Shown here: positions 1 through 64,000 of the stretch, piece after piece
How the letters are laid out: each line of letters starts with the position of its first letter
How positions within the stretch are numbered: position 1 is the first letter of the stretch
Assembly (NCBI GenBank): GCA_964446585.1
Contig: CAYUPI010000005.1
Span: 12,593-76,592, forward strand
DNA: 64,000 nucleotides
DNA from: an uncultured Verrucomicrobiota bacterium
Lineage (GTDB): Bacteria; Verrucomicrobiota; Verrucomicrobiia; Limisphaerales; UBA8199
Direction of reading: 5' to 3'
Program-made: the position numbers and the translations under genes
The notes under the pieces: generated by a model
Database searches by the model: none
What the model was told of the DNA's origin: nothing
What the model saw: the letters and a program-made list of their open reading frames with translations, nothing else

Positions 1-1761
1 GATGTCGTCATGCTGAAAATCAATTTGCTCCATGCGGCTAAGACCGAGCATCCGATGAAACGCCTTGGTCATGTAATAGACCTGCAGCCGGCCGCCCACG
101 TCATCCTGGCGGGTGCCGTAATAAAGTGATACGGCCTGCGGGCGTCCAAACAGCAGCGCGAGGTTCACCATGTTCGTATCGTAGTGATCGGGCGGATAGT
201 AAATGCTCATGTTGAGCAGTCGCTCCCGGTGGACCAGGTCAATGAACGGGAAGTACTGCCATTTGGCAGCATGGATGCCCAATTCTGCCGGCGGCCGATA
301 ATCCATGAACCAGCCGCCATCCATCAGGCCAACGTAGTCCTCGCCACCACCCTCCGACCAGATCGGCACGTGGCCGAGGTATTTTCGCGCGAAATCGAAC
401 AAGGCTTTTTCGCCGCGCATCTGTTCCCAGGCTCCGTGGTGCCGGCCCTTGGAGTCGAAATAGTGGTGAGGCGCTTTGGAAGCATGGACATCGAGATAAA
501 GAGCGTTCGGGCCGACCTCAGCTCGCGTGATTGCCAGGTTCGAATATTTCGTGGCCGCGCTAGCCTTGTAACCCGGCTTGCCTTCGTCATCGTTGAACTC
601 GTAGCCGAACACGCCCATAACGCGCTGCGTGGCTTCATTGATATACAACTCCGGCAGCAGCCAGGACGAACCGTGATACCCGCGCACCATCTTGCCGTTG
701 TCACGATACTGCACTTTGTCGGGCGACCAATCCTTGGCTTTGCGTGGTCCCTCGCAGAACGAATCCAGATATAGGTCATAGGTGGCGTAAAGCGCGCCGT
801 AGGGCGCGACTCTCTGCCGGTCGCCGGGAGTTGGCCGGTATGACAGCCACACGAAATCCCGCGCGCCGCGGCCAACCCATTCCTCGAGGAAATTCTCGTA
901 GCGTTCGCCGATGGGATAGGCCGTCATGACTCCGACTCGGCCGGGTAACTGCCCGAGAGTACTCGGCGCCGGCACATGGATCGTGCTGCGATATTCAGCG
1001 ATTGCTTCGTTCGCTCCCTTCGCCGTAACGAAGAACAGATATGTGATGGGAGACTCACAATAGCAGGACAGGTCATACCGACCAAGGGCCGGGTCGAAGC
1101 GAAACCCTTTGGCTGGTCCGCTGGTAGCCTGCAATTCCGTCAGGCCGTTGCTCATCGTCCAGCACCAAAATCGGCAGGTGTTATAATTGTGAGGCACCTC
1201 GAAGGCTTTCGGCTTGTCCAGGACATACATTCGGCCAAAGAACATCCGCTCGGCCGCCAAACCCGTGCCGGTGTGATCTTCCAGGCCGAGCCGGTCCAGG
1301 TGCTGATCTTTGCCTTCAACGGACACCTGCACGCGCAGCCCGCGGTCTTGTGGTTCCATCCACAGACTGAAATGAATCCTGGTTGGCGAAGCCAATTCAG
1401 GATGCCTCAGTTTTTGGGTCACCTCGAGGCGCGTCCCGTTGAGCGTTGCCTCCGTGCTTTCCACGCTGAAATTGTTCGTCCGATGATTGAGGTGCACGTA
1501 GAAGCCGCCCAGATCGATCGCCTGCTCGTTGACGATCAAGCGGAGCGGCGCGTTGAACAGTCCGCGGCTTTTTGACACTGTTACCTGGATCTTTTCGTCC
1601 CCCTCCCAGCGCAGTATCAAATCATCGCCCCTTTCGCTCGCAGCGACGCGCCCTTGGTGTTGCGGTGGCGGCTCGGCCGCGACAAGCACCAGGGAAGCGA
1701 GAGCGACCAGCAATCCGAGGCAGGCTTGCTCCGCCACCTTGAGGGACTGCGGCTTTCTCAT
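1..1761 (-). CDS. Secreted hypothetical protein, 3'-truncated by the window edge (possibly glycoside-hydrolase-like; family not recognised)
   Basis: Absent from the ORF track because it runs off the window. Manual reverse-complement translation from the ATG (plus-strand CAT at 1759-1761) is stop-free for 587 codons down to position 1. It starts MRKPQSLKVAEQACLGLLVALASLVLVAAEPPP (signal peptide) and includes DVHASKAPHHYFDSKGRHHGAWEQMRGEKALFDFARKYLGHVPIWSEGGGEDYVGLMDGGWFMDY. The listed ORFs 184..774, 324..875, 976..1575 and 1529..1918 are off-frame artefacts of this gene. Confidence 0.75.
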   Translation of the reverse strand, partial: MRKPQSLKVAEQACLGLLVALASLVLVAAEPPPQHQGRVAASERGDDLILRWEGDEKIQVTVSKSRGLFNAPLRLIVNEQAIDLGGFYVHLNHRTNNFSVESTEATLNGTRLEVTQKLRHPELASPTRIHFSLWMEPQDRGLRVQVSVEGKDQHLDRLGLEDHTGTGLAAERMFFGRMYVLDKPKAFEVPHNYNTCRFWCWTMSNGLTELQATSGPAKGFRFDPALGRYDLSCYCESPITYLFFVTAKGANEAIAEYRSTIHVPAPSTLGQLPGRVGVMTAYPIGERYENFLEEWVGRGARDFVWLSYRPTPGDRQRVAPYGALYATYDLYLDSFCEGPRKAKDWSPDKVQYRDNGKMVRGYHGSSWLLPELYINEATQRVMGVFGYEFNDDEGKPGYKASAATKYSNLAITRAEVGPNALYLDVHASKAPHHYFDSKGRHHGAWEQMRGEKALFDFARKYLGHVPIWSEGGGEDYVGLMDGGWFMDYRPPAELGIHAAKWQYFPFIDLVHRERLLNMSIYYPPDHYDTNMVNLALLFGRPQAVSLYYGTRQDDVGGRLQVYYMTKAFHRMLGLSRMEQIDFQHDDI

Positions 1762-1920
1762 GGGCGGAAATTGCCAAGACCCGTTGAACACCGCAAGCGG
1801 ACACGAGCCAGACGGCGTTTGGTCCAATGGCGCGCTTGAACGCCGGGGCTCTGCGTCGCTACATTTGCGGATGCTAAACTGCCTGTGTAGCCCAACCGCG
1901 AGACCGTGGCGCAGGTAAAG

Positions 1921-2847
1921 ATGAGCGCGAAAAGAAAGTTGATGGTGACGGGAGCGCACGGGTTCGTGGCCGGCAGCGTCTTGGCTCAAGCCGGCGATGA
2001 CTGGGAGGTGCACGCGGTCTCGCGCAGCTCCGAGCCCGCGCAGCCTGCTCGGACGGCGCAGCAAGGCGATCGGGCGAATCACCGCTGGCACATCTGCGCT
2101 CCGTTGGCGACGGACCAGTTGGCCCAGTTGTTCCGCGAGGTGCGGCCGGATGTGGTTATCCACAGCGCGGCGCTGGCTGATATTGACTTTTGCCAGACTC
2201 ACCCCGAACTCGCCCACGCGGTGAATGTTGAACTGACGCGCAATCTGGCTGAGTTGTGCGCAAAGACGGGCACGCGCCTGATTTTTTGTTCCACGGACAC
2301 CATTTTCGACGGCGAAAATGCGCCGTACAAGGAAAACGATCCGCCCGGCCCGGTGAACCTATATGCTGAAACAAAGGTGCAAGCCGAGGACATCGTCAAT
2401 CGGCTGGGGGCGCAGGGCGTTATCGCCCGACTGTCGCTCGTCGTCGGCTTGCCGGTGCTGGGCTCAGGCAATTCGTTTCTGGTCCGCATGCTTGGCGCTT
2501 TCCGAGAAGGGCGCACCATTGGTATGTCAGAACGGGAGATCCGTACGCCCATAGATGTGCTCACCGTCGGCCGGGCGCTGCTGGAACTGGCCGCGAACGA
2601 CCACCAAGGAGTATTCCATCTGGCCGGCCTCAGCCGCGTGAACCGACTGGAACTGGGACGGGCGATTGCCAACCGGTTTGGGTTTTCGCAGGAACTGGTC
2701 GTCGCCCAGGGCGCGGCTGCCGCGCCCGGCCGCGCCACGCGGCCCAGGGACGTCTCTCTCGATAACCACAGGACTCGCGACGCGCTTCAAACACCCATGC
2801 GCACCCTCGACGAAGGACTATCGTTGATTATCCAAAATCAGGTTTGA
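1921..2847 (+). CDS. NAD(P)-dependent sugar nucleotide reductase/epimerase, RmlD (dTDP-4-dehydrorhamnose reductase)-like SDR
   Basis: ORF 1906..2847. N-terminal Rossmann motif MVTGAHGFVAGS and catalytic YAETKVQAE (YxxxK). The ATG at 1921 is preferred over the GTG at 1906. It lies directly upstream of a DegT aminotransferase. Confidence 0.8.
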   Translation: MSAKRKLMVTGAHGFVAGSVLAQAGDDWEVHAVSRSSEPAQPARTAQQGDRANHRWHICAPLATDQLAQLFREVRPDVVIHSAALADIDFCQTHPELAHAVNVELTRNLAELCAKTGTRLIFCSTDTIFDGENAPYKENDPPGPVNLYAETKVQAEDIVNRLGAQGVIARLSLVVGLPVLGSGNSFLVRMLGAFREGRTIGMSEREIRTPIDVLTVGRALLELAANDHQGVFHLAGLSRVNRLELGRAIANRFGFSQELVVAQGAAAAPGRATRPRDVSLDNHRTRDALQTPMRTLDEGLSLIIQNQV

Positions 2848-2893
2848 CTTTCGGACAACAGCCCCTAGCTAATAGCGGCGACCAACCGCCCAG

Positions 2894-4093
2894 ATGAGCA
2901 CTCCCAAAATCAAGTTTGACCTGCAAGTCAAGTACGGCAGCGAGTATGGTGCGGAGGAAGAGCGCGCGATTTTGGAAGTTTTGCGCCAGGGGGCGCCGAC
3001 CAGCGGCGAGGCGTGCATCCAGTTCGAGAAAGACTTCGCGGCCTACTGCGGCACGGCCCACGCACGCGCAGTGAGCAATGGAACGGCGGCGCTGTTTCTT
3101 TCGCTAGTGGCCCTGGACGTCAAAGCAGGTGACCGCATTTTGACGACGCCAATGACGTGGATTGCCACCGCCGCGGCCGGCGTGACGCTCGGTGCAGAAG
3201 TGGATTTCGTGGATATCGACCCGGCGACTTACAATCTTAATCCAGCAGAACTGGAGGCCAAAATCACTCCCAAGACCAAGGCCATCCTTCCCGTGCATTT
3301 GTACGGCCAATGCTGTGACATGGACAATATCCTGGCGATTGCGCGGCGGCACGGTGTTGCTGTGGTCGAGGATGCCTGCCATGCGGTGGGCGCGGAATAT
3401 AAAGGCCGCAAGGCGGGCAGCCTGGGCACGACCGGCTGTTTCAGCTTTCATGAACAGAAAAACATTTCGACGCTGGGCGAAGGTGGCATGATTGTCACGA
3501 ATGATCCCGCCATCTTCGAGCGCGTGGCCCTCTACCGCTCGCATTGCACACGCGTGTACGGCCGGAGCACGAAATACTGTTCGTTGGATGAGGTGCGATT
3601 CCCGATGGGTAAACGGTTCTGGTGGCAGGATTTCGACGATTGCGGCTACAACTTCCGCCTGACCGATATGCAGGGAGCCGTTGGAGTCGTGCAATTGAAG
3701 AAACTGGACGCGCTCAACCAACGGCGCATCGACAACGCCGCCTATCTCACGAAGGGGTTGAGCGACGTGCCTGGCATCACTTTGCCAAGTGTCAGTCCGG
3801 GCAACAAGCACGTGTTCCACTTGTTTCCCATTCAGATCGATCCGGAGAAGTTCGGCCGGGCCAAAGACGATTTCATTTACGCGATGTTGCACGAGAAAGG
3901 GATCAAAGTTGGCACTCACTACACGCCGTTGCATTACGCCACTGCCTTTCAGAAGCGCGGATTCCGGAAAGGACAGTTTCCCGTAGTGGAGGCGGTTGCC
4001 GAGCGATTGGTCACGCTGCCCGTCAACCCGCGCCAATCCCGGGAGGCGTTGGATTATCTCATCGAAAGCATCCGGAGTTTGCGCGGCGCATGA
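2894..4093 (+). CDS. DegT/DnrJ/EryC1/StrS family PLP-dependent sugar aminotransferase
   Basis: 399 aa. Family signatures AVSNGTAALFLSL, ILPVHLYGQCCDMD and VVEDACHAVGAEYKG, plus the PLP-lysine context SFHEQKNISTLGEGGMIVTND. Confidence 0.9.
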   Translation: MSTPKIKFDLQVKYGSEYGAEEERAILEVLRQGAPTSGEACIQFEKDFAAYCGTAHARAVSNGTAALFLSLVALDVKAGDRILTTPMTWIATAAAGVTLGAEVDFVDIDPATYNLNPAELEAKITPKTKAILPVHLYGQCCDMDNILAIARRHGVAVVEDACHAVGAEYKGRKAGSLGTTGCFSFHEQKNISTLGEGGMIVTNDPAIFERVALYRSHCTRVYGRSTKYCSLDEVRFPMGKRFWWQDFDDCGYNFRLTDMQGAVGVVQLKKLDALNQRRIDNAAYLTKGLSDVPGITLPSVSPGNKHVFHLFPIQIDPEKFGRAKDDFIYAMLHEKGIKVGTHYTPLHYATAFQKRGFRKGQFPVVEAVAERLVTLPVNPRQSREALDYLIESIRSLRGA

Positions 4094-4110
4094 TGGCCTG
4101 AGCTGAGTCG

Positions 4111-7100
4111 TTACTGAGAATAATTCAGCACGACATTGTCCCCGGAGAATCGGGAGAGGTTGAGCCTTAAAGCGGTGGTGGAGCGCAATCGATAAAAGCG
4201 AGCATTGCCGGACTTGGGCACAGTGATCGTCTTGGCGCTCGGATCAATAAGAGCCGTCGGCTCGAATGAGTACGGTCCGTCAATCGTGGCCGATGATTCA
4301 AGCTCCACCGTCAGCGGCTTGACCAATTCTCTGACACCGGTGGTCCGGTTGACCCAATACCATTCACAATTTGCGCCGCCTGAGCCCTGTTCCTGGACGA
4401 GGCGAAACTCATACACCCCGTTGGTGGCCACTGCAAAATCAAACTGTCCGTCGTCCCTGGTCCCTGGAAAGGTTTCCGAACTGCCTAAATATACATTCGT
4501 GCCGTCCGGGCCACCGGCTGTCACCTTGAATTGATCATCGCTGTTGACGCCCATACGAAAAACACCCTGTGCCAATTGAAGTTTAATGGTTGCGGCAATA
4601 GCGAAGTGAGTTGGCGGGCTTTGATTGGGATCACAAACAATGCCTGGATAAGTGGTATCACCCGGGATAAACCCCACAGAGTTCCCGCAGGACTCATAAT
4701 TCACGGCATTGGGCTCGGTATAGAAGCCGCTATTGGTGCCGGCTGCTTCATTAGGCCAGGGTTGCCCGGTCGAGGGGTCGATCAGTTCGCCGGCCAACTG
4801 CCGCTCGGCGCGCGCGATCGTATTCGGGAAGCTGCCAACTCCCGGACAGCCGGCACTGTCGTCATTAGGTCCCTTCTGAACCTGGACGGTGAACGACGAA
4901 TCCGACACAGATGCAAGAGCGTCGCCGGCATCGAGGAGCGGAATTGATGGATCAACAGTAAACGTCCAGTAATTCGATTGGGCCCCCGAGCCATCAGCAA
5001 ACACAACGCTAAGCGTGTGCACGGAATTGGGCAGCAGCAACCCGGGCGGGCGGTAACTTACCGTTGCGCCTGCTCCTTCACTGGAAGTACAGGCAATCGT
5101 CGCCGAACCGGTGACGTTGCTGCCGTCGAATCGCAGTTGAATGCTATTGGGACAATCAAGGCCGGTGTAGCCAGTACGAATTGCAATATTCACCGCTGAG
5201 TCCGGAGCGAAATTGTCGGAACCCGCTGAGGGCGAAGCCGAGGCAATCCATGCTCCAGAAGAAGGCGAGGCAGTCGTGGGGACAAACAGCAGATAGTTCA
5301 GTTCTAAATCAGTAAGTCTGGCACCCGCAACGCGGCCCGATCGGACTTGATTCGCGTTCAGCCGGAAAGTGGCCGGACCGGATATGCCCAATGTCTGAAT
5401 GTTGCCCGCGGCATCTGAGAGTGGCACGTAACGATAGCGGGATGAACTGCCGGTATTCGGCACGAGGAATTGCCCGCGGATACTGGTGGTTTGGTTGGAA
5501 GTCGTGCTGCCGCTGGTCACGCTATCAAAACGCACGTCCTGCCGGCCCTGACTGGCTGCGCGCAGATACACGTTATAGTTACCGGATGGGAAGGTGCGGG
5601 TGTAGTTCATCCAATCGCCCGGGTTCATGAAGCTCACGTAGTAGTCCGGAACATTCACCGCTACATGGTCAGGGCGCGGTGTATCTCCAGTAAAGTTTAA
5701 GCCTTGCGCTGTGCTAACCAAGTCACTGCTGCGATACTGTTGTGTGCGAAAAAGGCGCGGAAAGACAGCATGGAAGTCCACGTCAGGCGTTCCAGCCAAA
5801 TCGTAATAACCAATGCCGTTCCCATTGACCTGATTGCCAGGGCTAGTCTGAGTATCAGCCGTTGTAGTGTCGTCGAGCCCTGATACAGGTGGGTTGTCCT
5901 GAAAGTTCCCGCTGTCGTAGTTGTAGTCCTCCGCTTCGATCAAAACGACGCCACTGGCAGTAAACGTATCGAAAACCCAGTTGTTCGTTGTTCCGAGCCC
6001 GGAACCATCCAACGCAATGATTTGTCCTTGATAAATCTGGTTGGTTGCCAGAACCCCGGTATAGCGAACGAAGAAAGAAGAGGAAAACGGATTGGATGTA
6101 TCGGAAATAACCAGTTGGTCGCTGACGTCGTCGCCATTCAGAAACAATTTCAGCGCATTGGTGTTTACTGCATTGAGATTTAAAGTCGTTGCCATGAAGG
6201 TGATGTTGCTGCCGTTTTGAGGCGGCGAATAAAACAAGGTCTGCGGGCGCGGCGTCACATTCACTACCTGTGGGGTGCCGGGGAAACCGATTGGCGTGGC
6301 GGGATCGGCGCCGGCATAATAATTGTCGAAGGTAAAATCGCAGAGTGAATTAAAATCCAAATTGAACCAGCCGAGCAAGTTCTCGCCACTTGGGTGGGCA
6401 GCAGTTGCGGTAGGGCCGTTCCGAAATCTGATTCGAGCAATCGGCTCCAACAAATCTGTTCGATCATACAGCTCGGCTGTGAAAACATCGTTGGCTGCAA
6501 GGAAGCTCATGCGAAATTGTTTTGAAGGGCTGAACTGCGATATGAACGCGGCGCCACCGGTATATATGTCTGGCTCACTGACGTTGATCTCGCCGCTAAA
6601 CTCGAGCGGCAGCATTACTTGCTGCCGCGCACGCGGGCCGCCCAGGCTGTAAGCTACGTAATAACCCCCCGTCTGAAGTGCGCCGGGAGTGGTGATTCTA
6701 GCTCCGATAATAGCGAGCGAATCGACCGAATTGCTCGCATAGTGCAGAATGTCAACAGCCTGAAAAAAGTCGGTGTACTGCTCGGTTCGGTAGCTGCCGC
6801 CGCGGTTGAAGAGGCCGTTGCAATTCATCGGCGGTCCCATCATGCGATAGGCGAAACCGCCGGAACCATCATCTGGAAAAGTCCAGGTTGGCGACTGACC
6901 ACCTTCGGTTGCCGGGCTATAATGGAACCAGCCGGCTTCAGCGGCAGGTCCACTGTTAAAGTCTTGCGAAACCGTCGGTGACTGAAAGAAGATGAGCTGG
7001 TCGCAAGTAGAAAAGTTGCCGCACATATCTGTTACTCGGTATCTGCGAGTCGTGGACTGACTACCGGGCGAATCTGTGGAAGTGACCGTGACACTGCCGC

Positions 7101-9003
7101 CACAGTTTTCCGAGATGGTCCCGCCCTGAGCAATGAAGCTGTCCGAATTGGTGGCGGGGGCAGGGGCGGAGGAACCAGCGCGGACTGCCACGTTCGGCGG
7201 ACAGGTGATGGTTGGCGGGGTCGTGTCGTTGACCGTGATGATCTGGTTGCAACTTTGACTATTGCTGCACAAATCCGATACCAGATACGTCCGAGTAATG
7301 ATGAATCTGCTGGGGCAGGTCTGATTGTTCGTCGCGTCGCTGGAAGCGACCGTCACTGGGTCGCCGCAATTTTCCGAGATGGCGCCGCCCTGGGCAATAA
7401 AGCCGGCCGAGTCGGTGGCCGGCGACGGCACGACCGAGGCACACTGCACGGTCACGTTTGTCGGGCAGGTAATTGTGGGCGTCGTCGTATCGTTGACTGT
7501 GATCGTCTGGTCGCACATTTGAGAGTTGCTGCACTGGTCGGTCACGGTGTAGGTGCGAGTGATGGTAAAGCGGCTGGGGCAGATCTGGTTGTTGGTCGCG
7601 TCGGTGGAACTGATTGTCACTCCGCCGCCGCAGTTTTCCGAGATGGTCCCGCCCTGGGCGATAAAGCCCGCGGAGTCGGTGGCCGGGGTTGGCACCGCCG
7701 AGGCGCATTGCACCGTAACATTCGTCGGACAGCTAATCGCGGGAGCCGTCGTGTCGTTGATCGTGATGGTCTGATCGCACATCTCAGCATTGCCGCAAGT
7801 GTCTGCCACCGTATAACTGCGCGTGATGGTGAAGCGGTTGGGACAGGTCTGGTTGATCGTCGCATCGGTGGAACTGACTGTCACTCCTCCGCCGCAGTTT
7901 TCCGAGATGGTCCCTCCCTGGGCGATAAAACCCGCGGAATCGGTCGCTGGTGCGGGTACAGCGGAGCCACACTGGACAGTGACGTTCGTCGGGCAGTTGA
8001 TTGCGGGCGCGGTCGTATCATTGACCGTGATGGTCTGGTTGCACGACTGGATATTGCCGCACAGATCCCTCACGGTATAGGTCCGGGTGATGGTGAAGCG
8101 GTTGGGGCAAGTCTGGTTGTTCGTGGCGTCGGCTGAATTGAACTGCAGCACTGAGACGGGGCAGTCGTCAGAGATCGTGCCCCCCTGGGCGATGAAACTC
8201 GTCGAATCGTTCGCCGCCGCCGGCAGGGCCGAGGCGCATTGCATGGTCACGTTCGTTGGGCAAGTGATCGCGAGAACAAATGGGGGCACCGTAATCGGCG
8301 TCGCGTCCAGCCGGACATTGTCCATATATATAGCCGCTGGAATGGTAGCATCGCTCCCGCTGGTGCCGGTCAAACGAATGATCAGCGGCGAACCGACCAA
8401 CGGGTGGTTGGGGGCAATCACATATTGGTTAACGGAATCGACAAAACTGTTCGCCGCGGGCGTTTGATGGTCGGTGACGGTCGGAGCCAGCAGCACTCCT
8501 CCCGCGAGCAAGTCAATTCTGTAATTGCCAAAAGTGAAATGCTTGTCCGCCCCTACCGCCACCGTGAGGGTGTACCGCCGGTTTCCCTCCAGGTTGCCGA
8601 GCGTTCCGGTGTTCGTGATCGAAGTGCTTGGAGTATTACGAAAAGTCAGTGCCTGGGCCCCGGCGGCTGGGGCGGGGAGCGACCCGGACATGGCCGCGCC
8701 GGTGAACTGAGATGCCGTCGGGTTAATCACCTCGTAATCGGTCAACGTCGAGTCGTAAATGGGGTTGCCCGTGGGTACCAATGTCCACCCCGGCACAGTG
8801 TGGGTAGTATCCCCGTCACCTAGTACGGGGAGCTCAAAACTAAAGTTGTCAATCGTGATCGGAGCGGCGTGCGCCACCTTGCCCAGCCCAAACCAAATCA
8901 GACACGAAGCAAGAATAGCAGCCGGGCAGAAAACTTTCCGGCAATTTGGCAGCTTCATCCGGAGCATTTCAGTTTTTCCCGGAAGGGATACATTCTGTCT
9001 CAA
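4111..9003 (-). CDS. Giant secreted repeat protein (adhesin/glycan-binding-like) with five Cys-rich ~88-aa Ig/HYR-like modules and a CBM6/35-like segment
   Basis: 1630-aa ORF with an N-terminal signal peptide (CPAAILASCLIWFGLGKVAHA). Five tandem modules follow the pattern CPTNVTVQC...FIAQGGTISENCGG...ITRTYTVxDxCGNxxxCxQxITVNDTTxP. A CBM6-like stretch reads VVLIEAEDYNYDSGNFQDN...GDWMNYTRTFPSGNYNVYLRAAS. The true start may be an internal Met (MLRMKL or MKLPNC). Confidence 0.85.
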   Translation of the reverse strand: MRQNVSLPGKTEMLRMKLPNCRKVFCPAAILASCLIWFGLGKVAHAAPITIDNFSFELPVLGDGDTTHTVPGWTLVPTGNPIYDSTLTDYEVINPTASQFTGAAMSGSLPAPAAGAQALTFRNTPSTSITNTGTLGNLEGNRRYTLTVAVGADKHFTFGNYRIDLLAGGVLLAPTVTDHQTPAANSFVDSVNQYVIAPNHPLVGSPLIIRLTGTSGSDATIPAAIYMDNVRLDATPITVPPFVLAITCPTNVTMQCASALPAAANDSTSFIAQGGTISDDCPVSVLQFNSADATNNQTCPNRFTITRTYTVRDLCGNIQSCNQTITVNDTTAPAINCPTNVTVQCGSAVPAPATDSAGFIAQGGTISENCGGGVTVSSTDATINQTCPNRFTITRSYTVADTCGNAEMCDQTITINDTTAPAISCPTNVTVQCASAVPTPATDSAGFIAQGGTISENCGGGVTISSTDATNNQICPSRFTITRTYTVTDQCSNSQMCDQTITVNDTTTPTITCPTNVTVQCASVVPSPATDSAGFIAQGGAISENCGDPVTVASSDATNNQTCPSRFIITRTYLVSDLCSNSQSCNQIITVNDTTPPTITCPPNVAVRAGSSAPAPATNSDSFIAQGGTISENCGGSVTVTSTDSPGSQSTTRRYRVTDMCGNFSTCDQLIFFQSPTVSQDFNSGPAAEAGWFHYSPATEGGQSPTWTFPDDGSGGFAYRMMGPPMNCNGLFNRGGSYRTEQYTDFFQAVDILHYASNSVDSLAIIGARITTPGALQTGGYYVAYSLGGPRARQQVMLPLEFSGEINVSEPDIYTGGAAFISQFSPSKQFRMSFLAANDVFTAELYDRTDLLEPIARIRFRNGPTATAAHPSGENLLGWFNLDFNSLCDFTFDNYYAGADPATPIGFPGTPQVVNVTPRPQTLFYSPPQNGSNITFMATTLNLNAVNTNALKLFLNGDDVSDQLVISDTSNPFSSSFFVRYTGVLATNQIYQGQIIALDGSGLGTTNNWVFDTFTASGVVLIEAEDYNYDSGNFQDNPPVSGLDDTTTADTQTSPGNQVNGNGIGYYDLAGTPDVDFHAVFPRLFRTQQYRSSDLVSTAQGLNFTGDTPRPDHVAVNVPDYYVSFMNPGDWMNYTRTFPSGNYNVYLRAASQGRQDVRFDSVTSGSTTSNQTTSIRGQFLVPNTGSSSRYRYVPLSDAAGNIQTLGISGPATFRLNANQVRSGRVAGARLTDLELNYLLFVPTTASPSSGAWIASASPSAGSDNFAPDSAVNIAIRTGYTGLDCPNSIQLRFDGSNVTGSATIACTSSEGAGATVSYRPPGLLLPNSVHTLSVVFADGSGAQSNYWTFTVDPSIPLLDAGDALASVSDSSFTVQVQKGPNDDSAGCPGVGSFPNTIARAERQLAGELIDPSTGQPWPNEAAGTNSGFYTEPNAVNYESCGNSVGFIPGDTTYPGIVCDPNQSPPTHFAIAATIKLQLAQGVFRMGVNSDDQFKVTAGGPDGTNVYLGSSETFPGTRDDGQFDFAVATNGVYEFRLVQEQGSGGANCEWYWVNRTTGVRELVKPLTVELESSATIDGPYSFEPTALIDPSAKTITVPKSGNARFYRLRSTTALRLNLSRFSGDNVVLNYSQ
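6980..8290 (-). repeat. Five tandem ~264-bp coding repeats inside the giant protein gene
   Basis: Blocks recur on the plus strand with a ~264-nt period, for example ccgccgcagttttccgagatggtcccgccctgggcgataaagcccgcggagtcggt. By eye the units are roughly four-fifths identical (not computed). Off-frame ORFs such as 7553..7774, 7823..8080 and 8087..8467 repeat MMVKRLGQVWL for the same reason. Confidence 0.85.
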
Positions 9004-9384
9004 GTCGTTTGTGACATGCCTTTTAGATTAGGCGCCAGTTTGGCTCTGACCCCGAAGTTGAGACTAGCAGATCCGACGAAAATGGCATGTCGCCTAAGTA
9101 CGCGACAAGACCCATGTGGTTATCGGAGCGGGCTTTCCCAAGTGGCTAGGAGGGTGCCTTTGAAATGCAGATTAGCTCCCCATGCAGAAACAGGTTGTCG
9201 GAGGAAGCTGTAAGCAATACGGTTGCAGGCGTGGCTGATGGGTTTTACTGCCGGTCAATCCACGCCAATCCCGAGAGGCGCCGGATTATTGGATCGAACG
9301 CATCCGAAGCTTGCGCGGCGGCTGACATCGAGTTCCCCAAGATGCCGCGCCTAGCGCGTATCCATGGAGCACAAAACAGCATTA

Positions 9385-9625
9385 ACCACAGAGGCACACC
9401 GATGGACGCGGATAAGAAACGGAAAGACCTAAGAAGGGAAGAACTTTTACAGAAGGCAACAAATGGAACGAAGGAGGAGCGTTGGCCCTGAACGGATGCG
9501 TTTCTGGCATGTGCTCTTGCAGGTCCTCCAGTAACTTCGTTAACTTCTGTAGAGACGCCTTTGCTCCGCCTGCTTTCTTTTTTCCGTATCTGTGTTTGTC
9601 TGAGTCCATCTGTGGTTTTCTGCTG
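9385..9625. repeat. MITE-like composite palindromic element in the intergenic region
   Basis: Imperfect terminal inverted repeats. The left end is aaccacagaggcacaccgatggacgcggataagaaacgg. The reverse complement of the right end is aaccacagatggactcagacaaacacagatacgg. No credible ORF lies inside. Confidence 0.55.
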
Positions 9626-9643
9626 AACGCCGACGGTTAAGCA

Positions 9644-10939
9644 ATGCCCGCGAGCAACCTCAAGACTCTGTCCCCGGCGCAAGTGACCTGGCGCTGGCGC
9701 ATCCTCGTGGCGAGCTATTTGGCCTATGGCGGCTACTACCTGACGCGGAAAACATTCACGATCTGCAAGACCACCATCGCCAAGGAGCTGAATTGGGAGC
9801 TGGGCGACACGGCGCACATTTGGACGGCGTTCCTGGTGGCCTACATGCTCGGCATGTTTATCAACAGTTTCATCGGCCGCCGATGGGGGCCGCGCGTTTT
9901 GCTTCTGGGCGGCCTGGGCTGCTCGATCGGATGCAATGTAATCTTCGGGTTCGCCAATTCGTTTGCGACATTTCTCGTGTTCATGTTCTTCAACGGTTTG
10001 CTGCAGGCCAGCGGCTGGCCTGGGAGCGTGGGCGCGGTGTCGCACTGGCTGCGGCCGGCCGAGCGCGGCACCGTCATGGGTTTTTGGTCCACGAACTATC
10101 TGTTCGGGAACATGCTGGTGAAGTCCGTGGGCGGTTTTTTGTTGGGTGCCTGGGGCTGGCGATGGTCCTTTTGGGGCTGCACAGTTCTGAGCTTCGGGGT
10201 CTGGTGGGTGGTTTTTTTCTGGCAGCGGAATCGCCCACAGGATGTGGGATTGGAGCCGATTATCGACGAGCAAACTTCCGGGACGCGGGCGGTTGAGGCG
10301 TCGCAGGCTGACCGTGTGACGCTCAGACAATATGCGCAATTGGCGGCCAATCCGATTATCCTTGCGATGGGTGCAAGTTACTTCTGCATCAAGTTCCTGC
10401 GCTATGCCCTCGACTCGTGGCTGCCCGCCTTCCTGAATATTCAAGGGCTCGATGTCGCTCGCGCCAGCTATTACTCGCAGATTTTTGATTTCGCGGGCCT
10501 GGGCGGCGTGATCCTCGCCGGGTGGGCGCTGGACCGCTGGTTCAAAGGAAACTGGGCCGCTGTGTGTGCCTGCATGGCTGTGGGTGTGATCGGTGGCTAT
10601 GTCGCAGTGATAGAGTTAGGCGGCAGCCCCATCGCGGTCGCAGTTTGCTTTGGGTTGGTGGGATTCATGCTTTACGGTCCTGACACGCTGCTGTGCGGGG
10701 CGGCGTCAGTCCAGGTGGCAGGAGAGAAAAACGCGGTGGCCGTGGCCGGGCTGGTCAATGGCCTCGGCAGCCTCGGCCCCGTGGTTCAGGAGCAAGTTAT
10801 AGGGTGGCTGGTTCGGGGACACGTTGAGCAGGGCATGCGCAACACGAACCGGCTGGCGCTCTCAGTGAGCTTAGTAATGACCTGCCTGCTCGCCATCGTC
10901 GCTTGGCGGCTGCATCTCCTGGGAAAAGCAAAAAGCTAA
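9644..10939 (+). CDS. MFS transporter, organophosphate:Pi antiporter (GlpT/UhpC-like sugar-phosphate permease) family
   Basis: 431 aa and multi-TM. The N-terminal pattern WRWRILVASYLAYGGYYLTRKTF...INSFIGRRWGPR...NGLLQASGWPG is typical of this MFS subfamily. Confidence 0.8.
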   Translation: MPASNLKTLSPAQVTWRWRILVASYLAYGGYYLTRKTFTICKTTIAKELNWELGDTAHIWTAFLVAYMLGMFINSFIGRRWGPRVLLLGGLGCSIGCNVIFGFANSFATFLVFMFFNGLLQASGWPGSVGAVSHWLRPAERGTVMGFWSTNYLFGNMLVKSVGGFLLGAWGWRWSFWGCTVLSFGVWWVVFFWQRNRPQDVGLEPIIDEQTSGTRAVEASQADRVTLRQYAQLAANPIILAMGASYFCIKFLRYALDSWLPAFLNIQGLDVARASYYSQIFDFAGLGGVILAGWALDRWFKGNWAAVCACMAVGVIGGYVAVIELGGSPIAVAVCFGLVGFMLYGPDTLLCGAASVQVAGEKNAVAVAGLVNGLGSLGPVVQEQVIGWLVRGHVEQGMRNTNRLALSVSLVMTCLLAIVAWRLHLLGKAKS

Positions 10940-12876
10940 TTCACCTGCGGTGGCTTAAACACAGGCAGCCAGACTTTGTATTGTGTTCCGCTCTGCCCGG
11001 CATCGGCGAAGGGAACCAGGTGGAGTTGGAGCGGCGTGCTGGGCTGGATCGGGATCGCATTTGTTTGTATCAACGCGTCGATCCGGAACACTTGCGCGCC
11101 GGGCCAGGTATTAAGAGGCACCCGCGCAGGTTCGGTCCTCAAATCCAGCGCTGCGAGATCGGAACTCTTGGCCTTCAACGCATCGAACGACACCCCGGTG
11201 ACGCCCAACAGCGCCTCATCGGCGGCCAACACGAGAGGGCCGTGCAGGATTGCGATTTTGCCGGCATTCTTGTGGTCGCCGAAGATTACTCGCGATTCCA
11301 GCGGGACCTTCAGTTCGACGACGTCGGCCCCACTCCATTGCCGTTTGAGCGAAACGTAACCATCAGCGCCTCGCCTGAGAGTGGCAGGCTTGTCGTTGAT
11401 CACAATCACCGCGTCGTGGGACCAGGCCGGCACGCGCAGCTTGAGCGCAAATGCATCCTTCGCCGCGGACTCGAGACGCAACCGAACTCGGCCATCGGCA
11501 GGGTAGAGCGTCTCCATCGAAACAGTGACGTCGGAATCGATGCGAGCGGCGCCGGGGCGGTCATCGCGCTTGCGCAATTTCACGTGGGCAGTGCCCGAAT
11601 CGAACAGGTTTACCACCACGCCGTCCTCATCGGTGGTGACGGCGAAAGTAGGAATGAGCGCCACGCCGCGCGGTCCGCTGGAAAGGCAGCAATGGCCGTC
11701 GAGTGTGCTGCTGTAGGGTTTCTTGCCTTCCATCTCCACATAATAGCCCCACGCCGAACCATCGCACCGCTGCGCGCCAAACAATTGGTTGAGGATCACG
11801 TGTTCAAGTTGCTCGGCAAATCGCGCCTCGCCCGTCAGCCGGAGCAATTGGGCGTTGAACTGGAGCCAGGTCACTGTAACGCACGTCTCGCCGACCTGAC
11901 TGACATTGGGCAGATCGAAATCGCCATGGAACACTTCATGATAGCTGGCGGCCCCGGTGATGTAGAGGCGATGGTCCACGATGTCCTGCCAGGCATTGAG
12001 GCAGGCTTCGAGGATTTGGTGGTCGCCGACCGTGCGGCAGTACTCCAGGGCACCGTTCAGACAGGAGAGCATTTCGTAGGCTTTTCCATTGCCGACTTTG
12101 TCCACTCGCTTGGCCGTAAGCAGCCTCGAGATCACTTTTGGCCCATTGGGTTGTTCCCATGCGCGCAGAATGTATTTGCAGAAATCCATGTAGCGCGGTT
12201 CTCCAGTGAACCTGTAGAGCAACACCATCGGCTCCAGCACACTGGTCGGCGCCAGGCCAACGTGTTCGCCGGCTCTAATAATGTCGCGCTTGCCGGAGTC
12301 GTCGCCGAAGGTCCGGCAGAGGAGGTCGCCCATGCGACGACAGCAGGACAGCGGCTCCATGTTGCCGGTGTAACGCATGTAGGTGATTAGCCCGATGAGA
12401 TTGTATTTGTGAGCCCAGACATCCCATTCGGTCCAGCGCTTAGAATCCACGTAAGTACCGAGGTAACCATCCTCGAGTTGGCACTTGATGAGTTCGGCGA
12501 CGGTGGAATCGAGCTTATCGCGCAAGGCGGGATCGCCTGTATTAACCCAGGCGAGCGTGGCGGCGTGCAGCCATTTGCCGACGTGTTCACCGTCCCAGGA
12601 CTGCCGGCCGGGCCGTTTCCGGTAGCCCTCAAGCAATCGAGCCGGGTCGAGTTTGACGAGGCGATTGCTTTCATTGACCGAGATGCGCTGACCGAGCCAG
12701 CCGGTAAGATGAACGCGGTCGGGCGATTGGGGGTCCTGGCGGTCCGAGACTGCGCAGACCACCTTCTCGGGAACGAGCACCGGCCCCGTCGCGTGGACAG
12801 CAACTATCCCGGCGAGCGATGCGAGCAGGAACACAGCAAGATTGACGCTGGGTTTGGAGGTCTTCATTCGATTCAT
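10936..12876 (-). CDS. Glycoside hydrolase family 127 (DUF1680, beta-L-arabinofuranosidase-like), secreted
   Basis: 646 aa with a signal peptide. Conserved GH127 features are present: GKAYEMLSCLNG, YITGAASYHE, GETCVTVTW and the Cys pair GHCCLSSGPRG. The stop codon overlaps the convergent MFS gene stop by 3 nt. Confidence 0.85.
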   Translation of the reverse strand: MNRMKTSKPSVNLAVFLLASLAGIVAVHATGPVLVPEKVVCAVSDRQDPQSPDRVHLTGWLGQRISVNESNRLVKLDPARLLEGYRKRPGRQSWDGEHVGKWLHAATLAWVNTGDPALRDKLDSTVAELIKCQLEDGYLGTYVDSKRWTEWDVWAHKYNLIGLITYMRYTGNMEPLSCCRRMGDLLCRTFGDDSGKRDIIRAGEHVGLAPTSVLEPMVLLYRFTGEPRYMDFCKYILRAWEQPNGPKVISRLLTAKRVDKVGNGKAYEMLSCLNGALEYCRTVGDHQILEACLNAWQDIVDHRLYITGAASYHEVFHGDFDLPNVSQVGETCVTVTWLQFNAQLLRLTGEARFAEQLEHVILNQLFGAQRCDGSAWGYYVEMEGKKPYSSTLDGHCCLSSGPRGVALIPTFAVTTDEDGVVVNLFDSGTAHVKLRKRDDRPGAARIDSDVTVSMETLYPADGRVRLRLESAAKDAFALKLRVPAWSHDAVIVINDKPATLRRGADGYVSLKRQWSGADVVELKVPLESRVIFGDHKNAGKIAILHGPLVLAADEALLGVTGVSFDALKAKSSDLAALDLRTEPARVPLNTWPGAQVFRIDALIQTNAIPIQPSTPLQLHLVPFADAGQSGTQYKVWLPVFKPPQVN

Positions 12877-13020
12877 ATGGAAGTCTGGAACTACGTCGAG
12901 CGCAGCGCAATTTGATTTGTCGGCGAGGCAAATATGGCGGTCCCAACCGGTGAAACCGCACTGAGCAAGTCAAACTAAAACTCTTGATTAAATGGGCGAA
13001 GATTCTATATTAAGTGTTTA

Positions 13021-16000
13021 ATGAGCACCCGTTTACGGAACCCGCTTTTCTTGAGAGTCGGACCACTGCGCTTGGGCCGATCCTTGCGATCGGCGGTCGA
13101 TGCTGGAAACTGCCGGAAAGGCACGTTTCCGTGTCCGCCTCAACGATTGACGGTGCTGAAGTTGCTGCTGGGTTCCATGCTCGCGTTACTAGTTTCCGCG
13201 CGCGTCGGCGCGGCTGACAGCAAGGAACAGGGGGGCAAGACCGAGGCAAAGGTGAGTTACTACCGCGAGATCCGGCCAATCCTGCAGGCCAACTGCCAGG
13301 GCTGCCATCAACCGGCGAAGAGCAAGGGCGACTATGTCATGACGGATTTCAAAAAACTGCTCGCCGGCGGCAATACTGAAGGGGCGGCCGTCGTCCCCGG
13401 TCATCCCGAAAAAAGCGCGATTTTGAAGATGGTAACACCGCAAGACGGAGAGGTGCGCATGCCGAAGGGCAAAACTCCGTTACTGGAAAACGAGGTGGCA
13501 TTGATCCAGTCGTGGATTCAGCAGGGCGCGGAGGATGATACCCCGGCCGATGCCAGGCGGCATTATGATTCAGCGCATCCGCCCATCTATTCACGGCCTC
13601 CGGTGATCACGTCGTTGGACTTCTCGCCGGACGGCAAATTGCTGGCCGTGGCGGGCTTTCATGAGGTGCTGCTGTACGAGAACGGCGGGTCCGCTTTGGC
13701 CGGGCGGCTCATCGGACTTTCGGAGCGGATACAATCTTTGCGATTCTCGCCCGACGGCCAATGGTTGGCGGTCGCGGGGGGTGATCCGGCGCGGATGGGC
13801 GAAATTCAGGTTTGGGATGTTGCGAAACGCAAGGTGACGGTTTCGGTGCCCGTCAGCTATGATACACTCTACGGCGTGAGCTGGTCACCGGACAGCAAGC
13901 TGATCGCGTTCGGCGGCCCAGATAACACGGTGCGCGCCATCGAAGCAGCCTCGGGAAAACAGGTCCTGCAGATGGGGTCACACAGCGACTGGGCGCTGAG
14001 CACGACGTTCTCAGTGAAGGGGGACCACGTCATCTCCGGTGGCCGCGATATGAGCGTCAAACTGACCGAGGTGGCGGAACAACGGTTTGTGGACAATGTG
14101 ACGTCGATCACTCCCGGCGCACTCAAAGGCGGAGTCCTTGCGGTAGCAACGCACCCGGCGCTCGAGCACATCGTGGCCGGCGGCTCCGACGGCATGCCGA
14201 AGGTCTATCGCATTTTCCGTGAGGTGAAACGCGAGATCGGCGATGATGCCCAATTGATCGCCGAGCTGTTCCCGATGACGGGCCGCGTGTTCAGCGTCCG
14301 TTTCAGCCCCGATGGCAAACGCATCGCCTGCGGCAGTGGCCTGGACCGCTCCGGAGAGCTCTTGGTGTGCAGTTATGATTACACGAATGACGTGCCGAAG
14401 GAGCTACGCCAGCTCATGGGCAAAGTTCCAGGGGCGCGCAAACCTGAGGAAAAGCAGCAGATCGAGGATTACAAGAAACAAGGCATTCATGAAATTGCGC
14501 GCGCCTGCGTCTCCAACTCGGCGATTTATTCCGTAGCCTTTAGCTCGGATGGCAATTTAATCGCTGCTGGCGGTTCGGACGGCATGGTGCGTCTTTTCAG
14601 CACGACCAACGGCAGTGTCATGAAGTCGTTCCTGTCGGTGCCACTGGCCAAGGGCGCCGTGGCCGAGGCCCGCCCGGCGTGGGGCACAACGGAAAGCAAG
14701 AGCGCCGAACCGGCCCTGACTCCCGAGTCACTACCGGAAGGCTCGCAAGTCGCCGCGCTGGAACTTCAGCCGGGCCGCATCAAATTCTCCAGCCCGAACG
14801 ACTATGCCCAACTGCTCGTCACCGCGCGGCTCCAGTCCGGCGATACGGTGGACGTGACGCGCATGGTGAAGTTTTCCCTGAACCAACCGGTAGCGGACAT
14901 TTCCTCACGAGGGATTTTGCGCCCGCTTAAGAACGGGATGGGCAAACTGGCAGTCTCCCTGGCGGGAAAAACCGCTGAAGCGCCGGTTGAAATTGCCCGG
15001 GTTGGGAAGGGCTACCAGGCCGACTTCATTCGGGACGTTAACCCTGTCCTTTCGCGGCTCGGTTGCAATGCGGGGACCTGCCATGGCGCCAAAGAGGGCA
15101 AGAATGGCTTCAAACTGTCGCTGCGCGGCTACGATCCGGAAACGGACCTGCGTTCGCTCACGGACGATTTGGCCTCGCGTCGTGTGAATCTGGCCTCGCC
15201 GGACGACAGCCTGATGCTGCTAAAAAGCGTGGCGGAAGTTCCTCACGAGGGGGGGCGGCGCACGACGGTTGACAGCAAGTATTACGGGATTCTTCGGCAG
15301 TGGATCGCCAATGGCGCATCGCTCGACCTGAAATCCCCGCGCGTGACTAAAATCGAGGTTTTTCCACAAGACCCAGTCGTGCAGCAGATTGGCTCGCGCC
15401 AGCAAATGCGCGTGGTGGCCAGCTACGCGGATGGGGTCGTGCGCGACGTCACGGCGGAGGCCTTCATCGAGAGTGGCAACTCCGATATTGCCACTATCGA
15501 CAACGCCGGTCTGGTTACCACATTGCGGCGCGGCGAGGCGCCCGTGCTCGCTCGTTACGAAGGAAATTATGCCGCCACAACTCTGACCGTGATGGGCGAC
15601 CGGAGCGGGTTCGTGTGGAAAGACCCTCCGGTTTGGGGCAAGATCGACGAGTTGGTTGCCGCGAAGTGGATGCGCATGAAGCTCGAGCCGTCGGAACTCT
15701 GCACGGATCTGGAGTTCATCAGGCGGGTCTATCTCGATTTGACCGGGCTTCCGCCGATGCCACCAGAGATCAAGGCGTTCCTGGAGGACTCGCGCGAGAC
15801 ACGCGTCAAGCGCGACGCGGTCGTGGACCGCCTGATCGGCAGCCCCGACTATGTCGATTTTTGGGCCAACAAATGGGCCGACCTGCTCCAATGCAACAGC
15901 AAGTACTTGGGCAGCGACGGTGCCGAATCTTTCCGCGCCTGGATTCGCCACGAAGTCGAGAAAAACACGCCCTACGATGAGTTCGCCCGCGAAATTCTGA

Positions 16001-18264
16001 CGGCGTCCGGTTCGACTCGCGAGAACCCGGCAGCCAGTTATTGGAAGATTCTCCGCACACCGGCCGAGGCGATGGAAAACACGACGCATCTCTTTTTGGC
16101 CACGCGGTTCAATTGCAACAAATGCCACGATCATCCGTTCGAGCGCTGGACGCAGGATCAGTACTATCACCTGGCCGCCTATTTCGCCCAGGTCTCGTTG
16201 AAGGAAGACCCGAAAAGCGAAGGCCAAAAGATCAAGGGCAATGACGTCGAGGGCGCCAAACCGCTCTACGAAATAGTGGCCGATGCTGCCGAAGGAGAAG
16301 TGAAGCACGACCGCACCGGCAAGGTTTCGCCGCCGGCATTTCCATTCGCCGCGAAGTCTGAGACCAAAGAGAAGGCCACGCGGCGCGAGCAGCTTGCAAC
16401 CTGGATCAGCACGCCGGACAACCGCTTCTTCGCCTCCAGCTATGTCAATCGCCTCTGGGGATATCTGACCGGTGCCGGTATTATCGAACCCCTCGACGAT
16501 GTTCGGGCCGGCAACCCGCCGCGCAATCCCGCTTTGCTCGATTACCTCACGCGCCAGTTCATCGAACACAATTTCGACGCGCGCCACCTCGTGCAGCTCA
16601 TCTGCAAGTCGCGCACGTACCAACTTTCGATTCGGCCGACTAAATGGAACGAGGACGACCCGGTGAACTACTCGCACGCGCTCGCCCGCCGTTTGCCGGC
16701 CGAAACGCTGGTTGACGCGGTCTTCCGGGTAACAGGCAGTACGCCGAATTTCCCGGGCGCCAAGCCTGGTCAGCGCGCCACTCAGTTGGCGGACGCAACC
16801 ACGGATGACAGTAGCGGTCTGTTGGCCACGCTCGGCCGCCCCGCCCGCCAAAGCGCCTGTGAATGCGAGCGCACCAGCGACATTCGACTCGGTTCCGTCA
16901 TGGCCCTGCTGAGTGGACCGACCGTCTCGGATGCCATTAATGCACCGACCAATGCTCTCGCTAAACTAGTGGAAACTGAAAAAGACGACCATAAACTGGT
17001 CAACGACGTCTTCCTTCGAGTGCTCAACAGGCCCGCCTCCGACTCGGAGTGCAAAAACGTTCTCGCGTTGCTCGGCACGGTCGAAGCCGACAACGCCAAA
17101 ATCACGAACGAACTGAGCGCGCTGGAAGTGAAAATGGCGCCCGTGATTGCTGACATGAAACACCAGCGCGAAGAGGCCATCACGCGGGCCAAGGCGGACC
17201 TCGGTGTCTATGACGAGATGACCAAGTCTCTGCGGGCGGAACTCGACAAGCGCCGGCAATCGGAAATCGGGGTCACAGAGAGCGAGTTGAAGGCATACGA
17301 AAAGCTGGTGCCTGCGGCGGCCGCGTTCTGGGAAACGAAAAACAATCCGGCCGACACGAAGACGACCTGGGTGCTGGTTCAACCCAAGAAAGTTTCTGCC
17401 ACCGCGAAAGTCAGGCTCGCCAAGCGCGACGACGGTTCGATCACCGCTTACTCCGGCAAGACCGCGTCCGACTATACGATTCTCGCGGAATCGCCGCTCA
17501 CAAATGTCACGGGAGTGATGCTCGAAACGTTGCCGGACGAGAAGCTTCCCAGATTTGGGCCCGGCCGCCACGAAGATGGCAACTTCGTCTTGAGCGAATT
17601 CGAACTGAAATGGGGAGCGGGCACAAACGCGCCTGAAACGGCCGTTAAGTTCGTGGATGCGAATGCGGATTTCTCACAAAAGGATTTTTCGGCCAAACAA
17701 GCCATCGATAGCAAGGTCGAGGCCGGCCGGAACGGCTGGGCCATCGGTGGGGCGCCCGGCATCCAGCGTCACACGGCCACCTTCAAGCTCGAGCACGCGA
17801 TTGCCAGCACCAATGGGGCAATGTTGCGGTTTGTCCTGAAACAGCAGTTCGGCGAGGATTTCATATTGGGCCATTTCCGTCTCTACGTCACCAGGAGCGA
17901 GGAGCCGCTGGACTTCGGGGTTACGGAAGACGTCGTGCAGGCGGCGCGGGCGCCGGCCGGACAGCGCACGACCGAGCAAGCTTCGGCGATCCTCGATTTC
18001 TACAAGAGTACCGACGCGGAGTATTGGAAGCGCAAAGCGTCGTTTGCCCGGGCCTCGGAGCCTCTGCCGACGGATCCCAAACTGACGGAATTGCAAAAAG
18101 TTCTGTCCAAGTCGGAGGAACCGATCCGCATCGATCCGTACCTGGTTCAATTGCGGGAGGACTCGGTTGCCAGCGCGCATCAAGGTGAGAACAAACGGCT
18201 GACGGTCGTCCAGGATTTGGCCTGGGCGCTGATTAACAGTCCGGCATTCCTTTTTAATCATTAA
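13021..18264 (+). CDS. PSCyt1 (CxxCH) - WD40 - Big_2 - DUF1549 (PSCyt2) - DUF1553 (PSD1) multidomain protein
   Basis: 1747 aa. It carries a heme-binding-type motif (CQGCHQPAKSKGDYVMTDF), multiple WD40-like repeats (LDFSPDGKLLAVAG, LRFSPDGQWLAVAGGD, VSWSPDSKLIAFGG, VAFSSDGNLIAAGGSDGMVRLF), a DUF1549 signature (FIRRVYLDLTGLPP) and a DUF1553 signature (RFNCNKCHDHPFERWTQDQYY). The exact start is uncertain. Confidence 0.9.
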   Translation: MSTRLRNPLFLRVGPLRLGRSLRSAVDAGNCRKGTFPCPPQRLTVLKLLLGSMLALLVSARVGAADSKEQGGKTEAKVSYYREIRPILQANCQGCHQPAKSKGDYVMTDFKKLLAGGNTEGAAVVPGHPEKSAILKMVTPQDGEVRMPKGKTPLLENEVALIQSWIQQGAEDDTPADARRHYDSAHPPIYSRPPVITSLDFSPDGKLLAVAGFHEVLLYENGGSALAGRLIGLSERIQSLRFSPDGQWLAVAGGDPARMGEIQVWDVAKRKVTVSVPVSYDTLYGVSWSPDSKLIAFGGPDNTVRAIEAASGKQVLQMGSHSDWALSTTFSVKGDHVISGGRDMSVKLTEVAEQRFVDNVTSITPGALKGGVLAVATHPALEHIVAGGSDGMPKVYRIFREVKREIGDDAQLIAELFPMTGRVFSVRFSPDGKRIACGSGLDRSGELLVCSYDYTNDVPKELRQLMGKVPGARKPEEKQQIEDYKKQGIHEIARACVSNSAIYSVAFSSDGNLIAAGGSDGMVRLFSTTNGSVMKSFLSVPLAKGAVAEARPAWGTTESKSAEPALTPESLPEGSQVAALELQPGRIKFSSPNDYAQLLVTARLQSGDTVDVTRMVKFSLNQPVADISSRGILRPLKNGMGKLAVSLAGKTAEAPVEIARVGKGYQADFIRDVNPVLSRLGCNAGTCHGAKEGKNGFKLSLRGYDPETDLRSLTDDLASRRVNLASPDDSLMLLKSVAEVPHEGGRRTTVDSKYYGILRQWIANGASLDLKSPRVTKIEVFPQDPVVQQIGSRQQMRVVASYADGVVRDVTAEAFIESGNSDIATIDNAGLVTTLRRGEAPVLARYEGNYAATTLTVMGDRSGFVWKDPPVWGKIDELVAAKWMRMKLEPSELCTDLEFIRRVYLDLTGLPPMPPEIKAFLEDSRETRVKRDAVVDRLIGSPDYVDFWANKWADLLQCNSKYLGSDGAESFRAWIRHEVEKNTPYDEFAREILTASGSTRENPAASYWKILRTPAEAMENTTHLFLATRFNCNKCHDHPFERWTQDQYYHLAAYFAQVSLKEDPKSEGQKIKGNDVEGAKPLYEIVADAAEGEVKHDRTGKVSPPAFPFAAKSETKEKATRREQLATWISTPDNRFFASSYVNRLWGYLTGAGIIEPLDDVRAGNPPRNPALLDYLTRQFIEHNFDARHLVQLICKSRTYQLSIRPTKWNEDDPVNYSHALARRLPAETLVDAVFRVTGSTPNFPGAKPGQRATQLADATTDDSSGLLATLGRPARQSACECERTSDIRLGSVMALLSGPTVSDAINAPTNALAKLVETEKDDHKLVNDVFLRVLNRPASDSECKNVLALLGTVEADNAKITNELSALEVKMAPVIADMKHQREEAITRAKADLGVYDEMTKSLRAELDKRRQSEIGVTESELKAYEKLVPAAAAFWETKNNPADTKTTWVLVQPKKVSATAKVRLAKRDDGSITAYSGKTASDYTILAESPLTNVTGVMLETLPDEKLPRFGPGRHEDGNFVLSEFELKWGAGTNAPETAVKFVDANADFSQKDFSAKQAIDSKVEAGRNGWAIGGAPGIQRHTATFKLEHAIASTNGAMLRFVLKQQFGEDFILGHFRLYVTRSEEPLDFGVTEDVVQAARAPAGQRTTEQASAILDFYKSTDAEYWKRKASFARASEPLPTDPKLTELQKVLSKSEEPIRIDPYLVQLREDSVASAHQGENKRLTVVQDLAWALINSPAFLFNH

Positions 18265-18332
18265 ATCGTTAACAACATATGATCAAAATAACCGGCGGAA
18301 CGTGCAGCGATCTCTGTGATCCTCAGCTTAAA

Positions 18333-19751
18333 ATGACGCGCCGCGACCTGCTCCGCGTGGGCGGCGCGGGCATGCTCGGCTTGTCGCTCGGATCGCTCTT
18401 TAAATTACAGGCGATGGCGGCAGAACCGGGCAAGCGCGCCGGCGGCCCGGGCTGGGGTACGGCCAAGAACGTCGTCATGATTTATCTCCAGGGCGGCCCG
18501 AGCCACCTCGATCTTTGGGACCCCAAGGAGAACCTCCCCGACAATATTCGCAGTTCCTTCAAGCCCATCCCTACGAAGATTCCTGGTGTTAACTTCACCG
18601 AGGTTTTGCCGGAGTTGGCCAAGGTGAACGACAAGTTCACTATGATTCGGTCGATGAGTTACACGCCCAACGGCCTGTTCAATCACACGGCGGCCATCTA
18701 CCAAATCATGACCGGCTATACCACCGATAAGGTGAGCCCGTCAGGCCAGCTCGAACCGCCGGATCCGAAGGACTTTCCCAATTTCGGCTCGCAGATTATC
18801 CGGTTGCGTCCCGTAACCGAGCCAATGCTGCCGTTTGTAACGCTGCCTCGCCCGCTCCAGGAATCGAACGTGGTCGGCAAAGGCGGCTATGCCGGGTTCC
18901 TTGGCAAGGCCTTCGATCCCTACACGCTCTTCCCGCCAGGGGACGACCTAGACATGAACAAAATGGACCACATTCGCGTGGACGATTTGAAATTGCCGCC
19001 GGAAGTGTTCGCGCTTCGCCTCCAACGCCGGGCCAAACTTCGCGATGCGATCGAAGAAGCCATGCCGGATGTCGAAAAGGCCGTCGAAAAGTACAATCTG
19101 GACGACTATTACCAGCGCGCTTTGAACCTGATTATCTCCGGACGCGCGCGCACCGCCTTCGATTTGACACAGGAGCCTGACAAGGTGCGCGACCGCTATG
19201 GCCGCAATACCTTCGGCCAAAGCTGCCTGCTGGCCCGGCGTCTCATCGAGGCCGGTACCCGCGTCGTCGAAGTCATCTGGCCCAAGATCGCCAATTCGGA
19301 CAACCATTCCTGGGATCACCACGTGGATCTGACCAAACGGATGGGGACTCAATCCGGGCCGATGCTCGACAAAGGCCTCGCCACGTTCATTGCCGACATG
19401 GACGACCGCGGCCTGCTCAAGGAAACGATTGTGCTGGCCATTGGCGAATTCGGCCGCAGCCCGCAGAAAGGCGTCAGCACCTCCGGCAATTCGAACAGCG
19501 CCGACGGCCGCGACCATTGGCCTTATTGTTATACCTCGGTCATCGCCGGGGCGGGGATTAAACGCGGCTACGTTCACGGCAAGTCCGACAAGACCGGCAG
19601 CAGCCCGGCCGAAAACCCGGTCCACCCGACCGAACTGCTCGCGACGATCTATCACGCCTTCGGGATAGATCCGGAAACGATCGTTTACAACCATCTCAAG
19701 CAGCCCCGCGAGTTGGTTAAAGCCAAGGCCGCCACGACCCTGTTCGCTTGA
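18333..19751 (+). CDS. DUF1501 domain protein (sulfatase-fold) with a twin-arginine signal
   Basis: ORF 18279..19751. The ATG at 18333 gives [32 protein letters not shown]1501-typical motifs are present: [17 protein letters not shown] and GEFGRSP...GRDHW. It forms the canonical pair with the upstream DUF1553 gene. Confidence 0.9.
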
Positions 19752-19796
19752 GCATTTGCGCGTTCGGAGCGCGGTTGCAAAATCACTTTAAGTGTC

Positions 19797-19816
19797 GGAG
19801 CCGACGTAAGGAGGCT
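19797..19816. repeat. Single arm of the GCCGACGTAAGGAGGCT hairpin repeat family
   Basis: The sequence ggagccgacgtaaggaggct matches the arms of the hairpins at 49151..49244 and 55421..55502. No partner arm is adjacent. Confidence 0.6.
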
Positions 19817-19826
19817 TTGATCATTT

Positions 19827-21161
19827 ATGGATTTTGGAATCTCCAATCAGAACCTCCGTACGGGCGTGTTGCCCAAATCTCTTGAGGGTAGGGCGCGCTG
19901 TCCACAGCGCGCCGCGGTTCTGTCGCACACTGCGAGTTTGTTTGGTTTCTGCGGTATTCGTCGCCGCGCTGTCTTCAGCGCGCCAGAGCGTTGGGGTTTC
20001 GCGCCATTTCGGCAACGCGCCCGTACGACGGCTCGAACCGTTTCTCGGTTTTCATCATCGTCTCACCGTGCCGGAGTCGGACGAAGGCAGGTCATTCGTA
20101 ATTCAGCTTTGGCTGTCTTCCTTGCTGTGCAGGGGTCATCACTGAGCGCTCAGGTTGAGCCGGTCTTTCCCGGCGAACATTGGGAGTTCCGGCAACCTGA
20201 GTCAGTGGGTTTGTCCCAAGCGAAACTGGATGCGTTGCGTGACCCTGTTGGCGGGCGAGGTTGCGTGGTTCGGTATGGTTACGTGGCGTATAGCTGGGGC
20301 GACCCCGCCCGGAGCGCCGATATCGCCTCTGCCGTCAAGCCGGTCATTTCCACGCTCCTATTCTTTGCCGTTCAGGAGGGAAAATTGACGAGCGTGGACG
20401 CACCAGTTTCCGAATTCGAGCCGCGTCTCAAGACGCTCAACCAGGGCAAAGATGTTTCGATCACCTGGCGGCATTTCGCCTCGCAGACTTCCGGGTATGG
20501 CTTGTCTGAGCCGCCCGGCGTAGCCTACGCCTACAACGATTTCGCGCTGGCGTTGTACTACGACACGCTGACTCAAAAGGTTTTCACGACGAATGGCACC
20601 GAGGTCCTTCGCTCGCGATTAGCCGAGCCTCTGAAATTCGAAGACCATTATTCCTTCAGCCCGTTCAGGCGGCCGGATCGCGATGGCCGGCTGGCGATTT
20701 CCACGCGCGATTTGGCGCGCTTCGGCTTGCTTTATTTAAGGCAGGGAAAATGGCGCGGCCAACAGCTCTTGCAGACAAATTTCGTGCGAATGGCCCTTCA
20801 CAGTCCGGTGCTGCCGAATACTCCGCGCACTGGTGGTAATGAGGCCGAGATGCTGCCTGGACAGCGAACGCTGGGCGGGACACGCAACATAACCGGAGCC
20901 GGCCCGGGCTATTACAGCTTCAACTGGTGGCTCAACGGCACGAACTCCGCTGGTCGGCGTTTATTCGCGCATGCGCCGCCGGACGCTTACGCCGCTGCGG
21001 GACATGGCGGCATTCGCGTCCTGTTCATCGTTCCGAGCCTCGAGCTTATTGTATGCTGGAATGACGGCCAAATCGAGGACTTTGATGAATCCCCGGGAAA
21101 TCCCAATACCAGGATGAACCAGGCCACGCACCTGGCTTGTGAAGCAGTGACGGGGCCCTGA
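19827..21161 (+). CDS. Beta-lactamase-family serine hydrolase (secreted); start codon uncertain
   Basis: The ORF translation shows a signal-like segment (NSALAVFLAVQGSSLSAQ) and an SxxK motif (ASAVKPVISTLLF) within a beta-lactamase-related fold context. The first ~70 codons of the ORF are read through the MITE at 19856..20027. The real start is probably downstream, but I found no obvious ATG/GTG just upstream of the signal peptide. Confidence 0.65.
   Translation: MDFGISNQNLRTGVLPKSLEGRARCPQRAAVLSHTASLFGFCGIRRRAVFSAPERWGFAPFRQRARTTARTVSRFSSSSHRAGVGRRQVIRNSALAVFLAVQGSSLSAQVEPVFPGEHWEFRQPESVGLSQAKLDALRDPVGGRGCVVRYGYVAYSWGDPARSADIASAVKPVISTLLFFAVQEGKLTSVDAPVSEFEPRLKTLNQGKDVSITWRHFASQTSGYGLSEPPGVAYAYNDFALALYYDTLTQKVFTTNGTEVLRSRLAEPLKFEDHYSFSPFRRPDRDGRLAISTRDLARFGLLYLRQGKWRGQQLLQTNFVRMALHSPVLPNTPRTGGNEAEMLPGQRTLGGTRNITGAGPGYYSFNWWLNGTNSAGRRLFAHAPPDAYAAAGHGGIRVLFIVPSLELIVCWNDGQIEDFDESPGNPNTRMNQATHLACEAVTGP
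19856..20027. repeat. MITE-like element (family with GGCGCGCTGTCCNCAGCGCGCC internal hairpins)
   Basis: The terminal inverted repeats are ccgtacgggcgtgttgcccaaat (19856-19878) and atttcggcaacgcgcccgtacg (20006-20027). There are two internal hairpins, gcgcgctgtccacagcgcgc and gccgcgctgtcttcagcgcgc. Related copies lie at 22138..22374 and 38112..38146. Confidence 0.75.
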
Positions 21162-21196
21162 TAAGGAGCGGTCCCAATCGCCACATTCAGAGCGCT

Positions 21197-22036
21197 TCAG
21201 TAATTCCATTTGTGGTACACTTCATAAACATCCACGCGACCGCCGGGGAAGTAGCTGTTCGCACCCAACAGGAAGCGGCGCGTCGCGCGGTCGTAACTTA
21301 AGATCGAAGGTTGCGCCGCCTGATTTGGATCATACACCTCGAAAGAAATCTCTTTTTCGTTCTGAGTTGCACCAAAAATTATCACACCGTGATTGATTGT
21401 AAGTTGCGGGAAACGAACCAGGTGGACGACGACGGGCGGGTCGCGATTCAAATCGGTCAATATCTGCTGGGCCATGTTTGCCTGGTGGCGGCGGCTGAAG
21501 GGGAAAATCATTCGCCAGTGACCTCGCTGAAAGTAACTCTGCCAGCCTCCGCCACAATTGGCCTTTAGCAGTCTCTCGTGTTCCCGGCTGAAAGAGCGCA
21601 AATCAGAGTAACCAGGAATAAGGATCTTCTCAGCTTCGGGCAGAGCTTTGCGAGGGCTGGACGCAACCACGCGCCGAATGAGCCGGCGGTACCTGGCTTC
21701 ATCAGGCTTTGGCTGGGCCGGGTCAAAGTTCGCGTTGAGAAAGAACTGTCGCGTCGAGCGCGCCAGAACAAAGCAATGCTGGGCATAATCCGGTTTTGGA
21801 TCGCGGTCATGGGTCGTCCAATTGCCATTGGTATCGTACTGGTAAACCCAAACGAGTTCGTTCGAGAAAGAAAATGTGTCTCTTTGGAAGTCGAACGGTC
21901 TGGCAGTGGCGAGCTCCTGGCGGTGGGTGGTGGCACAACCCGAAACGAGCGCGAGGATCAGGAACAGTAGAATCGAGCCGGAAGCGGAGGAATCTCTGGA
22001 AGTCCGCTGGGAATTTTGCCAAGGGTCCGGTGGCAA
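21197..22036 (-). CDS. Hypothetical lipoprotein with a putative Cys-His-Asp (papain/transglutaminase-like) signature
   Basis: ORF 21197..22276. A TTG at 22036 gives MPPDPWQNSQRTSRDSSASGSILLFLILALVSGC, which ends in a lipobox. The longer ORF N-terminus reads through the MITE at 22138..22374. Candidate triad residues are AQHCFVLARS, INHGVIIFG and VYDPN. Confidence 0.6.
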   Translation of the reverse strand: MPPDPWQNSQRTSRDSSASGSILLFLILALVSGCATTHRQELATARPFDFQRDTFSFSNELVWVYQYDTNGNWTTHDRDPKPDYAQHCFVLARSTRQFFLNANFDPAQPKPDEARYRRLIRRVVASSPRKALPEAEKILIPGYSDLRSFSREHERLLKANCGGGWQSYFQRGHWRMIFPFSRRHQANMAQQILTDLNRDPPVVVHLVRFPQLTINHGVIIFGATQNEKEISFEVYDPNQAAQPSILSYDRATRRFLLGANSYFPGGRVDVYEVYHKWNY

Positions 22037-22137
22037 AGTCGGCGTAAGGCATTGTAGGAGACGACGTGAGGAGTCTCCGATTATGGCGTTTCGACCAACG
22101 TTGGTGTCGTTTGCCAACAAATTGATTAGAGTCTCCT

Positions 22138-22374
22138 CACGGGCGTGTTGTCCAGATCCTATGAGGGTAGGGCGCGCTGTCCCCAGCGCGCAGCGATGCG
22201 GTCCCAACCTGCGATTTTGCTCGGAAACTGGGGTGTTCGTTGGCGCGCTGGATACATATATCAGAAAATCTGTCATTTTCGCGAAGATTTATTGTGCAAA
22301 CGCAGATGGGCGACGCGCTGGGACAGCGCGCCCTACCTTTTGGACCTCGCGCCATTTGGGCAACACGCCCTCAC
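22138..22374. repeat. MITE-like element, same family as 19856..20027
   Basis: The left arm is cacgggcgtgttgtccagatcctatgagggtagggcgcgctgtccccagcgcgc. The right arm is gcgacgcgctgggacagcgcgccctaccttttggacctcgcgccatttgggcaacacgccctcac, which is its near reverse complement. It lies in the divergent intergenic region between the lipoprotein and AMP-ligase genes. Confidence 0.8.
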
Positions 22375-22498
22375 TTCGTCTCCTACAGTCACAAACTGGC
22401 GACCTCTGGGCAGACTTTCTCACTGGCCTTGCAATTGGCCGTTGGCAATTCATGTTACGGCTTGCCGCAGAAACTATCCGCGCGCAACCTGACTGACA

Positions 22499-23761
22499 AT
22501 GTTGTACCAGCGTTGGCGTCAGACCGCGAGCGCCTGCCCGGAGCGGATCGCGTTGCGGGACGCTGTCGGGGGAGGCACTTGGACGTTCGCCGAGCTTATG
22601 GCTGTCAGCGAAAATCAACCGCGCGAACAGCAACCGCTCGCCTTTCCACGCGGGCCCTCCCCCGAGTTAATCTTTGCCGTGCTCCGGGCCTGGCGCGATC
22701 ATCAGGTACTTTGCCCGCTTGAAGCAGGGCAGGCAATTCCCGCCATTTCGGGGCCGTTGCCGGCCGGCGTGGTCCACTTGAAAACAACATCCGCTACGAC
22801 CGGCTCATCCCGGCTGGTCGCCTTCACCGCGGCGCAGCTCATCGCCGATGCTGAAAACATCGTTGCCACGATGGGATTGAAACCGGATTGGCCGAACCTG
22901 GGCGTTATTTCGCTGGCTCATTCGTATGGGTTTTCCAACCTGGTTTTGCCGCTCCTGCTGCACGGCATTCCACTGATCCTGGCGGGCTCAGGGCTGCCGG
23001 AAGCGATCCGGCGCGCAGCGGTGCTGGTGCCGACGATAACGCTAGCGGGCGTGCCGGCGCTGTGGAGTCGCTGGCACGAGGCGGAGGCCATCCCTGGCAA
23101 TGTGCGGCTGGCTATTTCCGCGGGCGCCCCGCTGCCGCTGGGCCTGGAACAGAGCGTTTTCGGCGACCGCGGTTTGAAGATTCATAATTTCTATGGCAGC
23201 AGCGAATGTGGAGGCATCGCCTACGACGCAACTTCACAGCCGCGCTCGGATGGCGCTTGCGTCGGGACGCCAATGCGCAATGTCAACCTAACTGTGAACG
23301 CCGGCGGTTGCCTGGAAGTTCGTGGTTCGGCTGTGGGGCAAACTTACTGGCCGGAACCAAGCGACAGCCTGCGTGACGGAATTTTTCGCACCAGCGATCT
23401 GGCCGAAATTTCCGAAGGCAACGTTTACCTGCGCGGCCGCGCGAGCGACCAAATCAATGTCGCGGGACGAAAAGTTGCCGCAGAGACTATCGAGAATGCG
23501 CTGGTGGCTCACCCACACGTGCGGGACTGCGTAGCCTTCGGTGTGCCTAGCGCGGATGCCGCGCGCGGCGAGACAATAGTCGCGTGCCTTGCCGTGGATG
23601 CGCGTCTCAATCGCGAAGTTTTAAAACAATACCTGATGGAAAGACTTCCCGCGTGGCAGGTGCCGCGCGAGTGGTGGTTTGTGGATTCGCTGGCAGCCAA
23701 TCAACGAGGCAAACTTTCGCGCGCGGAGTGGCGGAGGCGGTACCTGGACTCGGTGAAGTAA
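22499..23761 (+). CDS. AMP-dependent synthetase/ligase (short acyl/aryl-adenylating enzyme, ApeH/XanA2-like position)
   Basis: 420 aa with adenylation core motifs: LKTTSATTGSSRLV (A3), YGSSECG (A5), RTSDLAE (A7), GRASDQINVAGRKVAAETIE (A8) and QRGKLSR (A10). Confidence 0.9.
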   Translation: MLYQRWRQTASACPERIALRDAVGGGTWTFAELMAVSENQPREQQPLAFPRGPSPELIFAVLRAWRDHQVLCPLEAGQAIPAISGPLPAGVVHLKTTSATTGSSRLVAFTAAQLIADAENIVATMGLKPDWPNLGVISLAHSYGFSNLVLPLLLHGIPLILAGSGLPEAIRRAAVLVPTITLAGVPALWSRWHEAEAIPGNVRLAISAGAPLPLGLEQSVFGDRGLKIHNFYGSSECGGIAYDATSQPRSDGACVGTPMRNVNLTVNAGGCLEVRGSAVGQTYWPEPSDSLRDGIFRTSDLAEISEGNVYLRGRASDQINVAGRKVAAETIENALVAHPHVRDCVAFGVPSADAARGETIVACLAVDARLNREVLKQYLMERLPAWQVPREWWFVDSLAANQRGKLSRAEWRRRYLDSVK

Positions 23762-23895
23762 GGCGCTGACAGGGCTCCCGGGGTTTTTCGCCTGGCTATC
23801 TCATGCATTGTACTGGCCGGCGTCAGCGCTTTTTGCCGAAGTCTTTGTGAGGAGGCTGTGAGCATGTCCCACGGAGGCACTTGGGGGTTTTGAGT

Positions 23896-23981
23896 CGTCA
23901 GGCCGTCAGAACGTTGTAGCCACAGCCAGTTGTGAAACTCGAAGCCGTCAGGCAATCCGTCAGGAGCCGTCAGGTCGTCAG
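23896..23981. repeat. Cluster of six CGTCAG(G) short direct repeats
   Basis: CGTCAG occurs at 23896, 23904, 23946, 23958, 23968 and 23976. The last four are spaced 12, 10 and 8 nt apart within gccgtcaggcaatccgtcaggagccgtcaggtcgtcagagg. Confidence 0.6.
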
Positions 23982-24054
23982 AGGCAGTGGGACAAAGGTG
24001 AGGGTTGCGAGCTAATTGGAGACGACCGATTAAGATTTACAACCAGGATTACGA

Positions 24055-24378
24055 TTAAAACTCGGAGGCAATACCATTGACTGACACCTTTTCGGAGATG
24101 ATCTGCATGGCGCGAATCGTCGGCGCGCCGCTCACCGTGCCCGCCGGCAACGTCGCGCGCATCAGGTCGTAATTGGTTTTGCCCGCCGCCAGCCGGCCCT
24201 CGACGCTCGACACGATGTACATGATGTGGCTGTAACGCTCGATGATCATCAGGTCGCGCACCTGCACGCTGCCGAAATCGCACACGCGCCCGATGTCGTT
24301 GCGCGCGAGGTCCACGAACATGACGTGCTCGGCCCGCTGCGACGGCGCGACAGCGCGGCGAGCGCGTTCCTTCGGGTC
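24055..24378 (-). pseudogene. Internal fragment of a chorismate-binding enzyme (TrpE/PabB/isochorismate synthase family)
   Basis: The translation reads [87 protein letters not shown]. This matches the conserved catalytic core of the family, but roughly 300 N-terminal and 100 C-terminal residues are missing. Homology stops exactly where the REP copy at 24067..24088 begins (tail [11 protein letters not shown]). Confidence 0.75.
24067..24088 (-). repeat. REP copy (GGTGTCAGTCAATGGTATTGCC family)
   Basis: The plus strand reads ggcaataccattgactgacacc, the reverse complement of the copy at 26549..26570. It forms the 3' boundary of the trpE-like fragment. Confidence 0.85.
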
Positions 24379-24679
24379 AAACCGGTTTTGCTTTTGGGAA
24401 AAGCGTTTTCCGCTCTGGCAACACTTCCAATCGAACGCGCCACGACGTTCAATTCAAGACCGGTTCACGCGTCACGCGTGCAACCGAAGTCCCTTTTTCA
24501 AAGTGCGCGGGCCGTGCAGTCGAACCCGAAACGACAGTGGGCGAGGGCGAAAAATGGCTTGTTATTACCAGCCAAACTTGTAATATGAAGCTCGTCCTCA
24601 TCATTTCTGGTCCTTTGGCCGTGAACCTCTAATCATGACGACGCCCGTGTCGCTCGGTGTTCGCACGGGCAATGCAACC

Positions 24680-26382
24680 ATGAAAGCGAAACTCTATTGT
24701 CTGTTCATCGGGCTGGCGTTGATCGCCGGCAAAACTTCGGCGCAGACCTTCACCACCCTGGTCCATTTCCCGACCAGCCAGGCCTATCCTTCCGGCAATT
24801 TGCGGGTGGCTCCTGCCGCAAGTGGCTCGACGAAGCTGTATGGGACAGTGTCGGGTCCTGGTTATAGTTCAGCAGTGTTCTTTATCAGCACCAATGGCAA
24901 CTTTGGGGAGATCAGCGGAGCCCCGCCGATTGGTCACACTTTGTTCGACTCACTGTCCCCTCCAGTGGGGGGGATGGACACAGCTTAATAGGGGGACCCT
25001 ATGGTTTGGCCGCATTCGAATTTGGTCGCGGAGGTGTCTATGTCGTCGCCAGCGAGGCCTCGTCGTTTTACCCGGATACCGTTCTGCTTCCGACTAGTGC
25101 TCCGCATTCCCCTGTCAGCTTAGCTAGCTGCGGCAGCGATTGCATGACTATCACTTTTCAGACTTACACGTTTTGGGTCCAACCTGGTGGCGGTGCTAAT
25201 TCTGGCGCTATCGGTTCATCATGGGGCTTCGAGGTTACGAATGGTTTTGCCATAGTTCATTACTTTTCGCCGACGAATGGTCCAAGCGGCACGAATAGCG
25301 ATGGGGCCAATCCCGTGGGCAGACCGATTGTGGAAAGTGGTGCGTCTGATGGTAAGCTTTATGGGACGGCCAGGGACGGTGGCGCGACGGGCAACGGCAC
25401 GGTGTATTTCGCCAACGTCCTCATTGCGACTCCTCCCACCAACAACATCTTCGTCAACCTGCACAGTTTCTCCGCCGTTTCCGGGCCGGATGGCACCAAC
25501 AGCGATGGCGCGCATCCCATCGTCAACCTGACCCGGGCCGGTTACACGGGCACCGATGGCTCTTATGCTAGGGATCTGGGCGACACGCTCTATGGGATGA
25601 CATCGGCCGGCGGCGCCTACGGTCAGGGGACGATTTTCAGCATGAAGACGGACGGTTCCGGCTTCAAGACCTTGCACAGTTTCGCCAAGCCCGCCGATGC
25701 CACCATCTACTTTCCGGAACTCTATCCGGGAGGACCACCTTATACTTTGGTCTATGGCTCCACCAACAGTGATGGACTGGCCCAAAAATCCGGCCTGACC
25801 GTGGTCGGCGACACGCTCTACGGCACGTCCAGCGCCGGCGGCGCTTACGGGAACGGCAATGTGTTCGGCCTGAAGACCGACGGCTCGCGCTTCACCGTGC
25901 TGCATGATTTCTCGCTGACCATGAACACAAACGCCTTGGACCAGGGTAATCCGAATATCTTTGGCGTGGATTTGCAGACCAACTTGGATGGAAAGATGCC
26001 CACCGGCAGTATTACCTATTACTTGGGAGTCCTGTATGGAACAGCGTCACATGGCGGGACGAATTTCTATGACTACAACCAAGACATCGGGCAACGCGCG
26101 AGCCAGGGCACGGCTTACAAAATCACGATACCGCCGTCGCTTAGCGCAGCGATCCCGCCATCGCTTACCTTTACGCGCTCCGGCACGAACCTGGTCATGA
26201 ATTTCCCTGGCGGCAGTCTCGAGATGACAACTGCTTTGTATGGCGCAACTTCTCTCAATGGTTCCTGGAGCAACCTATCCACCAATTCTCCTTACACGAA
26301 CGCCATGAGCGGTGCCGCCCAATTTTTCCGAGTGGGGACGACCATAAACTTGAGCAGCACTCACTACAACAGCGGGCAATGA
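24680..26382 (+). pseudogene. GloVer (Gloeo_Verruco) repeat secreted protein, split by a frameshift at a G7 tract
   Basis: ORF 24635..24988 carries the signal peptide (MKAKLYCLFIGLALIAGKTSAQ) and stops at 24986-24988. ORF 25006..26382 lies in a different frame, lacks a signal peptide and carries GloVer-type repeats (DGKLYGTARDGGATGNGTVYFA, DTLYGMTSAGGAYGQGTIFSMKTDGSGFKTLHSF, DTLYGTSSAGGAYGNGNVFGLKTDGSRFTVLHDF). The second frame stays open back through the G7 run at 24967-24973. It could also be two separate genes. Confidence 0.65.
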
Positions 26383-26548
26383 TCCAGACGCACAGCCGTC
26401 GAGCAGGAGCAAGTGTCACCCATTAGGACGGGTGTCAATAAGTAAAAAAATTGCCGTGCCCAATTCTTCGTTTGGGTCGCTCTTCTCTGCCTGAATCAGT
26501 TCTGCCAGGCACTAGAAGCCATCTTGCTCTGTTGAAACCATTCAAAAA

Positions 26549-26570
26549 GGTGTCAGTCAATGGTATTGCC
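26549..26570 (+). repeat. REP copy (GGTGTCAGTCAATGGTATTGCC), 3' flank of the RAYT gene
   Basis: The sequence ggtgtcagtcaatggtattgcc ends 5 nt before the stop-codon end of the transposase gene. It has an internal hairpin (CAAT-GGT-ATTG). Confidence 0.85.
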
Positions 26571-26574
26571 ATCT

Positions 26575-27537
26575 TTATAGATCAAGGCTGGCCTGATTGT
26601 CCTCCGGCGAAGTTTTGCCCTGCCAATACAGTAGGTGCGTCACATTGCCCCGCGTTCCCATGTTTAGCCTCCGCGCAATCCAAGACACGGTAACGGTAGT
26701 TTCTTTTCGAAGCTTGCTTGCGAGAGCCACTTTGAATTGATCCCCTTTTGGTCGCGCCGCAAGGTGGTGCTCCGTCAAATGTCTTCGCTTCAACTCGCCA
26801 CGGATCAACCGCTCAGCTTTGGCCTCAGCCGACTCCTGTAGTTCCGCACCATAATGCCACAAGCCGCGCTTTTCCGAAACTTGCGCCAATAATTCATCCC
26901 GAAATTCCTCACTGCCCAGACACCAGCCCCGCCGCAGTGGCTTAAATTCCTCCTCTGACTCGCCTTGCCGCCGCGCCTCGAGTTGTGCGGCCAATTGTCG
27001 CCGACCCGCTACGCTGTCCTTGGGAATGCCCCATTCTCCCAGGCAACGGTCCACCCGCAGCCACGCCGGCCGACGCGACGGTTCTTGCAGGTACAGCGGA
27101 TAACTGCTCCAGCGGTAACTGTCCAGCGGCGCTTCCGGGCCCAGCAGATGCGCGCGCACCGGGTTCAAATGCACGTAGTCGCAAACGCTTTTGAGGTAAC
27201 CGTTGCCACTGCCATCCACGACCAGCGCTTTGTAGCGGCCGCTGAACAGATGGCCAAAGAGCTTGTGACGCCGGTTGAACCGGCGAGTGTATTCTCCCGG
27301 CAACCATTTCATTCCGGCGACCAGGTTGGCCTGAGGGGTCTCCACGACCAGATGAAAATGGTTCTGCATCAAACAGAACGCGTGGACCAGCCAGGCGGTC
27401 TTGGAGCACGTTTCACCCAACGTCCTCAGGAAGCACTCGTGGTCCACGTCATCGCGAAAAATTGGCTCGCGGTGATCGCCCCGATTCATGACGTGATAAA
27501 TCGCCCCTGGGTATTGAATGCGGAGCTTCCGAGCCAT
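26575..27537 (-). CDS. IS200-like HUH/Y1 transposase of the REP-associated (RAYT) type, with an extended C-terminus
   Basis: 320 aa. It starts MARKLRIQYPGAIYHVMNRGDHREPIF, has the HUH motif (MQNHFHLVVETP) and the catalytic Tyr motif (CDYVHLNPVRAHLL). Inverted copies of one REP flank it. The C-terminal ~100 aa (TVSWIARRLNMGTRGNVTHLLYW) may be an HTH domain. Confidence 0.85.
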   Translation of the reverse strand: MARKLRIQYPGAIYHVMNRGDHREPIFRDDVDHECFLRTLGETCSKTAWLVHAFCLMQNHFHLVVETPQANLVAGMKWLPGEYTRRFNRRHKLFGHLFSGRYKALVVDGSGNGYLKSVCDYVHLNPVRAHLLGPEAPLDSYRWSSYPLYLQEPSRRPAWLRVDRCLGEWGIPKDSVAGRRQLAAQLEARRQGESEEEFKPLRRGWCLGSEEFRDELLAQVSEKRGLWHYGAELQESAEAKAERLIRGELKRRHLTEHHLAARPKGDQFKVALASKLRKETTVTVSWIARRLNMGTRGNVTHLLYWQGKTSPEDNQASLDL

Positions 27538-27572
27538 ACAGCCAAAACGTCGCCGGAGCGCGAGAATGTGTC

Positions 27573-27592
27573 AATACCATTGACTGACACCT
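27573..27592 (-). repeat. REP copy in inverted orientation, 5' flank of the RAYT gene
   Basis: The sequence caataccattgactgacacc sits within gtgtcaataccattgactgacac, a near-perfect hairpin (GTCAAT/ATTGAC). It lies 36 nt upstream of the RAYT start codon. Confidence 0.85.
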
Positions 27593-27615
27593 TCTCGGTG
27601 CATGATAGCTCCGGG

Positions 27616-28047
27616 TTACGATGCGCCGCCGAGCGTCAGTTCGGCCTGCATCACGAGCTGACCATCGACGGAAGCTGTCGCGGTGGCGTTGACGAGATTT
27701 GACAGCCGGGCCGTGATACGCGCCTCGAGGCGGATGACCTGACCGGGTCGGGCGGTCCCTAGGAATTTTACGGCGCGCAGCGCGGTGAGTTTGAGGTGTT
27801 CCAGGGGCTTCATACGAGGATCGGATTGAGCCACCGTCCCGGCCAGTTGTGCGGCGGCTTCGACCAACAGTACGCCGGGGAACAGGGCATGGCCGGGAAA
27901 GTGGCCGCGCAAAAAGTGTTCATCGCCCCGGACAGTGTATTCCCCGGCGCCGCTCTGGCCCGGTACCAGGCTAACGAGTCGATCCAGAAAGCGGAACTCG
28001 GGGCCATGTGGGAGGCTGCGGAGAGCAGTGGTCAAGGAATTAGTCAC
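27616..28047 (-). CDS. FabA/FabZ-like 3-hydroxyacyl-ACP dehydratase (hotdog fold; ApeI/ApeP-like)
   Basis: 143 aa. The sequence FRFLDRLVSLVPGQSGAGEYTVRGDEHFLRGHFPGHALFPGVLLVEAAAQLAG contains the catalytic His context of FabZ-type dehydratases. Confidence 0.85.
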   Translation of the reverse strand: MTNSLTTALRSLPHGPEFRFLDRLVSLVPGQSGAGEYTVRGDEHFLRGHFPGHALFPGVLLVEAAAQLAGTVAQSDPRMKPLEHLKLTALRAVKFLGTARPGQVIRLEARITARLSNLVNATATASVDGQLVMQAELTLGGAS

Positions 28048-28073
28048 GGGATGCAGGGTGAAGCGTATCGTGC

Positions 28074-28793
28074 TCAGGGGCGGCCCGGCCGTGAGGGTCT
28101 GAATTGTTTGAGCGGCTCAATGACTTTATATTCGGCAGGGATATCCGGGTTGAACAGCGATTCTTCCAGCTTCGGATTTAAGACAGGATTTATGAAGTCG
28201 TTCCGCATGGTCGAGCCGTCGGCGAACTGCAATTCGTTGGCCCGAAGCGAAAAATCTCGAATGTCAAATGCGACCTTGATTTCCGGCATCATGCGGCGTG
28301 CGCCGGGTGATCTGGGTTGCAAGTCGAGCTCGCAGGTTCCGTTCGTCAATGTCTGGGAGAGAACTTTCATGCGCGACGCCATCTCCGCCTCACTGCGCGG
28401 GAAGCCGGCCTCGAGCAGCGCCAGCGCGTCGCTCCATTGGCCGGTTTGTTCCCCGGTCAGTGGATACCGCTCGACACGCTTGAGCCGGGGATAAATCACA
28501 AGCATCTCGCGGGGCGCGCGCACCGCGATGGTCTGTGGAGGGTTGCCCAACTCCCAGCGGAAGCGGTTGGGAGCGGCGAACCAGACGTGACCGGTGGCGG
28601 TCAGCGGTTGGGTCAGCGACTTAAGCGTGCGGGTTTGAATGAACTCCGAGGACCAGGTTTGGATATTCGTTTGCGCTGCCAGCCAGGAACTGACGAGCGC
28701 GTTCGTATCGGCGGCTCGGCCTGAAGGTCTAAAGGCCACTAAACAGAACAAACCCAGCGACAGCGCTTTAAAATGGATCGCCTGGCTCCACAT
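28074..28793 (-). CDS. LolA-like outer-membrane lipoprotein carrier family protein (ApeL-like)
   Basis: ORF 28074..28970. The ATG at 28793 gives MWSQAIHFKALSLGLFCLVAFRPSGRAAD (signal peptide). LolA-like motifs follow: TWSSEFIQTRTLKSLTQPLTATGHVWFAAPNRFRWEL. The longer ORF would overlap the upstream gene. Confidence 0.75.
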   Translation of the reverse strand: MWSQAIHFKALSLGLFCLVAFRPSGRAADTNALVSSWLAAQTNIQTWSSEFIQTRTLKSLTQPLTATGHVWFAAPNRFRWELGNPPQTIAVRAPREMLVIYPRLKRVERYPLTGEQTGQWSDALALLEAGFPRSEAEMASRMKVLSQTLTNGTCELDLQPRSPGARRMMPEIKVAFDIRDFSLRANELQFADGSTMRNDFINPVLNPKLEESLFNPDIPAEYKVIEPLKQFRPSRPGRP

Positions 28794-28836
28794 GGTTCGT
28801 TCTATGAATAACCCTTTTCCCAACTTGCGAAAAGCA

Positions 28837-31800
28837 TCATTCGGCGGGCCAGATCGGGACGAACTGATACCACTGATCGAGGTGCTGACGAATGAGCGGC
28901 TCGAACGCGCGCAGGATGTCCTGGGCGAGCTGCTGGCGGGCCTGGCGATCGCGCAGGACGGCGCGGTCATAAGGGATCGCCGGCAAAACGTGAGCCGCGT
29001 ACGTCCGGGACGTCCGGGGCAGACACACGGGCAATAAAACGCACCCGGAGGCGCGGGCCAACTCAGCCGCCGCGATTGAGGCGTCGAAGCGTCTGCCGAA
29101 AAGCCTCACGCTGATCGGCGCCGTTGGCGGGGGACGATCCACCAGCAATGCGACCGTGGCGCCCCCTTCAAGGCGTTTGATGATCTGCAAAAACGCGAAT
29201 GGATCTTCACCCATCACAAGTGTCTCGACATTCCACCGTTGTCGCGCGACCTGGCGGAGCCGCGTAAAAGCCTCGGTCGGTTCCGGCAGCGTAATGACGT
29301 GCAGCGTCACGCCCCGACGGGCGAGCCACGGCACGCCAAATTCCCAATTGCCCAGATGGGCTGACAGCAACAAGACGCCGCGCTTTTGGCTGCGCGCCGC
29401 CTCAAAATGCTCCCAGCCCGTATTCTCACCCAACAGATCCTCGATGGGCAGTCCGGCCTCGTAGCGCCAGAGATCGACCAGCTTGACTGCAAATTGTTGA
29501 AACAGGTTGCGAGCACTTCGCCGGGCATGGTCAACATCACCGCCGCAGACAGGTAGAAAGTTTTGGATGACAATTTCACGCCGGCGCCTGGCGAGAAGCC
29601 AATAAAGATGCGCCAAAAACTGACCGAGGGCAGCGCAAAGTCTGGATGGTAAAACGCGCGCCAGCCAGAGCCCGAGGCGCCAGAGCTCGAAGCGGTAGAG
29701 CGTCGAAGGGGCCGGGGGGCGAGGGGCGAGGGGCGAGGGGCGAGGGGCGAAATCCAAGCGGCCATCGGGTCCAACGGGTCCAACGTAGGAGGGAGCCATC
29801 TTTTCACCACGTGCTGCTCGCGCGTGGCTCCGGTGCCACCAGACTGGCAGCAGAAAAATGGAGATGAGCATGTTTGCGCCGATGCCGACGGCGCAGACTC
29901 GGCCCAGGCTCCCCATGCCGGCATTGGTCGAGAAAGCCAGCGAGCCGAACCCGGCACAGGCGGTTCCGCCACAAAGCAGCAGCGCGCGACCCACAGAACG
30001 GTAGGCCATCTGCAAATCTCCCAGATGCCGGCGCAGGGCCAACTGCATGAAGATGCTGTAATCCACGCCCGTGCCAAGGATCAGCGGCACCGCCATTAGA
30101 TTAAGCAGGTTCCAGGACCAGCCCGCCAGCCGCATGACGGTAAGCAAACAGAGTCCGCTTAATGCAAGGACAGCGAGGCTGAGCAGAACTTCGGCCAGCC
30201 GCCGAAATGCCAGCCCGAGCGAAAGCAGAACCAGACAGACCATCGGCGCGAGGACCAGCCACATGTTGGTCTTGACGCGCGAGAAGATTGCGCCGCCGAG
30301 CAATTCCCAGCCCGAGAGCCACGCACCTTGCCGAAGCAATTCGGATTGGAGAATCGACAGACGTGATTCGTTTTCCCGCCCAGCATCCGTTAACCGCTCG
30401 ATTAGCCCGAGCGCAAACTGATTTGTCGCGCCACGTGCAGTTGCTTTTTCAAGTATCCATTGCACCACTTGATTCGACGGCAAGAAAACGCCAGACGTCT
30501 GACTGGCCTCGCGCCAGGTGTCGAGCATTTGTTCAGTAAGACCCAGTGCATTCTCCGTAAGTCCATTGGCCAGCGCGGCCTGTCTCAAGAGGCCGCGTTC
30601 GGCGACCAAGTGTCGAGCGCCGGCAAGATTCGCGGCCTGAAAATCCGGCCGTGGCCAAAGAGCGGTCGGCAGAGCAAAAGCGGTGATAAGATTGTTGGAT
30701 ACAGCGCCCTTGAGCACGAGTTCGACCGCGTCGAGGTGGTGTGCGACCTCGTCTTCGTTTCGGCCGCCGATAATAAGCCAAGCTGGGTCCCGGCCCTGGT
30801 TGAGCTCCTTCTTGATCTCATCCAGCGCGCCATACGCCAGGCTGTCGCGCGGGCGCAGAGAGTTCGCCGTCGGATCCACCAGGGGCAAACCGCGCAGCAG
30901 AACCAAGGTGGCGAGAATGAGTAAGGAAGCGGTAACGACAAAGACCAGCCGCGTCCGGCCGCGGCTAACGACAGTGCTCGAGACTGGCGCTTGGCTGCTC
31001 GCCTGTTCTGGCTGCCAGGATGCCCTCAGAGGCTCCTGCATGATCTTTTGTTCTCTTCTCTCGGGAAACAGCGGCGGGAGGAATTCGAAGATCATGATGC
31101 AAGCGGAAAGCCCAACGCCGAGCCCGACGAGCGTTCCAAGCTGGCCGAGACCGGGCAAGCCACCGAAATTGAGCACTAGAAACGCGCAGATGGTGGTGAC
31201 CGCCGCCCAAAAAATGCTTGGCGCAATCTCCGCCCGGATCTCGGGGATGCTCAGGTCCGGCTGGGCCAGCGCCTCCTGGTAGTGCACGACCGCATAGTCC
31301 ACCGCCAACCCCAGCAGAATCGCGGCAAAACCCATGCTCACGACATTGATTGTGCGAAAGATCAGCCCGCCCAGTGCCAGCGTGCTGCCCAGGATAAGCG
31401 CCAGCAGCGTCAGCAGCCAGAACATCGGTTTCAGGCGACGGTGAGCCAGCCAGAACAGACAGGCGATGATGAGCGCCGTGCCACCGACCGAGTTTCGAAC
31501 ATCGTGCTGCATTCCGCTGGCGACCTCAGCCACAAAGGCAGGACGTCCGGTATATCCGACCGCGACACTGGCCGGCGGTTGAACCTTTTTGATCTCTTCA
31601 AGCCATTGGTCGCACTCGCGGTAAGTGGGCAGGTCGCGGGCAGCCTTCACGTAAAGCACCCGGAACGTGCCGTCAGTTGAACTAAAAGCTTCCTGGCCCT
31701 GGGTGGAGCTCAGGCCGGGAGCTGCAGCAGCAATCTCTTCCGGCAGACGCGTCAGGCCGAAGGGATCGTATTGCAGCCGGGCGATCTCCTCGGGAGACAA

Positions 31801-32232
31801 CGTAGTCGCCAGTTGCTCGCGCGCATCGGCGATTACCGCCGGCAGCTTTTCCGGAGCGAGGCGATTGGTGAGCTGCTGGAAAAACGCTGGAGGCTGATTG
31901 AGCCACAGATAAGCCAGCAGCGCTCCGACCTGGCCAGGATGTTCGAGCCACGGCGGCTCCCAGGCAACACTGGCGACGAGATTAGTCTGCTCGCGCAAGC
32001 GTTCGGCAAGAGTGCGAGCCTCGTTCTCGGCTTGTTCCGCATCGGCCGCCCGCAATGTGATCAGCAATTCGCGCGCATTGGCAAAATGCTGCTGAAACAG
32101 CTTCAGCCCTTGCACGACCGGCAGATCGCCCGGAAGCAGATTAAAGACTTCGACATCGAACCGCAGGCGCGCCAGGCCGAGTGTTATCGGCAGGAGCAAC
32201 AGCAGCCATAACCAGCGTCCGGGGTGCTTCAT
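28837..32232 (-). CDS. Fusion protein: MMPL/RND-superfamily exporter (N-terminal ~820 aa) plus LpxL/HtrB-type lysophospholipid acyltransferase (C-terminal ~290 aa)
   Basis: 1131 aa. The N-terminus (MKHPGRWLWLLLLLPITLGLARLRFDVEVFNLLPGDLP) and two 6-TM bundles are typical of MMPL proteins. The C-terminus carries the acyltransferase motif LLLSAHLGNWEF plus ALLVDRPP. A Pro/Ala-rich linker (DFAPRPSPLAPRPPAPS) joins the two parts. Confidence 0.85.
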   Translation of the reverse strand: MKHPGRWLWLLLLLPITLGLARLRFDVEVFNLLPGDLPVVQGLKLFQQHFANARELLITLRAADAEQAENEARTLAERLREQTNLVASVAWEPPWLEHPGQVGALLAYLWLNQPPAFFQQLTNRLAPEKLPAVIADAREQLATTLSPEEIARLQYDPFGLTRLPEEIAAAAPGLSSTQGQEAFSSTDGTFRVLYVKAARDLPTYRECDQWLEEIKKVQPPASVAVGYTGRPAFVAEVASGMQHDVRNSVGGTALIIACLFWLAHRRLKPMFWLLTLLALILGSTLALGGLIFRTINVVSMGFAAILLGLAVDYAVVHYQEALAQPDLSIPEIRAEIAPSIFWAAVTTICAFLVLNFGGLPGLGQLGTLVGLGVGLSACIMIFEFLPPLFPERREQKIMQEPLRASWQPEQASSQAPVSSTVVSRGRTRLVFVVTASLLILATLVLLRGLPLVDPTANSLRPRDSLAYGALDEIKKELNQGRDPAWLIIGGRNEDEVAHHLDAVELVLKGAVSNNLITAFALPTALWPRPDFQAANLAGARHLVAERGLLRQAALANGLTENALGLTEQMLDTWREASQTSGVFLPSNQVVQWILEKATARGATNQFALGLIERLTDAGRENESRLSILQSELLRQGAWLSGWELLGGAIFSRVKTNMWLVLAPMVCLVLLSLGLAFRRLAEVLLSLAVLALSGLCLLTVMRLAGWSWNLLNLMAVPLILGTGVDYSIFMQLALRRHLGDLQMAYRSVGRALLLCGGTACAGFGSLAFSTNAGMGSLGRVCAVGIGANMLISIFLLPVWWHRSHARAARGEKMAPSYVGPVGPDGRLDFAPRPSPLAPRPPAPSTLYRFELWRLGLWLARVLPSRLCAALGQFLAHLYWLLARRRREIVIQNFLPVCGGDVDHARRSARNLFQQFAVKLVDLWRYEAGLPIEDLLGENTGWEHFEAARSQKRGVLLLSAHLGNWEFGVPWLARRGVTLHVITLPEPTEAFTRLRQVARQRWNVETLVMGEDPFAFLQIIKRLEGGATVALLVDRPPPTAPISVRLFGRRFDASIAAAELARASGCVLLPVCLPRTSRTYAAHVLPAIPYDRAVLRDRQARQQLAQDILRAFEPLIRQHLDQWYQFVPIWPAE
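29721..29748. repeat. Heptanucleotide tandem repeat (GAGGGGC)x4 inside the MMPL-acyltransferase linker
   Basis: Four perfect gaggggc units lie at 29721-29748, preceded by ggggccggggggc. They encode APRPSPLAPRP on the minus strand. The unit length is not a multiple of 3. Confidence 0.9.
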
Positions 32233-32304
32233 GCAGGTCTCATTCTGCTCTTGCTCTTAATCCTGACCGTAATCGTAATCTTCCGCTCCCTGTTTAGAAC
32301 GTGA

Positions 32305-32916
32305 TTACCGCCCCGTCCCGGCCGGACCAACTGAACTGTCCAAAAAGTAACCCGCCAGGGATTCTCCGTTTCCGCGATTCATAAGTGACCAACTGCCCTC
32401 ATTCACTTGCCACGACCACTGCTTCGGAACCGGGCCATCCGCCAGCGCTCGAGCCAGGCAAAACCAAATGATGCCTTCGGGCGGCTTGCCGTAGCGGGTG
32501 TACGTTTCATTCTGGGCCGGCGATTGGATTTGCCACTTCTGGGCGGACAGTTGCGCGATGACCAGCGGGAAGGGCGTCTTGGTGAACTGGACAAAGGCGT
32601 CGCCATTGGTCCGTGTACCGACCAGCAACTCCCCGGCAATTTCCGCTCCACCTCGCGCTCGGCGCCAGACCGCTTGGCCTTGACGGACGCTCCAGCCAGG
32701 TTCACCCAGGTTCGCTGCGGGAAGCGTTGGCAAGGTTCGACAGCCGCAACTGATTCCAAGAACAAGGCCGAGCAGTGCCTCCGAAAATCGCCTGGACCCG
32801 GGAACTGAACGCAAGTACCTGACGGACAAGAGATAACGAACGGGCCCTGGAACCTGGCTCTCAGATGGGTGAAATCTGCCCACCTTTTCGCGCCATGAAT
32901 TATTTTTGAACATCAT
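32305..32916 (-). CDS. Small hypothetical lipoprotein (in the position of the DUF3261/ApeN-type protein of aryl-polyene clusters; assignment tentative)
   Basis: ORF 32305..32973 with a lipobox-like ALLGLVLGISCGC. Possible starts are the ATG at 32916 or in-frame TTG codons closer to the signal peptide. It lies immediately upstream of, and is co-oriented with, the MMPL fusion gene. Confidence 0.55.
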   Translation of the reverse strand: MMFKNNSWREKVGRFHPSESQVPGPVRYLLSVRYLRSVPGSRRFSEALLGLVLGISCGCRTLPTLPAANLGEPGWSVRQGQAVWRRARGGAEIAGELLVGTRTNGDAFVQFTKTPFPLVIAQLSAQKWQIQSPAQNETYTRYGKPPEGIIWFCLARALADGPVPKQWSWQVNEGSWSLMNRGNGESLAGYFLDSSVGPAGTGR

Positions 32917-33072
32917 TTGCCGAAAACTAATCCAAAAATGCCGAAAACAGTCCGCCGAATTCTCGAAGAGCATTTGGCGGAATCGAAACCAAACACCTGA
33001 GAAACCAGTTTACAACTGAGCCAAAACTGGGTATCAGGACGGCTCGTTTCGTTCAGAAACGGAGCACTTAAT

Positions 33073-34032
33073 ATGATTAAGGTTCACAATTTGGCAAAAG
33101 CTTTCGGCACGAAGCGCGCCGTTGATGGCATTTCATTCACCGTCGAGCGCGGCGAGGTGCTGGGTTTCCTTGGTCCGAACGGAGCGGGCAAATCCACCAC
33201 CATGCGTATGATCACCGGGTTCATTCCGCCGACGGAAGGCACGGCTTCAATCGGCGGCTTCGATATCGTGGAACAGCCGATCGAAGCACGCCGGCTTCTC
33301 GGCTATTTGCCGGAAAATGCGCCGGCCTACATTGACATGACCGTTTTTGGGTTTTTGAATTTCGCGGCCGAAATCCGCGGCATGCGCGGCGAGACCAAAA
33401 CGAAGGCGGTGAATCGCGCCGTCGAAATGTGCTTTCTGGAATCAGTGCTGCACCAAAGCATCGAGACGTTGTCGAAAGGCTATCGGCACCGGACCTGTTT
33501 CGCGCAATCCATCATCCACGACCCGGACGTGCTGGTGCTGGACGAGCCAACGGATGGCCTGGACCCGAACCAAAAGCATGAAATTCGCGGTCTTATCCGG
33601 CGGATGGGCGAGAAGAAGGCCATCATCTTCTCGACTCATATTCTGGAAGAAGTCGATGCGGCCTGTTCGCGGGCGATCATCATCGATCGGGGGAAGATTG
33701 TCGCCAACGGAACGCCGACGCAGTTGCGCCAGAAATCCGAGTGGGCCGGCGCGGTGACCTTGAGAGTGAGCGGCATCAACGCCGTGGCGCTCAACCAGAA
33801 GCTGTCGCAGATCTCAGTGGTCAAACGCACGACAATTCTAAAAGAAGATTCAACCAGCGTCACCGCGCGCGTGTTCCCCCGGAGCGACGTCAACGGCAGC
33901 CTGGCCAGCAGCATCGCCGACGCCGCCCAGGGCTGGCGGATCGAAGAACTGCACACTGAAGAGGGTCGGCTCGATGAGGTCTTCCGCAGCATCACCATGC
34001 CGGACACCGTCACAGCCGCGGCCGCGAAATAA
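33073..34032 (+). CDS. ABC transporter ATP-binding protein (GldA-like, ABC-2 type)
   Basis: 319 aa with Walker A (GPNGAGKST), the signature motif (LSKGYRHR) and Walker B (VLVLDEPTDGLD). Confidence 0.9.
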   Translation: MIKVHNLAKAFGTKRAVDGISFTVERGEVLGFLGPNGAGKSTTMRMITGFIPPTEGTASIGGFDIVEQPIEARRLLGYLPENAPAYIDMTVFGFLNFAAEIRGMRGETKTKAVNRAVEMCFLESVLHQSIETLSKGYRHRTCFAQSIIHDPDVLVLDEPTDGLDPNQKHEIRGLIRRMGEKKAIIFSTHILEEVDAACSRAIIIDRGKIVANGTPTQLRQKSEWAGAVTLRVSGINAVALNQKLSQISVVKRTTILKEDSTSVTARVFPRSDVNGSLASSIADAAQGWRIEELHTEEGRLDEVFRSITMPDTVTAAAAK

Positions 34033-34048
34033 GTTAAAGGAGCCAAAT

Positions 34049-34795
34049 ATGAACGCCTGGGCAAATATCAAGACCGTCACCAAGCGCGAGCTGGTTGCTT
34101 ACTTTACGTCGCCGCTGGCATACGTCTTCATCGTCATCTTTCTGCTGCTGTGCGGTTTTTTCACCTTCATGGTCGGCGGCTTTTTCGAGCGTGGCGAGGC
34201 CTCGCTGGTGCGGCCGTTCTTCGACTGGCACCCGTGGTTCTACCTGTTCCTGGTGCCGGCCGTGGGGATGAGGTTGTGGGCGGAGGAACGGCGCGTCGGC
34301 ACACTGGAACTGTTGCTGACCATGCCGATCACCGCCTGGCAGGCGATTGTGGGAAAATTCCTGGCCTCGTGGTTGTTCCTGGCGCTGGCCCTGGTGATGA
34401 CGTTTCCGGTCTGGATCACGGTCAACTACCTCGGAAGCCCGGATAACGGAGTGATTCTTTGCGGCTACCTGGGCAGTTGGCTGATGGCGGGGGCCTACCT
34501 GGCGATCAGTTGCATCACATCGGCGATGACGCGCACTCAAGTGGTCAGCTTCATCATCGCGGTTGTCGTTTGCCTCTTCTTCATTCTGGCCGGATTTCCA
34601 CCGGTGATCAACATGCTCGAGAGCTGGGCGAAGCCATGGCTGGTGGACATGATCGCTTCATTCAGCGTGATTACGCATTTTGACGCATTCCAAAAGGGAG
34701 TGCTCGACTCGCGCGACGTGATTTTCTTTCTGTCGCTGATCGGCTTCTCACTGTTCGCGACCAGCGTGATCCTGCGCACGCACCGGGCGGGCTGA
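34049..34795 (+). CDS. ABC-2 type transporter permease (GldF-like)
   Basis: ATG at 34049 preceded by aaaggag. The product begins MNAWANIKTVTKRELVAYFTSPLAYVFIVIFLLLCGFF and has about six TM segments. Confidence 0.85.
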   Translation: MNAWANIKTVTKRELVAYFTSPLAYVFIVIFLLLCGFFTFMVGGFFERGEASLVRPFFDWHPWFYLFLVPAVGMRLWAEERRVGTLELLLTMPITAWQAIVGKFLASWLFLALALVMTFPVWITVNYLGSPDNGVILCGYLGSWLMAGAYLAISCITSAMTRTQVVSFIIAVVVCLFFILAGFPPVINMLESWAKPWLVDMIASFSVITHFDAFQKGVLDSRDVIFFLSLIGFSLFATSVILRTHRAG

Positions 34796-34810
34796 CGAAA
34801 GGAGTCTTTG

Positions 34811-36742
34811 ATGAAAAAGAAATCACTGGAAACAATTCTCTATTCTGCGGCCGGCATCGCCGCGATGGCCTTGATCGTCATCGCGTTCAATGTCATCACC
34901 GGGACTGTCAAGAAGCGTGTGGATCTGACGAAAGAGAAAGCCTATACGCTCTCGGCCGGCACCAGAGCGATCCTGGGCAAGCTCGATACCCAGGTGAAGG
35001 TGCGGTTTTACTGCACCCAAACCGAAAGCTCGACCCCGGATACGATCTATCTCAAAGGGTATGCTAAACGGGTCGAGGATTTGCTGACCGAATACAAACA
35101 GGCGGCCCATGGCAAATTGATTATCGAAAAGTACGATCCGCAACCCGACTCCGATGCGGAAGATTCGGCCCGGTTGGACGGAATTCAAGGCGAGACGCTC
35201 CGGAATGGGGACCGTTTCTATATGGGCCTGGCAGTCAGCCTGCTGGACGAGAAGCAGGCCATTCCGTTCCTCGATCCCAACAAGGAGCGTTTGCTGGAAT
35301 ACGATCTGTCCCGTGCGATTTCGCGGGTGGTCGCGCCGGAAAAACCAGTCGTCGGCATCATGAGTGCCATGCCGGTTTTTGGCATGCCTTCCAATCCGAT
35401 GATGATGCGCATGGGCCAGCAGGGCCAGCAGCCGTGGGTGATCGTCAACGAGCTGAAAAATGACTTCACCGTCAAGCGGGTCGCCATGGACGTGGACAAA
35501 ATCGACAGCGACATAAAAGTGCTCGTAGTGATTCATCCACGCGAGATTTCCGACAAGGCCCAGTATGCGATCGATCAGTTCCTCCTGCACGGCGGCAAGA
35601 TGATTGCTTTCCTCGATCCCTTGCCGATGGTCGATACCCGGGAACAGAACCAAATGCTCGGCAGCATCCCGAACAGCGGTTCCTCGCTGGATAAATTGCT
35701 TAAAGCCTGGGGGATTTCCATGGAGACGACGAAAGTCGTCGCGGACATGAACTTCAAAATGCAGATTGGCGGGCGCAATGGCCAACCGCAGGAAGCGCCG
35801 GCGGTGCTCTCAGTCACAACCGAGGGCATTAACCGGGACGATATCGTCACCAGCCAGATTGATAACCTTTGGCTGCCTTACGCGGGGGCCTTCTCCGGCA
35901 CACCGGTCGCGGGTTTGAAAGAGACCGTGTTGCTCAAAAGCACCACCGAATCGCAGCTTGTGGATGGGTTCATGGCGAATCTTTCCGGCGCGAACATCAT
36001 GAAAGAATTCAAACCGTCCGGAACTGCTTACAAGCTAGCCGTCCGATTGACTGGCAAGTTCAAGACCGCGTTCCCGAATGGCAAGCCGGAAGACAAAAAG
36101 GACGAGGACAAGAAGGATGGCGACAAAAAACCGGAGGAAAAGCCGGAGGAGAAAAAACCGGATGATTCCCTCAAGGAAAGCACGAAGGACACAACCGTGA
36201 TCCTGGTGGGCGACGCCGATATGCTGTTTGACAACGTTGCCTTGCGGCAGATCCAAACACCTTTTGGGAATTTGTCCCAGGCCATGAATGGCAACCTGAA
36301 CTTCGCCCAAAACGCCGTCGAACAATTGACCGGCGACAATAACCTGATTGGAGTGCGCAGCCGGGCGACCCAAAACCGTCCCTTCACGCGCATCAAGGCG
36401 ATGGAAACCAAGGCCAACGAGAAATTCCAGAGCGAGATCAAGCGCCTGGAGGACAGCGCGTCGGAAGCTCAACGCAAAATCAACGAGCTCCAGCAGCAGA
36501 AGAAAGACAAAGACCAGCGGTTTATTCTGTCTCCCGAACAAACGGCAGAACTGGCCAAGCTCCGCACGAATGAAGCTGAAACGCGCAAGCGACTCAAGCA
36601 GGTTCAAAAGGATTTTCGCAAAGAAATCGTCTCACTTCAGACCACGGTCAAATGGATGAACATTCTGGCCGTCCCGGCCGCCGTTACGGCCTCGGGCATT
36701 GTCATCGCGGTCGCGAAGCGCCGAAAAACCTCCGCCAAATGA
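34811..36742 (+). CDS. GldG-like ABC transporter auxiliary protein
   Basis: About 643 aa with N- and C-terminal TM anchors, a large extracytoplasmic domain, an internal K/E/D-rich low-complexity stretch (KPEDKKDEDKKDGDKKPEEKPEEKKPDD) and a coiled-coil segment. It sits after the ATPase and permease, as in gldAFG-type operons. Confidence 0.75.
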   Translation: MKKKSLETILYSAAGIAAMALIVIAFNVITGTVKKRVDLTKEKAYTLSAGTRAILGKLDTQVKVRFYCTQTESSTPDTIYLKGYAKRVEDLLTEYKQAAHGKLIIEKYDPQPDSDAEDSARLDGIQGETLRNGDRFYMGLAVSLLDEKQAIPFLDPNKERLLEYDLSRAISRVVAPEKPVVGIMSAMPVFGMPSNPMMMRMGQQGQQPWVIVNELKNDFTVKRVAMDVDKIDSDIKVLVVIHPREISDKAQYAIDQFLLHGGKMIAFLDPLPMVDTREQNQMLGSIPNSGSSLDKLLKAWGISMETTKVVADMNFKMQIGGRNGQPQEAPAVLSVTTEGINRDDIVTSQIDNLWLPYAGAFSGTPVAGLKETVLLKSTTESQLVDGFMANLSGANIMKEFKPSGTAYKLAVRLTGKFKTAFPNGKPEDKKDEDKKDGDKKPEEKPEEKKPDDSLKESTKDTTVILVGDADMLFDNVALRQIQTPFGNLSQAMNGNLNFAQNAVEQLTGDNNLIGVRSRATQNRPFTRIKAMETKANEKFQSEIKRLEDSASEAQRKINELQQQKKDKDQRFILSPEQTAELAKLRTNEAETRKRLKQVQKDFRKEIVSLQTTVKWMNILAVPAAVTASGIVIAVAKRRKTSAK

Positions 36743-38052
36743 ATCGGAAACAACTGGTGATTCTGTTAGTCCTGGTCGCGCTGCTGGGCGGCGCGGGACT
36801 GCTGATGGTCAAAAATCAAAATGCCTCCTGGAAAGGAACCAATCCTGCCCTGGGCAAAAAAGTGCTCGGTGATTTCCCCATCAATGATGTGGCGCATATC
36901 GTTTTGAAGCAGGGGACCAACGAACTAAATCTCGCGAAGAAAGATGTCTGGCGCGTGCGCGAGCGAAACAATTACCCTGCCAATTATTCCGAGATTAGCG
37001 ACTTCCTGCTTAAGGCCCGCGATTTGAAGATTGTTCAAAGCGAAAAGGCCGGACCTTCGCAAATGCAGCGATTGTCTCTGGTGCAGGGGCCTGGAACCAA
37101 CACCGCGCTGCTGGTGGACTTCAAGGATCAAAGCGATAAGACGATAAAGTCTCTGCTACTTGGCAAGAAACACATGCGCAAGTCCGACCGTCCATCACCA
37201 ATGGGCGAGATGGGTGACTTGGGCGACGATGGCTGGCCCGACGGCCGATACGTCAAGACCAGCGACTCGGATAACGTGACGCTGATCTCCGAGGCGCTCG
37301 CCAACATCGAGCCAAAGCCGGAACAGTGGCTGAATAAAGATTTCTTTAAGATTGAGAAAGTCCGATCAATCGCTGTTGCATTTCCGAACGCAACGAATTC
37401 CTGGAGGCTGACCCGCGAAACTGAAACCGGTGAGTGGAAGCTGGTCGAGCCCAAGCCGGGCGAACAATTGGATACGTCGAAAGCCTCGGGAGTGGTCAAC
37501 CCGCTCAATTCGCCGAGCTTTGTTGACCTGTCCACCTCCGCCAACCCGGAGGCCATGGAAAAGCCAACCGTCGCCACGATCGAAACGTTCGATAACTTTA
37601 TCTACACTCTCAAAGCCGGCCAGAAGACCAATGACAATTATGCACTAGCCGTGGCGGTGGCCGCGCAGCTCCCCAAAGAGCGAACTCCGGGCAAGGATGA
37701 AAAACCCGAGGACAAAGAGAAGCTCGACAAGGAATTCAAAGAAAAGCAGAAAAAGATGGAAGAGAAGCTGACGCAGGAAAAGGCCTACGAAAAATGGGTT
37801 TACCTGGTTTCAAGCTGGACAGTGGATCCGCTGCTGAAGGAACGCGCCCAGCTTTTGGTGGAAAAGAAAGAGGAGCCGAAGAAGGAAGAAAAGCCCGCAG
37901 CAGCAGAGGCCCCCTCTACCAACGCGCCGAAGCTGGACCTGAAGGCGCCAGCGCCGCGTGTCGCCCCGCCCGCTACGTCGCCCTCAAATGCGCCCGCCGC
38001 TCCCCCTGCGGCCCCGCCTGAGCAGCCCAAAAAGGACGACACGAAACCTTAG
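36739..38052 (+). CDS. DUF4340-like membrane-anchored protein
   Basis: The start overlaps the upstream stop in an ATGA arrangement. The product begins MNRKQLVILLVLVALLGGAGLLMV (N-terminal anchor) and ends in a Pro/Ala/Lys-rich tail. It is the typical fourth gene of GldG-type ABC operons. Confidence 0.7.
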   Translation: MNRKQLVILLVLVALLGGAGLLMVKNQNASWKGTNPALGKKVLGDFPINDVAHIVLKQGTNELNLAKKDVWRVRERNNYPANYSEISDFLLKARDLKIVQSEKAGPSQMQRLSLVQGPGTNTALLVDFKDQSDKTIKSLLLGKKHMRKSDRPSPMGEMGDLGDDGWPDGRYVKTSDSDNVTLISEALANIEPKPEQWLNKDFFKIEKVRSIAVAFPNATNSWRLTRETETGEWKLVEPKPGEQLDTSKASGVVNPLNSPSFVDLSTSANPEAMEKPTVATIETFDNFIYTLKAGQKTNDNYALAVAVAAQLPKERTPGKDEKPEDKEKLDKEFKEKQKKMEEKLTQEKAYEKWVYLVSSWTVDPLLKERAQLLVEKKEEPKKEEKPAAAEAPSTNAPKLDLKAPAPRVAPPATSPSNAPAAPPAAPPEQPKKDDTKP

Positions 38053-38111
38053 TCGGTCGATTCGGACAGCCGCTGCAGACATCCTTTCGCGGCTAGTGGC
38101 CTTCCTGCCCT

Positions 38112-38146
38112 TTGGACTGCGCGCCCTTTAGGCAACACGCCCTGAC
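38112..38146. repeat. Solo arm of the MITE family seen at 19856 and 22138
   Basis: The sequence ttggactgcgcgccctttaggcaacacgccctgac can be compared with ttggacctcgcgccatttgggcaacacgccctcac at 22340-22374. Confidence 0.7.
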
Positions 38147-38265
38147 TTCAGGGGCTGCGAACAATGAAATGTGCAGATTCGCGACGATTTCCCATGGCAC
38201 GGTTCATGCGCTCTCGCTGCGCCATGGTCTGGATATGACCAGACCGGTGTTGCGGGATAACAAGT

Positions 38266-39066
38266 ATGAAGTTTCTTGGAATCGGTCTCTGCTTCTTCAG
38301 CAGGTTGATGATATTGGCTCTCGCCTTGGGTATGATGTGTCCGACGCTCTTACGAGCGGCAACCGAAGAGACCTTCGATGTGCTCCAGATCGGGACACAG
38401 ACGTACCGAAATGTGACGGTGACCACTAAAACCAAGAACTCCATTTTCATCATGCATTCGGCAGGCATGAACACCATCAAGGTGGCGGAGCTCCCGGCCG
38501 AGATTCAGGCCAAACTGGGCTACGATGGCGCGACCGGCTCACAGGTCGCCACCGCAAAGCGCCCGGCACTTTCGACGTGGACCAAGCAAACCTTTACCAA
38601 AATGAAGGCGCCGCAGATGAAAGACCTGCAAAAGCAATGGCACGCCTCTGCCCCAGCCGGTCTGGCCACCGTCGATTTGACTCCGAGCCTGCTGCTATCT
38701 GCCGCCGGCGCCCTAGTTCTTTTCTACCTGCTGATTTGTTACTGCGGCATGCTGATCTGCCACAAGAGCGGCCATCCGCCCGGCGCCCTGGTCTGGATGC
38801 CGGTGCTGCAGATGGTTCCGTTGCTTCGCGCCGCACAGATGTCCCCCGCGTGGTTGCTGGCGTTCTTTGTGCCGGTGCTCAACATTATCGCGCAAATCGT
38901 TTGGTGCTTCAGCATTTCAAAAGCGCGCGGCAAGAGCCCCTGGGTCGGCTTTTTCCTCGTGCTCCCAGTGACCTCCTTGATCGCCTACTTATACCTGGCG
39001 CTTTCGGATCAGCCACGGCCGAAGGAAGAACGCGTGGTGGAGATCATGACGCTTGAAGCGGCGTAA
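38266..39066 (+). CDS. Membrane protein with a C-terminal DUF5684-like domain
   Basis: 266 aa. It has a signal/anchor (MKFLGIGLCFFSRLMILALALGMM) and a C-terminal three-TM region resembling DUF5684 (WMPVLQMVPLLRAAQMSPAWLLAFFVPVLNIIAQIVWCFSISKARGKSPWVGFFLVLPV). Confidence 0.6.
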   Translation: MKFLGIGLCFFSRLMILALALGMMCPTLLRAATEETFDVLQIGTQTYRNVTVTTKTKNSIFIMHSAGMNTIKVAELPAEIQAKLGYDGATGSQVATAKRPALSTWTKQTFTKMKAPQMKDLQKQWHASAPAGLATVDLTPSLLLSAAGALVLFYLLICYCGMLICHKSGHPPGALVWMPVLQMVPLLRAAQMSPAWLLAFFVPVLNIIAQIVWCFSISKARGKSPWVGFFLVLPVTSLIAYLYLALSDQPRPKEERVVEIMTLEAA

Positions 39067-39094
39067 GCCGGCAGCGACCTCGCGGTTTCCAAAT

Positions 39095-40372
39095 TCAGCC
39101 CGCACGCGGCGCTCCGTTCTCGGCAAAGGAAATCCGGGGCACCAGAGTCCGCCGCGCCTGGACTTTGATCAGCCCGAAAAAGAGCCGCCTCCGCCAGTCC
39201 ATCGCCCAGCCGCCCTCGAGTTCACCGGCTAGAATGGCCACCATCGCATCCGGCAGATGGAACTTCGGGCGCGGTTGCATGAACAGCTCCATGAACGGCG
39301 TTGTGTAAAAGGCCTCGACCATGTCCCAGTAAAGCCGCATAGCGCGGAAGACCCGTTTCTCATACAGCTTGAGCCGGCTCGCTCCATCGTCGCGTGCGGC
39401 CAGCGAGTCCAGGACAACTTTGGCTGCCAGGATTCCCGAATGCATCGCCAGGTAAACGCCGGCGGAAAAAATCGGGTCCATAAAGCCGGCAGCGTCTCCC
39501 ACGCGCAACAGGCGCGGGCCTACCAGCCGGCGATTGTAATAGGAAAAATCACTCGTAGTTTGGATGGTGTTGACAATCCTGGCAGCCTTCATCCGCTCGC
39601 GCATCGCCGTGCTGGATTGCCAAATTCGCGTGAAGACTTCCGCCGGTGACTCTTTCGCTTGGGCGAACTCAGCCTGATCCATGACACAACCGACGCTGGT
39701 CTTTTTCGTCGAGATGGGGATGAGCCAGAACCACTTATTTTCGAGGCGCACAATGACCGTGTCCCCGGCTGCGGCTCCGTCGTCGGCAGCGACGCCTTCA
39801 AAATGGCCGAACACAGCCAGCTTTTTCAAATCCGGATGGATAATGCGCAAACCCTGCTGGTTGCCGGTGAAGTTGCCGCGCCCGCTGGCGTCCACCAGAA
39901 ACGAGCCGCGGAAAGTTTGCGTTTCGCCGTCGTCGCCACAGGCCTGGACCGCAACCTCGCTGTTTTCATTCGAGAATTTGGTGACGGACCAGCCTTCGCG
40001 GACCTCCGCGCCGGAAGCCCGACAATGTTTCAAGAGCAAATGGTCGAACGTGGCGCGTTCGACTTGAAACGCGGTGGTTTCGCGGGTGAAACAGCCATTG
40101 CGAAACACCAGTTTCAGTGACTTGCTGGCATTGCCGAGGTGAAATTGCGCTCCCAGCTTCTTAGGAAAGCCGGCGGCCTCGAGCACGGGCAACACACCCA
40201 TTTCCTCGAACAGACGTCGGTTGTACGGCAATAAAGACTCACCGATGTGAAAGCGCGGAAAGTGTTCCTTCTCCAGCACCAGGACTCGCTTGCCGTCGCG
40301 AGCCATCAAGGTGGCCGCAGCGCTGCCGCCGGGACCTCCGCCAATCACCAGTGCATCATATCGCTCGTGCAC
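39095..40372 (-). CDS. FAD-dependent oxidoreductase with flavin-dependent halogenase signatures
   Basis: 425 aa. It has a GxGxxG motif (DALVIGGGPGGSAAA), GESLLP, the WxWxIP motif (KWFWLIP) and the FxxPxxSxG motif (FMDPIFSAG). Confidence 0.8.
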   Translation of the reverse strand: MHERYDALVIGGGPGGSAAATLMARDGKRVLVLEKEHFPRFHIGESLLPYNRRLFEEMGVLPVLEAAGFPKKLGAQFHLGNASKSLKLVFRNGCFTRETTAFQVERATFDHLLLKHCRASGAEVREGWSVTKFSNENSEVAVQACGDDGETQTFRGSFLVDASGRGNFTGNQQGLRIIHPDLKKLAVFGHFEGVAADDGAAAGDTVIVRLENKWFWLIPISTKKTSVGCVMDQAEFAQAKESPAEVFTRIWQSSTAMRERMKAARIVNTIQTTSDFSYYNRRLVGPRLLRVGDAAGFMDPIFSAGVYLAMHSGILAAKVVLDSLAARDDGASRLKLYEKRVFRAMRLYWDMVEAFYTTPFMELFMQPRPKFHLPDAMVAILAGELEGGWAMDWRRRLFFGLIKVQARRTLVPRISFAENGAPRAG

Positions 40373-40422
40373 AGGCTAATAAAACCACAAGCGCATCTCA
40401 GGGCAAGTCAACAGGACCAGCT

Positions 40423-40689
40423 CTATGCCGCCATCTTCTGCTCGACCGCCTGGGCGATGGTGTTGACGCTTTGGAGGATTTGTTTGGCCGCGGCAGGATC
40501 GGCAATCTTCAAGCCAAAATTTTTGTCGAGAGCTACGACCAATTGCAGCGCATCGACCGAGTCCAGTCCCAGGCTGCCCGGTCCGAACAAGAGTTGGTCG
40601 TCGCCGATTTCCTCGGCCGTCACTTGCAACATCAGGTTCTCGACCATCAGCGATTTGATGGTTTCTTTTAAGGTGCGTGTTTGCTCCAT
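40423..40689 (-). CDS. Acyl carrier protein
   Basis: The ATG at 40689 gives MEQTRTLKETIKSLMVENL... The phosphopantetheine attachment motif is LGLDSVDALQLV. Confidence 0.85.
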   Translation of the reverse strand: MEQTRTLKETIKSLMVENLMLQVTAEEIGDDQLLFGPGSLGLDSVDALQLVVALDKNFGLKIADPAAAKQILQSVNTIAQAVEQKMAA

Positions 40690-40690
40690 G

Positions 40691-41422
40691 TTAGCAAATC
40701 CCGCCGTCAACTTTTAACACTGAGCCTGTAATGTAACTGGCCTCAGGACAAGCCAGAAAACGAACGGCCGCCGCGACCTCTTCCGGCCGGCCGAAGCGCC
40801 GCATCGGCACTTTCTCCTGGGCCGCCCTGCGTTCCTCCTGGCTCATGCTGCCCAGCGCCGCGGTTTCGACGAAGCCGGGACATACGGCGTTGACCGTGAT
40901 GTTGATTCGGGCGACCTCTTTGGCGAGCGATCGCGTCAAAGCCAGCAGGCCGGCTTTGGCGGCCGCGTAATTGGTTTGACCGGGCGGCGCCAGCAATGCA
41001 CTGAGCGACGACACGTTCACGATCCGACCGTTGCGCTGCGAAATCATCGTTGGCAACACTGCCTGGCAGCCGTGAAACACGCTGTCGAGATTTGTCCGCA
41101 TGATCTCCTCCCACGAGCTGGCCGGCATGGTGGCCAGTAGGCTGTCCTCATGCCGGCCCGCATTGTTGACGAGGACATCGAGCCGTTTCTTTGAGGCGAG
41201 AATTCGGCTCACCGCTTGCTGCCAGGAAGTGGGCTGAATAACGTTCAGGTCGATGGCCTCGCAGCGTCCGGGAAACTCTGTCACGAGTTGACCCACCCGC
41301 TCGCGGTGGTTGTGGACTCCGAGCCAGACAAAATTCCCGGCAGCCTCGCCGATAAACGCCCGTGCGATGGCCTGCCCAAGGCCGCCGTTGGCGCCGGTGA
41401 CAAGGATGACCCGTATTTTCAT
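40691..41422 (-). CDS. 3-oxoacyl-ACP reductase (SDR, FabG/ApeQ-like)
   Basis: The ATG at 41422 gives MKIRVILVTGANGGLGQAIARAF (TGxxxGxG). The sequences NNAG and YAAAKAG (YxxxK) are present. Confidence 0.9.
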   Translation of the reverse strand: MKIRVILVTGANGGLGQAIARAFIGEAAGNFVWLGVHNHRERVGQLVTEFPGRCEAIDLNVIQPTSWQQAVSRILASKKRLDVLVNNAGRHEDSLLATMPASSWEEIMRTNLDSVFHGCQAVLPTMISQRNGRIVNVSSLSALLAPPGQTNYAAAKAGLLALTRSLAKEVARINITVNAVCPGFVETAALGSMSQEERRAAQEKVPMRRFGRPEEVAAAVRFLACPEASYITGSVLKVDGGIC

Positions 41423-41518
41423 TTTGGTCGTTCGGGAAACCCTCGGCTCTGCCGGGGAGACTCCCATAGTTTGACACCTCCGGGAGTAGTCCAGGGTGCG
41501 GGGTTAGACTGCGTCCTG

Positions 41519-41649
41519 TTCCCCCTCACCCCAACCCTTTCGATCTGGGAGAGGGAGTCGCTGCGCACGACACTCGAATGTTTGAGCGATCCCGGATGCA
41601 CCGGCCGACTGGCGACCATTCCCCCTCTCCCTGAAGGTGAGGGGGAAGG
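41519..41649. repeat. Pair of CCCCCTC(A/T)CC...GGTGAGGGGG hairpin repeats between the KR and CLF genes
   Basis: The first copy is ttccccctcaccccaaccctttcgatctgggagagggag (41519-41557). The second is ttccccctctccctgaaggtgagggggaagg (41619-41649), with a 9-bp stem (TTCCCCCTC/GAGGGGGAA). Confidence 0.7.
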
Positions 41650-41815
41650 AGCCGGTCCCGGTACGCACAACTGTCGCGTCGGACCCGAGGTCCGATCCCC
41701 GCCCGAAGAGCTGGATGGCTTGGAGCCATTCATCGTTTCAAGCCTCCCGCTTTGCCGGAGGTCACTGACTGGTTTCAATAGTTGGTTCGATTCCGCGCGA
41801 CAAGAAGTGTCTGCT

Positions 41816-42853
41816 TCATGAATGGGTCATTCCGAATTGCGCCGCAATCGCTTGCTGATTGCAGCCGACAACACTCACGTTGGCACAAGCGAATCTGCCC
41901 TGGCGCAGGGCGTCCACCGCTGCGACGCACTGCCACGCGGAGGCCGCCATCAATCCTTCGCCCAGGGTCTTCTTGACCGCGAGCCGAGCGCCCGGCCAAT
42001 CATGCCAGGCAGCGGCTTCGTCGCGATCCATCCTCGGCACGCCTTGCAGCCCGTCGCAGAGCAAGTGCGGCGCGCTATCAGCGCCCAGGGCCGCGCGCGC
42101 CAGCCGGGCGGCCTGCGCCCGCCTTTGATTCTGCAAAAACAAATAACTGTCCGTCACCGCGCGAAGTTCGACCGCGGGGCCTTGACCTGCTACTCGCCGC
42201 AGGTAGAGGGCGCCGGCGCCCTCGCTAACCTGGGGCTGCGCGGTGAACTTGGAAAGGGCGTCGGAGGTAAGCCAGTCCATTTCCTCGGCGCCGATGACCA
42301 GGCAGCCATCCACCTGCTCGGCGACAAGCCAATCGGCGGCCAGCGCCAGGCCCTGGAGCATCGTGCCGGGGTCACCCACCAGCGTGTAATTGATAGCTGT
42401 CGTGCCGAGAAGCGCGGCCAGGTGGCTCGCCGGGGCATTAAAAACTGTCTCGGGAAAAACCACCGGGCTGGCCGTCGCCGGGTTCTTCAAGGTCTCATCG
42501 TAAAAACGGCGCGAATAATTCACGCAACCGGACATGACGCACATAACAATTCCAAGCCGCAACTCATTGTCGGCCAGACTGGCGGCCTCGGCGCCAAGGG
42601 CTTCTAGGGCAGCCGCCACGGCGTAATGGGCGATGGGACTGGCGCGGCGCAGCCGCGCATGGCTCAGAAACGCCGGGCGCGGCACAGCCTGCGGCACCGT
42701 GCGCACTGTAAGTGGCTGAGCCCAGCCCGGGCGGGTCAATTCCTTCGAGGGCAACGGTTCGCCGCGAGCAACGGCTTCCCGTAGCGCGGCGACGCCCCAG
42801 CCCGCTGGTGACACTGCACCCTCACCGCGAACGAAGATTCGGTTCACGTCCAC
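41816..42853 (-). CDS. Beta-ketoacyl synthase-like protein lacking the active-site Cys (chain-length-factor-like partner)
   Basis: 345 aa with a thiolase-fold KS-like sequence. The position of the catalytic Cys reads YTLVGDPGTMLQGL instead of ACxSG. Its start overlaps the upstream KS gene by 10 nt, a translationally coupled arrangement. Confidence 0.75.
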   Translation of the reverse strand: MDVNRIFVRGEGAVSPAGWGVAALREAVARGEPLPSKELTRPGWAQPLTVRTVPQAVPRPAFLSHARLRRASPIAHYAVAAALEALGAEAASLADNELRLGIVMCVMSGCVNYSRRFYDETLKNPATASPVVFPETVFNAPASHLAALLGTTAINYTLVGDPGTMLQGLALAADWLVAEQVDGCLVIGAEEMDWLTSDALSKFTAQPQVSEGAGALYLRRVAGQGPAVELRAVTDSYLFLQNQRRAQAARLARAALGADSAPHLLCDGLQGVPRMDRDEAAAWHDWPGARLAVKKTLGEGLMAASAWQCVAAVDALRQGRFACANVSVVGCNQQAIAAQFGMTHS

Positions 42854-44082
42854 CTCCGAAGAATGAGCGTCGCGTTGGCGCCGCCAAAGCCGAACGAATT
42901 CGACAGGGCGTAATCCAGCTTTGCCTCAGTGGGCGTTCGCACAATCGGAAACGCGCACGCCGGTTCCGGCGTCTCCAAAGTTGAAGTAGGTGGCAGCCAT
43001 TGCTCGCGCAGGGCGATGAGACAAATCAGCGCCTCAACGGCCCCTGCGCCACCGAGCAAATGGCCGATGCTGAACTTGGTGGAACTGACCGGCAAACTGC
43101 CGGCCCGCGTACCAGCCCAACGATTGATGGCGGCCGCTTCCGCACTGTCATTGAGCGGTGTGCCGGTTCCGTGAGCGTTAATGTAACCGATTTGTTCTGG
43201 CGTTATGCGTGCCCTGGCGCTCGCAATCGTCATCGAGGCGAAGGCCGCATCACCGTTCGGATGCGGCTGGGTCATGTGATGAGAATCGGTTGCTGCGCCG
43301 TAGCCCACGATCTCTCCGAGGATTTCTGCGTTCCGCTCGCGGGCAGAATCGAGAGTTTCCAGGGCCAGAACGGCGGCGCCTTCTCCCAGAACGAGACCAT
43401 CGCGATGCGCGTCGAACGGGCGGCATTGGGTGGGTGACAGCGCCTGCAAGGAATCAAAACCGGAAAAAACCAGATGGCTAAGCGCGTCGTAACCGCCCGT
43501 CAACACGCGTTGCGTACGGCCGCTGCGCACGAGCTCCCAGGCATGGCCGATCGCGTTCGCGCCGGAAGCGCAAGCGTTGGCGATGATGGTGATTGGCCCG
43601 TGAAAGCCGAATGCGTCCGCGAGGTCGAGCCCTTGCCGTTGCGCCTGGTAATGGAGGACGCGCGTGGCTTGTCGGCGTCGCGCTTGCGGCGCATCTACAG
43701 CTTGCCGGTAATATTCCTGGCCGAGGCTCATGCCGCCGCTAGTCGTTCCGAGCACCTGCGGCAGGTTCTCCGCCGGGGTCCAGCCGGCCTGCTGCCAGGC
43801 TTCGTGCGCAGCCAGCAACAGCAGTCTTGCCGCGCGGTCCATCCGCTGGACTTGATGTTCGCGCAGGCGCGTTCGGGGCAGCTCCGCTGGCAAGTCTGCT
43901 TCGGCGGCAACCTTCACGCGCTGTCGCGAAACATCGAAGAGGGTGACCCGGCGCGTCGCCGCGCGGCCGGAGCGAAATCCCTCGGCGTTCACTTTCCAGC
44001 CTTGCCCCAGGGCAGTGATAACTCCGGCTCCGGTGATAACGACGCGAGATGATTCAGCCTTGTGCGGAAGCGGGAATAACAC
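42844..44082 (-). CDS. Beta-ketoacyl-ACP synthase (FabF/KS-alpha-like)
   Basis: 412 aa with the active-site Cys (IIANACASGANAIGHA), the His motifs (HMTQPH, NAHGTGTPLND) and a C-terminal SNSFGFGGANATLIL. Confidence 0.9.
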   Translation of the reverse strand: MLFPLPHKAESSRVVITGAGVITALGQGWKVNAEGFRSGRAATRRVTLFDVSRQRVKVAAEADLPAELPRTRLREHQVQRMDRAARLLLLAAHEAWQQAGWTPAENLPQVLGTTSGGMSLGQEYYRQAVDAPQARRRQATRVLHYQAQRQGLDLADAFGFHGPITIIANACASGANAIGHAWELVRSGRTQRVLTGGYDALSHLVFSGFDSLQALSPTQCRPFDAHRDGLVLGEGAAVLALETLDSARERNAEILGEIVGYGAATDSHHMTQPHPNGDAAFASMTIASARARITPEQIGYINAHGTGTPLNDSAEAAAINRWAGTRAGSLPVSSTKFSIGHLLGGAGAVEALICLIALREQWLPPTSTLETPEPACAFPIVRTPTEAKLDYALSNSFGFGGANATLILRRWT

Positions 44083-44200
44083 AGCTCAATCCAGTCTTTA
44101 GCCGCAGCTTAGAATAATCCTGCTGCTTGTCAAACTTCGCATCAAGCCGGGGCCGCCCACGGCGGTTGTCAGCGCTTGGCTGTCGGCTTATATTGCGACC

Positions 44201-44818
44201 ATGAAAACCAACAACGCGATCGTCGGTCGGAAATTGTTTCCAATCGTCGCTGCACTTGTCGGCGCTGCCCTTGGGGCGCGCGCGGCTGAGGCCACGGCGT
44301 TCGAGCTGGCCAAAGAAGCCAACCGTTACGTGGGCAAGCAATCCAAAGATAAAATCGTCCAGATCCGTTCGGAAAAATCTGTCGGCAGCTTGACGCCAAA
44401 CATCTGGTATGTGGTGCTCTACGATCCGACGGCAACCCTAAAAGCGGTGGAGGTGAAATTCGGCGCTGGCAAAATGCTCGACGTGAAACATCCTGTGCGT
44501 CTGCTCGAGCCGGTCACCGGTGGCGACACCCCGCTGGATAAGTCGAAACTGAGAGTTGATTCCGATCAGGCGATGCAGACGGCGCTCAAGGAGCCGTTGT
44601 TGAAAAATCTCAAAGTGACTGCCACGGAACTGAAGCTTGAACGCGTCGGCGAAGGGGTGCTGGGCCTGAGCGGAGCCGGCGAGGCGGTTTGGAAAGTAAA
44701 ACTGTGGGCGGCAAAATTGCGTGAACCATCCCTGGAGGCGGATGTTGGCGAAGTCTGGCTGTCGGCCAACAATGGCAAAGCTCTGAAGAGCGATTTGCAC
44801 CTCAATCGGCTGGACTAA
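44201..44818 (+). CDS. Secreted hypothetical protein (two PepSY-like halves, tentative)
   Basis: 205 aa with a signal peptide (MKTNNAIVGRKLFPIVAALVGAALGARA). There is an internal duplication-like pattern (VEVKFGAGKMLDVK and EVWLSANNGKALKSD). No family call is secure. Confidence 0.6.
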   Translation: MKTNNAIVGRKLFPIVAALVGAALGARAAEATAFELAKEANRYVGKQSKDKIVQIRSEKSVGSLTPNIWYVVLYDPTATLKAVEVKFGAGKMLDVKHPVRLLEPVTGGDTPLDKSKLRVDSDQAMQTALKEPLLKNLKVTATELKLERVGEGVLGLSGAGEAVWKVKLWAAKLREPSLEADVGEVWLSANNGKALKSDLHLNRLD

Positions 44819-46407
44819 TGAATCCTCCGGCGCAGGACGCATACGACGTCGCCATCATCGGCGGCGCGTTGTCGGGCGCGGCAGCGGCCATACTCTTGCT
44901 GGGCGAGCGGCCGGAGCTGAAGATTTTGATTGTGGAAAGAAGCGAAAGCTTCGGCCGACGGGTGGGTGAAGCGACGGTGGAGGTGAGCGGCTATTTTCTA
45001 GGGAGGATGCTGGGATTAACCGGTCACCTCAATGAGGCCCACCTCGTGAAGCAAGGGATGCGGTTCTGGTTCTTCAACGATAAGGCACGAACGATGGCCG
45101 ATTGCGCGGAAATCGGCGGCCGTTATCTTTCCCGAGTTCCCGCGTATCAAGTCGATCGGGCGGTGCTCGACGAGGAAGTTCTAGCGCGAGCGCAAGCTGC
45201 GGGCGCAGAGTTCTGGCGGCCGGCGTTAGTCAGCCGGGTGGATCTGGCGGCTGGCGGGCGACAGCTCCTTAAGGTGCGGTACCAGGAGCGAACTCGCGAG
45301 GTTTCCGCCCGGTGGCTGGTTGATGCGTCCGGGGTGGCAGCCGTGCTCGCGCGGCAGGAAGGTTGGTGGCGGCCAAATACCGAGCACCCGACGACGGCGG
45401 TTTGGGCGCGGTGGACGGGCGTTAAGGACTGGGACGGACTCGAGTTGACAACGAAATTCCCGGAATGGGCCATGGCCTGCCACGGCATTCGCAACACGGC
45501 GACGAATCATTTTGTTGGCAATGGCTGGTGGGCCTGGTGCATTCCTCTAAAGGGAGGAGACGTCAGCATTGGGGTCGTGTTCGATCAACGGTTCGTGCAA
45601 TGGCCGGAGGACGGCTCGCTCGGACAGAGGTTGAAGGATTTCCTCGCGCAGCACCCGGTCGCGCGGGAAATCATGGCAGACGCGCGCTGGCGCGAGGGCG
45701 ACGTGCACTGGCGCAAAAGCCTGCCTTATTACAGCACAACCTTCGCGGGCGACGGATTCGCTTTGGTCGGCGATGCGGCGGCGTTCCTCGATCCGTTTTA
45801 CAGCCCCGGCATGGATTGGATTGCTTTCACTTGCACCGCCGCCTGCAAGCTCATCTTGGCGGAGCGGCGAGGGGAAGCTCTGGCGCCCCTGCTGGCGCGG
45901 CACAATCGCGATTTTGCGCGCAGTTACCAATGGTGGTTTCAAGCCATTTACCAGGACAAGTACGAATACATGGGCGAATTTGACCTGCTGCGGGTGGCAT
46001 TCCTGCTCGACGCCGGCCTCTACACGATGGGCGTGGCTTCGCAGCCTTTCAAACGAGGCGCGGTGGCGTTGACCGAACCGGTTTATTCCACGCCGCCCTC
46101 GGTTCCATTTTTCCATTTGATGCGCAGGTATAATCGGCGCCTGGCGCGGATGGCTCGCGCGCGCCGGCTTGGAGACCGGCTAGGACGACGCAATGCGGGC
46201 CGGCGCTTCATGTTCCAGGGATACACGTTCGCTCCAGCCAGCAGTGTTCACATTGCCAAAGGCGTGGCCGCCTGGGCCTGGCTCGAACTCAAAGAGGGAT
46301 GGAGGAGCTGGTTCGCGGCGGAAAGCTCCAAGCTCCAAATCCCAAACTCCAAACATATTCCAAGCACCAAATCCCAAACTCCGCAGCCCGCGGCATGCGA
46401 AATCTGA
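44818..46407 (+). CDS. Second FAD-dependent oxidoreductase with flavin-dependent halogenase signatures
   Basis: 529 aa with GxGxxG (DVAIIGGALSGAAAA), WxWxIP (GWWAWCIP) and FxxPxxSxG (FLDPFYSPG). The start overlaps the upstream stop (TAATG). The last ~25 codons (SKLQIPNSKHIPSTKSQTPQPAACEI) read into a repeat element. Confidence 0.8.
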   Translation: MNPPAQDAYDVAIIGGALSGAAAAILLLGERPELKILIVERSESFGRRVGEATVEVSGYFLGRMLGLTGHLNEAHLVKQGMRFWFFNDKARTMADCAEIGGRYLSRVPAYQVDRAVLDEEVLARAQAAGAEFWRPALVSRVDLAAGGRQLLKVRYQERTREVSARWLVDASGVAAVLARQEGWWRPNTEHPTTAVWARWTGVKDWDGLELTTKFPEWAMACHGIRNTATNHFVGNGWWAWCIPLKGGDVSIGVVFDQRFVQWPEDGSLGQRLKDFLAQHPVAREIMADARWREGDVHWRKSLPYYSTTFAGDGFALVGDAAAFLDPFYSPGMDWIAFTCTAACKLILAERRGEALAPLLARHNRDFARSYQWWFQAIYQDKYEYMGEFDLLRVAFLLDAGLYTMGVASQPFKRGAVALTEPVYSTPPSVPFFHLMRRYNRRLARMARARRLGDRLGRRNAGRRFMFQGYTFAPASSVHIAKGVAAWAWLELKEGWRSWFAAESSKLQIPNSKHIPSTKSQTPQPAACEI

Positions 46408-46445
46408 TTCAGCGGTCCAGATATCACGGTCCACCTGCAAACGAA

Positions 46446-47510
46446 TCAATGGTTTAGCGGCTCACCCGCGAAGAGCTCGGCCGAATCAGCGACCGACTTG
46501 AACGGTTTGCCGTTGACAGATATCGCCCGATAGAACTCCGCCAGGCTTTGCGTTGAAGGCGTCAGCCCCTCGGCCCCGATGGCAGTCAGGATGCGCTCTT
46601 CAGTCATGATAAACCGGTCGCGTTTGTAGAGCAGATAATCGTTCCGGAACTCCGTGGGAGTCAGATTGATCGTGACCAGGTTCGCACCGGTGCGCAGACC
46701 GCGGCGATATCCGTTGCCAGGTTCAGCCAGGTTCAGCGCGCTAATGGAGGGAATCACCCAATGCGGCCGCATCAGACGCAAGGCCGCCATGGAATTTAGC
46801 GTCAGGTCAATGTCGGACATCGGCGCGTTGGCCAGCGGGGTCTCGTCGCCGGGAATGAAGGGGCTGACGCTGATTCCAGTCAACGGCAACTCGGCGGCGA
46901 GCGAGAAATTGGAGAGCAGTTCTTGATCGGTTTGGCCAGGCAGCCCGGCGATAAAGCCGGAGCTCAGGTTCCAACCCGCGTCGGCGAGGTGACGAATGTG
47001 TGCGATGCGCTTCTCGAACGTGGCGGGCGACTGCAACTCGGCGTAACGGGCCGGGTCAGCCGTTTCGAACTTCATGATATAAAGCGTGGCACCGGCTTCC
47101 TTCAGGTCGGCGTAGAGACTGTAGTCGAGTGTTCCCAGGCAAACGCTGACTCCCAGTCGGGTTTGCTTCCGCAAAGTCCGGATGAGGGGCAGGGCCACCT
47201 GGCGCACGGCCACGGGGTCTTCGCCCGCCTGGATATTGACATCGGTGACGCTCGCCGGTCGATGGTGGACGAGCAATTCCGCCAGTTGCTCATGCTGCGC
47301 GCGGAACCGGTGCAATCCCCGGTTGCTCCGCCGCATTCCGCAATAGACACAATTCTCCCGGCAATAATTGGAGATCTCCACGACCGCGCGCACGAATACG
47401 TCGCGGCCAAACCGCGAGCGGGCGACGCTCACGGCCTGTTCATGAAAGACTCTCTGTGCTTCCCCCTTGGCGTAAAGCAACTCAAGGGTCGGCCGAAAAC
47501 TATCGGTCAT
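46446..47510 (-). CDS. Radical SAM enzyme of the BioB/HydE/PylB-like subfamily
   Basis: 354 aa. The CxxxCxxC cluster (EISNYCRENCVYCGMRRSN) sits in the HydE/BioB-type context, and the rest is TIM-barrel-like (GVSVCLGTL, YIMKFETAD, SSGFIAGLPGQT). Confidence 0.85.
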   Translation of the reverse strand: MTDSFRPTLELLYAKGEAQRVFHEQAVSVARSRFGRDVFVRAVVEISNYCRENCVYCGMRRSNRGLHRFRAQHEQLAELLVHHRPASVTDVNIQAGEDPVAVRQVALPLIRTLRKQTRLGVSVCLGTLDYSLYADLKEAGATLYIMKFETADPARYAELQSPATFEKRIAHIRHLADAGWNLSSGFIAGLPGQTDQELLSNFSLAAELPLTGISVSPFIPGDETPLANAPMSDIDLTLNSMAALRLMRPHWVIPSISALNLAEPGNGYRRGLRTGANLVTINLTPTEFRNDYLLYKRDRFIMTEERILTAIGAEGLTPSTQSLAEFYRAISVNGKPFKSVADSAELFAGEPLNH

Positions 47511-47565
47511 CCGTTGAAACTAATAGCCGAATGGAGTCAGCGCAAACGAAAACGTGGCCGCGACT

Positions 47566-47880
47566 AGAAGGCCGAAGGCCGAAATCCGAAGACCGAAGAA
47601 AGCTCGAAACCCGAATGCCGAAATCCGACCCGCCCTCCGTAGCGCCAGAGCATGCCGTGAAGCCTCCGCGCGCGAGAATGCCTTCGTTTCCAACAGTGGC
47701 CCGGGCACCGATACTGCGGAGGGTGGAAGGAAATCCGAATGACGAAGCCCAAATGGTGGATTGCAAATTGCGAGAGCAGGAGAAAAGCTCAAGTCTGGAT
47801 CCTGTTCGGTCGGTGCTGACTATCGGCGCCCGCCGTTCGGACTTCCTTTAGGCTTCGGATTTCTTTCGAGCTTCTTTGCG
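47566..47880. repeat. MITE-like element with GAAATCCGAA-rich inverted arms
   Basis: The left arm is agaaggccgaaggccgaaatccgaagaccgaagaaagctcgaaacccgaatgccgaaatccgacc. The right arm, gcgcccgccgttcggacttcctttaggcttcggatttctttcgagcttctttgcg, is an approximate reverse complement. The central copy is ggaaggaaatccgaatgacgaagccc. Confidence 0.65.
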
Positions 47881-47915
47881 CTTGGCTGGAATTGCGATTG
47901 CCCTAGCTTTTCGAG

Positions 47916-48617
47916 ATGGATTGGCCCTCCCAATGCGCCGCCGTAATTCCTTGCTTCAACGAAGAGGTGGCGATTGGCTCAGTGGTGGCGGCAACGCGCC
48001 GGTTCCTGCCCATGGTGCTGGTGGTCGATGATGGCTCGACAGATCAATCGGCTTCACGCGCGGAAGAGGCCGGGGCAGTGACGTTGAGACATGGCCTCAA
48101 TCGCGGTAAGGGTGAGGCGCTGCAAAGCGGATGGCAGTGGGCGCGAGAGCGGGGTTCCGCATGGGCCATGACTCTCGATGGAGACGGCCAGCATTCACCC
48201 GAGGACATTCCGACTTTCCTGCGTTGCGCGGAGCAGAGCTCGGCGGCGCTGGTAGTTGGGAATCGAATGAATTCAGCGGCGCAAATGCCCTGGGTGCGCC
48301 GTCTCGTCAATCGCTGGATGAGCCGGCGACTCTCTCACCTGGCAGGTCGGCTATTGCCGGACTCGCAATGCGGTTTCCGGCTGATGAATCTGGAGACCTG
48401 GTCAGCGCTGCCGATTCGCGCTTCCCGATTCGAGATCGAGTCGGAGGTGCTGCTTGCGTTTGTGCTCGCGGGACATTCTGTTGAATTTATCCCGATTCGC
48501 GTCCTGTACCGGTCGGAGCGAAGCAAGATTCATCCGCTGTGGGACACGCTGCGCTGGTTCCGGTGGTGGAAGCGGGCGCGTCGGAGAGCGACCGTCCCCG
48601 GGCGCAGGCACGCGTAA
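47916..48617 (+). CDS. Glycosyltransferase family 2 (polyprenyl-phosphate glycosyltransferase-like)
   Basis: 233 aa. GT2 motifs are present: AAVIPCFNEE, VVDDGSTDQS, NRGKGEAL and LDGDGQH. Confidence 0.85.
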   Translation: MDWPSQCAAVIPCFNEEVAIGSVVAATRRFLPMVLVVDDGSTDQSASRAEEAGAVTLRHGLNRGKGEALQSGWQWARERGSAWAMTLDGDGQHSPEDIPTFLRCAEQSSAALVVGNRMNSAAQMPWVRRLVNRWMSRRLSHLAGRLLPDSQCGFRLMNLETWSALPIRASRFEIESEVLLAFVLAGHSVEFIPIRVLYRSERSKIHPLWDTLRWFRWWKRARRRATVPGRRHA

Positions 48618-48747
48618 CGGGTTGCAGCACTGTAAGAATCTCTATACGCACAGTTGCATGAGAATCGCTGCGCCCGGGGACGAGCGCACTCCGCCGGAAA
48701 CGCGGGCGAGCTCATATTCGACTTGCCTCAGGCACCGTCCCAAAAAC

Positions 48748-49149
48748 ATGCTCTTACTCGAGTCAACCATGAGGGAAAACGAAATGCGAGCGGCCCTGCT
48801 GCGCCGGTGGCGGAGAATTTTGTCGCGGCTAGTTTTCTATTTGTTGCTGGCGACCGCGATTGGGTGGACGCTGAATCGCATCGGGAAGTCGATGCAACGC
48901 AGTCCGCGCGCGGCCGGTTTCGGGCGCGGGCTCATCCAGGGCGCGCTAATGCCGATGGCCATGCCCAATCTGCTCGTGGGCAACGATGTGGCGATCTATT
49001 CTCAGAATAACACTGGCCTGACCTACAAACTCGGTTACACGGTTGGCGTAAACGCCTGTGGCGCCATCTTTTTTGGATTTTTTTTCTGGCGCGTCCGCCG
49101 TTGGCGGAACGAAGCTTTTCCTAAGAGCCCTGTTGGAAAATCCCTTTGA
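48748..49149 (+). CDS. Small hypothetical membrane protein
   Basis: This is the internal Met of ORF 48454..49149. There are two or three hydrophobic segments (LVFYLLLATAIGWTL, GALMPMAMPNLLV, ACGAIFFGFFFW). No family was recognised. Confidence 0.45.
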   Translation: MLLLESTMRENEMRAALLRRWRRILSRLVFYLLLATAIGWTLNRIGKSMQRSPRAAGFGRGLIQGALMPMAMPNLLVGNDVAIYSQNNTGLTYKLGYTVGVNACGAIFFGFFFWRVRRWRNEAFPKSPVGKSL

Positions 49150-49150
49150 G

Positions 49151-49244
49151 TGTAGGAGCCGACGTTGGAAGGCTCACTTCAAATGCGGAGTGAGGAGTGA
49201 GGAGTGCGGAATTAGATCAGAGCCTCCTGACGTCCGCTGCTACA
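49151..49244. repeat. Hairpin repeat (GTAGNAGCCGACGTNGGAGGCTCA arms) between convergent genes; possible bidirectional terminator
   Basis: The arms are tgtaggagccgacgttggaaggctca (49151-49176) and gagcctcctgacgtccgctgctaca (49220-49244). It is the same family as 55421..55502. Confidence 0.75.
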
Positions 49245-49263
49245 AGTTTACGCGAAAAAGGAA

Positions 49264-52026
49264 TCAGCCCTCCAGTGCGCGGAGCGATGCCAGCAGGTGG
49301 TCCTTCTTGGCCTGCCACTCCGCGAGCCGGCTCTGATGTTCCGCGAGCACATTCGCGGGCACCTTCTGGATGAAGTTTGGGTTCGCTAGCTTTTGTTCTT
49401 CTTTCGTGATTTCCGTGTCGGCCTTTTCCAATTCCTTCTTGAGTCGTGCTTTCTCGGCTTCCACGTCAACCAGGCCTTCCAGGGGGAGGTACAACTCACC
49501 CAGGCTCGAATGAACTGCAGGCGTGCCTTTCTTCGCCTCGTAATTGGGTTCGACTACCAGCTTTTCCGCGTTGAGCAGGAGCTTCAGCACGTCCACGTCA
49601 TGCTGCGAGATGCCATTGAGCGACTTGAGGATGAAAATCACTTTCTTGTTAGCCGGAATTTTTGCCTCGCGTCGGAGGTTGCGGCCTTGGGTCACGAGTT
49701 CGTATTTCGCATCGACCATCTCCAGATAGCAATCGTCCAGCCCGTAGTGTCCGCGAATGTCTTCATCAAGCGGCTTGGGCCAGGGCGCAAACAGAATGGT
49801 CTTGCCCCCCTGAGCTTCCGGCATGTCCTTGGCGTAACCCATCCCGTGCCACAGCTCCTCGGTGATAAACGGAAGGAAAGGATGGAATAAACGCAGCGTG
49901 TGCGAGAGCACGAAGTCGATTACCGCCAGAGCGTTGGAACGTGCTGCAGATTGGGACGTTGGAGCGTTGGAGCGTTGGAGCGTTGAAGCGTGGTCCGGTT
50001 CAACGGTTTGACGGTTTAACGATTCAACGGGCTTTGCGAGGACTGCCTTGCTCGCTTCGACGTACCAGTCGCAGTATTCGCTCCAGAAAAAGCGGTAGAG
50101 GGTCTGCGTAGCTTCGTTGAAGCGATACTCGGCGAACGACGTGGTGATTTCACGGATGGCGCTGTCGAGCTTGAGCAGAATCCACTTGTCGTCGGTGCTG
50201 AGCAGCGTGCGGTCGATTTCTCCTTGGACCTCGCCGCCTTGCATTTGTCGGAAACGGCAGGCGTTCCAGAGCTTGTTGCAGAAGTTGCGGCCCAGTTCGA
50301 CGTCCTTTTCGTCGAACATAACATCCTGGCCCAACGGCGCGCTGCGCATGGTGCCGAAGCGCACCGCGTCGCCGCCGTATTTGGCGATGAGATCGAGGGG
50401 ATCGGGGGAGTTGCCGAGGCTCTTGCTCATCTTGCGGCCGATTTTATCGCGGATGATGCCGGTGAAATAAACGTTCCGGAAAGGCAGGTTCCCCATGTAT
50501 TCGTAACCGGCCATGATCATGCGGGCAACCCAGAAGAAAATGATCTCCGGCGCGGTGACCAGATCGGTCGTGGGATAGAATTTCTTGAGAGTCTCGGTTT
50601 GCTGCGGCCAGCCCATCGTGGCGAAGGGCCACAGCCAGGAACTGGCCCAGGTGTCGAGGACGTCGGGGTCTTGCTCCCAACCCGGACCGGGACACTCGAT
50701 CTGGCAACGTGCGTTTTCGGGCGCCGCGGGATCGGCGGTGGAGCTTCGGTTGTACCACACCGGCACGCGGTGCCCCCACCAAAGCTGGCGACTGATGCAC
50801 CAGTCCCTCAAGTTGTGCATCCAGTGGGTGTACGTCTTGGTCCATCGTTCGGGATGAAATTGGATCCGGCCTTCTTCCACGGCTTTCGTTGAAGCCTCGA
50901 CGCTCGGATATCTCATGAACCATTGCTCGCTCAGATACGGCTCGATGGGGACATGGCTGCGCTGGCTATAACCGACGCTGTGGACGTAATCCTCAATTTT
51001 GAACATGAGCCTTTGTTCGCTCAGTTCCTCGATGACCGCTTTGCGCGCTTCCATGCGATCGAGGCCAGCGAAATCTTCTCCGGCCTCGGTGGTCATTGTG
51101 CCATCGGGTGCGATCACCACGGTCACCGGGAGCTTGTGGCGGAGCCCCATCTCATAATCGTTCGGATCGTGGGCGGGGGTGACTTTGACGCAGCCTGTGC
51201 CGAATTTTGGATCAACGAAATCATCCGCAATGATGGGAATAGGTTTGTTTTGGAGGGGCAGGAGGCAACGGCGGCCAACTAGTTTCGCATACCGCGGGTC
51301 TCTTGGATTCACCGCCACCGCTTCGTCGCCGAGCATGGTTTCGGGGCGAGTGGTTGCGACGACAACAAACTCATCAGGCCTGGGCTGGCCTTTGTCGTCG
51401 AGGAGAGGATACTTGAGATGCCAGAGCTGGCCTTTCTCCTCGATCATATCCACTTCCTCGTCAGACAATGCTGTTCGAGCGGCTGGGTCCCAATTGACCA
51501 TTCTCTTACCGCGATAAATCGTCCCTTTTTTGTAAAGATCGACGAAGACGCTCTGGACGCATTTGGAGTATTCCGGGTCCATCGTGAAGCGTTCGCGGCT
51601 CCAATCGCACGAGCAGCCGAGTTTCTTGAGCTGCTGAATTATGATGCCGCCGTGCTTTTCCTTCCAGGCCCAGACGTGTTCAAGAAACTTTTCGCGGCCG
51701 AGATCATCGCGGTGCTTCATCACGCGCTCTTTGCGGAGCGCCTTTTCGACGACTGCCTGGGTCGCAATCCCGGCATGGTCGGTGCCAGGCAGCCACAACA
51801 CTTCTTTTCCGTCCATGCGGGCCTTGCGGGCCAGGATGTCCTGGATGGTGTTGTTGAGGACATGGCCCATGTGCAATTGGCCGGTGACGTTCGGCGGCGG
51901 GATGACGATCGAATAGGCGGGCTTGGGTGAGTTGGGATCGGCGACGAAACACTTCTGGTCGAGCCAGAACTGGTACCATTTTTCTTCTACGGCCTGTGGT
52001 TCGTAGGCCTTGGGGATCTCAGACAT
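49264..52026 (-). CDS. valS: Valine--tRNA ligase
   Basis: 920 aa. It starts MSEIPKAYEPQAVEEKWYQFW, has the HIGH-type motif (PPPNVTGQLHMGH), the KMSKS motif (KMSKSLGN) and a C-terminal coiled coil. It carries an in-frame repeat-derived insertion at about 49930..50035. Confidence 0.95.
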   Translation of the reverse strand: MSEIPKAYEPQAVEEKWYQFWLDQKCFVADPNSPKPAYSIVIPPPNVTGQLHMGHVLNNTIQDILARKARMDGKEVLWLPGTDHAGIATQAVVEKALRKERVMKHRDDLGREKFLEHVWAWKEKHGGIIIQQLKKLGCSCDWSRERFTMDPEYSKCVQSVFVDLYKKGTIYRGKRMVNWDPAARTALSDEEVDMIEEKGQLWHLKYPLLDDKGQPRPDEFVVVATTRPETMLGDEAVAVNPRDPRYAKLVGRRCLLPLQNKPIPIIADDFVDPKFGTGCVKVTPAHDPNDYEMGLRHKLPVTVVIAPDGTMTTEAGEDFAGLDRMEARKAVIEELSEQRLMFKIEDYVHSVGYSQRSHVPIEPYLSEQWFMRYPSVEASTKAVEEGRIQFHPERWTKTYTHWMHNLRDWCISRQLWWGHRVPVWYNRSSTADPAAPENARCQIECPGPGWEQDPDVLDTWASSWLWPFATMGWPQQTETLKKFYPTTDLVTAPEIIFFWVARMIMAGYEYMGNLPFRNVYFTGIIRDKIGRKMSKSLGNSPDPLDLIAKYGGDAVRFGTMRSAPLGQDVMFDEKDVELGRNFCNKLWNACRFRQMQGGEVQGEIDRTLLSTDDKWILLKLDSAIREITTSFAEYRFNEATQTLYRFFWSEYCDWYVEASKAVLAKPVESLNRQTVEPDHASTLQRSNAPTSQSAARSNALAVIDFVLSHTLRLFHPFLPFITEELWHGMGYAKDMPEAQGGKTILFAPWPKPLDEDIRGHYGLDDCYLEMVDAKYELVTQGRNLRREAKIPANKKVIFILKSLNGISQHDVDVLKLLLNAEKLVVEPNYEAKKGTPAVHSSLGELYLPLEGLVDVEAEKARLKKELEKADTEITKEEQKLANPNFIQKVPANVLAEHQSRLAEWQAKKDHLLASLRALEG

Positions 52027-52027
52027 A

Positions 52028-53587
52028 TCACTTGCTCATCAGGGCATATTCCATGCTGTCAACGAGTGCCTGCAGGGAGGCGGTGATGATGTTCTCGCTG
52101 ACGCCGACCGTGCCCCACTCGCGTTTGCCATCGCTGGTGGTTATCAGCACGCGGGTTTTCGCTGCGCTGCCGGTTGCGGTGTCGATAATGCGCACCTTGT
52201 AGTCAATGAGCTTCAACTTTTCGAGTTGTGGAAAGAATTTGGAAAGCGCCAGCCGTAATGCGCCATCCAGCGCATTCACCGGGCCATCTCCATCGGCCAC
52301 GGTGTGGGCGGAGCGGCCTTTGACGCCCACCTTGATCGTGGCCTCACAAACGGAGCTATCGCCATTCCCACGCATGGAAACATGATAGGCCTCGACGGTG
52401 AAGGGGAGTTCCCGATGTTGCAGGTGCTTGCGGATCAGGAGCGCCAGGGACGCCTCCGCGGCCTCGAATTCAACTCCCTCGCTCTCTAGTTGTTTGATGC
52501 GGTTGAGGATCGTCTTGAGTTCCGCGGTGTCGGCGTGGAGCTGGAAGCCCAGCTCCCTGGCCTTCGCGAGTATATTGCTGCGGCCGGACATGTCGCTGAC
52601 CAGCACACGCCGCGCATTTCCGACCGCGGCCGGGTCGATGTGCTCGTAAGTGCTGGCCGCCCGCCCCACGGCGTGCGCATGCATGCCGCCTTTGTGAGCG
52701 AAGGCGGTGGCACCGACCCACGGCTGGCGCGGGTCGGGTTGGAAGTTGGCGATTTCGTCCACGAAATGCGACAACTCACGCAGCTTGGGCAGCGATTTCG
52801 CTGGCACACAGGCTTTTCCCATTTTCAAGACCAGCACCGGAATGACGCTGGTCAGGTTGCAGTTGCCCGTGCGTTCGCCGTATCCGTTGATGGTTCCCTG
52901 GACCTGGCTGGCGCCTGCCTCGACGGCGGCGATGGCGTTCGCGACGCCGAGGCCGCAATCGTTGTGTGTGTGGATGCCGATGGGCGCGCTCAACTTTGTT
53001 TTAGCGACGCCGACGATGCGTGCGATTTCGGACGGAAGGCAGCCGCCGTTGGTGTCGCAGAGCACGATGGTGTCCGCTCCCGCCGTTTGCGCCGCCCGCC
53101 ACGTAGCCAAGGCGTAGTCCGGGTCGTTCTTGTAGCCGTCGAATGAATGCTCGGCGTCGTAGAACACTGTCTTCCGGCGATCTTTCAAAAATCGGATGCT
53201 ATCGGCGATCATCGCCAGGTTTTCGTCGGGCGTTGCGCGCAGCACCTCGGTGACGTGCAGCAGCCAGGTTTTCCCGACGATAGTGATCACGGGTGTTTCC
53301 GCCTCGAGGAGCCTGAGCATTTGTTCATCCCGATCGACGGTAACGCCCTTGCGCCGGGTCATGCTGAAGGCGGCGAGCTTCGCGGTTTTGTAGTTTCGAC
53401 GGCGGGCGATCTCGAAAAACTCCAGGTCCTTCATGTTCGACCCCGGCCAGCCGCCCTCGATGTAGTGAATCCCGAAAGCGTCCAGCTTCTCGGCGATGCG
53501 GAGCTTGTCCATCACCGAAAAATTGACGCCCTCGCCCTGGCTGCCGTCGCGCAGGGTCGTATCGTACAGTTCGACTTCGGATTTCAT
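52028..53587 (-). CDS. cimA: Citramalate synthase (LeuA/CimA family, long form)
   Basis: The product begins MKSEVELYDTTLRDGSQGEGVNFSVMDKLRIAEKLDAFGIHYIEGGWPGSN and includes HTHNDCGLGVANA. An ATG at 53587 follows a GGGAG Shine-Dalgarno sequence. The stop lies 1 nt before the valS start, an operon arrangement. Confidence 0.85.
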   Translation of the reverse strand: MKSEVELYDTTLRDGSQGEGVNFSVMDKLRIAEKLDAFGIHYIEGGWPGSNMKDLEFFEIARRRNYKTAKLAAFSMTRRKGVTVDRDEQMLRLLEAETPVITIVGKTWLLHVTEVLRATPDENLAMIADSIRFLKDRRKTVFYDAEHSFDGYKNDPDYALATWRAAQTAGADTIVLCDTNGGCLPSEIARIVGVAKTKLSAPIGIHTHNDCGLGVANAIAAVEAGASQVQGTINGYGERTGNCNLTSVIPVLVLKMGKACVPAKSLPKLRELSHFVDEIANFQPDPRQPWVGATAFAHKGGMHAHAVGRAASTYEHIDPAAVGNARRVLVSDMSGRSNILAKARELGFQLHADTAELKTILNRIKQLESEGVEFEAAEASLALLIRKHLQHRELPFTVEAYHVSMRGNGDSSVCEATIKVGVKGRSAHTVADGDGPVNALDGALRLALSKFFPQLEKLKLIDYKVRIIDTATGSAAKTRVLITTSDGKREWGTVGVSENIITASLQALVDSMEYALMSK

Positions 53588-53810
53588 CACAACTCCCGCA
53601 GAAGCGGGAAGAAGTATTTAGGCTAAATCGCGCTGCCTGCAAAGTCCAAAGGCGAGGTCCCTGTGGGGCAAGGCGCGCGGGGGCGGCCACCAGCTCGCTG
53701 AAAGTCTCCTTGACAGAATCAGGGACTACGGTACTGTACAAAACTAAGCCACGAATGCAGGGGCGGCTTTCGTGGAGAAAATCTGGCCGGGTTAATGCTT
53801 CATTTGAGTT

Positions 53811-54677
53811 ATGAAAAAGAGCCTGGAGAGCTTTTGGAAACCGGCGCCCCGCGCTGCCGGTGCGTTTACGCTAATCGAGCTGTTGGTGGTCATTGCCATT
53901 ATCGCCATCCTCGCCGCCATGCTGCTGCCGGCGCTGAGCAAAGCACGGCTGAAGGCCCAGGGGATCCAATGCATGAGCAACGGCCGCCAGGTGACACTGG
54001 CTTGGCGCATGTACACCGAGGATCATAACGACAAACTGCTCTATGCCAGCGGCGATGCCCAAACCTTCGCCAATGACCCGGAAACCTGGATGACGGGCGG
54101 CTTGGATTTCAGCCCGGGAAACCGATCTAACTGGGACATCAACCAGGACATTACCAAGAGTCCGATGTGGCCCTATTGCGGCAAAAATCCCGGGATATTC
54201 AAGTGTCCCGCCGACAAGTCTTTTGTCACTGTCAACGGAGAGAATAAACCTCGGGTGCGCAGCATCGCGATGAACCTCTTCCTGGGCGGGTTTCACGGGG
54301 AGAACCCCGACAGCAAATACCTCCTTTACCTTAAATATGCCCAATTGGCGAATCCGGGCGCGGTCAAGGTCTTCGTGTTTATCGATGAGCGTGAGGACGC
54401 GATCAACTGGGGCAATTTTGGGACGGACATGACCGGCTATCAACCGCCCTCCCCGGCGAGCTACAACTGGCTGGATCTACCGGCTTCGTATCACGGCAAG
54501 GCAGGCGGCCTTTCCTTTGCCGACGGCCACGCTGAGATCCATCGCTGGCGAGATCCTCGTACCATGCCCCCGCTGATTACTGGCGGGCTGACTTTCAACG
54601 GCTATTCAGCGATTCCCAGCCCGCGCAACCAGGATGTCGCCTGGATGCAAGATCGTACCACCCGGCCCGCCCATTAG
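53811..54677 (+). CDS. Prepilin-type N-terminal cleavage/methylation domain protein of the H-X9-DG (DUF1559-like) class
   Basis: 288 aa. It has [29 protein letters not shown] and the C-terminal H-X9-DG motif ([14 protein letters not shown]). Confidence 0.9.
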
Positions 54678-54842
54678 ATCTTCTGTCTGCCCGGCAGAGG
54701 CCTCGCAGTAGGCCGGAATGCAGAAGACGTAGCCGCCGGAGTGAGGAGGCAGGTTTCTGTTGGCAATACAGTGCCGACCCCCTTCAACTACAACGAGGGC
54801 TCTAGATTCTCCAGCGCCTTCTGCGTACGATGCTGCGCGGCC

Positions 54843-55424
54843 GTGAATGAACCAAACGTCAACCGGGCGTTCTACCTGCCTCGACTGCAGCGCGAGCATT
54901 ATCAAGGCGACGCTGTGGTTCACTGGACAGTTCCTTTCTCGCACCGGCGCCAAGGCTGGCTCGATGAACGTTTTCACGCTGGGTTTCGTGAGTTGATGCT
55001 ACACGCCGCCGCGCGGGAGGCGCTGCTCTGCCCGACGTATTGCTTGATGCCGGATCACTTGCACCTCGTCTGAATGGAGCTGCGTTTGGATTCCGACCAA
55101 CAGAACGGCATGGCCTTCCTGCGAACACATCTCGAGTCCAAGCTCGCTCCGGAGAAATTCCAGCATCAGGCGCACGACCACGTACTCAAAGAGGAAGAGC
55201 GCCGTCGGAACGCATTTGCCCGCGTCTGCAACTATGTCCTTGAAAATCCGCTCCAGGCAGAACTGGTGAAGCATCCGGTAGAATGGGCATTCAGCGGTGC
55301 AGTTGTGCCCGGGTATCCGACGTTGCATCCTTTGCAAAAAGAATTCTGGTCGAGATTTTGGAAGCTCTATGGTCAGGAGAAGCACCCGGACACGGGGCAA
55401 ATTATTCGTCCGCCCATTCGGTAG
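54843..55424 (+). pseudogene. HUH/Y1 (IS200/RAYT-like) transposase-family gene interrupted by one in-frame TGA
   Basis: ORFs 54741..55073 and 55074..55424 are in the same frame, separated only by a TGA at 55071-55073. The product reads ...YCLMPDHLHLV*MELRLDSDQ..., with the HUH motif (DHLHLV) and the Tyr motif (VCNYVLENPLQAELV). The probable start is the GTG at 54843 (MNEPNVNRAFYLPRL). The stop codon lies inside the hairpin repeat at 55421. Confidence 0.7.
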
Positions 55425-55502
55425 CAGCCGACGTAAGGAGGCTCACTTCTCCGCGGAAGGTTCCCCGCAAAGAGAAGTGAGCCTCCTTACGTCGGCTGCT
55501 AC
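55421..55502. repeat. Perfect 31-bp inverted repeat hairpin (REP-like)
   Basis: The left arm is gtagcagccgacgtaaggaggctcacttctc (55421-55451). A 20-nt loop follows, then the right arm gagaagtgagcctccttacgtcggctgctac (55472-55502). Confidence 0.9.
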
Positions 55503-55602
55503 AAATTCGATTGTCCCATCGTGCTCTGGTGACCAGACGATCCGCCCCTTCGTAAAGTGTGCCGACGAAGTGTGCGACAAACAGAGCGAAGAAAAGGGAG
55601 GA

Positions 55603-57120
55603 TTATGAGGCCAGGGCGGCGCGGGTGCGCTTGACCAAATCATTGTCCTTGTCGCCGGTGCCACGCAGGTTGAAGACGCTGGCGGCCAGGAAGCGATCGC
55701 GCCACGGAGCGGAGAGGTGCTGGTAATCTTCCAGGACGGCTGAACTGAATTTGTAATCGTGTGAATTGTTGCCTTTGAGGAAAATCAGGCGGCGCGCGGT
55801 GTTGATAAATTCGTCCGGCTGCGGATTGTTCCCGAAACAGGCAAGCGCGTGCCGAGCGGCGTCCATGCGGTCATGGCTAATTTCAGCGAAGACATTTTCG
55901 ACGGTCGGCGGTCTGCCGACGGGGCTGTCAGGAGGCTGTAATTCATCAATGCGGACGGACTTCAACTTTTCTCCACCGCGGAAAAGAGCCAGGAACGCGG
56001 CGTTTTGGAGCAGCAACAACCGCCGGGTCTCATCGTTACCACAGTTTTGGAACGCAAAATGGATGGCATTAGATGATGTCAACGCGTGCAGTGACAGGAT
56101 GCCGGGCCGGCGCATCAGCAGTTCCGCGGCGGCGCTGAACAGGCCGTCCCAGATGGATTGTGGGGCGACACCGCGGTTGAGCAGTTCGACGACTTTTTCA
56201 GATGCTTCGGTCGGCGACGCGACACGGAGAGTTTGCAGCAACTCAGTTGTCGCGGCGGGGCTGGGTTGGCCGGTGGGCCATCCATCGCGAATTTGTTTCA
56301 CCAGGTTCAAATTGTGCCGACCCGGTCGGTCGGCGGGCAGATCAGCTTTGGCCGGATTGGCGTCACCATCGCGATCGAGCAGACCGTAGGCTAGCGAGCG
56401 CAGCACGGCTTCGGCATGATGCCAGCCGATCGCCTGCAATGTTCGCCAACTGTTGGCGACGTAAATTGCCTTATGACCGATCTCGCGGAAGTCGCGCGTG
56501 CCGTAGCGGCAGAAGATTTCGAACAGCTCCTGCGCGCCGGCAGTGCGCGCGAGGCCAGTGACGGCGACATCGGCGGCGGGTTCATCCCAATTATTCATGG
56601 CGTCGATGAAGGCCTGCCGGGCTTTATGCGACGGAGGAACTTTGGATTCATCGATGGCGGCCATCGTCCAGTCGCCTTCGCGGGCGTCTTCCGCCTGGGC
56701 CGATTTGAAATAATCCAACGCCCAGAAAATCGGCAACCAACGATCGGAATCGGGCGAAGAAAGGCTGGCGAGATGGGCGGAGTTGACGACGAGCACGGAG
56801 TGAAATTTGAATCCGATCGGCCGGGGTTGGATATTGCGGACGCCTGCCAACAGCAATGCCGCCAGCACCTCGCGATAGGTCAGACCGTGATGAATCCGAA
56901 TAGCCACTTGTTCGAGCAGCTTCTCCCGCGGGGTATCTTCCAGAAAACGGACGACCGGCTCGATATCGGGGCCGAATCTGACAACCTTGGGATCGAGCTG
57001 GGCTTCCGCAGCCGTGATGCGCGGCAAGCGGGCGAGAAAGGACAAGTCGCCCAAGCCGAAAGCCGCGCCGGTAGCGGCGGCTGCTTTCAAAAACCTTCTG
57101 CGTGACGGCAAGGTGGTCAT
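55603..57120 (-). CDS. Hypothetical protein with a twin-arginine (Tat) signal
   Basis: ORF 55603..57273. The ATG at 57120 gives MTTLPSRRRFLKAAAATGAAFGLGDLSFLA. The body is helical-looking with no recognised family. Confidence 0.65.
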   Translation of the reverse strand: MTTLPSRRRFLKAAAATGAAFGLGDLSFLARLPRITAAEAQLDPKVVRFGPDIEPVVRFLEDTPREKLLEQVAIRIHHGLTYREVLAALLLAGVRNIQPRPIGFKFHSVLVVNSAHLASLSSPDSDRWLPIFWALDYFKSAQAEDAREGDWTMAAIDESKVPPSHKARQAFIDAMNNWDEPAADVAVTGLARTAGAQELFEIFCRYGTRDFREIGHKAIYVANSWRTLQAIGWHHAEAVLRSLAYGLLDRDGDANPAKADLPADRPGRHNLNLVKQIRDGWPTGQPSPAATTELLQTLRVASPTEASEKVVELLNRGVAPQSIWDGLFSAAAELLMRRPGILSLHALTSSNAIHFAFQNCGNDETRRLLLLQNAAFLALFRGGEKLKSVRIDELQPPDSPVGRPPTVENVFAEISHDRMDAARHALACFGNNPQPDEFINTARRLIFLKGNNSHDYKFSSAVLEDYQHLSAPWRDRFLAASVFNLRGTGDKDNDLVKRTRAALAS

Positions 57121-57328
57121 TGGGAAGCAGAGTTTCAGTAAGTATCGCCCAATGGTTTCATTGCCGCAAGGCGGGAGCGGAGCTTGCTCGCGATAGCTCA
57201 GTAACGGCGGGGAGGGGAGCGCGGCTGTGGCGAAGCCCAGCCGCAGCAGCCACGAAGCAACTAGCGGCTCCAAACCGGCAAGCGGTCACACTGCGGTCGG
57301 GAGTGCTGCGGCTGAGACAGCCGCGCTC

Positions 57329-59284
57329 GTGCGCCTGTGAGGGCGTACACACAACGGGGTGAAAGTCCCCGTCAGGCGGAACGTTCACCCGCCTGAAACC
57401 GAAGGCTACTGCGTCGTGGCAACACGGGGTGGAGAGCTGCCGGAGGTGAACAACCCGTCCGTAAAGACGTGACATGAAACACATGACACAAAGTAAACCC
57501 GATTCGGCCGCACCGACTGGCGAGCCTGCGAGCGCTGTGCGAAGCCCGCGCCATGACCCAGGAAGGAACGACTCCTTGGACCTGTTAAGCCAGGTCAGGT
57601 CCACTGGCGTGCAGCCACGAGCAGAGAGGAAGCGTGAACGAGCGCAAATGCTGTGGCTGGGGCGGCGAAGTGGTTGGGGACAGAAGGGTTGGAAGTGTGG
57701 ACGAGATAAACAGAGAGACCCGCCGGGACCAAAACGGCGTTCATGGCCGCATGGCCCGAAGAACCGCTCGGCGGGAGTCAGAGCGTCCGTAGTAGCGACG
57801 AAGCGGGGTAACGCCCGTGGAGCCAAGGGACGCAGGAAGGTGGACGCGTGAAGGCCATAGGAAAGGACGAGCCAACTCGACCAGCGATAGTGACGTCGGC
57901 AACGACGCCTCCGCAAGCTGGAGCAGCCCAAGACCCTTGGTGGTGGGTAGAACCTTCGATATGGACCCAACGCATGCTGACACGGCTCGAACAAAGCGGG
58001 CCGACAACCGTATGGTTCCGACTCTGGGACAAGGTGCTGGAGCAGTGCAATCTGCAAGCCGCCTACTGGGCGGTTTGGCGCAACAACGGTGCTGCCGGAG
58101 TCGATGGCCAAACCGTCGAACAGTTCAACACGCAGGAACAAGAGCACTTGGCCAAGCTGCGTGAGGAACTGCGAAGCAAACAGTACCGTCGTCAACCGGC
58201 GCGACGAGTCTGGATACCAAAACCCGGCACGACCGAGAAACGCCCGTTGGGAATACCGGCGGTGCGCGACCGGACGGTGGAAGCGGCGATCAAGCACGTG
58301 CTCGAACCAATATTCGAGCGCGACTTTGCCCCGCACAGCTATGGGTTTCGGCCCGGACGTGGCTGCCGGGAAGCGGTGGCACGAGTCGAAGAACTCCTCA
58401 AAGCCCAAGGCCACTGGTGTGTGGACCTGGATTTCAAGAGCTACTTCGATACCATTCCGCACGAACGGCTCAAGAACCTGGTACAACAGCGCGTAGTGGA
58501 CGGCAGCGTCCTGGCGTTGCTGGACCAGTGCCTGAAGGCCGGGGTGTTGGAAGAATGCAAAGACTGGCAGCCGACCGAGCGGGGCACTCCGCAAGGGGCG
58601 GTCATCAGTCCGCTGCTGGCAAACCTCTACCTTAACTCCCTGGATCATGAAATGGCTCGGCGTGGTTGGGAGATGGTGCGCTATGCGGACGACCTGGTGG
58701 TGCTGTGCCGAACAAAAGAAGAAGCTGAACAAGCGTTGAGCTACCTGCACCAATGGGCAGCGGAAGCCGGTCTGACCGTGCATCCGACCAAAACGCGCAT
58801 TGTTGATGCGCGAAGCGAAGGCTTCGACTTTCTGGGATGGCATTTTCGCGGAGGTAAGAAATGGCCACGACAAAAGAGCCTCCAGAAGCTCAAGGAAAAG
58901 CTGCGACCGCTGACGCGACGCACCAATGGGCGAAGCCTGGGTGAAATCATCGCCAAGGCCAATCCCATCCTGCGCGGCTGGTATGGCTACTTCCAAAGCA
59001 GTTACTACTCGGGTCTGCGCGAGCCGGATGGATGGCTGCGCCGACGCCTGCGAGCGATGCTGCGCAAAAGACACAAGCGCTCTGGATTCGGACGGACCAA
59101 AGCCGATCATCAAAAATGGCCGAACCGATGGTTCGCGGTGCAAGGGTTGTTTAGTTTGGAACACGGCTCTTGTGCTTATGATTAGTCTCACTGAGAAACC
59201 ACTGACCAGAGAGCCGGATGCGGGAAATCCGCCTGTCCGGTTCGGAGGGAGGGGTGGCACTAAACACGCCATCCCTACCCCTAT
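57329..59284 (+). mobile_element. Bacterial group II intron (about 1956 nt) with an intron-encoded RT/maturase
   Basis: The 5' end is GTGCGCCTGTGAGGGCG (57329). Domain V is gagccggatgcgggaaatccgcctgtccggttc (59211-59243), with the AGC triad, a GAAA tetraloop and a GAGCCGG/CCGGTTC stem. Domain VI is ggggtggc...gccatccc, with a bulged A at 59277 lying 7 nt from the 3' end (...cccctat, 59284). The ORF sits in the domain IV position. Confidence 0.85.
57848..59185 (+). CDS. Group II intron reverse transcriptase/maturase (no endonuclease domain apparent)
   Basis: 445 aa. RT motifs are present: RRVWIPKPGTTEKRPLGIPAVRDR, SYGFRPGRGCREA, DLDFKSYFDTIPH, GTPQGAVISPLLANLYL and VRYADDLVVL (YADD). The maturase X-domain motif is ILRGWYGYFQ. 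The sequence ends shortly after X. Confidence 0.92.
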   Translation: MKAIGKDEPTRPAIVTSATTPPQAGAAQDPWWWVEPSIWTQRMLTRLEQSGPTTVWFRLWDKVLEQCNLQAAYWAVWRNNGAAGVDGQTVEQFNTQEQEHLAKLREELRSKQYRRQPARRVWIPKPGTTEKRPLGIPAVRDRTVEAAIKHVLEPIFERDFAPHSYGFRPGRGCREAVARVEELLKAQGHWCVDLDFKSYFDTIPHERLKNLVQQRVVDGSVLALLDQCLKAGVLEECKDWQPTERGTPQGAVISPLLANLYLNSLDHEMARRGWEMVRYADDLVVLCRTKEEAEQALSYLHQWAAEAGLTVHPTKTRIVDARSEGFDFLGWHFRGGKKWPRQKSLQKLKEKLRPLTRRTNGRSLGEIIAKANPILRGWYGYFQSSYYSGLREPDGWLRRRLRAMLRKRHKRSGFGRTKADHQKWPNRWFAVQGLFSLEHGSCAYD

Positions 59285-59350
59285 CGCCTGCACTCGCGCT
59301 ATCCTTGCGATTGGATTGTAATTCCGATGGCACCGCCTACTCTGGGCCGT

Positions 59351-60316
59351 ATGAATCACCAGACACGGGTGTACGAGAATGTGTTCGAAATGCTGCCCTG
59401 CGAGGAGAACCCGACGCCGCTGGTTCGTATCAATCGACTCAACAAAGCGGCCGATTTTCCACTTTACGCCAAGCTGGAATGGATGAATCCGTTCGGGTCG
59501 GTGAAAGACCGGGCGGCGTGGGAAATGCTGCAGGATTTGGAGGAGCGCGGTGAAATCGGCGGCCAGCGTGGGCTGGTAGAGCCGACTTCAGGCAATACAG
59601 GAATCAGTCTGGCCGCCATGGCCCGGGCGCGAGGCTATCACATGCGTGCCGTGGTGCCGAACAAGGTGCCGCTGGAGAAAAAGATCCTGCTCAAGATCGC
59701 GGGGGCGGACCTGGACGTGATGTCAGACGAGCTTTGCCCCGCGCCCGGGCTGGGAGACGGCTCGATCAATATGGCCAAAACGCACGCCAAAGCGTCGAGC
59801 CACAAGTACGCCATGCCGAATCAGTACGAGAATGAGAAGAACGTCGAAGCCCACCTGCGGACAACTGGTCCGGAAATCTGGAAACAGACGGAGGGCAAAA
59901 TCACACATTTGTTCCTCTCGCTGGGCACGTGCGGCACGGTGACGGGCACGAGCAAGTTTTTGCGAAGCAAAAAGCCGGGCGTGAAGGTTGTGGCGGTGCA
60001 GCCAACCGAAGGACACGACGTGCCCGGCCTGCGGAACGTGACGCAACTGGGCGTGTCGAAGCTGTTCGATTCGTCGTTGATCGATGACATCCTGGAGGTG
60101 GACTTTCGCCTGGCCTATACGCGGGCGCTGGAGCTCTGCCAGAATGAAGGCCTGCTGGCCGGACCGAGTTCCGGTTTGATTTTGGAGGGCGCGCTGGAAA
60201 TTATTGCGCGTGACAAAACCGGTTTTGGTGTAATGATATTCCCTGACAACATTTTCAAGTACACTTCCAACATGGTCAAACACATCCCTGGCCTCAGCGC
60301 CGGGACAACTTCCTGA
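59351..60316 (+). CDS. PLP-dependent cysteine synthase family protein (CysK/CysM-like)
   Basis: The product begins MNHQTRVYENVFEMLPCEENPTPLVRINRL. The PLP-lysine context is MNPFGSVKDRAA, and SGNTGISLA and GTCGTVTGT are present. Confidence 0.85.
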   Translation: MNHQTRVYENVFEMLPCEENPTPLVRINRLNKAADFPLYAKLEWMNPFGSVKDRAAWEMLQDLEERGEIGGQRGLVEPTSGNTGISLAAMARARGYHMRAVVPNKVPLEKKILLKIAGADLDVMSDELCPAPGLGDGSINMAKTHAKASSHKYAMPNQYENEKNVEAHLRTTGPEIWKQTEGKITHLFLSLGTCGTVTGTSKFLRSKKPGVKVVAVQPTEGHDVPGLRNVTQLGVSKLFDSSLIDDILEVDFRLAYTRALELCQNEGLLAGPSSGLILEGALEIIARDKTGFGVMIFPDNIFKYTSNMVKHIPGLSAGTTS

Positions 60317-60347
60317 CGAGGAAAAACAGATAAGAAAGGATCAAAGT

Positions 60348-61193
60348 ATGGCAAGATACGCAAATGCAGAAGTACTGGTGGAGACGGATTGGGTGAACAA
60401 CAACCTGGGCAAGCCGGGCATCAAGCTGGTCGAGATTGACGTTGACACCAAGCAATATGACGCGGGGCACATTCCCGGGGCCGCGGGTTTCAACTGGCAA
60501 ACGCAGCTTCAAGACCAGGTGCGCCGCGACATCATCAGCAAGGAGGCCTTCGAGAAGCTGGTCGGCGGAGCAGGCATTTCGCCTTCTGACACAGTTATTC
60601 TCTACGGTGACAACAATAACTGGTTTGCCGCTTACGGCTTTTGGCTATTCAAAATCTACGGACACAAGGACGTCCGGCTCATGAATGGCGGCCGGGTGAA
60701 ATGGCTCAATGAAAAGGACAGGCCGCTTACTACGGACGTGCCCCAGCCTGCGCCTGTCGGTTACAAAGCAAGCGCGCCCAATCTGGAATTGCGTGCGATG
60801 CTGCCGCAAGTTTTCGATGCCCAGAAAGGGAACTGGAACCTAGTGGACGTGCGCAGCCCGGATGAATTCACGGGCAAAGTCATCGCTCCACCTGGGATGA
60901 GTGAAACGGCACAGCGCGGCGGGCACATTCCCGGTGCGAAAAGCATTCCCTGGAGCACGGCTGTGAGCCCAGATGGAACGTTCAAATCGGCTGATGAATT
61001 GCAGCAAATCTATATCCAGCAAAAAAGCGTTGATCCTGGAAAGGACACGATTGCTTACTGCCGCATCGGTGAACGCTCGAGCCACACCTGGTTTGTGCTC
61101 AAATATCTGCTGGGTCTCAAGAATGTGAAGAACTACGACGGGAGTTGGACGGAGTACGGGAATGTGGTGGCGGCGCCGATTGAAAAAGGATAA
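60348..61193 (+). CDS. Tandem-rhodanese sulfurtransferase (thiosulfate/3-mercaptopyruvate sulfurtransferase, SseA-like)
   Basis: 281 aa with DAGHIPGA in the first domain and the active-site loop YCRIGERSSHTWF in the second. Confidence 0.88.
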   Translation: MARYANAEVLVETDWVNNNLGKPGIKLVEIDVDTKQYDAGHIPGAAGFNWQTQLQDQVRRDIISKEAFEKLVGGAGISPSDTVILYGDNNNWFAAYGFWLFKIYGHKDVRLMNGGRVKWLNEKDRPLTTDVPQPAPVGYKASAPNLELRAMLPQVFDAQKGNWNLVDVRSPDEFTGKVIAPPGMSETAQRGGHIPGAKSIPWSTAVSPDGTFKSADELQQIYIQQKSVDPGKDTIAYCRIGERSSHTWFVLKYLLGLKNVKNYDGSWTEYGNVVAAPIEKG

Positions 61194-61194
61194 T

Positions 61195-61262
61195 GGAAAA
61201 TCCCAAGCTCCAAACACCAAATTCCAGAAAAACTCCAATTCCGAAACCCTAAGAAAGAAATC
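61195..61262. repeat. CCAA(A/G)CTCCAAA-type repeat (same family as the 3' end of ORF 44818..46407)
   Basis: The sequence ggaaaatcccaagctccaaacaccaaattccagaaaaactccaattccgaaaccc can be compared with ctccaagctccaaatcccaaactccaaacatattccaagcaccaaatcccaaactccgcag at 46325-46385. Confidence 0.6.
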
Positions 61263-61399
61263 GCCGAGGATTTCCGGGCGACGCGCAATCGTAGTGCGGG
61301 CCGGATTAGTAGCTTCGCATTTCTTGAGTTTGTCGCGCAGGAATTCCAGGCCACAGACTGCCGTTCAAGGTGGCCCTCAGGCGACGTGCGTCAAGCTTC

Positions 61400-61500
61400 G
61401 CGGAGCGTTTGGAGTGCGCCCGGCTTGCCGGCGCTTTCGAAGGGCTGGCAGTGCATGAAAGCGGGAGCAAGCTCCTCGCAATCCATACGCTTCGCGCACT
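61400..61500. repeat. Intergenic repeat element (GAGTGCGCCCGGCTTGCCGGCGCTTTCGAAGG ... GGGAGCAAGCTCCTCGCA type)
   Basis: A GC-rich palindromic segment (cccggcttgccggcg) is followed by gcgggagcaagctcctcgcaatccatacgcttcgcgc. I recognise it from memory as a common PVC-genome repeat motif. Only one copy is in this window, so this rests on memory. Confidence 0.4.
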
Positions 61501-61615
61501 TCGACCGTGGCCGCCGCAGGCCGAGGACAATGCGCCTTGTCAACTCGCGGTGACCCGATAAAAAACGTGCGGGCGGAGTTGAGCCCGGCTATGCTGTCGG
61601 CACCTGCGAACCGAC

Positions 61616-62857
61616 ATGATAGCTCTGCTGCGCCGCGTGTCGCTGACTCAATGGATCATCCTCGCGATGATCGCCGGCGTCCTTTTCGGCTGGCAATTCC
61701 CTGAAGCGGCCACGCGCTCGGGCATTGTGTCGGATCTGTTCATCCGGCTCATCAAATGCATCATCGTGCCGTTGATTTTCAGCACGCTGGTTGTGGGCAT
61801 TGCGGGCCACACGGATGATCTAAGGGCAGTAGGACGACTCGCGCTCAAATCCATCATCTATTTCGAGGTCATCACCACACTGGCGCTTTTCATCGGGCTG
61901 GCGGCGGTCAACCTGATTCAACCCGGGGACGGCATTCAGTTGGCGGGGTCCGCTGAGCGTCGCTCCGAGATGGCTGGCAGCGGATTGGGGCTCCGCTCGC
62001 TGCTCGAACACCTGGCGCCCCAGAGCCTGGCCGATGCGGCGGCGCGCAACGACGTTTTGCAGGTGGTCATTTTCGCGATCATCTTCGGCGTCGCTCTTGG
62101 CCGGGTCCAGGGCCGGCCCCGGCAAACGATGCTCGATCTTTTCGAGGGCGTTTCGGAGGTGATGTTCAAATTCACGGGCATTGTGATGTGGCTGGCGCCG
62201 TTCGGAGTTGGGGCCGCGCTGGCTCACACGGTCGGCCAGAACGGGTTCAAAGTCCTGGCTGGTCTGGGCAAGCTCGTGCTCACGCTCTACGGAGCGCAGG
62301 CGTTGTTCATTTTGCTCGTGCTCGTTCCCGTGATGTGGGTGGCGCGGATTCCGGTCCGGGCATTTTTCAAAACCGTGAAGGAACCGACGTTGCTGGCGTT
62401 TTCGACTGCCTCATCCGAAGCTGCGCTGCCGGACGCTCTGCAGCGGATGGTGAATTTCGGTGTTCCGCGCCGCATCGCGTCGTTCGTAATGCCGGCCGGC
62501 TACTCGCTTAACCTCGATGGCACAACCCTCTATTTGTCGCTGACTTCGATTTTTGTCGCGCAGGCGGCCGGTATGCACCTTTCACTGGCGCAGCAGTGGC
62601 CGATTGTTTTGACGCTGATGTTGACGAGCAAAGGTGCGGCTGGCGTTCCTCGGGCTGGATTGGTGGTTTTGTCGGGGACCCTGACCACTTTCGGTCTGCC
62701 GCTGGAGGGAGTGGCGGTCGTGCTTGGAGTCGAAGCATTCCTGGATATGGCACGCACCTCGGTGAATCTTTTGGGCAATTGTGTGGCTTCGGTTGTCATG
62801 GCGCGGTGGGAAGGAGTATTAAGACCCGCCATCGCCTCGGCAGCGACAGGGCCCTAG
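61616..62857 (+). CDS. Dicarboxylate/amino acid:cation symporter (DAACS; GltP/DctA family)
   Basis: 413 aa. It begins MIALLRRVSLTQWIILAMIAGVLFGW and includes IKCIIVPLIFSTLVVGIAG, SSEAALP, and the MLTSKGAAGVPRAGLVVL and LDMARTSVNLLGN motifs. Confidence 0.9.
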   Translation: MIALLRRVSLTQWIILAMIAGVLFGWQFPEAATRSGIVSDLFIRLIKCIIVPLIFSTLVVGIAGHTDDLRAVGRLALKSIIYFEVITTLALFIGLAAVNLIQPGDGIQLAGSAERRSEMAGSGLGLRSLLEHLAPQSLADAAARNDVLQVVIFAIIFGVALGRVQGRPRQTMLDLFEGVSEVMFKFTGIVMWLAPFGVGAALAHTVGQNGFKVLAGLGKLVLTLYGAQALFILLVLVPVMWVARIPVRAFFKTVKEPTLLAFSTASSEAALPDALQRMVNFGVPRRIASFVMPAGYSLNLDGTTLYLSLTSIFVAQAAGMHLSLAQQWPIVLTLMLTSKGAAGVPRAGLVVLSGTLTTFGLPLEGVAVVLGVEAFLDMARTSVNLLGNCVASVVMARWEGVLRPAIASAATGP

Positions 62858-62910
62858 CTCGCCGCTGCCGGCCAGAAGTCTAAGTACGCAGAGGGGCGCA
62901 TTACAGATTG

Positions 62911-64000
62911 ATGCTGATGAGATTGCAACGCATGGCGGTCGCATTCGTGGTCGGAGCGCTCCTGACCGTGTACCTGGCGCCGGTTCCGTTGGCTGCGGCC
63001 ACCTGTGCTCGCGGCATAGTTGCTTCAGTCCACCTGCTTAGCACCGAAGCCGGACTGAATGTCCTCAAGCAGGGCGGCAACGCCATTGATGCCGCGGTGG
63101 CAGTGGCACTGACCCTCGGCGTGGTGGACTCGGAGAACTCGGGAATTGGCGGTGGTTGCCTAATGCTGATTCGGCTGGCAAACGGCCAGGTCGTGGCAAT
63201 CGACGGCCGGGAAACGGCGCCGGCGGCAGCGAGCCGCGACATGTTCGTGCGCAACGGCCAAGCCAAGACCGAGCTGAGCCAAACCGGCGCGCTGGCCAGC
63301 GGCGTACCGGGAGCGCTAGCGGCTTATGAGTTCGCGGTCCAACATTATGGAAGAAAGAAGCTCAAGGAACTAATCTTGCCAGCGGCCGAGATTGCGGAAA
63401 AAGGGTTCGTGCTGGATGCAGCTTACGCCCAGTGCCTCAAGTCAGTGGCTGAGGAGATGGGCCGCTTCGACGCCTCGCGCGCGGTATTCTTCAGAGACGG
63501 CCAGCCGCTGCTCAAGGACGACATTCTCAAGCAGCCCGACCTGGCGCGTACCTATCGTCGAATAGCGCAGGAGGGGAGCGATTGGTTTTACCGCGGCTTG
63601 TTTGCCAGGGCGACGGCCAAATGGATGGAGCAAAACGGCGGCCTGCTGACCGCGCTCGACTTCGCCAATTATCAGTGCAAGTTGCGGCAGCCGATCATCT
63701 CGACTTATCGCGGCTATAAACTACTGGGATTTCCACCGCCCAGTTCCGGCGGTCTTCACGTCGCTCAGATATTGAACATTCTGGAAACATTCGATCTAAG
63801 AGCACTCGACGAGGGGACGCGGTTGCACGTCATCGCCGAAGCCATGAAACTGGCGTTCGCGGACCGGGCGTACTGGCTGGGCGATTCGGACTTCGTGAAG
63901 GTACCGAGCGGATTGGCCGATAAGGGCTATGCCAGAACGCTCGCGGCCCGCATCAACAAGGCTCACGTGACCGAAGTCACCTCGCACGGTATTCCGCCGG
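62911..64000 (+). CDS. ggt: Gamma-glutamyltransferase, 3'-truncated by the window edge
   Basis: Absent from the ORF track because it is open at the edge. Manual translation from the ATG at 62911 gives MLMRLQRMAVAFVVGALLTVYLAPVPLAAATCARGIVASVHLLSTEAGLNVLKQGGNAIDAAVAVALTLGVVDSENSGIGGGCLMLIRLANGQVVAIDGRETAPAAA...GVPGALAAYEFAVQHYG...GFPPPSSGGLHVAQILNILE...EAMKLAFADRAYWLGDSDFVKVP. It is stop-free to position 64000. Confidence 0.9.
   Translation, partial: MLMRLQRMAVAFVVGALLTVYLAPVPLAAATCARGIVASVHLLSTEAGLNVLKQGGNAIDAAVAVALTLGVVDSENSGIGGGCLMLIRLANGQVVAIDGRETAPAAASRDMFVRNGQAKTELSQTGALASGVPGALAAYEFAVQHYGRKKLKELILPAAEIAEKGFVLDAAYAQCLKSVAEEMGRFDASRAVFFRDGQPLLKDDILKQPDLARTYRRIAQEGSDWFYRGLFARATAKWMEQNGGLLTALDFANYQCKLRQPIISTYRGYKLLGFPPPSSGGLHVAQILNILETFDLRALDEGTRLHVIAEAMKLAFADRAYWLGDSDFVKVPSGLADKGYARTLAARINKAHVTEVTSHGIPP

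Follow-up and report, generated by a model that had tools for sequence, protein, structure and literature searches.

Is the HUH/Y1 transposase gene that lies between inverted copies of a short sequence at this locus a REP-mobilising transposase bracketed by its cognate REPs, as the sequence-only reading proposed, or does it belong to another kind of element? In the window, the whole stretch of 64,000 nucleotides that was analysed, the 22-mer GGTGTCAGTCAATGGTATTGCC is located on the plus strand at 26549-26570, where it had been reported, and a second exact match was found on the minus strand at 24067-24088. A third, with one mismatch (..TTGAC), lies on the minus strand at 27570-27591, giving 3 matches in the 64-kb window versus 0.00 expected from 100 dinucleotide-preserving shuffles. 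The inverted copy previously placed at 27573-27592 is indeed present, with coordinates that were off by 1-3 bases; the exactly complementary part covers 27572-27591. An inverted-repeat search delimited two pairs of arms, 26547-26571/27569-27593 (25 nt, 96% complementary) and 24067-24092/26545-26570 (26 nt, 100%), and the first pair bears out the claim that inverted copies of a cognate repeat bracket the HUH/Y1 gene. We conclude that positions 26545-27593 very probably represent a TIRtron, a 1,049-bp unit with a single TIR-associated tyrosine transposase gene (TIRYT; TnpAY1 subclass 2.1; RAYT Group 1) bounded by terminal inverted repeats of ~25 bp, with the following features:

26545..26571, plus strand: right-end terminal inverted repeat (RE) AAAAGGTGTCAGTCAATGGTATTGCCA, containing the family box GGTGTCAG of the GGGGWSAS type; this terminus is conserved in homologous elements.
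26575..27537, minus strand: TIRYT gene, 320 aa, intact.
27546..27574, minus strand: inferred sigma-70-type promoter inside and adjoining the left end, with a -35 TTGACA (27574-27569), a 17-nt spacer, a -10-like GACGTT (27551-27546) and 8 nt to the ATG at 27537.
27569..27593, minus strand: terminal inverted repeat of the left end (LE), with the minus-strand sequence AAGGTGTCAGTCAATGGTATTGACA.
24067..24092, minus strand: solo terminus of the RE type (..TTGCC), matching 26545-26570 at 26/26 positions in the opposite orientation; its outer face abuts a gene relic.
24093..24327, minus strand: remnant of a chorismate-binding enzyme gene (TrpE/PabB-like) that is truncated at either end, with one of the breaks falling at the outer edge of the solo terminus.

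The RE repeat ends 4 nt short of the stop codon and the LE repeat ends 31 nt short of the ATG, and both repeats open with the family-wide box AAAGG(G/T)GTCAG. The 64-kb window shows no more than a single gene copy and one additional terminus, which was counted against the TIRtron reading. Base composition around the element gave no clear foreign island, and an empty site was not found, with no locus being syntenic to the flanks of the element. The window also holds a GTAG-tagged REP doublet family of 6 copies, adjoining a RAYT-like pseudogene at 54.7-55.5 kb. The CAAT/ATTG hairpin that had been proposed for both ends proved weak, as its stem is not the predicted minimum-energy structure and the folding energies of the two ends as ssDNA are small, at -4.2 kcal/mol (z -2.3) and -2.1 kcal/mol (z -1.5). 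Two candidates for a conserved hairpin, one with a long-range GTGTCA/TGACAC stem and one with an inner GTCAAT/ATTGAC stem, were rejected, as the pairing is missing in several terminus variants and the G/T at box position 3 does not covary with the putative partner base.

The third copy of the repeat had been said to mark the truncation point of a gene fragment, and this holds to the base: the relic (~83 aa) matches positions 119-195 of the PF00425 profile (E=4e-22), with homology that reaches precisely to the repeat's outer edge and no further. A transposase remnant was not found next to 24067-24092. The solo terminus is probably a right end that remained after an earlier insertion or deletion, the same event having truncated the chorismate-binding gene.

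The 320-aa ORF contains the HUH motif NHFHLVV (aa 59-65) and the tyrosine motif YVHLNPV (aa 121-127), both as previously claimed. Its N-terminal HUH/Y1 nuclease domain, with the HUH at aa 60-62, Tyr121, Asn125 and a WSS at aa 143-145, matches Pfam Y1_Tnp (PF01797; E=4e-13, 50 bits with a cut-off of 23), the catalytic residues are invariant or nearly so in an alignment of 118 homologues, and a middle helical region carries the subclass-2.1 LGxxxF motif (aa 206-212). An AlphaFold model of the protein (mean pLDDT 76, core 80-97) was compared with the PDB using Foldseek, with the E. coli TnpAREP 4er8_A as top match (E=1e-6, TM(target) 0.66), followed by the ISDra2, IS608 and IS200 TnpA proteins. 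Only this fold comparison linked the protein to TnpAREP, as searches of PDB sequences with the protein and with the 118-sequence profile gave no meaningful match. The best NCBIfam match was REP_Tyr_transpos (NF047646), with 47.7 bits below the cut-off of 80, while transpos_IS200 (NF033573) scored 19.1 bits with a cut-off of 55. Exact-protein look-ups returned no record for either the window protein or a relative at 92% (P0001). By its Y---NP motif and core domain, the protein is classed as a RAYT-class (TnpAY1 class 2) HUH/Y1 enzyme.

Placement within this class was based on comparison with published members. In BLASTP searches the window protein matched the TIRYT hch1378 of Hahella with E=4e-30 (31% over 230 aa), in an alignment which runs through the subclass-specific LGxxxF domain and pairs GWCLGSEEF of the window protein with the LGxxxF region of hch1378, and the TIRYT gbm2474 of Geobacter with E=5e-27 (35% over 147 aa), versus only E=0.005 for the E. 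coli RAYT b0228. The signature motifs of subclass 2.1, NH[YF]H, Y[IV]HLNP and SS (Table 1 of PMC6006769), are all present as NHFH, YVHLNP and WSS, with the W[EQ]/FQ position reading FS (GHLFSGRY). The TIR consensus of TIRYT elements is GGGGWSAS (PMC3733652, PMC6006769), and the window box GGTGTCAG fits it at 7/8 positions, having a T as third G (GGTG for GGGG). The box occurs as GGGGTCAG or GGGGTCGG at both ends of ~80 homologous elements, and the architecture of a TIR-flanked gene was also found in ~70 homologous loci. By sequence, the protein belongs to the TIRYT group, its BLASTP matches to published TIRYTs being far stronger than that to the E. coli RAYT. This group was described as TIRYT/TIRtron by Di Nocera, De Gregorio & Rocco in 2013 (PMC3733652), and is the same as TnpAY1 subclass 2.1, the second-largest TnpAY1 subclass, of Quentin et al. 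2018 (PMC6006769) and RAYT Group 1 of Bertels et al. 2017 (PMC5581495). Hence the distinct subgroup that the sequence-only reading had suggested from the protein length is real, but had already been described.

The C-terminal extension had been read as a possible HTH, and the predicted structure agrees, with a five-helix HTH module at approximately aa 236-310 (pLDDT ~90). Its best full-length Foldseek superpositions were all with DnaA domain IV (8btg_B, 1j1v_A and 3pvp_A; TM 0.60-0.65), at E-values >1. Scanning 25 members one by one with Pfam gave no HTH or DnaA_C match and only a sub-threshold DUF6471, and hhalign of the C-terminal profile with domain IV of E. coli and B. subtilis DnaA scored 11-14 with shuffled controls reaching 13, which was judged not significant. 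The model weakly suggests a DnaA-domain-IV-like fold for the C-terminal HTH, and the superposition agrees with published accounts of Bac_DnaA_C-like regions in subgroup 2.1.2, whose C-terminal HTH is related to Bac_DnaA_C, HTH_23 or HTH_28.

Evidence for mobility comes from the relatives, which behave like insertion sequences. One contig carries two copies that are 99.9% identical over 1,023 bp (L054), the MAG CAYHFK01 contains a full copy together with 98%-identical 5′ fragments, and one MAG harbours 3 copies of a single 245-bp deletion derivative keeping both ends. Near-identical multiple copies with TIRs, as in an ordinary IS, had been named as the observation that would overturn the RAYT/REP interpretation, and in the relatives they do occur, as the 99.9% pair, the multi-copy derivatives and the 98% fragments. 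Further deletion derivatives measured 288, 112 and 154 bp; direct repeats were not found in the flanks of the 245-, 288-, 112- and 154-bp derivatives. These short derivatives hold pieces of the gene, and are thus deletion products of the whole unit. Solo termini of 30-35 nt were detected in five relatives (L011, L013, L016, L024 and L029) and tandem terminus clusters in another (L031), and 19/232 unique termini have an abutting partial terminus at an offset of 10-12 nt, as compared to ~1-2 at any other offset. Many homologues are located on contigs of ~1.0-1.3 kb whose ends coincide with the element boundary. This was not counted as evidence for multiple copies, because short contigs are the rule in these collections and full-length matches had been the criterion for choosing the loci. 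Viral contigs gave 0 matches to the terminus, and plasmids contained only distant relatives (≤40% identical), none of which was full length. The clade is very large in metagenomes: the 8,000 candidates scored fell into no fewer than 7,995 clusters at 90% identity, and at 50% identity 1,587 clusters were obtained for E≤1e-30.

The left end appears to carry a conserved TTGACA-17-NANNNT promoter. Among 83 unique left ends of homologous elements, 68 have TTGAC at 28-32 nt upstream of the start codon, and 65 of these 68 display NANNNT at a spacer of 16-18 nt, versus ~7 expected. A simple consensus scan made no promoter call in the left end, so we infer this promoter from its conservation across loci. 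The distance of ~8 nt between the -10-like element and the ATG implies a leaderless or near-leaderless mRNA.

Could the gene instead be a resident that no longer moves? In such a reading the TIRYT would be a domesticated gene or a molecular fossil, with inverted repeats that now function mainly as operator and promoter sites for autoregulation via the HTH, and the third copy would be no more than an inert relic. The single gene copy in 64 kb and the low copy numbers published for subclass 2.1 and Group 1 (on average 1.9 per genome, near-identical duplicates in 6.3%) agree with this, and since the left end carries a promoter, the conservation of the ends could be partly regulatory. One relative (P0088) was present in the same genomic context in six samples, which would fit a non-moving gene, but these six contigs were retrieved by exact protein identity and may thus be from one species. 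The right end has no promoter role and is yet conserved like the left end across proteins that are 62-73% identical, the catalytic residues are invariant or nearly so in the 118 homologues, and relatives show recent duplication and multi-copy deletion derivatives, which together make a resident gene unlikely.

The classical REPtron, a single-copy domesticated RAYT bracketed by its cognate REPs and spreading REP/REPIN singlets and doublets, with the third copy as dispersed REP, resembles this locus in that a Y1 gene is flanked by inverted repeats. The best structural match (TnpAREP, 4ER8) and best NCBIfam match (REP_Tyr_transpos) point the same way, as do the solo 30-35-nt termini and the tandem terminus clusters (L031) in relatives. 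Nevertheless, the REP_Tyr_transpos score of 47.7 bits is below its cut-off of 80, and the BLASTP match to the E. coli RAYT (E=0.005) is far behind those to the TIRYTs (5e-27 and 4e-30). The window repeats lack a GTAG/GTRG foot, and ssDNA folding of termini (-0.3 to -4.2 kcal/mol) was mostly like that of shuffles, with pairing that differs between terminus variants. A scan of 185,579 species genomes, a set judged to exclude the source genome as no stretch there had 3 matches, found the exact motif in just 24 stretches, with a maximum of 8 per genome. Relatives include near-identical full copies, and short derivatives which contain gene pieces, and in the window the REP niche is occupied by another family, the 6 GTAG-tagged doublets with a RAYT-like gene of their own. 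We consider a REPtron very unlikely. What stands of the original interpretation is the RAYT-class gene, with its Y---NP motif and 4ER8 as best fold, between inverted cognate repeats; the repeats themselves are not REPs, having no GTAG/GTRG foot and no stable or conserved hairpin, and they number just 3 in 64 kb. That the unit is an IS200/IS605-type IS, in which a Y1 transposase recognises subterminal hairpins on one strand, is scarcely credible in spite of the Y1_Tnp domain match and the presence of ISDra2, IS608 and IS200 TnpA among the fold matches, as it is already contradicted by motif and end architecture, with a tyrosine motif Y---NP instead of Y---Q, a transpos_IS200 score (19.1 bits) below the cut-off of 55, inverted repeats at the very termini in place of same-strand subterminal hairpins, and no tnpB partner gene.

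With the TIRtron as preferred reading, a working scheme can be proposed. The promoter embedded in the LE (TTGACA-17-GACGTT), predicted from conservation in relatives, would drive a leaderless or near-leaderless mRNA. By analogy, the N-terminal HUH/Y1 domain of the encoded enzyme would cut and rejoin ssDNA via a 5′-phosphotyrosine at Tyr121, with a metal that would be held by His60, His62 and Asn125. The chemistry of IS608 and TnpAREP is established and is the basis for this cleavage step, the corresponding motifs and fold being seen in the window protein; to our knowledge, no TIRYT member has been characterised biochemically. The C-terminal five-helix HTH may anchor the enzyme on the conserved terminal box. 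Judging from the relatives, the whole 1.05-kb unit would move without target-site duplication, and would give rise to MITE-like derivatives with internal deletions, to 5′ fragments and to solo ends. The point of breakage and joining is probably directly after GGGGTCA in each end, because GTCA|AAAGG junctions recur in relatives. A broader reading, which we regard as possible but tentative, is that this Verrucomicrobiota-centred TIRtron clade constitutes an active, autonomous IS family unrecognised by ISfinder-type classifications, in which an HUH/Y1 enzyme with a DnaA-domain-IV-like HTH moves a TIR-bounded unit, breaking and joining after GGGGTCA and leaving iterated AAAGGGGTCA footprints, and is expressed from a leaderless left-end promoter. 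If true, the transposition mode of the clade would be distinct from that of IS200/IS605, with its hairpin-guided, asymmetric ends, and from that of REP/RAYT systems.

TIRYT/TIRtron elements are common, with thousands of metagenomic members in this clade alone, and they raise the question of how an HUH nuclease that works on single strands deals with ends that are symmetric inverted repeats, and what the role of the extra HTH is. The window locus provides an intact and compact example with perfectly definable ends, and the comparative data lead to testable predictions, namely that the left end carries a promoter, that the candidate cleavage point follows GGGGTCA, that MITE-like derivatives arise and that the target is not duplicated. 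In annotation, TIRYT genes should not be called REP-mobilising RAYTs, nor should their flanks be called REPs.

Compared with known systems, the TIRtron shares with IS200/IS605 elements (IS608, ISDra2) the HUH/Y1 chemistry, the absence of target duplication and a short end-adjacent sequence that likely marks the cleavage point. With the REPtron (E. coli TnpAREP YafM, 4ER8, REP/BIME; RAYT Groups 2/3, REPINs), the window element has the catalytic fold, Y---NP and the inverted repeats around the gene in common, and TIRtron relatives also share the solo and clustered repeat copies. In contrast to the REPtron, the TIRtron has no GTAG foot or stable hairpin and, in the genomes scanned, no high copy number, the window protein is double the length and includes an HTH module, and TIRtron relatives exist as whole-unit copies and gene-containing deletion derivatives. 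The C-terminal 75 residues of the window protein are modelled as five helices superposable on DnaA domain IV (1J1V, 3PVP, 8BTG), but have no significant sequence or profile similarity to it, and the terminal box of TIRYT elements is unlike the DnaA box (PMC6006769).

The closest likeness is to the TIRYT/TIRtron group, the most IS-like RAYT group, with which the window locus shares a RAYT-like HUH/Y1 gene between long terminal inverted repeats that are not REPs, a GGGGWSAS box opening the TIR, the NH[YF]H, Y[IV]HLNP and WSS motifs, a conserved LGxxxF region after the core, an extra HTH-type C-terminus and a low to moderate repeat copy number. It differs in the length of its protein (320 aa versus a median of 238 for the subclass), which is from a Verrucomicrobiota-type clade absent from the listings of PMC3733652, PMC6006769 and PMC5581495. 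Near-identical duplicates with multi-copy deletion derivatives, a left-end promoter, and iterated partial termini are all three apparently undescribed in these papers. The window locus adds to this already described TIRYT/TIRtron group, and is not a classical REP-RAYT system.

The sequence-only reading had placed a transposase gene between inverted copies of a 22-nt repeat, with a third copy elsewhere, and this was borne out apart from small coordinate offsets: the 22-mer GGTGTCAGTCAATGGTATTGCC is present at 26549-26570 (+), 24067-24088 (-) and 27570-27591 (-, with one mismatch, ..TTGAC), with an expectation of 0 by chance. Outside the 22-mer core, the likeness among the three copies is lost within a few bases. 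The window (64 kb) holds a single copy of the gene, which is bracketed by the first inverted pair listed below, with its stop codon 4 nt from the right-hand repeat and its ATG 31 nt from the left-hand repeat (right and left as read along the gene).

Repeats, gene and gene relic
26547-26571 / 27569-27593, inverted arms at the element ends, 25 nt, 96% complementary
26575-27537, minus strand, intact ORF of 320 aa with NHFHLVV and YVHLNPV
24067-24092 / 26545-26570, inverted arms formed by the third copy and the right end, 26 nt, 100%
24093-24327, minus strand, relic of a chorismate-binding enzyme gene (TrpE/PabB-like), ~83 aa, Pfam profile positions 119-195 of 257, truncated on both sides

Y1_Tnp was the sole Pfam family found in the 320-aa protein (aa 12-123, E=4e-13), and the NCBIfam models REP_Tyr_transpos (equivalog; 47.7 bits, cut-off 80) and transpos_IS200 (19.1 bits, cut-off 55) both scored below their cut-offs. 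An AlphaFold model based on an alignment of 118 homologues has a confident core, and its top PDB match was E. coli TnpAREP with a REP hairpin (4ER8, E=1e-6), followed by the TnpA proteins of ISDra2, IS608 and IS200. With its tyrosine in a Y---NP context, the protein falls into class 2 (the RAYT class) in the division of the TnpAY1 superfamily by Quentin et al. 2018 (PMC6006769). Members of subclass 2.1 in that scheme are long, share the motifs NH[YF]H and Y[IV]HLNP together with a serine motif, and have a C-terminal extension with HTH or Bac_DnaA_C-like regions; the subclass lacks REPs nearby and was equated by Quentin et al. with Bertels' RAYT Group 1 and the TIRYTs (terminal inverted repeat-associated tyrosine transposases) of Di Nocera et al. 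2013 (PMC6006769); TIRYTs are RAYT-like genes between long terminal inverted repeats (TIRs), together forming 'TIRtrons', many of which share GGGGWSAS (PMC3733652). The window protein carries all three subclass 2.1 signature motifs, with FS at the W[EQ]/FQ position. In BLASTP against published TIRYT sequences, reconstructed from two alignment blocks of Additional file 5, it matched Hahella hch1378 (E=4e-30, 31% over 230 aa, including the subclass-specific LGxxxF region) and Geobacter gbm2474 (E=5e-27), but E. coli RAYT at only E=0.005. The terminal box is GGTGTCAG in the window and GGGGTCAG, which corresponds to GGGGWSAS, in relatives. Taken together, the signature motifs, the BLASTP matches and the terminal box are best explained by a TIRtron, in which a TIRYT gene lies between terminal inverted repeats of its own.

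The family is large, with at least 7,995 clusters (90% identity) at E<=0.001 among 8,000 candidates scored, and 1,587 clusters at E<=1e-30 in a 50%-identity library. The 120 relatives listed range in length from about 303 to 358 aa and share 65-73% identity with the window protein, one 92% relative excepted. Conservation extends over the full length, the C-terminal third equalling the catalytic core. The 'distinct subgroup' suspected earlier exists, but had already been described as subclass 2.1, RAYT Group 1 or TIRYT.

The sequence-only reading saw a RAYT bracketed by its cognate REPs, which is partly right as to the enzyme class (Y---NP, with TnpAREP as best fold) but does not stand for the repeats. 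Its proposed hairpin was not supported, as the two ends of the window element fold as single strands at only -4.2 and -2.1 kcal/mol. Among the loci retrieved (31 by looking up exact proteins and by scanning genomes for the pattern, 80 from a metagenome scan), about 70 elements share the same architecture, a 1.0-1.07 kb unit in which each end begins AAAGGGGTC(A/G)GT. Variants within the box (..GTCAATGGTATTG.., ..GTTCTTGATATTG.., ..GTCCTCACTATTGACAC, ..GTCCCGGCTATT.. and ..GTTAATGATAATG..) differ in their pairings and show little or no folding (-0.3 to -4.2 kcal/mol, with most values in the shuffle range), and no GTAG foot was found in the element ends or these variants. A genome collection of 185,579 species has exact matches to GGKGTCAGTCAATGGTATTGMC in only 24 stretches, and no genome has more than 8. 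This copy number fits the TIR families of Di Nocera, termed 'moderately abundant' (PMC3733652), and the roughly 12 occurrences of flanking 16-mers of Bertels' RAYT Group 1 (PMC5581495), but not REP families. All but one of the GGKGTCAGTCAATGGTATTGMC records have Verrucomicrobiota labels or are metagenome-assembled genomes (MAGs) labelled Bifidobacterium/Bifidobacteriaceae. In MAGs labelled 'uncultured Bifidobacterium sp.' or 'Bifidobacteriaceae' the element, otherwise Verrucomicrobiota-associated, is on many contigs (loci L008, L012, L014, L017, L020 and L021, from CAYHFK01, and L011, from CAZNOE01); these labels may stem from errors in binning or naming.

Elsewhere in the window, about 54741-55424 (+) is occupied by another, unrelated RAYT-like gene, with a DHLHLV HUH motif, an NYVLENP Tyr motif and an in-frame TGA (55071-55073); with this TGA read as Trp, the residues from about 54858 score 48.7 bits over nearly the whole REP_Tyr_transpos model. 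Directly after this pseudogene is a perfect 31-nt inverted doublet starting with GTAG, with a folding energy of -43.5 kcal/mol (z -12.8), and the GTAG-tagged repeat has 6 copies in the window versus 0 expected.

GTAG-tagged repeat sites
55421-55451 / 55472-55502, doublet after the RAYT-like pseudogene
49152-49243, further site
19794-19816, further site
22054-22076, further site

This family looks like a better candidate than the element's repeats for the REP/REPIN system of this genome, with a decayed RAYT. A small repeated element bounded by inverted GGGCGTGTTGCC(C/T)AAAT... / ...GGCAACRCGCCC (19862-20029 and 22141-22377) is nested at an identical position within the GTAG doublets 19760-20050 and 22020-22400, with a third, partial copy near 38.1 kb (38104-38149), and may be a MITE targeting REP doublets.

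Relatives of the TIRtron act like insertion sequences. Locus L054 has two copies with 99.9% identity across 1,023 bp. In MAG CAYHFK01, one complete element is accompanied by a 5' fragment of 328 bp (98.5%), further end fragments (98%), another copy that has diverged (69.5%) and a derivative of 154 bp. In MAG OTE_64, an internal-deletion derivative of 245 bp is present three times in near-identical form and retains the two termini as well as parts of the gene 3' end; this MAG also has a 288-bp derivative with the 5' end kept. Solo ends of 30-35 nt are likewise found in relatives. Near-identical, IS-like copies with TIRs had been named beforehand as evidence against REP/RAYT, and they are present in relatives. 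The flanks of copies and derivatives in relatives share no direct repeats, as expected of Y1 enzymes, and the A-run and T-run beside the box belong to the inverted repeat.

At about 8% of 232 unique termini in relatives, the outermost ~11 nt (AAAGGGGTCA) are repeated directly outside as 1-3 partial copies in tandem, which show a sharp offset peak at 10-12 nt (19 cases versus 1-2 at other offsets) and usually stop directly after GTC(A/G).

Examples of loci with tandem partial termini
L031, 2385-2482
L023 (minus), near 3851
L063, near 298
L089, near 1949
L010, 4320-4363
L088, 100-270

Since the junction GTCA|AAAGG recurs in relatives, this pattern suggests two points at which the DNA may be cut and joined again, one directly following GGGGTCA and one at the outer boundary. 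No abutting partial termini were found at the three window copies. At L031 there are, in addition, three complete right ends at intervals of 37-39 nt.

Left and right ends of the window-type variant differ systematically, with TTGACA on the left where the right has TTG(C/G/T)C. In 68/83 unique left ends, TTGAC precedes the start codon by 28-32 nt, independent of its place relative to the repeat, and 65 of these 68 have an NANNNT hexamer after a 16-18 nt spacer, versus about 7 expected from shuffling. We infer a promoter within the left end, with the following candidate in the window, a site that a simple consensus promoter scan did not call.

Candidate left-end promoter
27574-27569, minus strand, TTGACA; 17 nt; 27551-27546, GACGTT; 8 nt; ATG

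As no Shine-Dalgarno-like sequence precedes the window ATG, the TIRYT mRNA probably has little or no leader. TIRtrons and TIRYTs are a known kind that is, to our knowledge, biochemically uncharacterised, and the comparative analysis of relatives provides testable mechanistic predictions for them.

The third copy is of the right-end type (..TTGCC), with 26 nt identical to the element's right end in inverted orientation. It had been said to mark the truncation point of a gene fragment, and homology of the chorismate-binding gene relic adjoining its outer face indeed ends at the repeat's outer edge. No gene remnant was found on its inner face (24066 and lower coordinates), and the copy is most simply explained as a solo end that remained when an earlier insertion was followed by deletion. 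Two features lie on this inner side, a short tandem array of GAAGCCGTCAG-like units (23941-23974, 3.1 copies at a period of 12) and a lone AAAGGTG (23993-23999) oriented as for a left end. They may be what is left of a deletion derivative that has decayed, but the matches are short enough for chance. Neither ORF between the repeats (24635-24988, 25006-26382) had a Pfam match. The element and the adjoining 2.45-kb segment lie between an AMP-binding enzyme gene (22499-23761, +) and genes within 27616-32232 (-), which are FabA-like dehydratase and LolA-like genes, then a 1,131-aa ORF, a neighbourhood that may resemble lipid or aryl-polyene-type biosynthesis clusters. Further away, a ~264-nt unit repeated five times in tandem (7090-8275, 69-81% identical) is probably a repeated protein domain within a large gene. 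The element is real, intact and well delimited, and its locus is ordinary for its group.

The C-terminal module of the TIRYT (aa 236-310) is predicted to form five helices, the last part being a helix-turn-helix (TVTVSWIARRLNMGTRGNVTHLLY), with pLDDT about 90, and would bind the terminal box. A Pfam scan of the module gave no match, and profile comparison with DnaA domain IV was not above shuffled controls. The best full-length superpositions of the C-terminal model were with DnaA domain IV (8btg_B, TM 0.65; 1j1v_A, 0.63; 3pvp_A, 0.60), at Foldseek E>1, a tentative likeness in line with the report of Bac_DnaA_C-like regions in subgroup 2.1.2.

What the first reader, a model, noticed from the sequence alone, without database searches (positions are those of the whole stretch)
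49930..50035. 8-nt-periodic repeat element inserted in frame within valS
- The essential Val-tRNA ligase gene contains two runs of 8-nt periodic repeats on the plus strand. The first is gggacgtt-ggagcgtt-ggagcgtt-ggagcgtt-gaagcgtg (49953-49992). The second is gttcaacg-gtttgacg-gtttaacg-attcaacg (49998-50029).
- These translate on the coding strand to ...PVESLNRQTVEPDHASTLQRSNAPTSQSAARSN...
- The segment lies between the anticodon-binding helix (DWYVEASK) and the conserved LRLFHPFLPFITEELW block.
- Compared with E. coli ValRS from memory, this interval is about 20-25 aa longer here.
- The STLQRSNA / LNRQTV peptide pattern is what this kind of CAACG-rich intergenic repeat yields when translated.
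- So a repeat element appears to have been domesticated, or at least tolerated, as a surface loop in an aminoacyl-tRNA synthetase.
- An 8-nt unit preserves the frame only in multiples of three units, so copy-number changes would usually be lethal.
Basis: partly seen in the sequence, partly recalled or inferred. Interest (0 to 1): 0.55.

Follow-up and report, generated by a model that had tools for sequence, protein, structure and literature searches.

The report
Hairpin repeat inserted in valS loop
A roughly 75-90-base hairpin-forming DNA repeat, of a kind that normally sits between genes in Verrucomicrobia, is inserted in frame into a surface turn of the essential valine-tRNA ligase, and related bacteria have filled the same turn repeatedly with different repeats.

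Summary
valS (49264-52026, minus strand) contains two period-8 arrays (49957-49991 and 49996-50030). They are inverted copies of each other and form a 4 x (7 bp + 1 mismatch) hairpin.

They encode residues 664-693, which have no counterpart in T. thermophilus ValRS (1GAX). The interval between DWYVEASK and LRLFHPF is 50 aa here. It is 25 aa in E. coli and in 27 of 81 sequences from close relatives, which represent the "empty site".

The same octamer unit (CGTTG[A/G]AG) forms dispersed, mostly intergenic arrays and array-loop-inverted-array hairpins in many Verrucomicrobiota genomes and some other phyla.

In relatives the same turn holds at least three unrelated repeat types: octamer hairpins, GTAG-tagged REP-like hairpins that also occur intergenically in this window, and 7/8-nt arrays. 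Empty and filled sites interleave on the tree, so the site was colonised repeatedly.

The window's insert is old. It is shared with a subclade, and insert identity is 46-58% against 77-78% in the flanks. It is hydrophilic, predicted disordered, and shows signs of array homogenisation.

Best reading: a tolerated selfish or slippage-prone repeat, not a domesticated module. This is the Rickettsia-RPE / intragenic-REP phenomenon, but with an apparently undescribed periodic-arm hairpin.

The parts
49264..52026 (-). valS, valine-tRNA ligase, 920 aa
   Evidence: ORF list and translation. Homologues named valyl-tRNA synthetase with Pfam tRNA-synt_1 / Anticodon_1 / Val_tRNA-synt_C. 1GAX match E = 1e-207.
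49948..50037 (-). Inserted segment: codons 664-693 (AKPVESLNRQTVEPDHASTLQRSNAPTSQS). This is 30 aa relative to T. thermophilus ValRS and a net 25 aa relative to the empty-site state of relatives and to E. coli.
   Evidence: Gap in the 1GAX alignment between query residues 663 and 694. Empty-site relatives have a 25-aa interval, as does E. coli. Model segment 668-688 has pLDDT < 50 and lies between helices 636-663 and 688-713.
49953..49992 (.). Arm 1: octamer array (+ strand GGGACGTT GGAGCGTT x3 GAAGCGTG; mRNA strand GCTCCAAC-type units), encoding STLQRSNAPTSQ
   Evidence: TRF 49957-49991, period 8, 4.4 copies, 96%; direct-repeat families D1 and D2.
49991..49995 (.). Hairpin loop (TGGTC) between the two arms
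   Evidence: Inverted repeat I1 has 5 nt between the arms; folds.
49996..50030 (.). Arm 2: inverted octamer array (+ strand GTTCAACG GTTTGACG GTTTAACG ATTCAACG; mRNA strand GTTGAATC GTTAAACC GTCAAACC GTTGAACC), encoding VESLNRQTVEP. The third mRNA unit reads CGT CAA where the consensus unit would give CGT TGA.
   Evidence: TRF 49996-50030, period 8, 4.4 copies, 77%; I1; reading frame.
49928..49943 (.). Unit-like stretch in the native flank (AGAGCGTTGGAACGTG; codons ARSNAL). Subclade relatives have GCCAATACCC (RRANTL) where the window has TCCAACGCTC.
   Evidence: Pattern match with 3 mismatches; D1 reference copy; subclade alignment.
49152..49243 (.). GTAG-tagged REP-like hairpin directly 3' of the valS stop codon, with a GGAGTGA x3.4 array (49187-49210) in its loop. 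It belongs to the family found inside the valS turn of relatives.
   Evidence: Core matches at 49152 (+) and 49230-49243 (-); fold -39 kcal/mol; TRF; 'QSLLTSAAT' word.
55421..55502 (.). Intergenic, near-perfect GTAG-tagged REP-like hairpin (GGTAGCAGCCGACGTAAGGAGGCTC...), the reference copy of that family in this window
   Evidence: (the 161-nt stretch containing it folds at -93.7 kcal/mol).

Best explanation
What it is. The segment is a passenger DNA repeat. It is a hairpin whose two arms are inverted tandem arrays of an octamer (core GTTGAA / TTCAAC plus two variable bases). It belongs to a family of short-period arrays and 'periodic-arm' hairpins that populate intergenic DNA in Verrucomicrobiota.

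How it got there. A copy entered the tip of a helix-turn-helix junction in the helical anticodon-binding domain of ValRS, in an ancestor of this subclade. The mechanism of entry is not established. It could be REP-like transposition or replication template-switching.

Why it survived (inferred). It preserves the reading frame. It is read in the orientation that has no stop codons and encodes a hydrophilic, disordered peptide. It sits at a turn where extra length does not disturb the fold.

What happens since. It evolves under relaxed constraint. Its arrays are re-homogenised by slippage or conversion.

The same turn has been filled independently, many times, by this and by unrelated repeat families in related lineages. 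It is therefore the most permissive landing site in the gene. There is no evidence of a function at the protein or RNA level.
For: Insertion is shown. There is a gap against 1GAX at residues 664-693. The interval is 25 aa in E. coli and in 27 of 81 sequences from relatives, whose turn is the conserved AVLxGxDAARKAN.

Dispersed family is shown. 51 of those loci are from Verrucomicrobiota, and nine come from a single MAG. Most are intergenic, next to stop or start codons, and 20 of 124 arrays have the inverted array downstream. An intergenic octamer hairpin with the same architecture lies just upstream of valS in relative L156, in a sample not selected for repeats.

Recurrent colonisation is shown. 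The same turn carries octamer hairpins, GTAG REP-like hairpins identical in family to window copies at 55421-55502 and 49152-49243, and 7/8-nt arrays. The four nearest relatives of L194 (87-90% identical in the flanks) are all empty. Fitch parsimony needs about 17 empty/filled changes. 26 period 7-9 arrays lie in 8.9 kb of loop DNA, against 79 in the other roughly 405 kb.

Coding filter. Among the 124 arrays, the convincing in-gene cases (valS in L038; the TPR membrane protein in L012, L030 and L095; L013) all have the C-rich strand as coding strand. The used frame has mean Kyte-Doolittle hydropathy -1.15, against -0.04 for antisense frames. The third sense unit avoids TGA.

Relaxed constraint and age. 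The insert has the same length in L133, L140 and L150. Insert identity is 46-58% against 77-78% in the flanks.

Homogenisation. The window has three identical units, and the unit sequence has spread into the native flank.

Structure. The insert has pLDDT < 50 and lies between helices at pLDDT about 80-88.

No RNA element. There is no Rfam match and no promoter- or terminator-like site.
Against: No second octamer array occurs in the 64 kb available from this genome, so family membership rests on related genomes. The insertion mechanism was not observed: there are no target-site duplications, and no transposase was examined. The four subclade members keep exactly the same insert length, and the window keeps a strong hairpin on the antisense strand (z = -5.3). 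Either could hint at some constraint. The tree is a neighbour-joining tree on about 500 aa without support values, and precise hairpin deletions could inflate the count of gains. The structure model is poor overall (mean pLDDT 58).
Confidence: 0.8

Rival explanations
1. In-situ origin. The arrays grew by replication slippage from native valS sequence at this turn. No pre-existing element arrived from elsewhere.
For: The native flank (GCGAACACGCTG in empty sites) resembles the unit CAACGCTC. The window shows unit sequence spreading into that flank. Long simple-sequence repeats of 7 nt are thought to arise by polymerase slippage (PMC4679880). Several relatives carry plain 7/8-nt arrays with no second arm.
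Against: Simple slippage does not make an inverted second arm. The same unit and the same array-loop-inverted-array architecture occur at many intergenic loci in many genomes. Empty sites show no proto-array. The same turn also holds GTAG hairpins that are plainly copies of an intergenic family.
Confidence: 0.12
2. Exaptation. The insert is maintained by selection, either as a functional peptide on ValRS or as a nucleic-acid hairpin such as an antisense RNA, an mRNA stability element or a pause element.
For: Insert length is conserved at 50 aa in four subclade members. The window has a strong, regular hairpin on the + strand. G:U pairs favour the antisense strand in 37 of 51 inserts.
Against: Insert identity is only 46-58% against 77-78% in the flanks. 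Unrelated sequences occupy the same site, and a third of relatives have none. The insert is predicted disordered. There is no Rfam match and no promoter or terminator. The strand asymmetry is what A/C-rich hydrophilic codons would produce anyway.
Confidence: 0.07
3. Assembly or sequencing artefact in a metagenome-derived contig.
For: Tandem repeats often break or distort short-read assemblies, and several arrays in the scan sit at contig ends.
Against: The ORF is intact. Homologous same-length inserts occur in independent assemblies. Dozens of independent contigs carry in-frame inserts at this turn.
Confidence: 0.01

Closest known systems
Rickettsia palindromic elements (RPE; Ogata et al. 2000, as cited in PMC3184786)
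   Same: A dispersed palindromic repeat is inserted in frame inside protein-coding genes, including essential ones, without destroying them. It adds a peptide segment compatible with the fold.
   Different: RPEs are about 105-146 bp (PMC3184786) and are not built from tandem octamers. The host here is a free-living Verrucomicrobium rather than an intracellular alphaproteobacterium. Here one site has been hit repeatedly by several families. Sequence relatedness to RPEs was not tested.
Intragenic GTAG/CGTC-tagged REPs (Di Nocera et al. 2013, PMC3733652)
   Same: That paper reports REPs inside genes in several species, many in Opitutus terrae (Verrucomicrobia), and in tRNA synthetase genes of three species. 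The 'SRGNEA...SLLTSAAT' inserts in relatives' valS and the window hairpins at 55421 and 49152 start with GTAG and fit this class.
   Different: The window's own insert has no GTAG or CGTC tag. At 34 nt per arm it is longer than the 20-40 bp given for REPs, and its arms are periodic arrays with a mismatch every eighth base. No valS case and no multi-family hotspot is described there.
Long simple-sequence repeats with 7-nt units (cyanobacterial heptamer repeats; TAACTGA repeats of Beggiatoaceae, PMC4679880; GGGAATC / GGGGAYT repeats, PMC4692102)
   Same: Short-period tandem arrays, mostly intergenic and close to start or stop codons, with a patchy cross-phylum distribution and no known spreading mechanism. 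The octamer arrays found here behave the same way.
   Different: The unit here is 8 nt, not 7. Arrays commonly come as inverted pairs forming hairpins, whereas the TAACTGA study found 169 direct sets and one indirect repeat. This copy is read through as protein.
MITEs inserted in genes (e.g. Coxiella burnetii, PMC5896051; review PMC10969869)
   Same: Small non-autonomous inverted-repeat elements that can add peptide segments to proteins.
   Different: No terminal inverted repeats distinct from the body and no target-site duplication are visible at the junctions. The size is well below typical MITEs.

Membership tests
REP / REPIN (RAYT-associated repetitive extragenic palindromes) | Short (20-40 bp) imperfect palindrome forming a stem-loop | tested here: inconclusive
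   It does form a stem-loop. However, the arms are 34 nt each (74 nt in all) and are internally periodic, which is outside the size given in PMC3733652.
REP / REPIN (RAYT-associated repetitive extragenic palindromes) | GTAG or CGTC tetranucleotide tag at one end | tested here: not met
   The window's octamer hairpin begins GTTGAA... and ends ...TTCAAC-type on either strand, with no terminal GTAG or CGTC. By contrast, the other insert family in relatives and the window copies at 55421 and 49152 do start with GTAG.
REP / REPIN (RAYT-associated repetitive extragenic palindromes) | Many dispersed copies in the same genome | not testable with these tools
   Only 64 kb of this genome is available, and it holds no second octamer array. 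Related genomes have many: nine loci in MAG SMAG_U157 among a capped sample.
REP / REPIN (RAYT-associated repetitive extragenic palindromes) | Cognate RAYT (IS200/IS605-like tyrosine transposase) gene | not tested
   No transposase search was run on the window or on related loci.
Rickettsia-type palindromic elements in genes (RPE-like behaviour) | In-frame, stop-free insertion inside an otherwise conserved ORF | tested here: met
   The 920-aa ORF is intact, and the insert is delimited by 1GAX, E. coli and empty-site relatives.
Rickettsia-type palindromic elements in genes (RPE-like behaviour) | Insert lies at a surface-exposed position compatible with the fold | tested here: inconclusive
   It lies at a helix-turn-helix junction, with low pLDDT flanked by confident helices, and T. 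thermophilus has a tight turn there. The model is poor overall, and no tRNA complex was modelled.
Rickettsia-type palindromic elements in genes (RPE-like behaviour) | Sequence homology to RPE families | not tested
   No RPE sequences were compared. The resemblance is in behaviour only.
Short-period tandem arrays (long SSRs, heptamer-repeat type) | Head-to-tail copies of a 7-9-nt unit, at least 3 copies | tested here: met
   Two arrays of 4.4 copies, period 8.
Short-period tandem arrays (long SSRs, heptamer-repeat type) | Family members mainly intergenic, close to start or stop codons, with patchy phylogenetic spread | tested here: met
   Only 16 of 124 arrays have at least 100 stop-free codons on both sides, and several of those 16 are spurious. 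Many abut TGA/TAA stops or CAT (ATG on the other strand). Hits fall in Verrucomicrobiota (51), Chloroflexota (21), Bacteroidota (16) and others.
MITE | Terminal inverted repeats plus a target-site duplication | tested here: not met
   The junctions of filled and empty sites show insertion between the Gly and Thr codons of the turn, with no flanking direct duplication.

The most novel reading that the evidence does not exclude
Hairpins whose arms are inverted tandem arrays of a 7-8-nt unit (core GTTGAA) may be an undescribed, actively propagating class of bacterial repeat with cross-phylum reach. On this reading the ValRS helix-turn tip is a preferred integration target for this and other hairpin repeats, not merely a tolerant site. 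Surface loops of essential enzymes in Verrucomicrobia would then be continuously remodelled by hairpin DNA.
Probability: 0.2. Interest if true: 0.65.

Novelty: new variant of a known kind. Interest (0 to 1): 0.45.

Why it matters
This is a clean natural experiment on how selfish or slippage-prone DNA creates new protein sequence inside an essential, highly conserved enzyme. One turn of ValRS has an ancestral 25-aa state and dozens of independently filled states built from at least three repeat families. That gives a measurable picture of which insertions selection lets through: in frame, stop-free, hydrophilic, at a helix turn. It also flags a practical point. Peptide words such as TLQRSNA, SLLTSAAT and SRGNEA in Verrucomicrobia proteins mark translated repeats, not conserved motifs. 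The octamer periodic-arm hairpin appears not to be described and merits a genome-wide survey.

Tried and rejected
(1) Contig look-ups for the window's own protein and its closest relative gave no DNA. The 91%-identical allele P0002 could therefore only be compared as protein.

(2) My first test for 'array inside a gene' used total stop-free length. It was misleading, because the arrays lack stops in several frames and artificially extend neighbouring ORFs. I replaced it with a requirement of at least 100 stop-free codons on both sides.

(3) The AlphaFold2 model built from 40 close homologues is poor overall (mean pLDDT 58, pTM 0.40). I used it only locally and ran no fold searches.

(4) RNA-element readings were rejected. 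There is no Rfam match at E <= 1 and no promoter- or terminator-like site.

(5) Literal literature searches for the octamer array and its peptide found nothing.

(6) I considered the antisense-strand G:U bias as evidence for an antisense RNA. I set it aside because A/C-rich hydrophilic codons on the sense strand produce the same bias.

(7) Strict site-specific targeting is weakened by secondary ValRS sites that also hold arrays in some relatives.

(8) The window's genome was not among the 120 capped loci.
Full report
**Observation.** The window's minus-strand ORF 49264-52026 encodes a 920-aa valine-tRNA ligase. Tandem Repeats Finder reports two period-8 arrays: 49957-49991 (CGTTGGAG x4.4, 96% matches) and 49996-50030 (CGGTTCAA x4.4, 77%). 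Two-unit probes match this locus far more often than in shuffled sequence (6 matches against about 1 expected; 0 of 100 shuffles reach 6).

On the + strand, which is antisense to valS, they fold into four 7-bp blocks separated by single mismatches (RNA -48 kcal/mol, z = -5.25; DNA z = -5.37). The mRNA strand folds weakly (z = -1.8), because the G:U pairs of the + strand become A-C mismatches.

**It is an insertion.** T. thermophilus ValRS (1GAX) aligns to residues 3-663 and 694-908, leaving out AKPVESLNRQTVEPDHASTLQRSNAPTSQS. E. coli K-12 has 25 aa between DWYLELTK and LRLAHP; the window has 50. Among 80 relatives recovered from metagenomes with a loop-deleted query, plus the window itself (81 sequences), 27 have a conserved 25-aa interval (AVLxGxDAARKANTLAVIDFVLSHT), the empty site. 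The rest have 29-62 aa. The 120 closest database proteins span 22-71 aa for the same interval.

An AlphaFold2 model is poor overall, but it places confident helices at 636-663 and 688-713 and gives pLDDT < 50 for 668-688. This agrees with a tight helix-turn-helix junction in 1GAX.

**The repeat family.** 51 are from Verrucomicrobiota (nine from one MAG), 21 from Chloroflexota, 16 from Bacteroidota, and the rest are scattered, including isolates. Most arrays abut stop codons or lie just upstream of start codons. At least 20 of 124 are followed by the inverted array, giving the same hairpin architecture as in valS.

Only a few lie inside real genes. They include the same valS turn in another Verrucomicrobium (L038), one site of a TPR-containing membrane protein in three MAGs (L012, L030, L095), and L013. 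In all of these the C-rich strand is the coding strand. That is expected, because CGTTGAAG read as sense meets TGA within three units.

In a sample not selected for repeats (414 kb around relatives' valS plus the window), an intergenic octamer hairpin of the same build lies just upstream of valS in L156, and heptamer-armed hairpins occur in L188 and L152. The conserved core is GTTGAA/TTCAAC, with one or two variable bases.

**A hotspot.** Relatives' turns contain several insert types:
- Octamer hairpins: L191, L180, L195, L159, L135, L145 and others.
- A different, GTAG-tagged REP-like hairpin (GGTAGCAGCCGAGGT.ACGAGGCTC ... GAGCCTC.TCACCTCGGCTGCTAC), translated as SSRGNEA...QSLLTSAAT. It belongs to the same family as the window's intergenic hairpins at 55421-55502 and at 49152-49243, directly 3' of valS.
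- Plain 7- or 8-nt arrays (CACGCAA, GCATCAC, CCTCAAC, ATCCATCA).
- A non-repetitive 38-aa loop in one subclade.

Both main types join the native sequence between the Gly and Thr codons of the turn. On a neighbour-joining tree of about 500 flanking residues, empty and filled states interleave. Parsimony needs about 17 empty/filled changes. The four nearest relatives of L194 (87-90% identity) are all empty, and L189, L147 and L164 behave likewise.

Array density is 26 in 8.9 kb of loop DNA against 79 in the remaining roughly 405 kb. A few secondary ValRS sites also hold arrays in some relatives (after GHRVPVWY; WPFATMGW...KFYPT; near residue 595). The other long indels in ValRS are domain-like. 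The turn is therefore the dominant permissive site but not the only one, which favours tolerance over strict targeting.

**History of the window's copy.** L133, L140 and L150 share an insert of identical length that aligns without gaps. Insert identity to the window is 46-58%, against 77-78% in 360 nt of flanks. The insertion therefore predates this subclade and evolves under relaxed constraint.

Yet the window's 3' arm keeps three identical units. Unit sequence also replaces native flank: TCCAACGCTC where relatives have GCCAATACCC, at 49928-49943. The 91%-identical protein P0002 shows a different unit variant repeated through its array (TIQRFNDS against TLQRSNAP) and five more residues. These point to concerted evolution of the arrays by slippage or conversion (inference).

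In the sense arm, the unit that would read CGT TGA reads CGT CAA.

**Strand asymmetry.** Across 52 distinct inserts, the antisense strand folds better in 37 and worse in 14 (binomial p = 0.002, not corrected for relatedness). The used frame is strongly hydrophilic (mean Kyte-Doolittle -1.15, against -0.04 for antisense frames). The sense strand is A+C-rich: 0.58 on average and 0.66 in the window's insert, against 0.54 for the gene. I infer that protein-level filtering for hydrophilic codons explains the asymmetry. No Rfam family, promoter-like site or terminator-like site supports an RNA element.

**Comparison with what is known.** In-frame palindromic repeats in genes are established: Rickettsia RPEs (Ogata 2000, cited in PMC3184786), and GTAG/CGTC REPs inside genes, many in Opitutus terrae and some in tRNA synthetase genes (PMC3733652). 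Intergenic heptamer arrays with patchy cross-phylum distribution and no known mechanism are also described (PMC4679880, PMC4692102).

The window's element behaves like these but fails the REP tag test and the MITE test, and RPE homology was not tested. The octamer array and its peptide were not found verbatim in the searchable literature. I therefore class it as a new variant of a known kind. Two points go beyond the cited papers: the periodic-arm hairpin architecture, and the repeated multi-family colonisation of one turn of an essential enzyme.

**Limits.** Only 64 kb of this genome could be read, and it has no second octamer array. The scan of genomes was capped, so the taxon counts are indicative only. 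The tree lacks support values. The insertion mechanism is not shown.

Noticed in passing
window 55421-55502; 49152-49243; 19794-19815; 22054-22075 and 22373-22386: GTAG-tagged REP-like hairpins (core GTAGCAGCCGACGT), translated as '(Q)SLLTSAAT'. The 55421-55502 copy is a near-perfect palindrome. The 49152-49243 copy sits directly after the valS stop codon and may act as its transcript end.
   Followed up: partly
window 29707-29750, 46323-46400, 47567-47628, 49187-49210: Several intergenic 7-nt tandem arrays (AGGGGCG x6.1, CTCCAAA-type, CCGAAAT/CCGAAGG-type, GGAGTGA x3.4). Short-period arrays are a general feature of this genome's spacers, and one lies in the loop of a REP-like hairpin.
   Followed up: partly
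window 7220-8262: Tandem repeat with a 264-nt period, 3.9 copies, 76% matches (TRF score 1027). Presumably it is repeated domains in a large protein. Not examined.
   Followed up: no
L012 (Ca. Aquilonibacter), L030 (Verrucomicrobiota), L095 (Ca. Sulfotelmatobacter): The same octamer array is read in frame (QRFNASTL) at the same loop, LLLDFWPL-[..]-EKIPFFAL, of a polytopic membrane protein with C-terminal TPR repeats. It occurs in MAGs assigned to three different phyla, so this is a second recurrent in-gene site.
   Followed up: partly
ValRS relatives P0017, P0064, P0118 (reference positions 383-386 and 426-441): Domain-sized insertions of about 185 aa (Pfam PF18798 is listed for these proteins), present twice in P0118 (1268 aa). 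They are unrelated to the repeat-derived loop.
   Followed up: no
L144 2113-2139, L147 2041-2067; L141, L199, L189, L161 (about 235 aa upstream of the loop); L194 2459-2491: Secondary ValRS sites where short-period arrays are read in frame in some relatives, e.g. WPFATMGW-TGDDSQHSNTPTLQ-KFYPT and GHRVPVWY-RKSETRNQKSEI...
   Followed up: partly
L161 (metagenome contig Ga0137397_10065939), valS loop: An in-frame stop codon at the start of the loop (AI*SQKSD...). It is either a sequencing error or a pseudogenised valS.
   Followed up: no
L001-L120 (genome scan): The identical octamer array also occurs, usually once per genome in the capped sample, in isolates from distant phyla (Stenotrophomonas rhizophila, Arthrobacter wenxiniae, Chryseobacterium balustinum, Sorangium sp., Plectonema radiosum). 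It occurs at several loci in Chloroflexaceae MAGs. Whether this reflects transfer, convergence or chance was not tested.
   Followed up: no

Follow-up and report, generated by a model that had tools for sequence, protein, structure and literature searches.

To our knowledge, RAYT-REPIN systems have been studied almost wholly in Gammaproteobacteria and Neisseria. The best comparison for the locus analyzed here is E. coli RayT/TnpA_REP with its REP/BIME repeats (PDB entry 4ER8; Messing et al. 2012, PMC3479197; Ton-Hoang et al. 2012). In the REPIN-RAYT systems of Pseudomonas and Neisseria (Bertels & Rainey 2011, PMC3116915; Bertels et al. 2017, PMC5581495), the repeats are mainly inverted hairpin doublets, the repeat type covaries with the RAYT clade, and a genome may hold several divergent RAYT paralogs. 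RAYTs typically are low-copy genes tied to REPINs (PMC5581495), and loss of the gene, premature stops and ensuing decay of the REPINs have been described in E. coli, Pseudomonas and Neisseria (bioRxiv 10.1101/2021.07.10.451892). GTAG-tagged REPs are found in the PVC superphylum, including Opitutus terrae, and their termini 'often provide' the TAG stop for flanking ORFs, according to a survey across prokaryotes (Di Nocera et al. 2013, PMC3733652). The TnpA transposases of IS200/IS605 elements (IS608, ISDra2) have an HUH/Y1 fold as well and recognize subterminal hairpins in single-stranded DNA. In this work, we analyzed a window of DNA, i.e. the whole stretch of 64 kb, from an uncultured Verrucomicrobiota bacterium, in which a gene of the RAYT family ends inside a hairpin repeat. 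The locus shows a known kind of system in a new lineage and reveals no new mechanism: both of its odd features, the premature stop and the stop codon donated by GTAG, have already been described for RAYT/REP systems.

The gene occupies positions 54843-55424 of the plus strand and, judged from its translation and its homologs, comprises 193 codons with one in-frame stop inside. Its GTG start at 54843 is backed by orthologs that have the same M/V-NEPN beginning, and its own stop is TAG at 55422-55424. The HUH motif His72-Leu73-His74 (CAC TTG CAC, 55056-55064, plus strand) is part of PDHLHLV at codons 70-76; both histidines are invariant in 64 homologs and align with HMH of 4ER8. C-terminal to it follows the single catalytic tyrosine, Tyr131 (TAT, 55233-55235, plus strand), in the Y-x3-NP helix motif CNYVLENP. 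Here, Tyr131 and Asn135 are invariant in the homologs, and the motif aligns with YIYINP of 4ER8. The sole internal stop of the frame is a TGA at 55071-55073, three codons past the HUH motif, preceded in the translation by ...CLMPDHLHLV and followed by MELRLDSDQ..., and the tyrosine motif thus lies 3' of the premature stop. The initial annotation had proposed one frame broken only by this TGA, with CNYVLENP downstream of it, and translation from GTG 54843 to TAG 55424 agrees with it on both points.

The encoded protein belongs to a divergent clade of RAYTs, HUH/Y1 single-strand DNA nucleases, found in Limisphaerales/Pedosphaera-like Verrucomicrobiota. NCBIfam NF047646 (REP_Tyr_transpos) was the sole curated model that matched, with E = 7.6e-13 and 48.6 bits, which is under its equivalog cut-off of 80 bits. 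The match to Pfam Y1_Tnp was not significant (E = 0.15, 12.6 bits vs. a cut-off of 23). As the window protein thus scores under both curated cut-offs, its family membership rests on E-values, motifs and fold. All 64 homologs tested also match NF047646 and no other model. A database search in a protein search space of 5.8 billion gave 1915 relatives, and the closest among the matches listed is about 80% identical. The best 120 of these 1915 relatives show 67-81% identity and cover essentially the whole query. They are mostly about 190-210 amino acids long, with a minority reaching up to 267 amino acids by N-terminal extensions. Every named source among these 120 is a member of the Verrucomicrobiota, and several of the proteins are called RayT by JGI.

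In a comparison with the PDB, the family profile found a single match, E. coli TnpA_REP (4ER8), in which HMHCIW corresponds to HLHLVW and YIYINP to CxYxLENP. The Trp that the window gene has lost at codon 77 is hence conserved out to E. coli TnpA_REP. A TnpA_REP-like fold is predicted for ortholog P0001, which is 80% identical to the window protein and for which an AlphaFold model (pLDDT 86, pTM 0.84) was used. Foldseek ranked 4ER8_A as the top match of this model (E = 3e-7, TM 0.60/0.70, rmsd 2.7 Å, 141 columns), followed by IS200/IS605 TnpA structures. As in the E. coli system, the HUH motif of the window clade precedes a single-Tyr motif, a Trp is located three residues behind HUH (HMHCIW vs. 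HLHLVW), GTAG-tagged palindromes flank the gene, and the repeats by far outnumber the genes. In contrast to E. coli TnpA_REP, the window clade, described here from sequence and a structural model, is only about 18% identical and has a C-terminal extension of about 40 residues. Its GTAG/CTAC is situated inside a long stem of 24-31 bp with a variable loop, whereas in E. coli GTAG is located 5' of a short stem. Furthermore, the window copy is interrupted by a stop codon, unlike E. coli TnpA_REP.

The hairpin at the end of the gene (55421-55502) is a GTAG-tagged REP doublet, REPIN-like in its arrangement and cognate to the RAYT gene. Two arms of 31 nt each (55421-55451 and 55472-55502), 100% complementary to each other, form an inverted doublet around a loop of 20 nt. 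Folded as single-stranded DNA, the hairpin has a free energy of -43.5 kcal/mol, with z = -11.8 against dinucleotide shuffles. GTAG is found at the 5' end of the palindromic unit on both arms (GTAGCAGCCGACG...), and both arms match the arm profile with E = 2e-7. The TAG stop of the gene corresponds to bases 2-4 of the first arm, which starts with GTAGCAGCC...; that the gene stops inside the first arm of a perfect 31-bp repeat with a 20-nt loop had been noted before and is borne out here. Among known RNA families, the hairpin gave only sub-threshold matches to models of animal miRNA precursors, as is to be expected of any long perfect hairpin. A search for an intrinsic terminator or promoter near the gene found none at the hairpin, and no T-tract follows it.

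In the window, the repeat family is present at five sites, all of them between confident genes. Its arms are represented by GTAGCAGCCGACGTAAGGAGGCTC and by a sister arm, GTAGGAGACGACGTGAGG. On the other side of the RAYT gene, a decayed doublet is located at 54729-54791. Its left arm GTAGCCGCCGGAGTGAGGAGGC (54729-54750) is still recognizable, with an nhmmer E-value of 0.054 and a column-for-column alignment with the intact upstream hairpins of five homolog loci (L001, L002, L004, L006 and L011), and the right remnant at about 54770-54791 is unpaired. An imperfect doublet at 49152-49243, flanked by the stop of a plus-strand ORF (49147-49149) and the valS stop (49264), and a single plus-strand arm GTCGGAGCCGACGTAAGGAGGCT at 19794-19816, the right partner of which has been cut short by another repeat, are dispersed members of the family. 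These are the copies that had been placed near 49151-49244 and 19797-19816 in the initial annotation, which hence identified them correctly. At 22054-22389, a composite element combines an inner palindromic repeat with surrounding arms of the GTAGGAGACGACGTGAGG sister subfamily, one at 22054-22077 and partial partners at 22129-22141 and 22369-22386. Arms of this GTAGGAGACGACGTGAGG type also flank a different RAYT clade (L032, L038, L039, L053 and L060). The copies at 22054-22077 and 54729-54750 were absent from the initial annotation. Allowing up to two mismatches, a 14-nt arm motif occurs nine times in the window, against 1.08 expected, and none of 100 shuffled sequences reached nine.

The association of this hairpin family with the RAYT gene family extends across genomes. 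In the close orthologs L001-L025, the arm GTAGCAGCCGACGT[A/G]AGGAGGCTC forms hairpins that bracket the gene. A GTAG...CTAC hairpin adjoins the gene in 65 of 80 homolog loci. At the 72 orthologous loci with full flanks, such a hairpin lies within 250 nt upstream in 45 cases, within 200 nt downstream in 38 and on both sides in 25; at 17 of them, the TAG stop codon is located inside GTAG, as in the window. The window fits into this picture with a perfect doublet downstream and a decayed one upstream. More distant RAYT clades bear other arms (GTAGGAGACGACG, GTAGCCGCGTTTG, GTAGCAGCGGACG), and arm distance is correlated with protein distance (Mantel r = 0.66, as high in none of 999 permutations). 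The correlation is due in part to the common ancestry of gene and flank. Still, without constraint, non-coding DNA would not remain alignable at a protein divergence of 20-40%.

Away from the gene, the homolog loci contain 4.8 such hairpins per 100 kb, compared with about 0.7 for simulated sequence. The exact 29-nt arm was found in more than 120 metagenome contigs, and a RAYT homolog is nearby in 2 of the 120 arm-bearing metagenome loci listed, the other 118 being without one. Among the metagenome sites listed, 99 of 137 are +/- doublets, whose loops have a median length of 32 nt. An open frame of 200 amino acids or more encloses 62% of the metagenome sites compared with 80% of random positions, in a test that is too noisy for this GC-rich DNA. 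Taken together, the counts from the window, the homolog loci and the metagenomes point to an enrichment of the repeat. The proposal of a RAYT/REP pairing in the initial annotation is thus supported by REP_Tyr_transpos as sole NCBIfam match, by 4ER8 as best match in both sequence and fold, and by the same hairpins in the flanks of orthologs. This pairing had also been considered independent of the first HUH gene in the window (26575-27537, minus strand), which holds, as the two share about 28% identity over 141 residues and the first gene has a different, 25-nt terminal repeat.

In their mainly inverted hairpin doublets, in the covariation of repeat type and RAYT clade, and in the possibility of several divergent RAYT paralogs per genome, the Pseudomonas and Neisseria systems resemble the one described here. 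The genomes with two or three homologs in our set likewise hold divergent paralogs. RAYTs that are lost or carry premature stops are a further common feature (bioRxiv 10.1101/2021.07.10.451892). In contrast to these systems, the host phylum is Verrucomicrobiota, and the window arm is conserved over many species with RAYT identities of only 66-83%, whereas described REPINs usually are lineage-specific. With the GTAG-tagged repeats of Di Nocera et al., the family shares the position of GTAG at the end of a stem-loop, the occurrence in the PVC superphylum and the donation of TAG to an adjacent ORF; as far as we could see, their survey describes neither the window arm nor the Limisphaerales RAYT clade. 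In the present family, the stop is donated to the RAYT gene itself, and recurrently so (the 17 of 72 loci given above). Synteny between the window and the 80 homolog loci is not conserved, and vertical, 'domesticated' inheritance of the gene is therefore unsupported.

The premature TGA (55071-55073, plus strand) takes the place of a tryptophan codon, Trp77, which is TGG in the homologs according to both protein and DNA alignments. Among 21 aligned relatives, 19 have W in this column, the exceptions being one L and one C. It is W in all 83 genomic homologs, which come from 80 loci of GTDB species representatives. The initial annotation had proposed a TGG-to-TGA change at a conserved Trp, provided that homologs read HLHL(V/I)WMG at this point, and the alignments confirm both. 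At the DNA level, close homologs read TGG ATG GGG and the window reads TGA ATG GAG. Two G-to-A differences only 5 nt apart thus result in W77stop and G79E. Codon 79 (GAG, Glu; 55077-55079, plus strand) is GGG for Gly in homologs, with Gly in 83 of 83 genomic copies, and Glu at this position is found in one intact database protein, P0112. In the AlphaFold model of ortholog P0001, residue 77 is placed within the central beta-strand 72-79 that bears the HUH motif. Apart from W77stop, the window ORF departs from the 57 positions with a conservation of at least 95% only by G79E; for homologs, the mean number of such departures is 0.9. Four of the 83 homologs also carry a single nonsense codon, TAA or TAG, elsewhere in the gene, in one case at the catalytic Tyr. 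Nonsense alleles hence recur in the RAYT family: with the window gene included, they are found singly in 5 of 84 genes, each of which is otherwise intact. When metagenomes were scanned with CACCTCGTCTGNATGGAGCTGCG for the alternative allele, a pattern that also demanded the lineage-specific GAG at codon 79, there were no matches. The source species probably is absent from the searched collections, where the best listed protein is only about 80% identical.

Taken at face value, the locus probably represents an ordinary RAYT gene with its cognate GTAG hairpin that has now become a young pseudogene by a TGG-to-TGA change. If it worked like E. coli TnpA_REP, the intact enzyme would recognize the hairpin by its GTAG tag once this hairpin is extruded as single-stranded DNA. 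Cleavage next to the hairpin would proceed through a covalent 5'-phosphotyrosine intermediate at Tyr131, the metal ion being bound by the HUH histidines, and rejoining of the ends would spread and maintain the dispersed population of REP doublets. The GTAG of 55421-55502 also supplies the TAG stop of the gene, as in many orthologs. In the present allele, normal translation would stop after 76 residues and give a product without Tyr131. We infer that this product cannot be an active Y1 enzyme and that function is lost. Full-length enzyme might arise only via rare readthrough of UGA by tRNA-Trp, which would restore the ancestral residue. Because the remainder of the ORF is undecayed and the downstream hairpin is perfect, the lesion must be either very recent or not real. 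A real mutation is favoured, since the upstream hairpin is decayed and nonsense alleles recur in other assemblies, and we consider it fairly likely that the pseudogene is genuine and young. As the ORF deviates at only one of the 57 highly conserved positions, i.e. with G79E, its decay has barely begun.

Alternatively, the TGA could be a sequencing or assembly error that hides a true TGG, perhaps together with GGG at codon 79, in a RAYT that is intact and active. We regard this as the less probable case, but one to be taken seriously. An error would agree with an ORF that is conserved at all highly conserved positions except codon 79, with a perfect downstream hairpin, as expected of an active system, and with the two neighbouring G-to-A changes at conserved codons, which may be a local consensus artefact. 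However, valS (920 amino acids), a leuA-like gene (520 amino acids) and ORFs of 1630 and 1747 amino acids are uninterrupted, from which it follows that the assembly is not generally noisy, and polished assemblies seldom carry substitution errors. Moreover, the single nonsense codons in four of the 83 homologs stem from independent assemblies, so real alleles of this kind do occur, and the decayed upstream hairpin also speaks against this reading. The stop might instead be real and leaky, in the sense that tRNA-Trp sometimes inserts the ancestral Trp and a low level of full-length RAYT is made from a gene that is attenuated in dosage and not dead. Among bacterial stop codons, UGA is the one most prone to readthrough, as tRNA-Trp can misread it, and an A directly 3' of the codon favours this. 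Here, the context is UGA-A, the stop is situated exactly at the Trp codon, the 116 codons downstream are undecayed, and for Neisseria RAYTs an on/off toggling by frameshifts has been proposed (bioRxiv 10.1101/2021.07.10.451892). Yet none of the 83 genomic homologs has TGA at codon 77, and the other four nonsense alleles affect unrelated codons, with TAA or TAG as the stop, so that there is no conserved recoding site; a stimulatory structure was looked for 3' of the stop and not found, and a recent mutation explains the missing decay equally well. Leaky expression thus seems quite unlikely. One may speculate further that UGA at Trp77 acts as a self-correcting leaky attenuator and that the recurrent single-nonsense alleles constitute a reversible on/off or dosage switch. 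Such a switch would resolve the conflict of the host with its REP population, but we consider it very doubtful.

Two further readings concern the architecture of the locus, and both are highly improbable in our view. The ATG at 55074 directly adjoins the premature stop (TGAATG) and could allow termination-reinitiation, such that a 76-residue HUH fragment and a 116-residue Tyr fragment, both intact, reassemble to an active enzyme. Against such a split gene, Met78 is present in at least 90% of 64 homologs and in 21 of 21 sequences of the smaller alignment; the ATG is hence ancestral and did not evolve for restart. In addition, the break would fall into the middle of the modelled central beta-strand 72-79, and no homolog is split at this site, neither among the genomic copies nor among the best 120 of the 1915 relatives. 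The gene and its flanking hairpins could also be taken for an autonomous insertion sequence of the IS200/IS605 type instead of a RAYT with dispersed REPs, given that the fold also matches IS200/IS605 TnpA, that orthologous genes are bracketed by hairpins and that conserved synteny is absent. However, hairpins far outnumber the genes, as 118 of the 120 arm-bearing metagenome loci listed have no RAYT nearby. The best matches in sequence and structure are to TnpA_REP and not to IS608 or ISDra2; the similarity to IS200/IS605 proteins is weaker, with Pfam Y1_Tnp not significant. The same symmetric hairpin is found on both flanks, without the distinct left and right ends of IS200/IS605 elements, and near-identical multi-copy units were not found either. 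Copies within a genome are divergent paralogs. For the MAG JAHCLO01 (L034/L035), multiplication in the manner of an IS was considered and is ruled out, as its three copies are divergent and their coding regions have no megablast match to each other.

Reassignment of the stop codon was rejected as well. Among the genuine stops of the window, TGA is the most frequent; 19 of 33 long ORFs end with it, valS and the leuA-like gene among them, which rules out a general recoding of TGA as Trp. Selenocysteine is ruled out, too, since homologs carry Trp at this position (Cys in one of 21) and a search for a SECIS-like fold 3' of the TGA found none (z = +1.8). No tRNA genes were found within the 64-kb window.

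For the understanding of RAYT/REP systems, the premature stop changes nothing, as it is either an ordinary RAYT inactivation or an error. Together with about 1900 relatives in the database, the locus reveals a RAYT clade of Verrucomicrobiota from soil and freshwater that is well defined and has its own matching family of GTAG hairpins. Curated models miss this clade, which remains under the NCBIfam cut-off and is undetected by Pfam; its description can be of use for annotation, as many of the homologs are named 'hypothetical protein'. The modest new points are a clade under the thresholds, an arm that is strongly conserved across species and a RAYT stop codon that is recurrently located in the gene's own REP. 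The clade could also serve as a comparative data set for the population biology of REPINs. Furthermore, it could help to explain spurious ORFs that translate the repeats, for example N-terminal extensions containing ...SLLTSAAT.... As a minor observation, a scan for further single in-frame stops in the window was dominated by spurious long ORFs.

Nonsense inactivation is a recurrent event in the RAYT clade of the gene at 54843..55424. A single in-frame TAA or TAG occurred in 4 of the 83 RAYT orthologs, each from an independent MAG, and the affected genes, at the loci L016 (811), L022 (10379), L025 (10043) and L049 (1374), were well conserved apart from this codon. The nonsense codons lay at differing positions, namely Q107, the catalytic Y131, Q37 and F168. 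RAYT-family genes can also be present several times in one genome: the MAG JAHCLO01 holds at least three divergent paralogs (L034, L035), among them a tandem arrangement on L034 (4563-5138 and 5436-6011), and each paralog adjoins GTAGCAGCGGACG-type hairpins.

Gene callers translate the repeat arm, which they read as ...SLLTSAAT... peptides, and hence create artefacts. These comprise N-terminal extensions on the RAYT homologs P0070 and P0086, which are translated repeat arm, and short ORFs spanning the hairpin, for example the window ORF 55297-55608. Two dispersed copies of the RAYT hairpin family, 19767-19816 and 49125-49174, are 82% similar across 50 nt and have in common about 27 nt of additional similarity 5' of GTAG, GAGCSCNGTTGSAAAATCMCTTTRAGT. 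The RAYT-adjacent hairpin copy lacks this extension. At 49125, the extension is coding sequence for the final residues of the upstream ORF, the TGA of which is placed 2 nt ahead of GTAG.

Besides the RAYT hairpin family, the window contains a second GTAG-tagged repeat, GTAG-GGCGCGCTGTCC(A/C)CAGCGCGCC, in which GTAG is followed by a 9-bp stem with a 4-nt loop, the classical REP shape. Its units (approximately 19889-19917, 19960-19985, 22167-22195 and 22310-22336) form inverted pairs within a palindromic element of roughly 200-250 nt that is found at 19846-20041 and 22125-22389 and has the ends GGCGTGTTGCCCAAAT...ATTTGGGCAACACGCC. Both copies occupy one and the same position within a GTAGGAG(A/C)CGACG-type hairpin, in its right arm, with a short duplicated CGTACG or CTCAC(G/T) on either side of the element. 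The palindromic element in the hairpin arm looks like either a nested repeat-in-repeat or a duplicated composite unit. A solitary third copy of its end sequence, CCATTTGGGCAACACGCCC, is located at 38104-38149 and shows 85% identity to 22332-22377.

The first HUH gene of the window, at 26575-27537 on the minus strand, encodes 320 aa with a Pfam Y1_Tnp match (E = 4e-13) and has only about 28% identity to the RAYT gene. It is flanked on both sides by inverted copies of the 25-26-nt sequence GGCAATACCATTGACTGACACCTT (26545-26571 and 27569-27593), with one more copy 2.5 kb from these at 24067-24092; a 68%-identical relative is present at the locus L062. The first HUH gene is apparently a Y1 transposase in its own right, bounded by terminal inverted repeats. 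Other intergenic repeats of the window, at 46320-46377, 61195-61252 and 47581-47863, comprise CCAAA-rich low-complexity direct repeats, GGAAAGCTCCAAGCTCCAAATCCCAAAC..., together with an imperfect inverted repeat of 41 nt in which GAAATCCGAAGACCGAAG is abundant.
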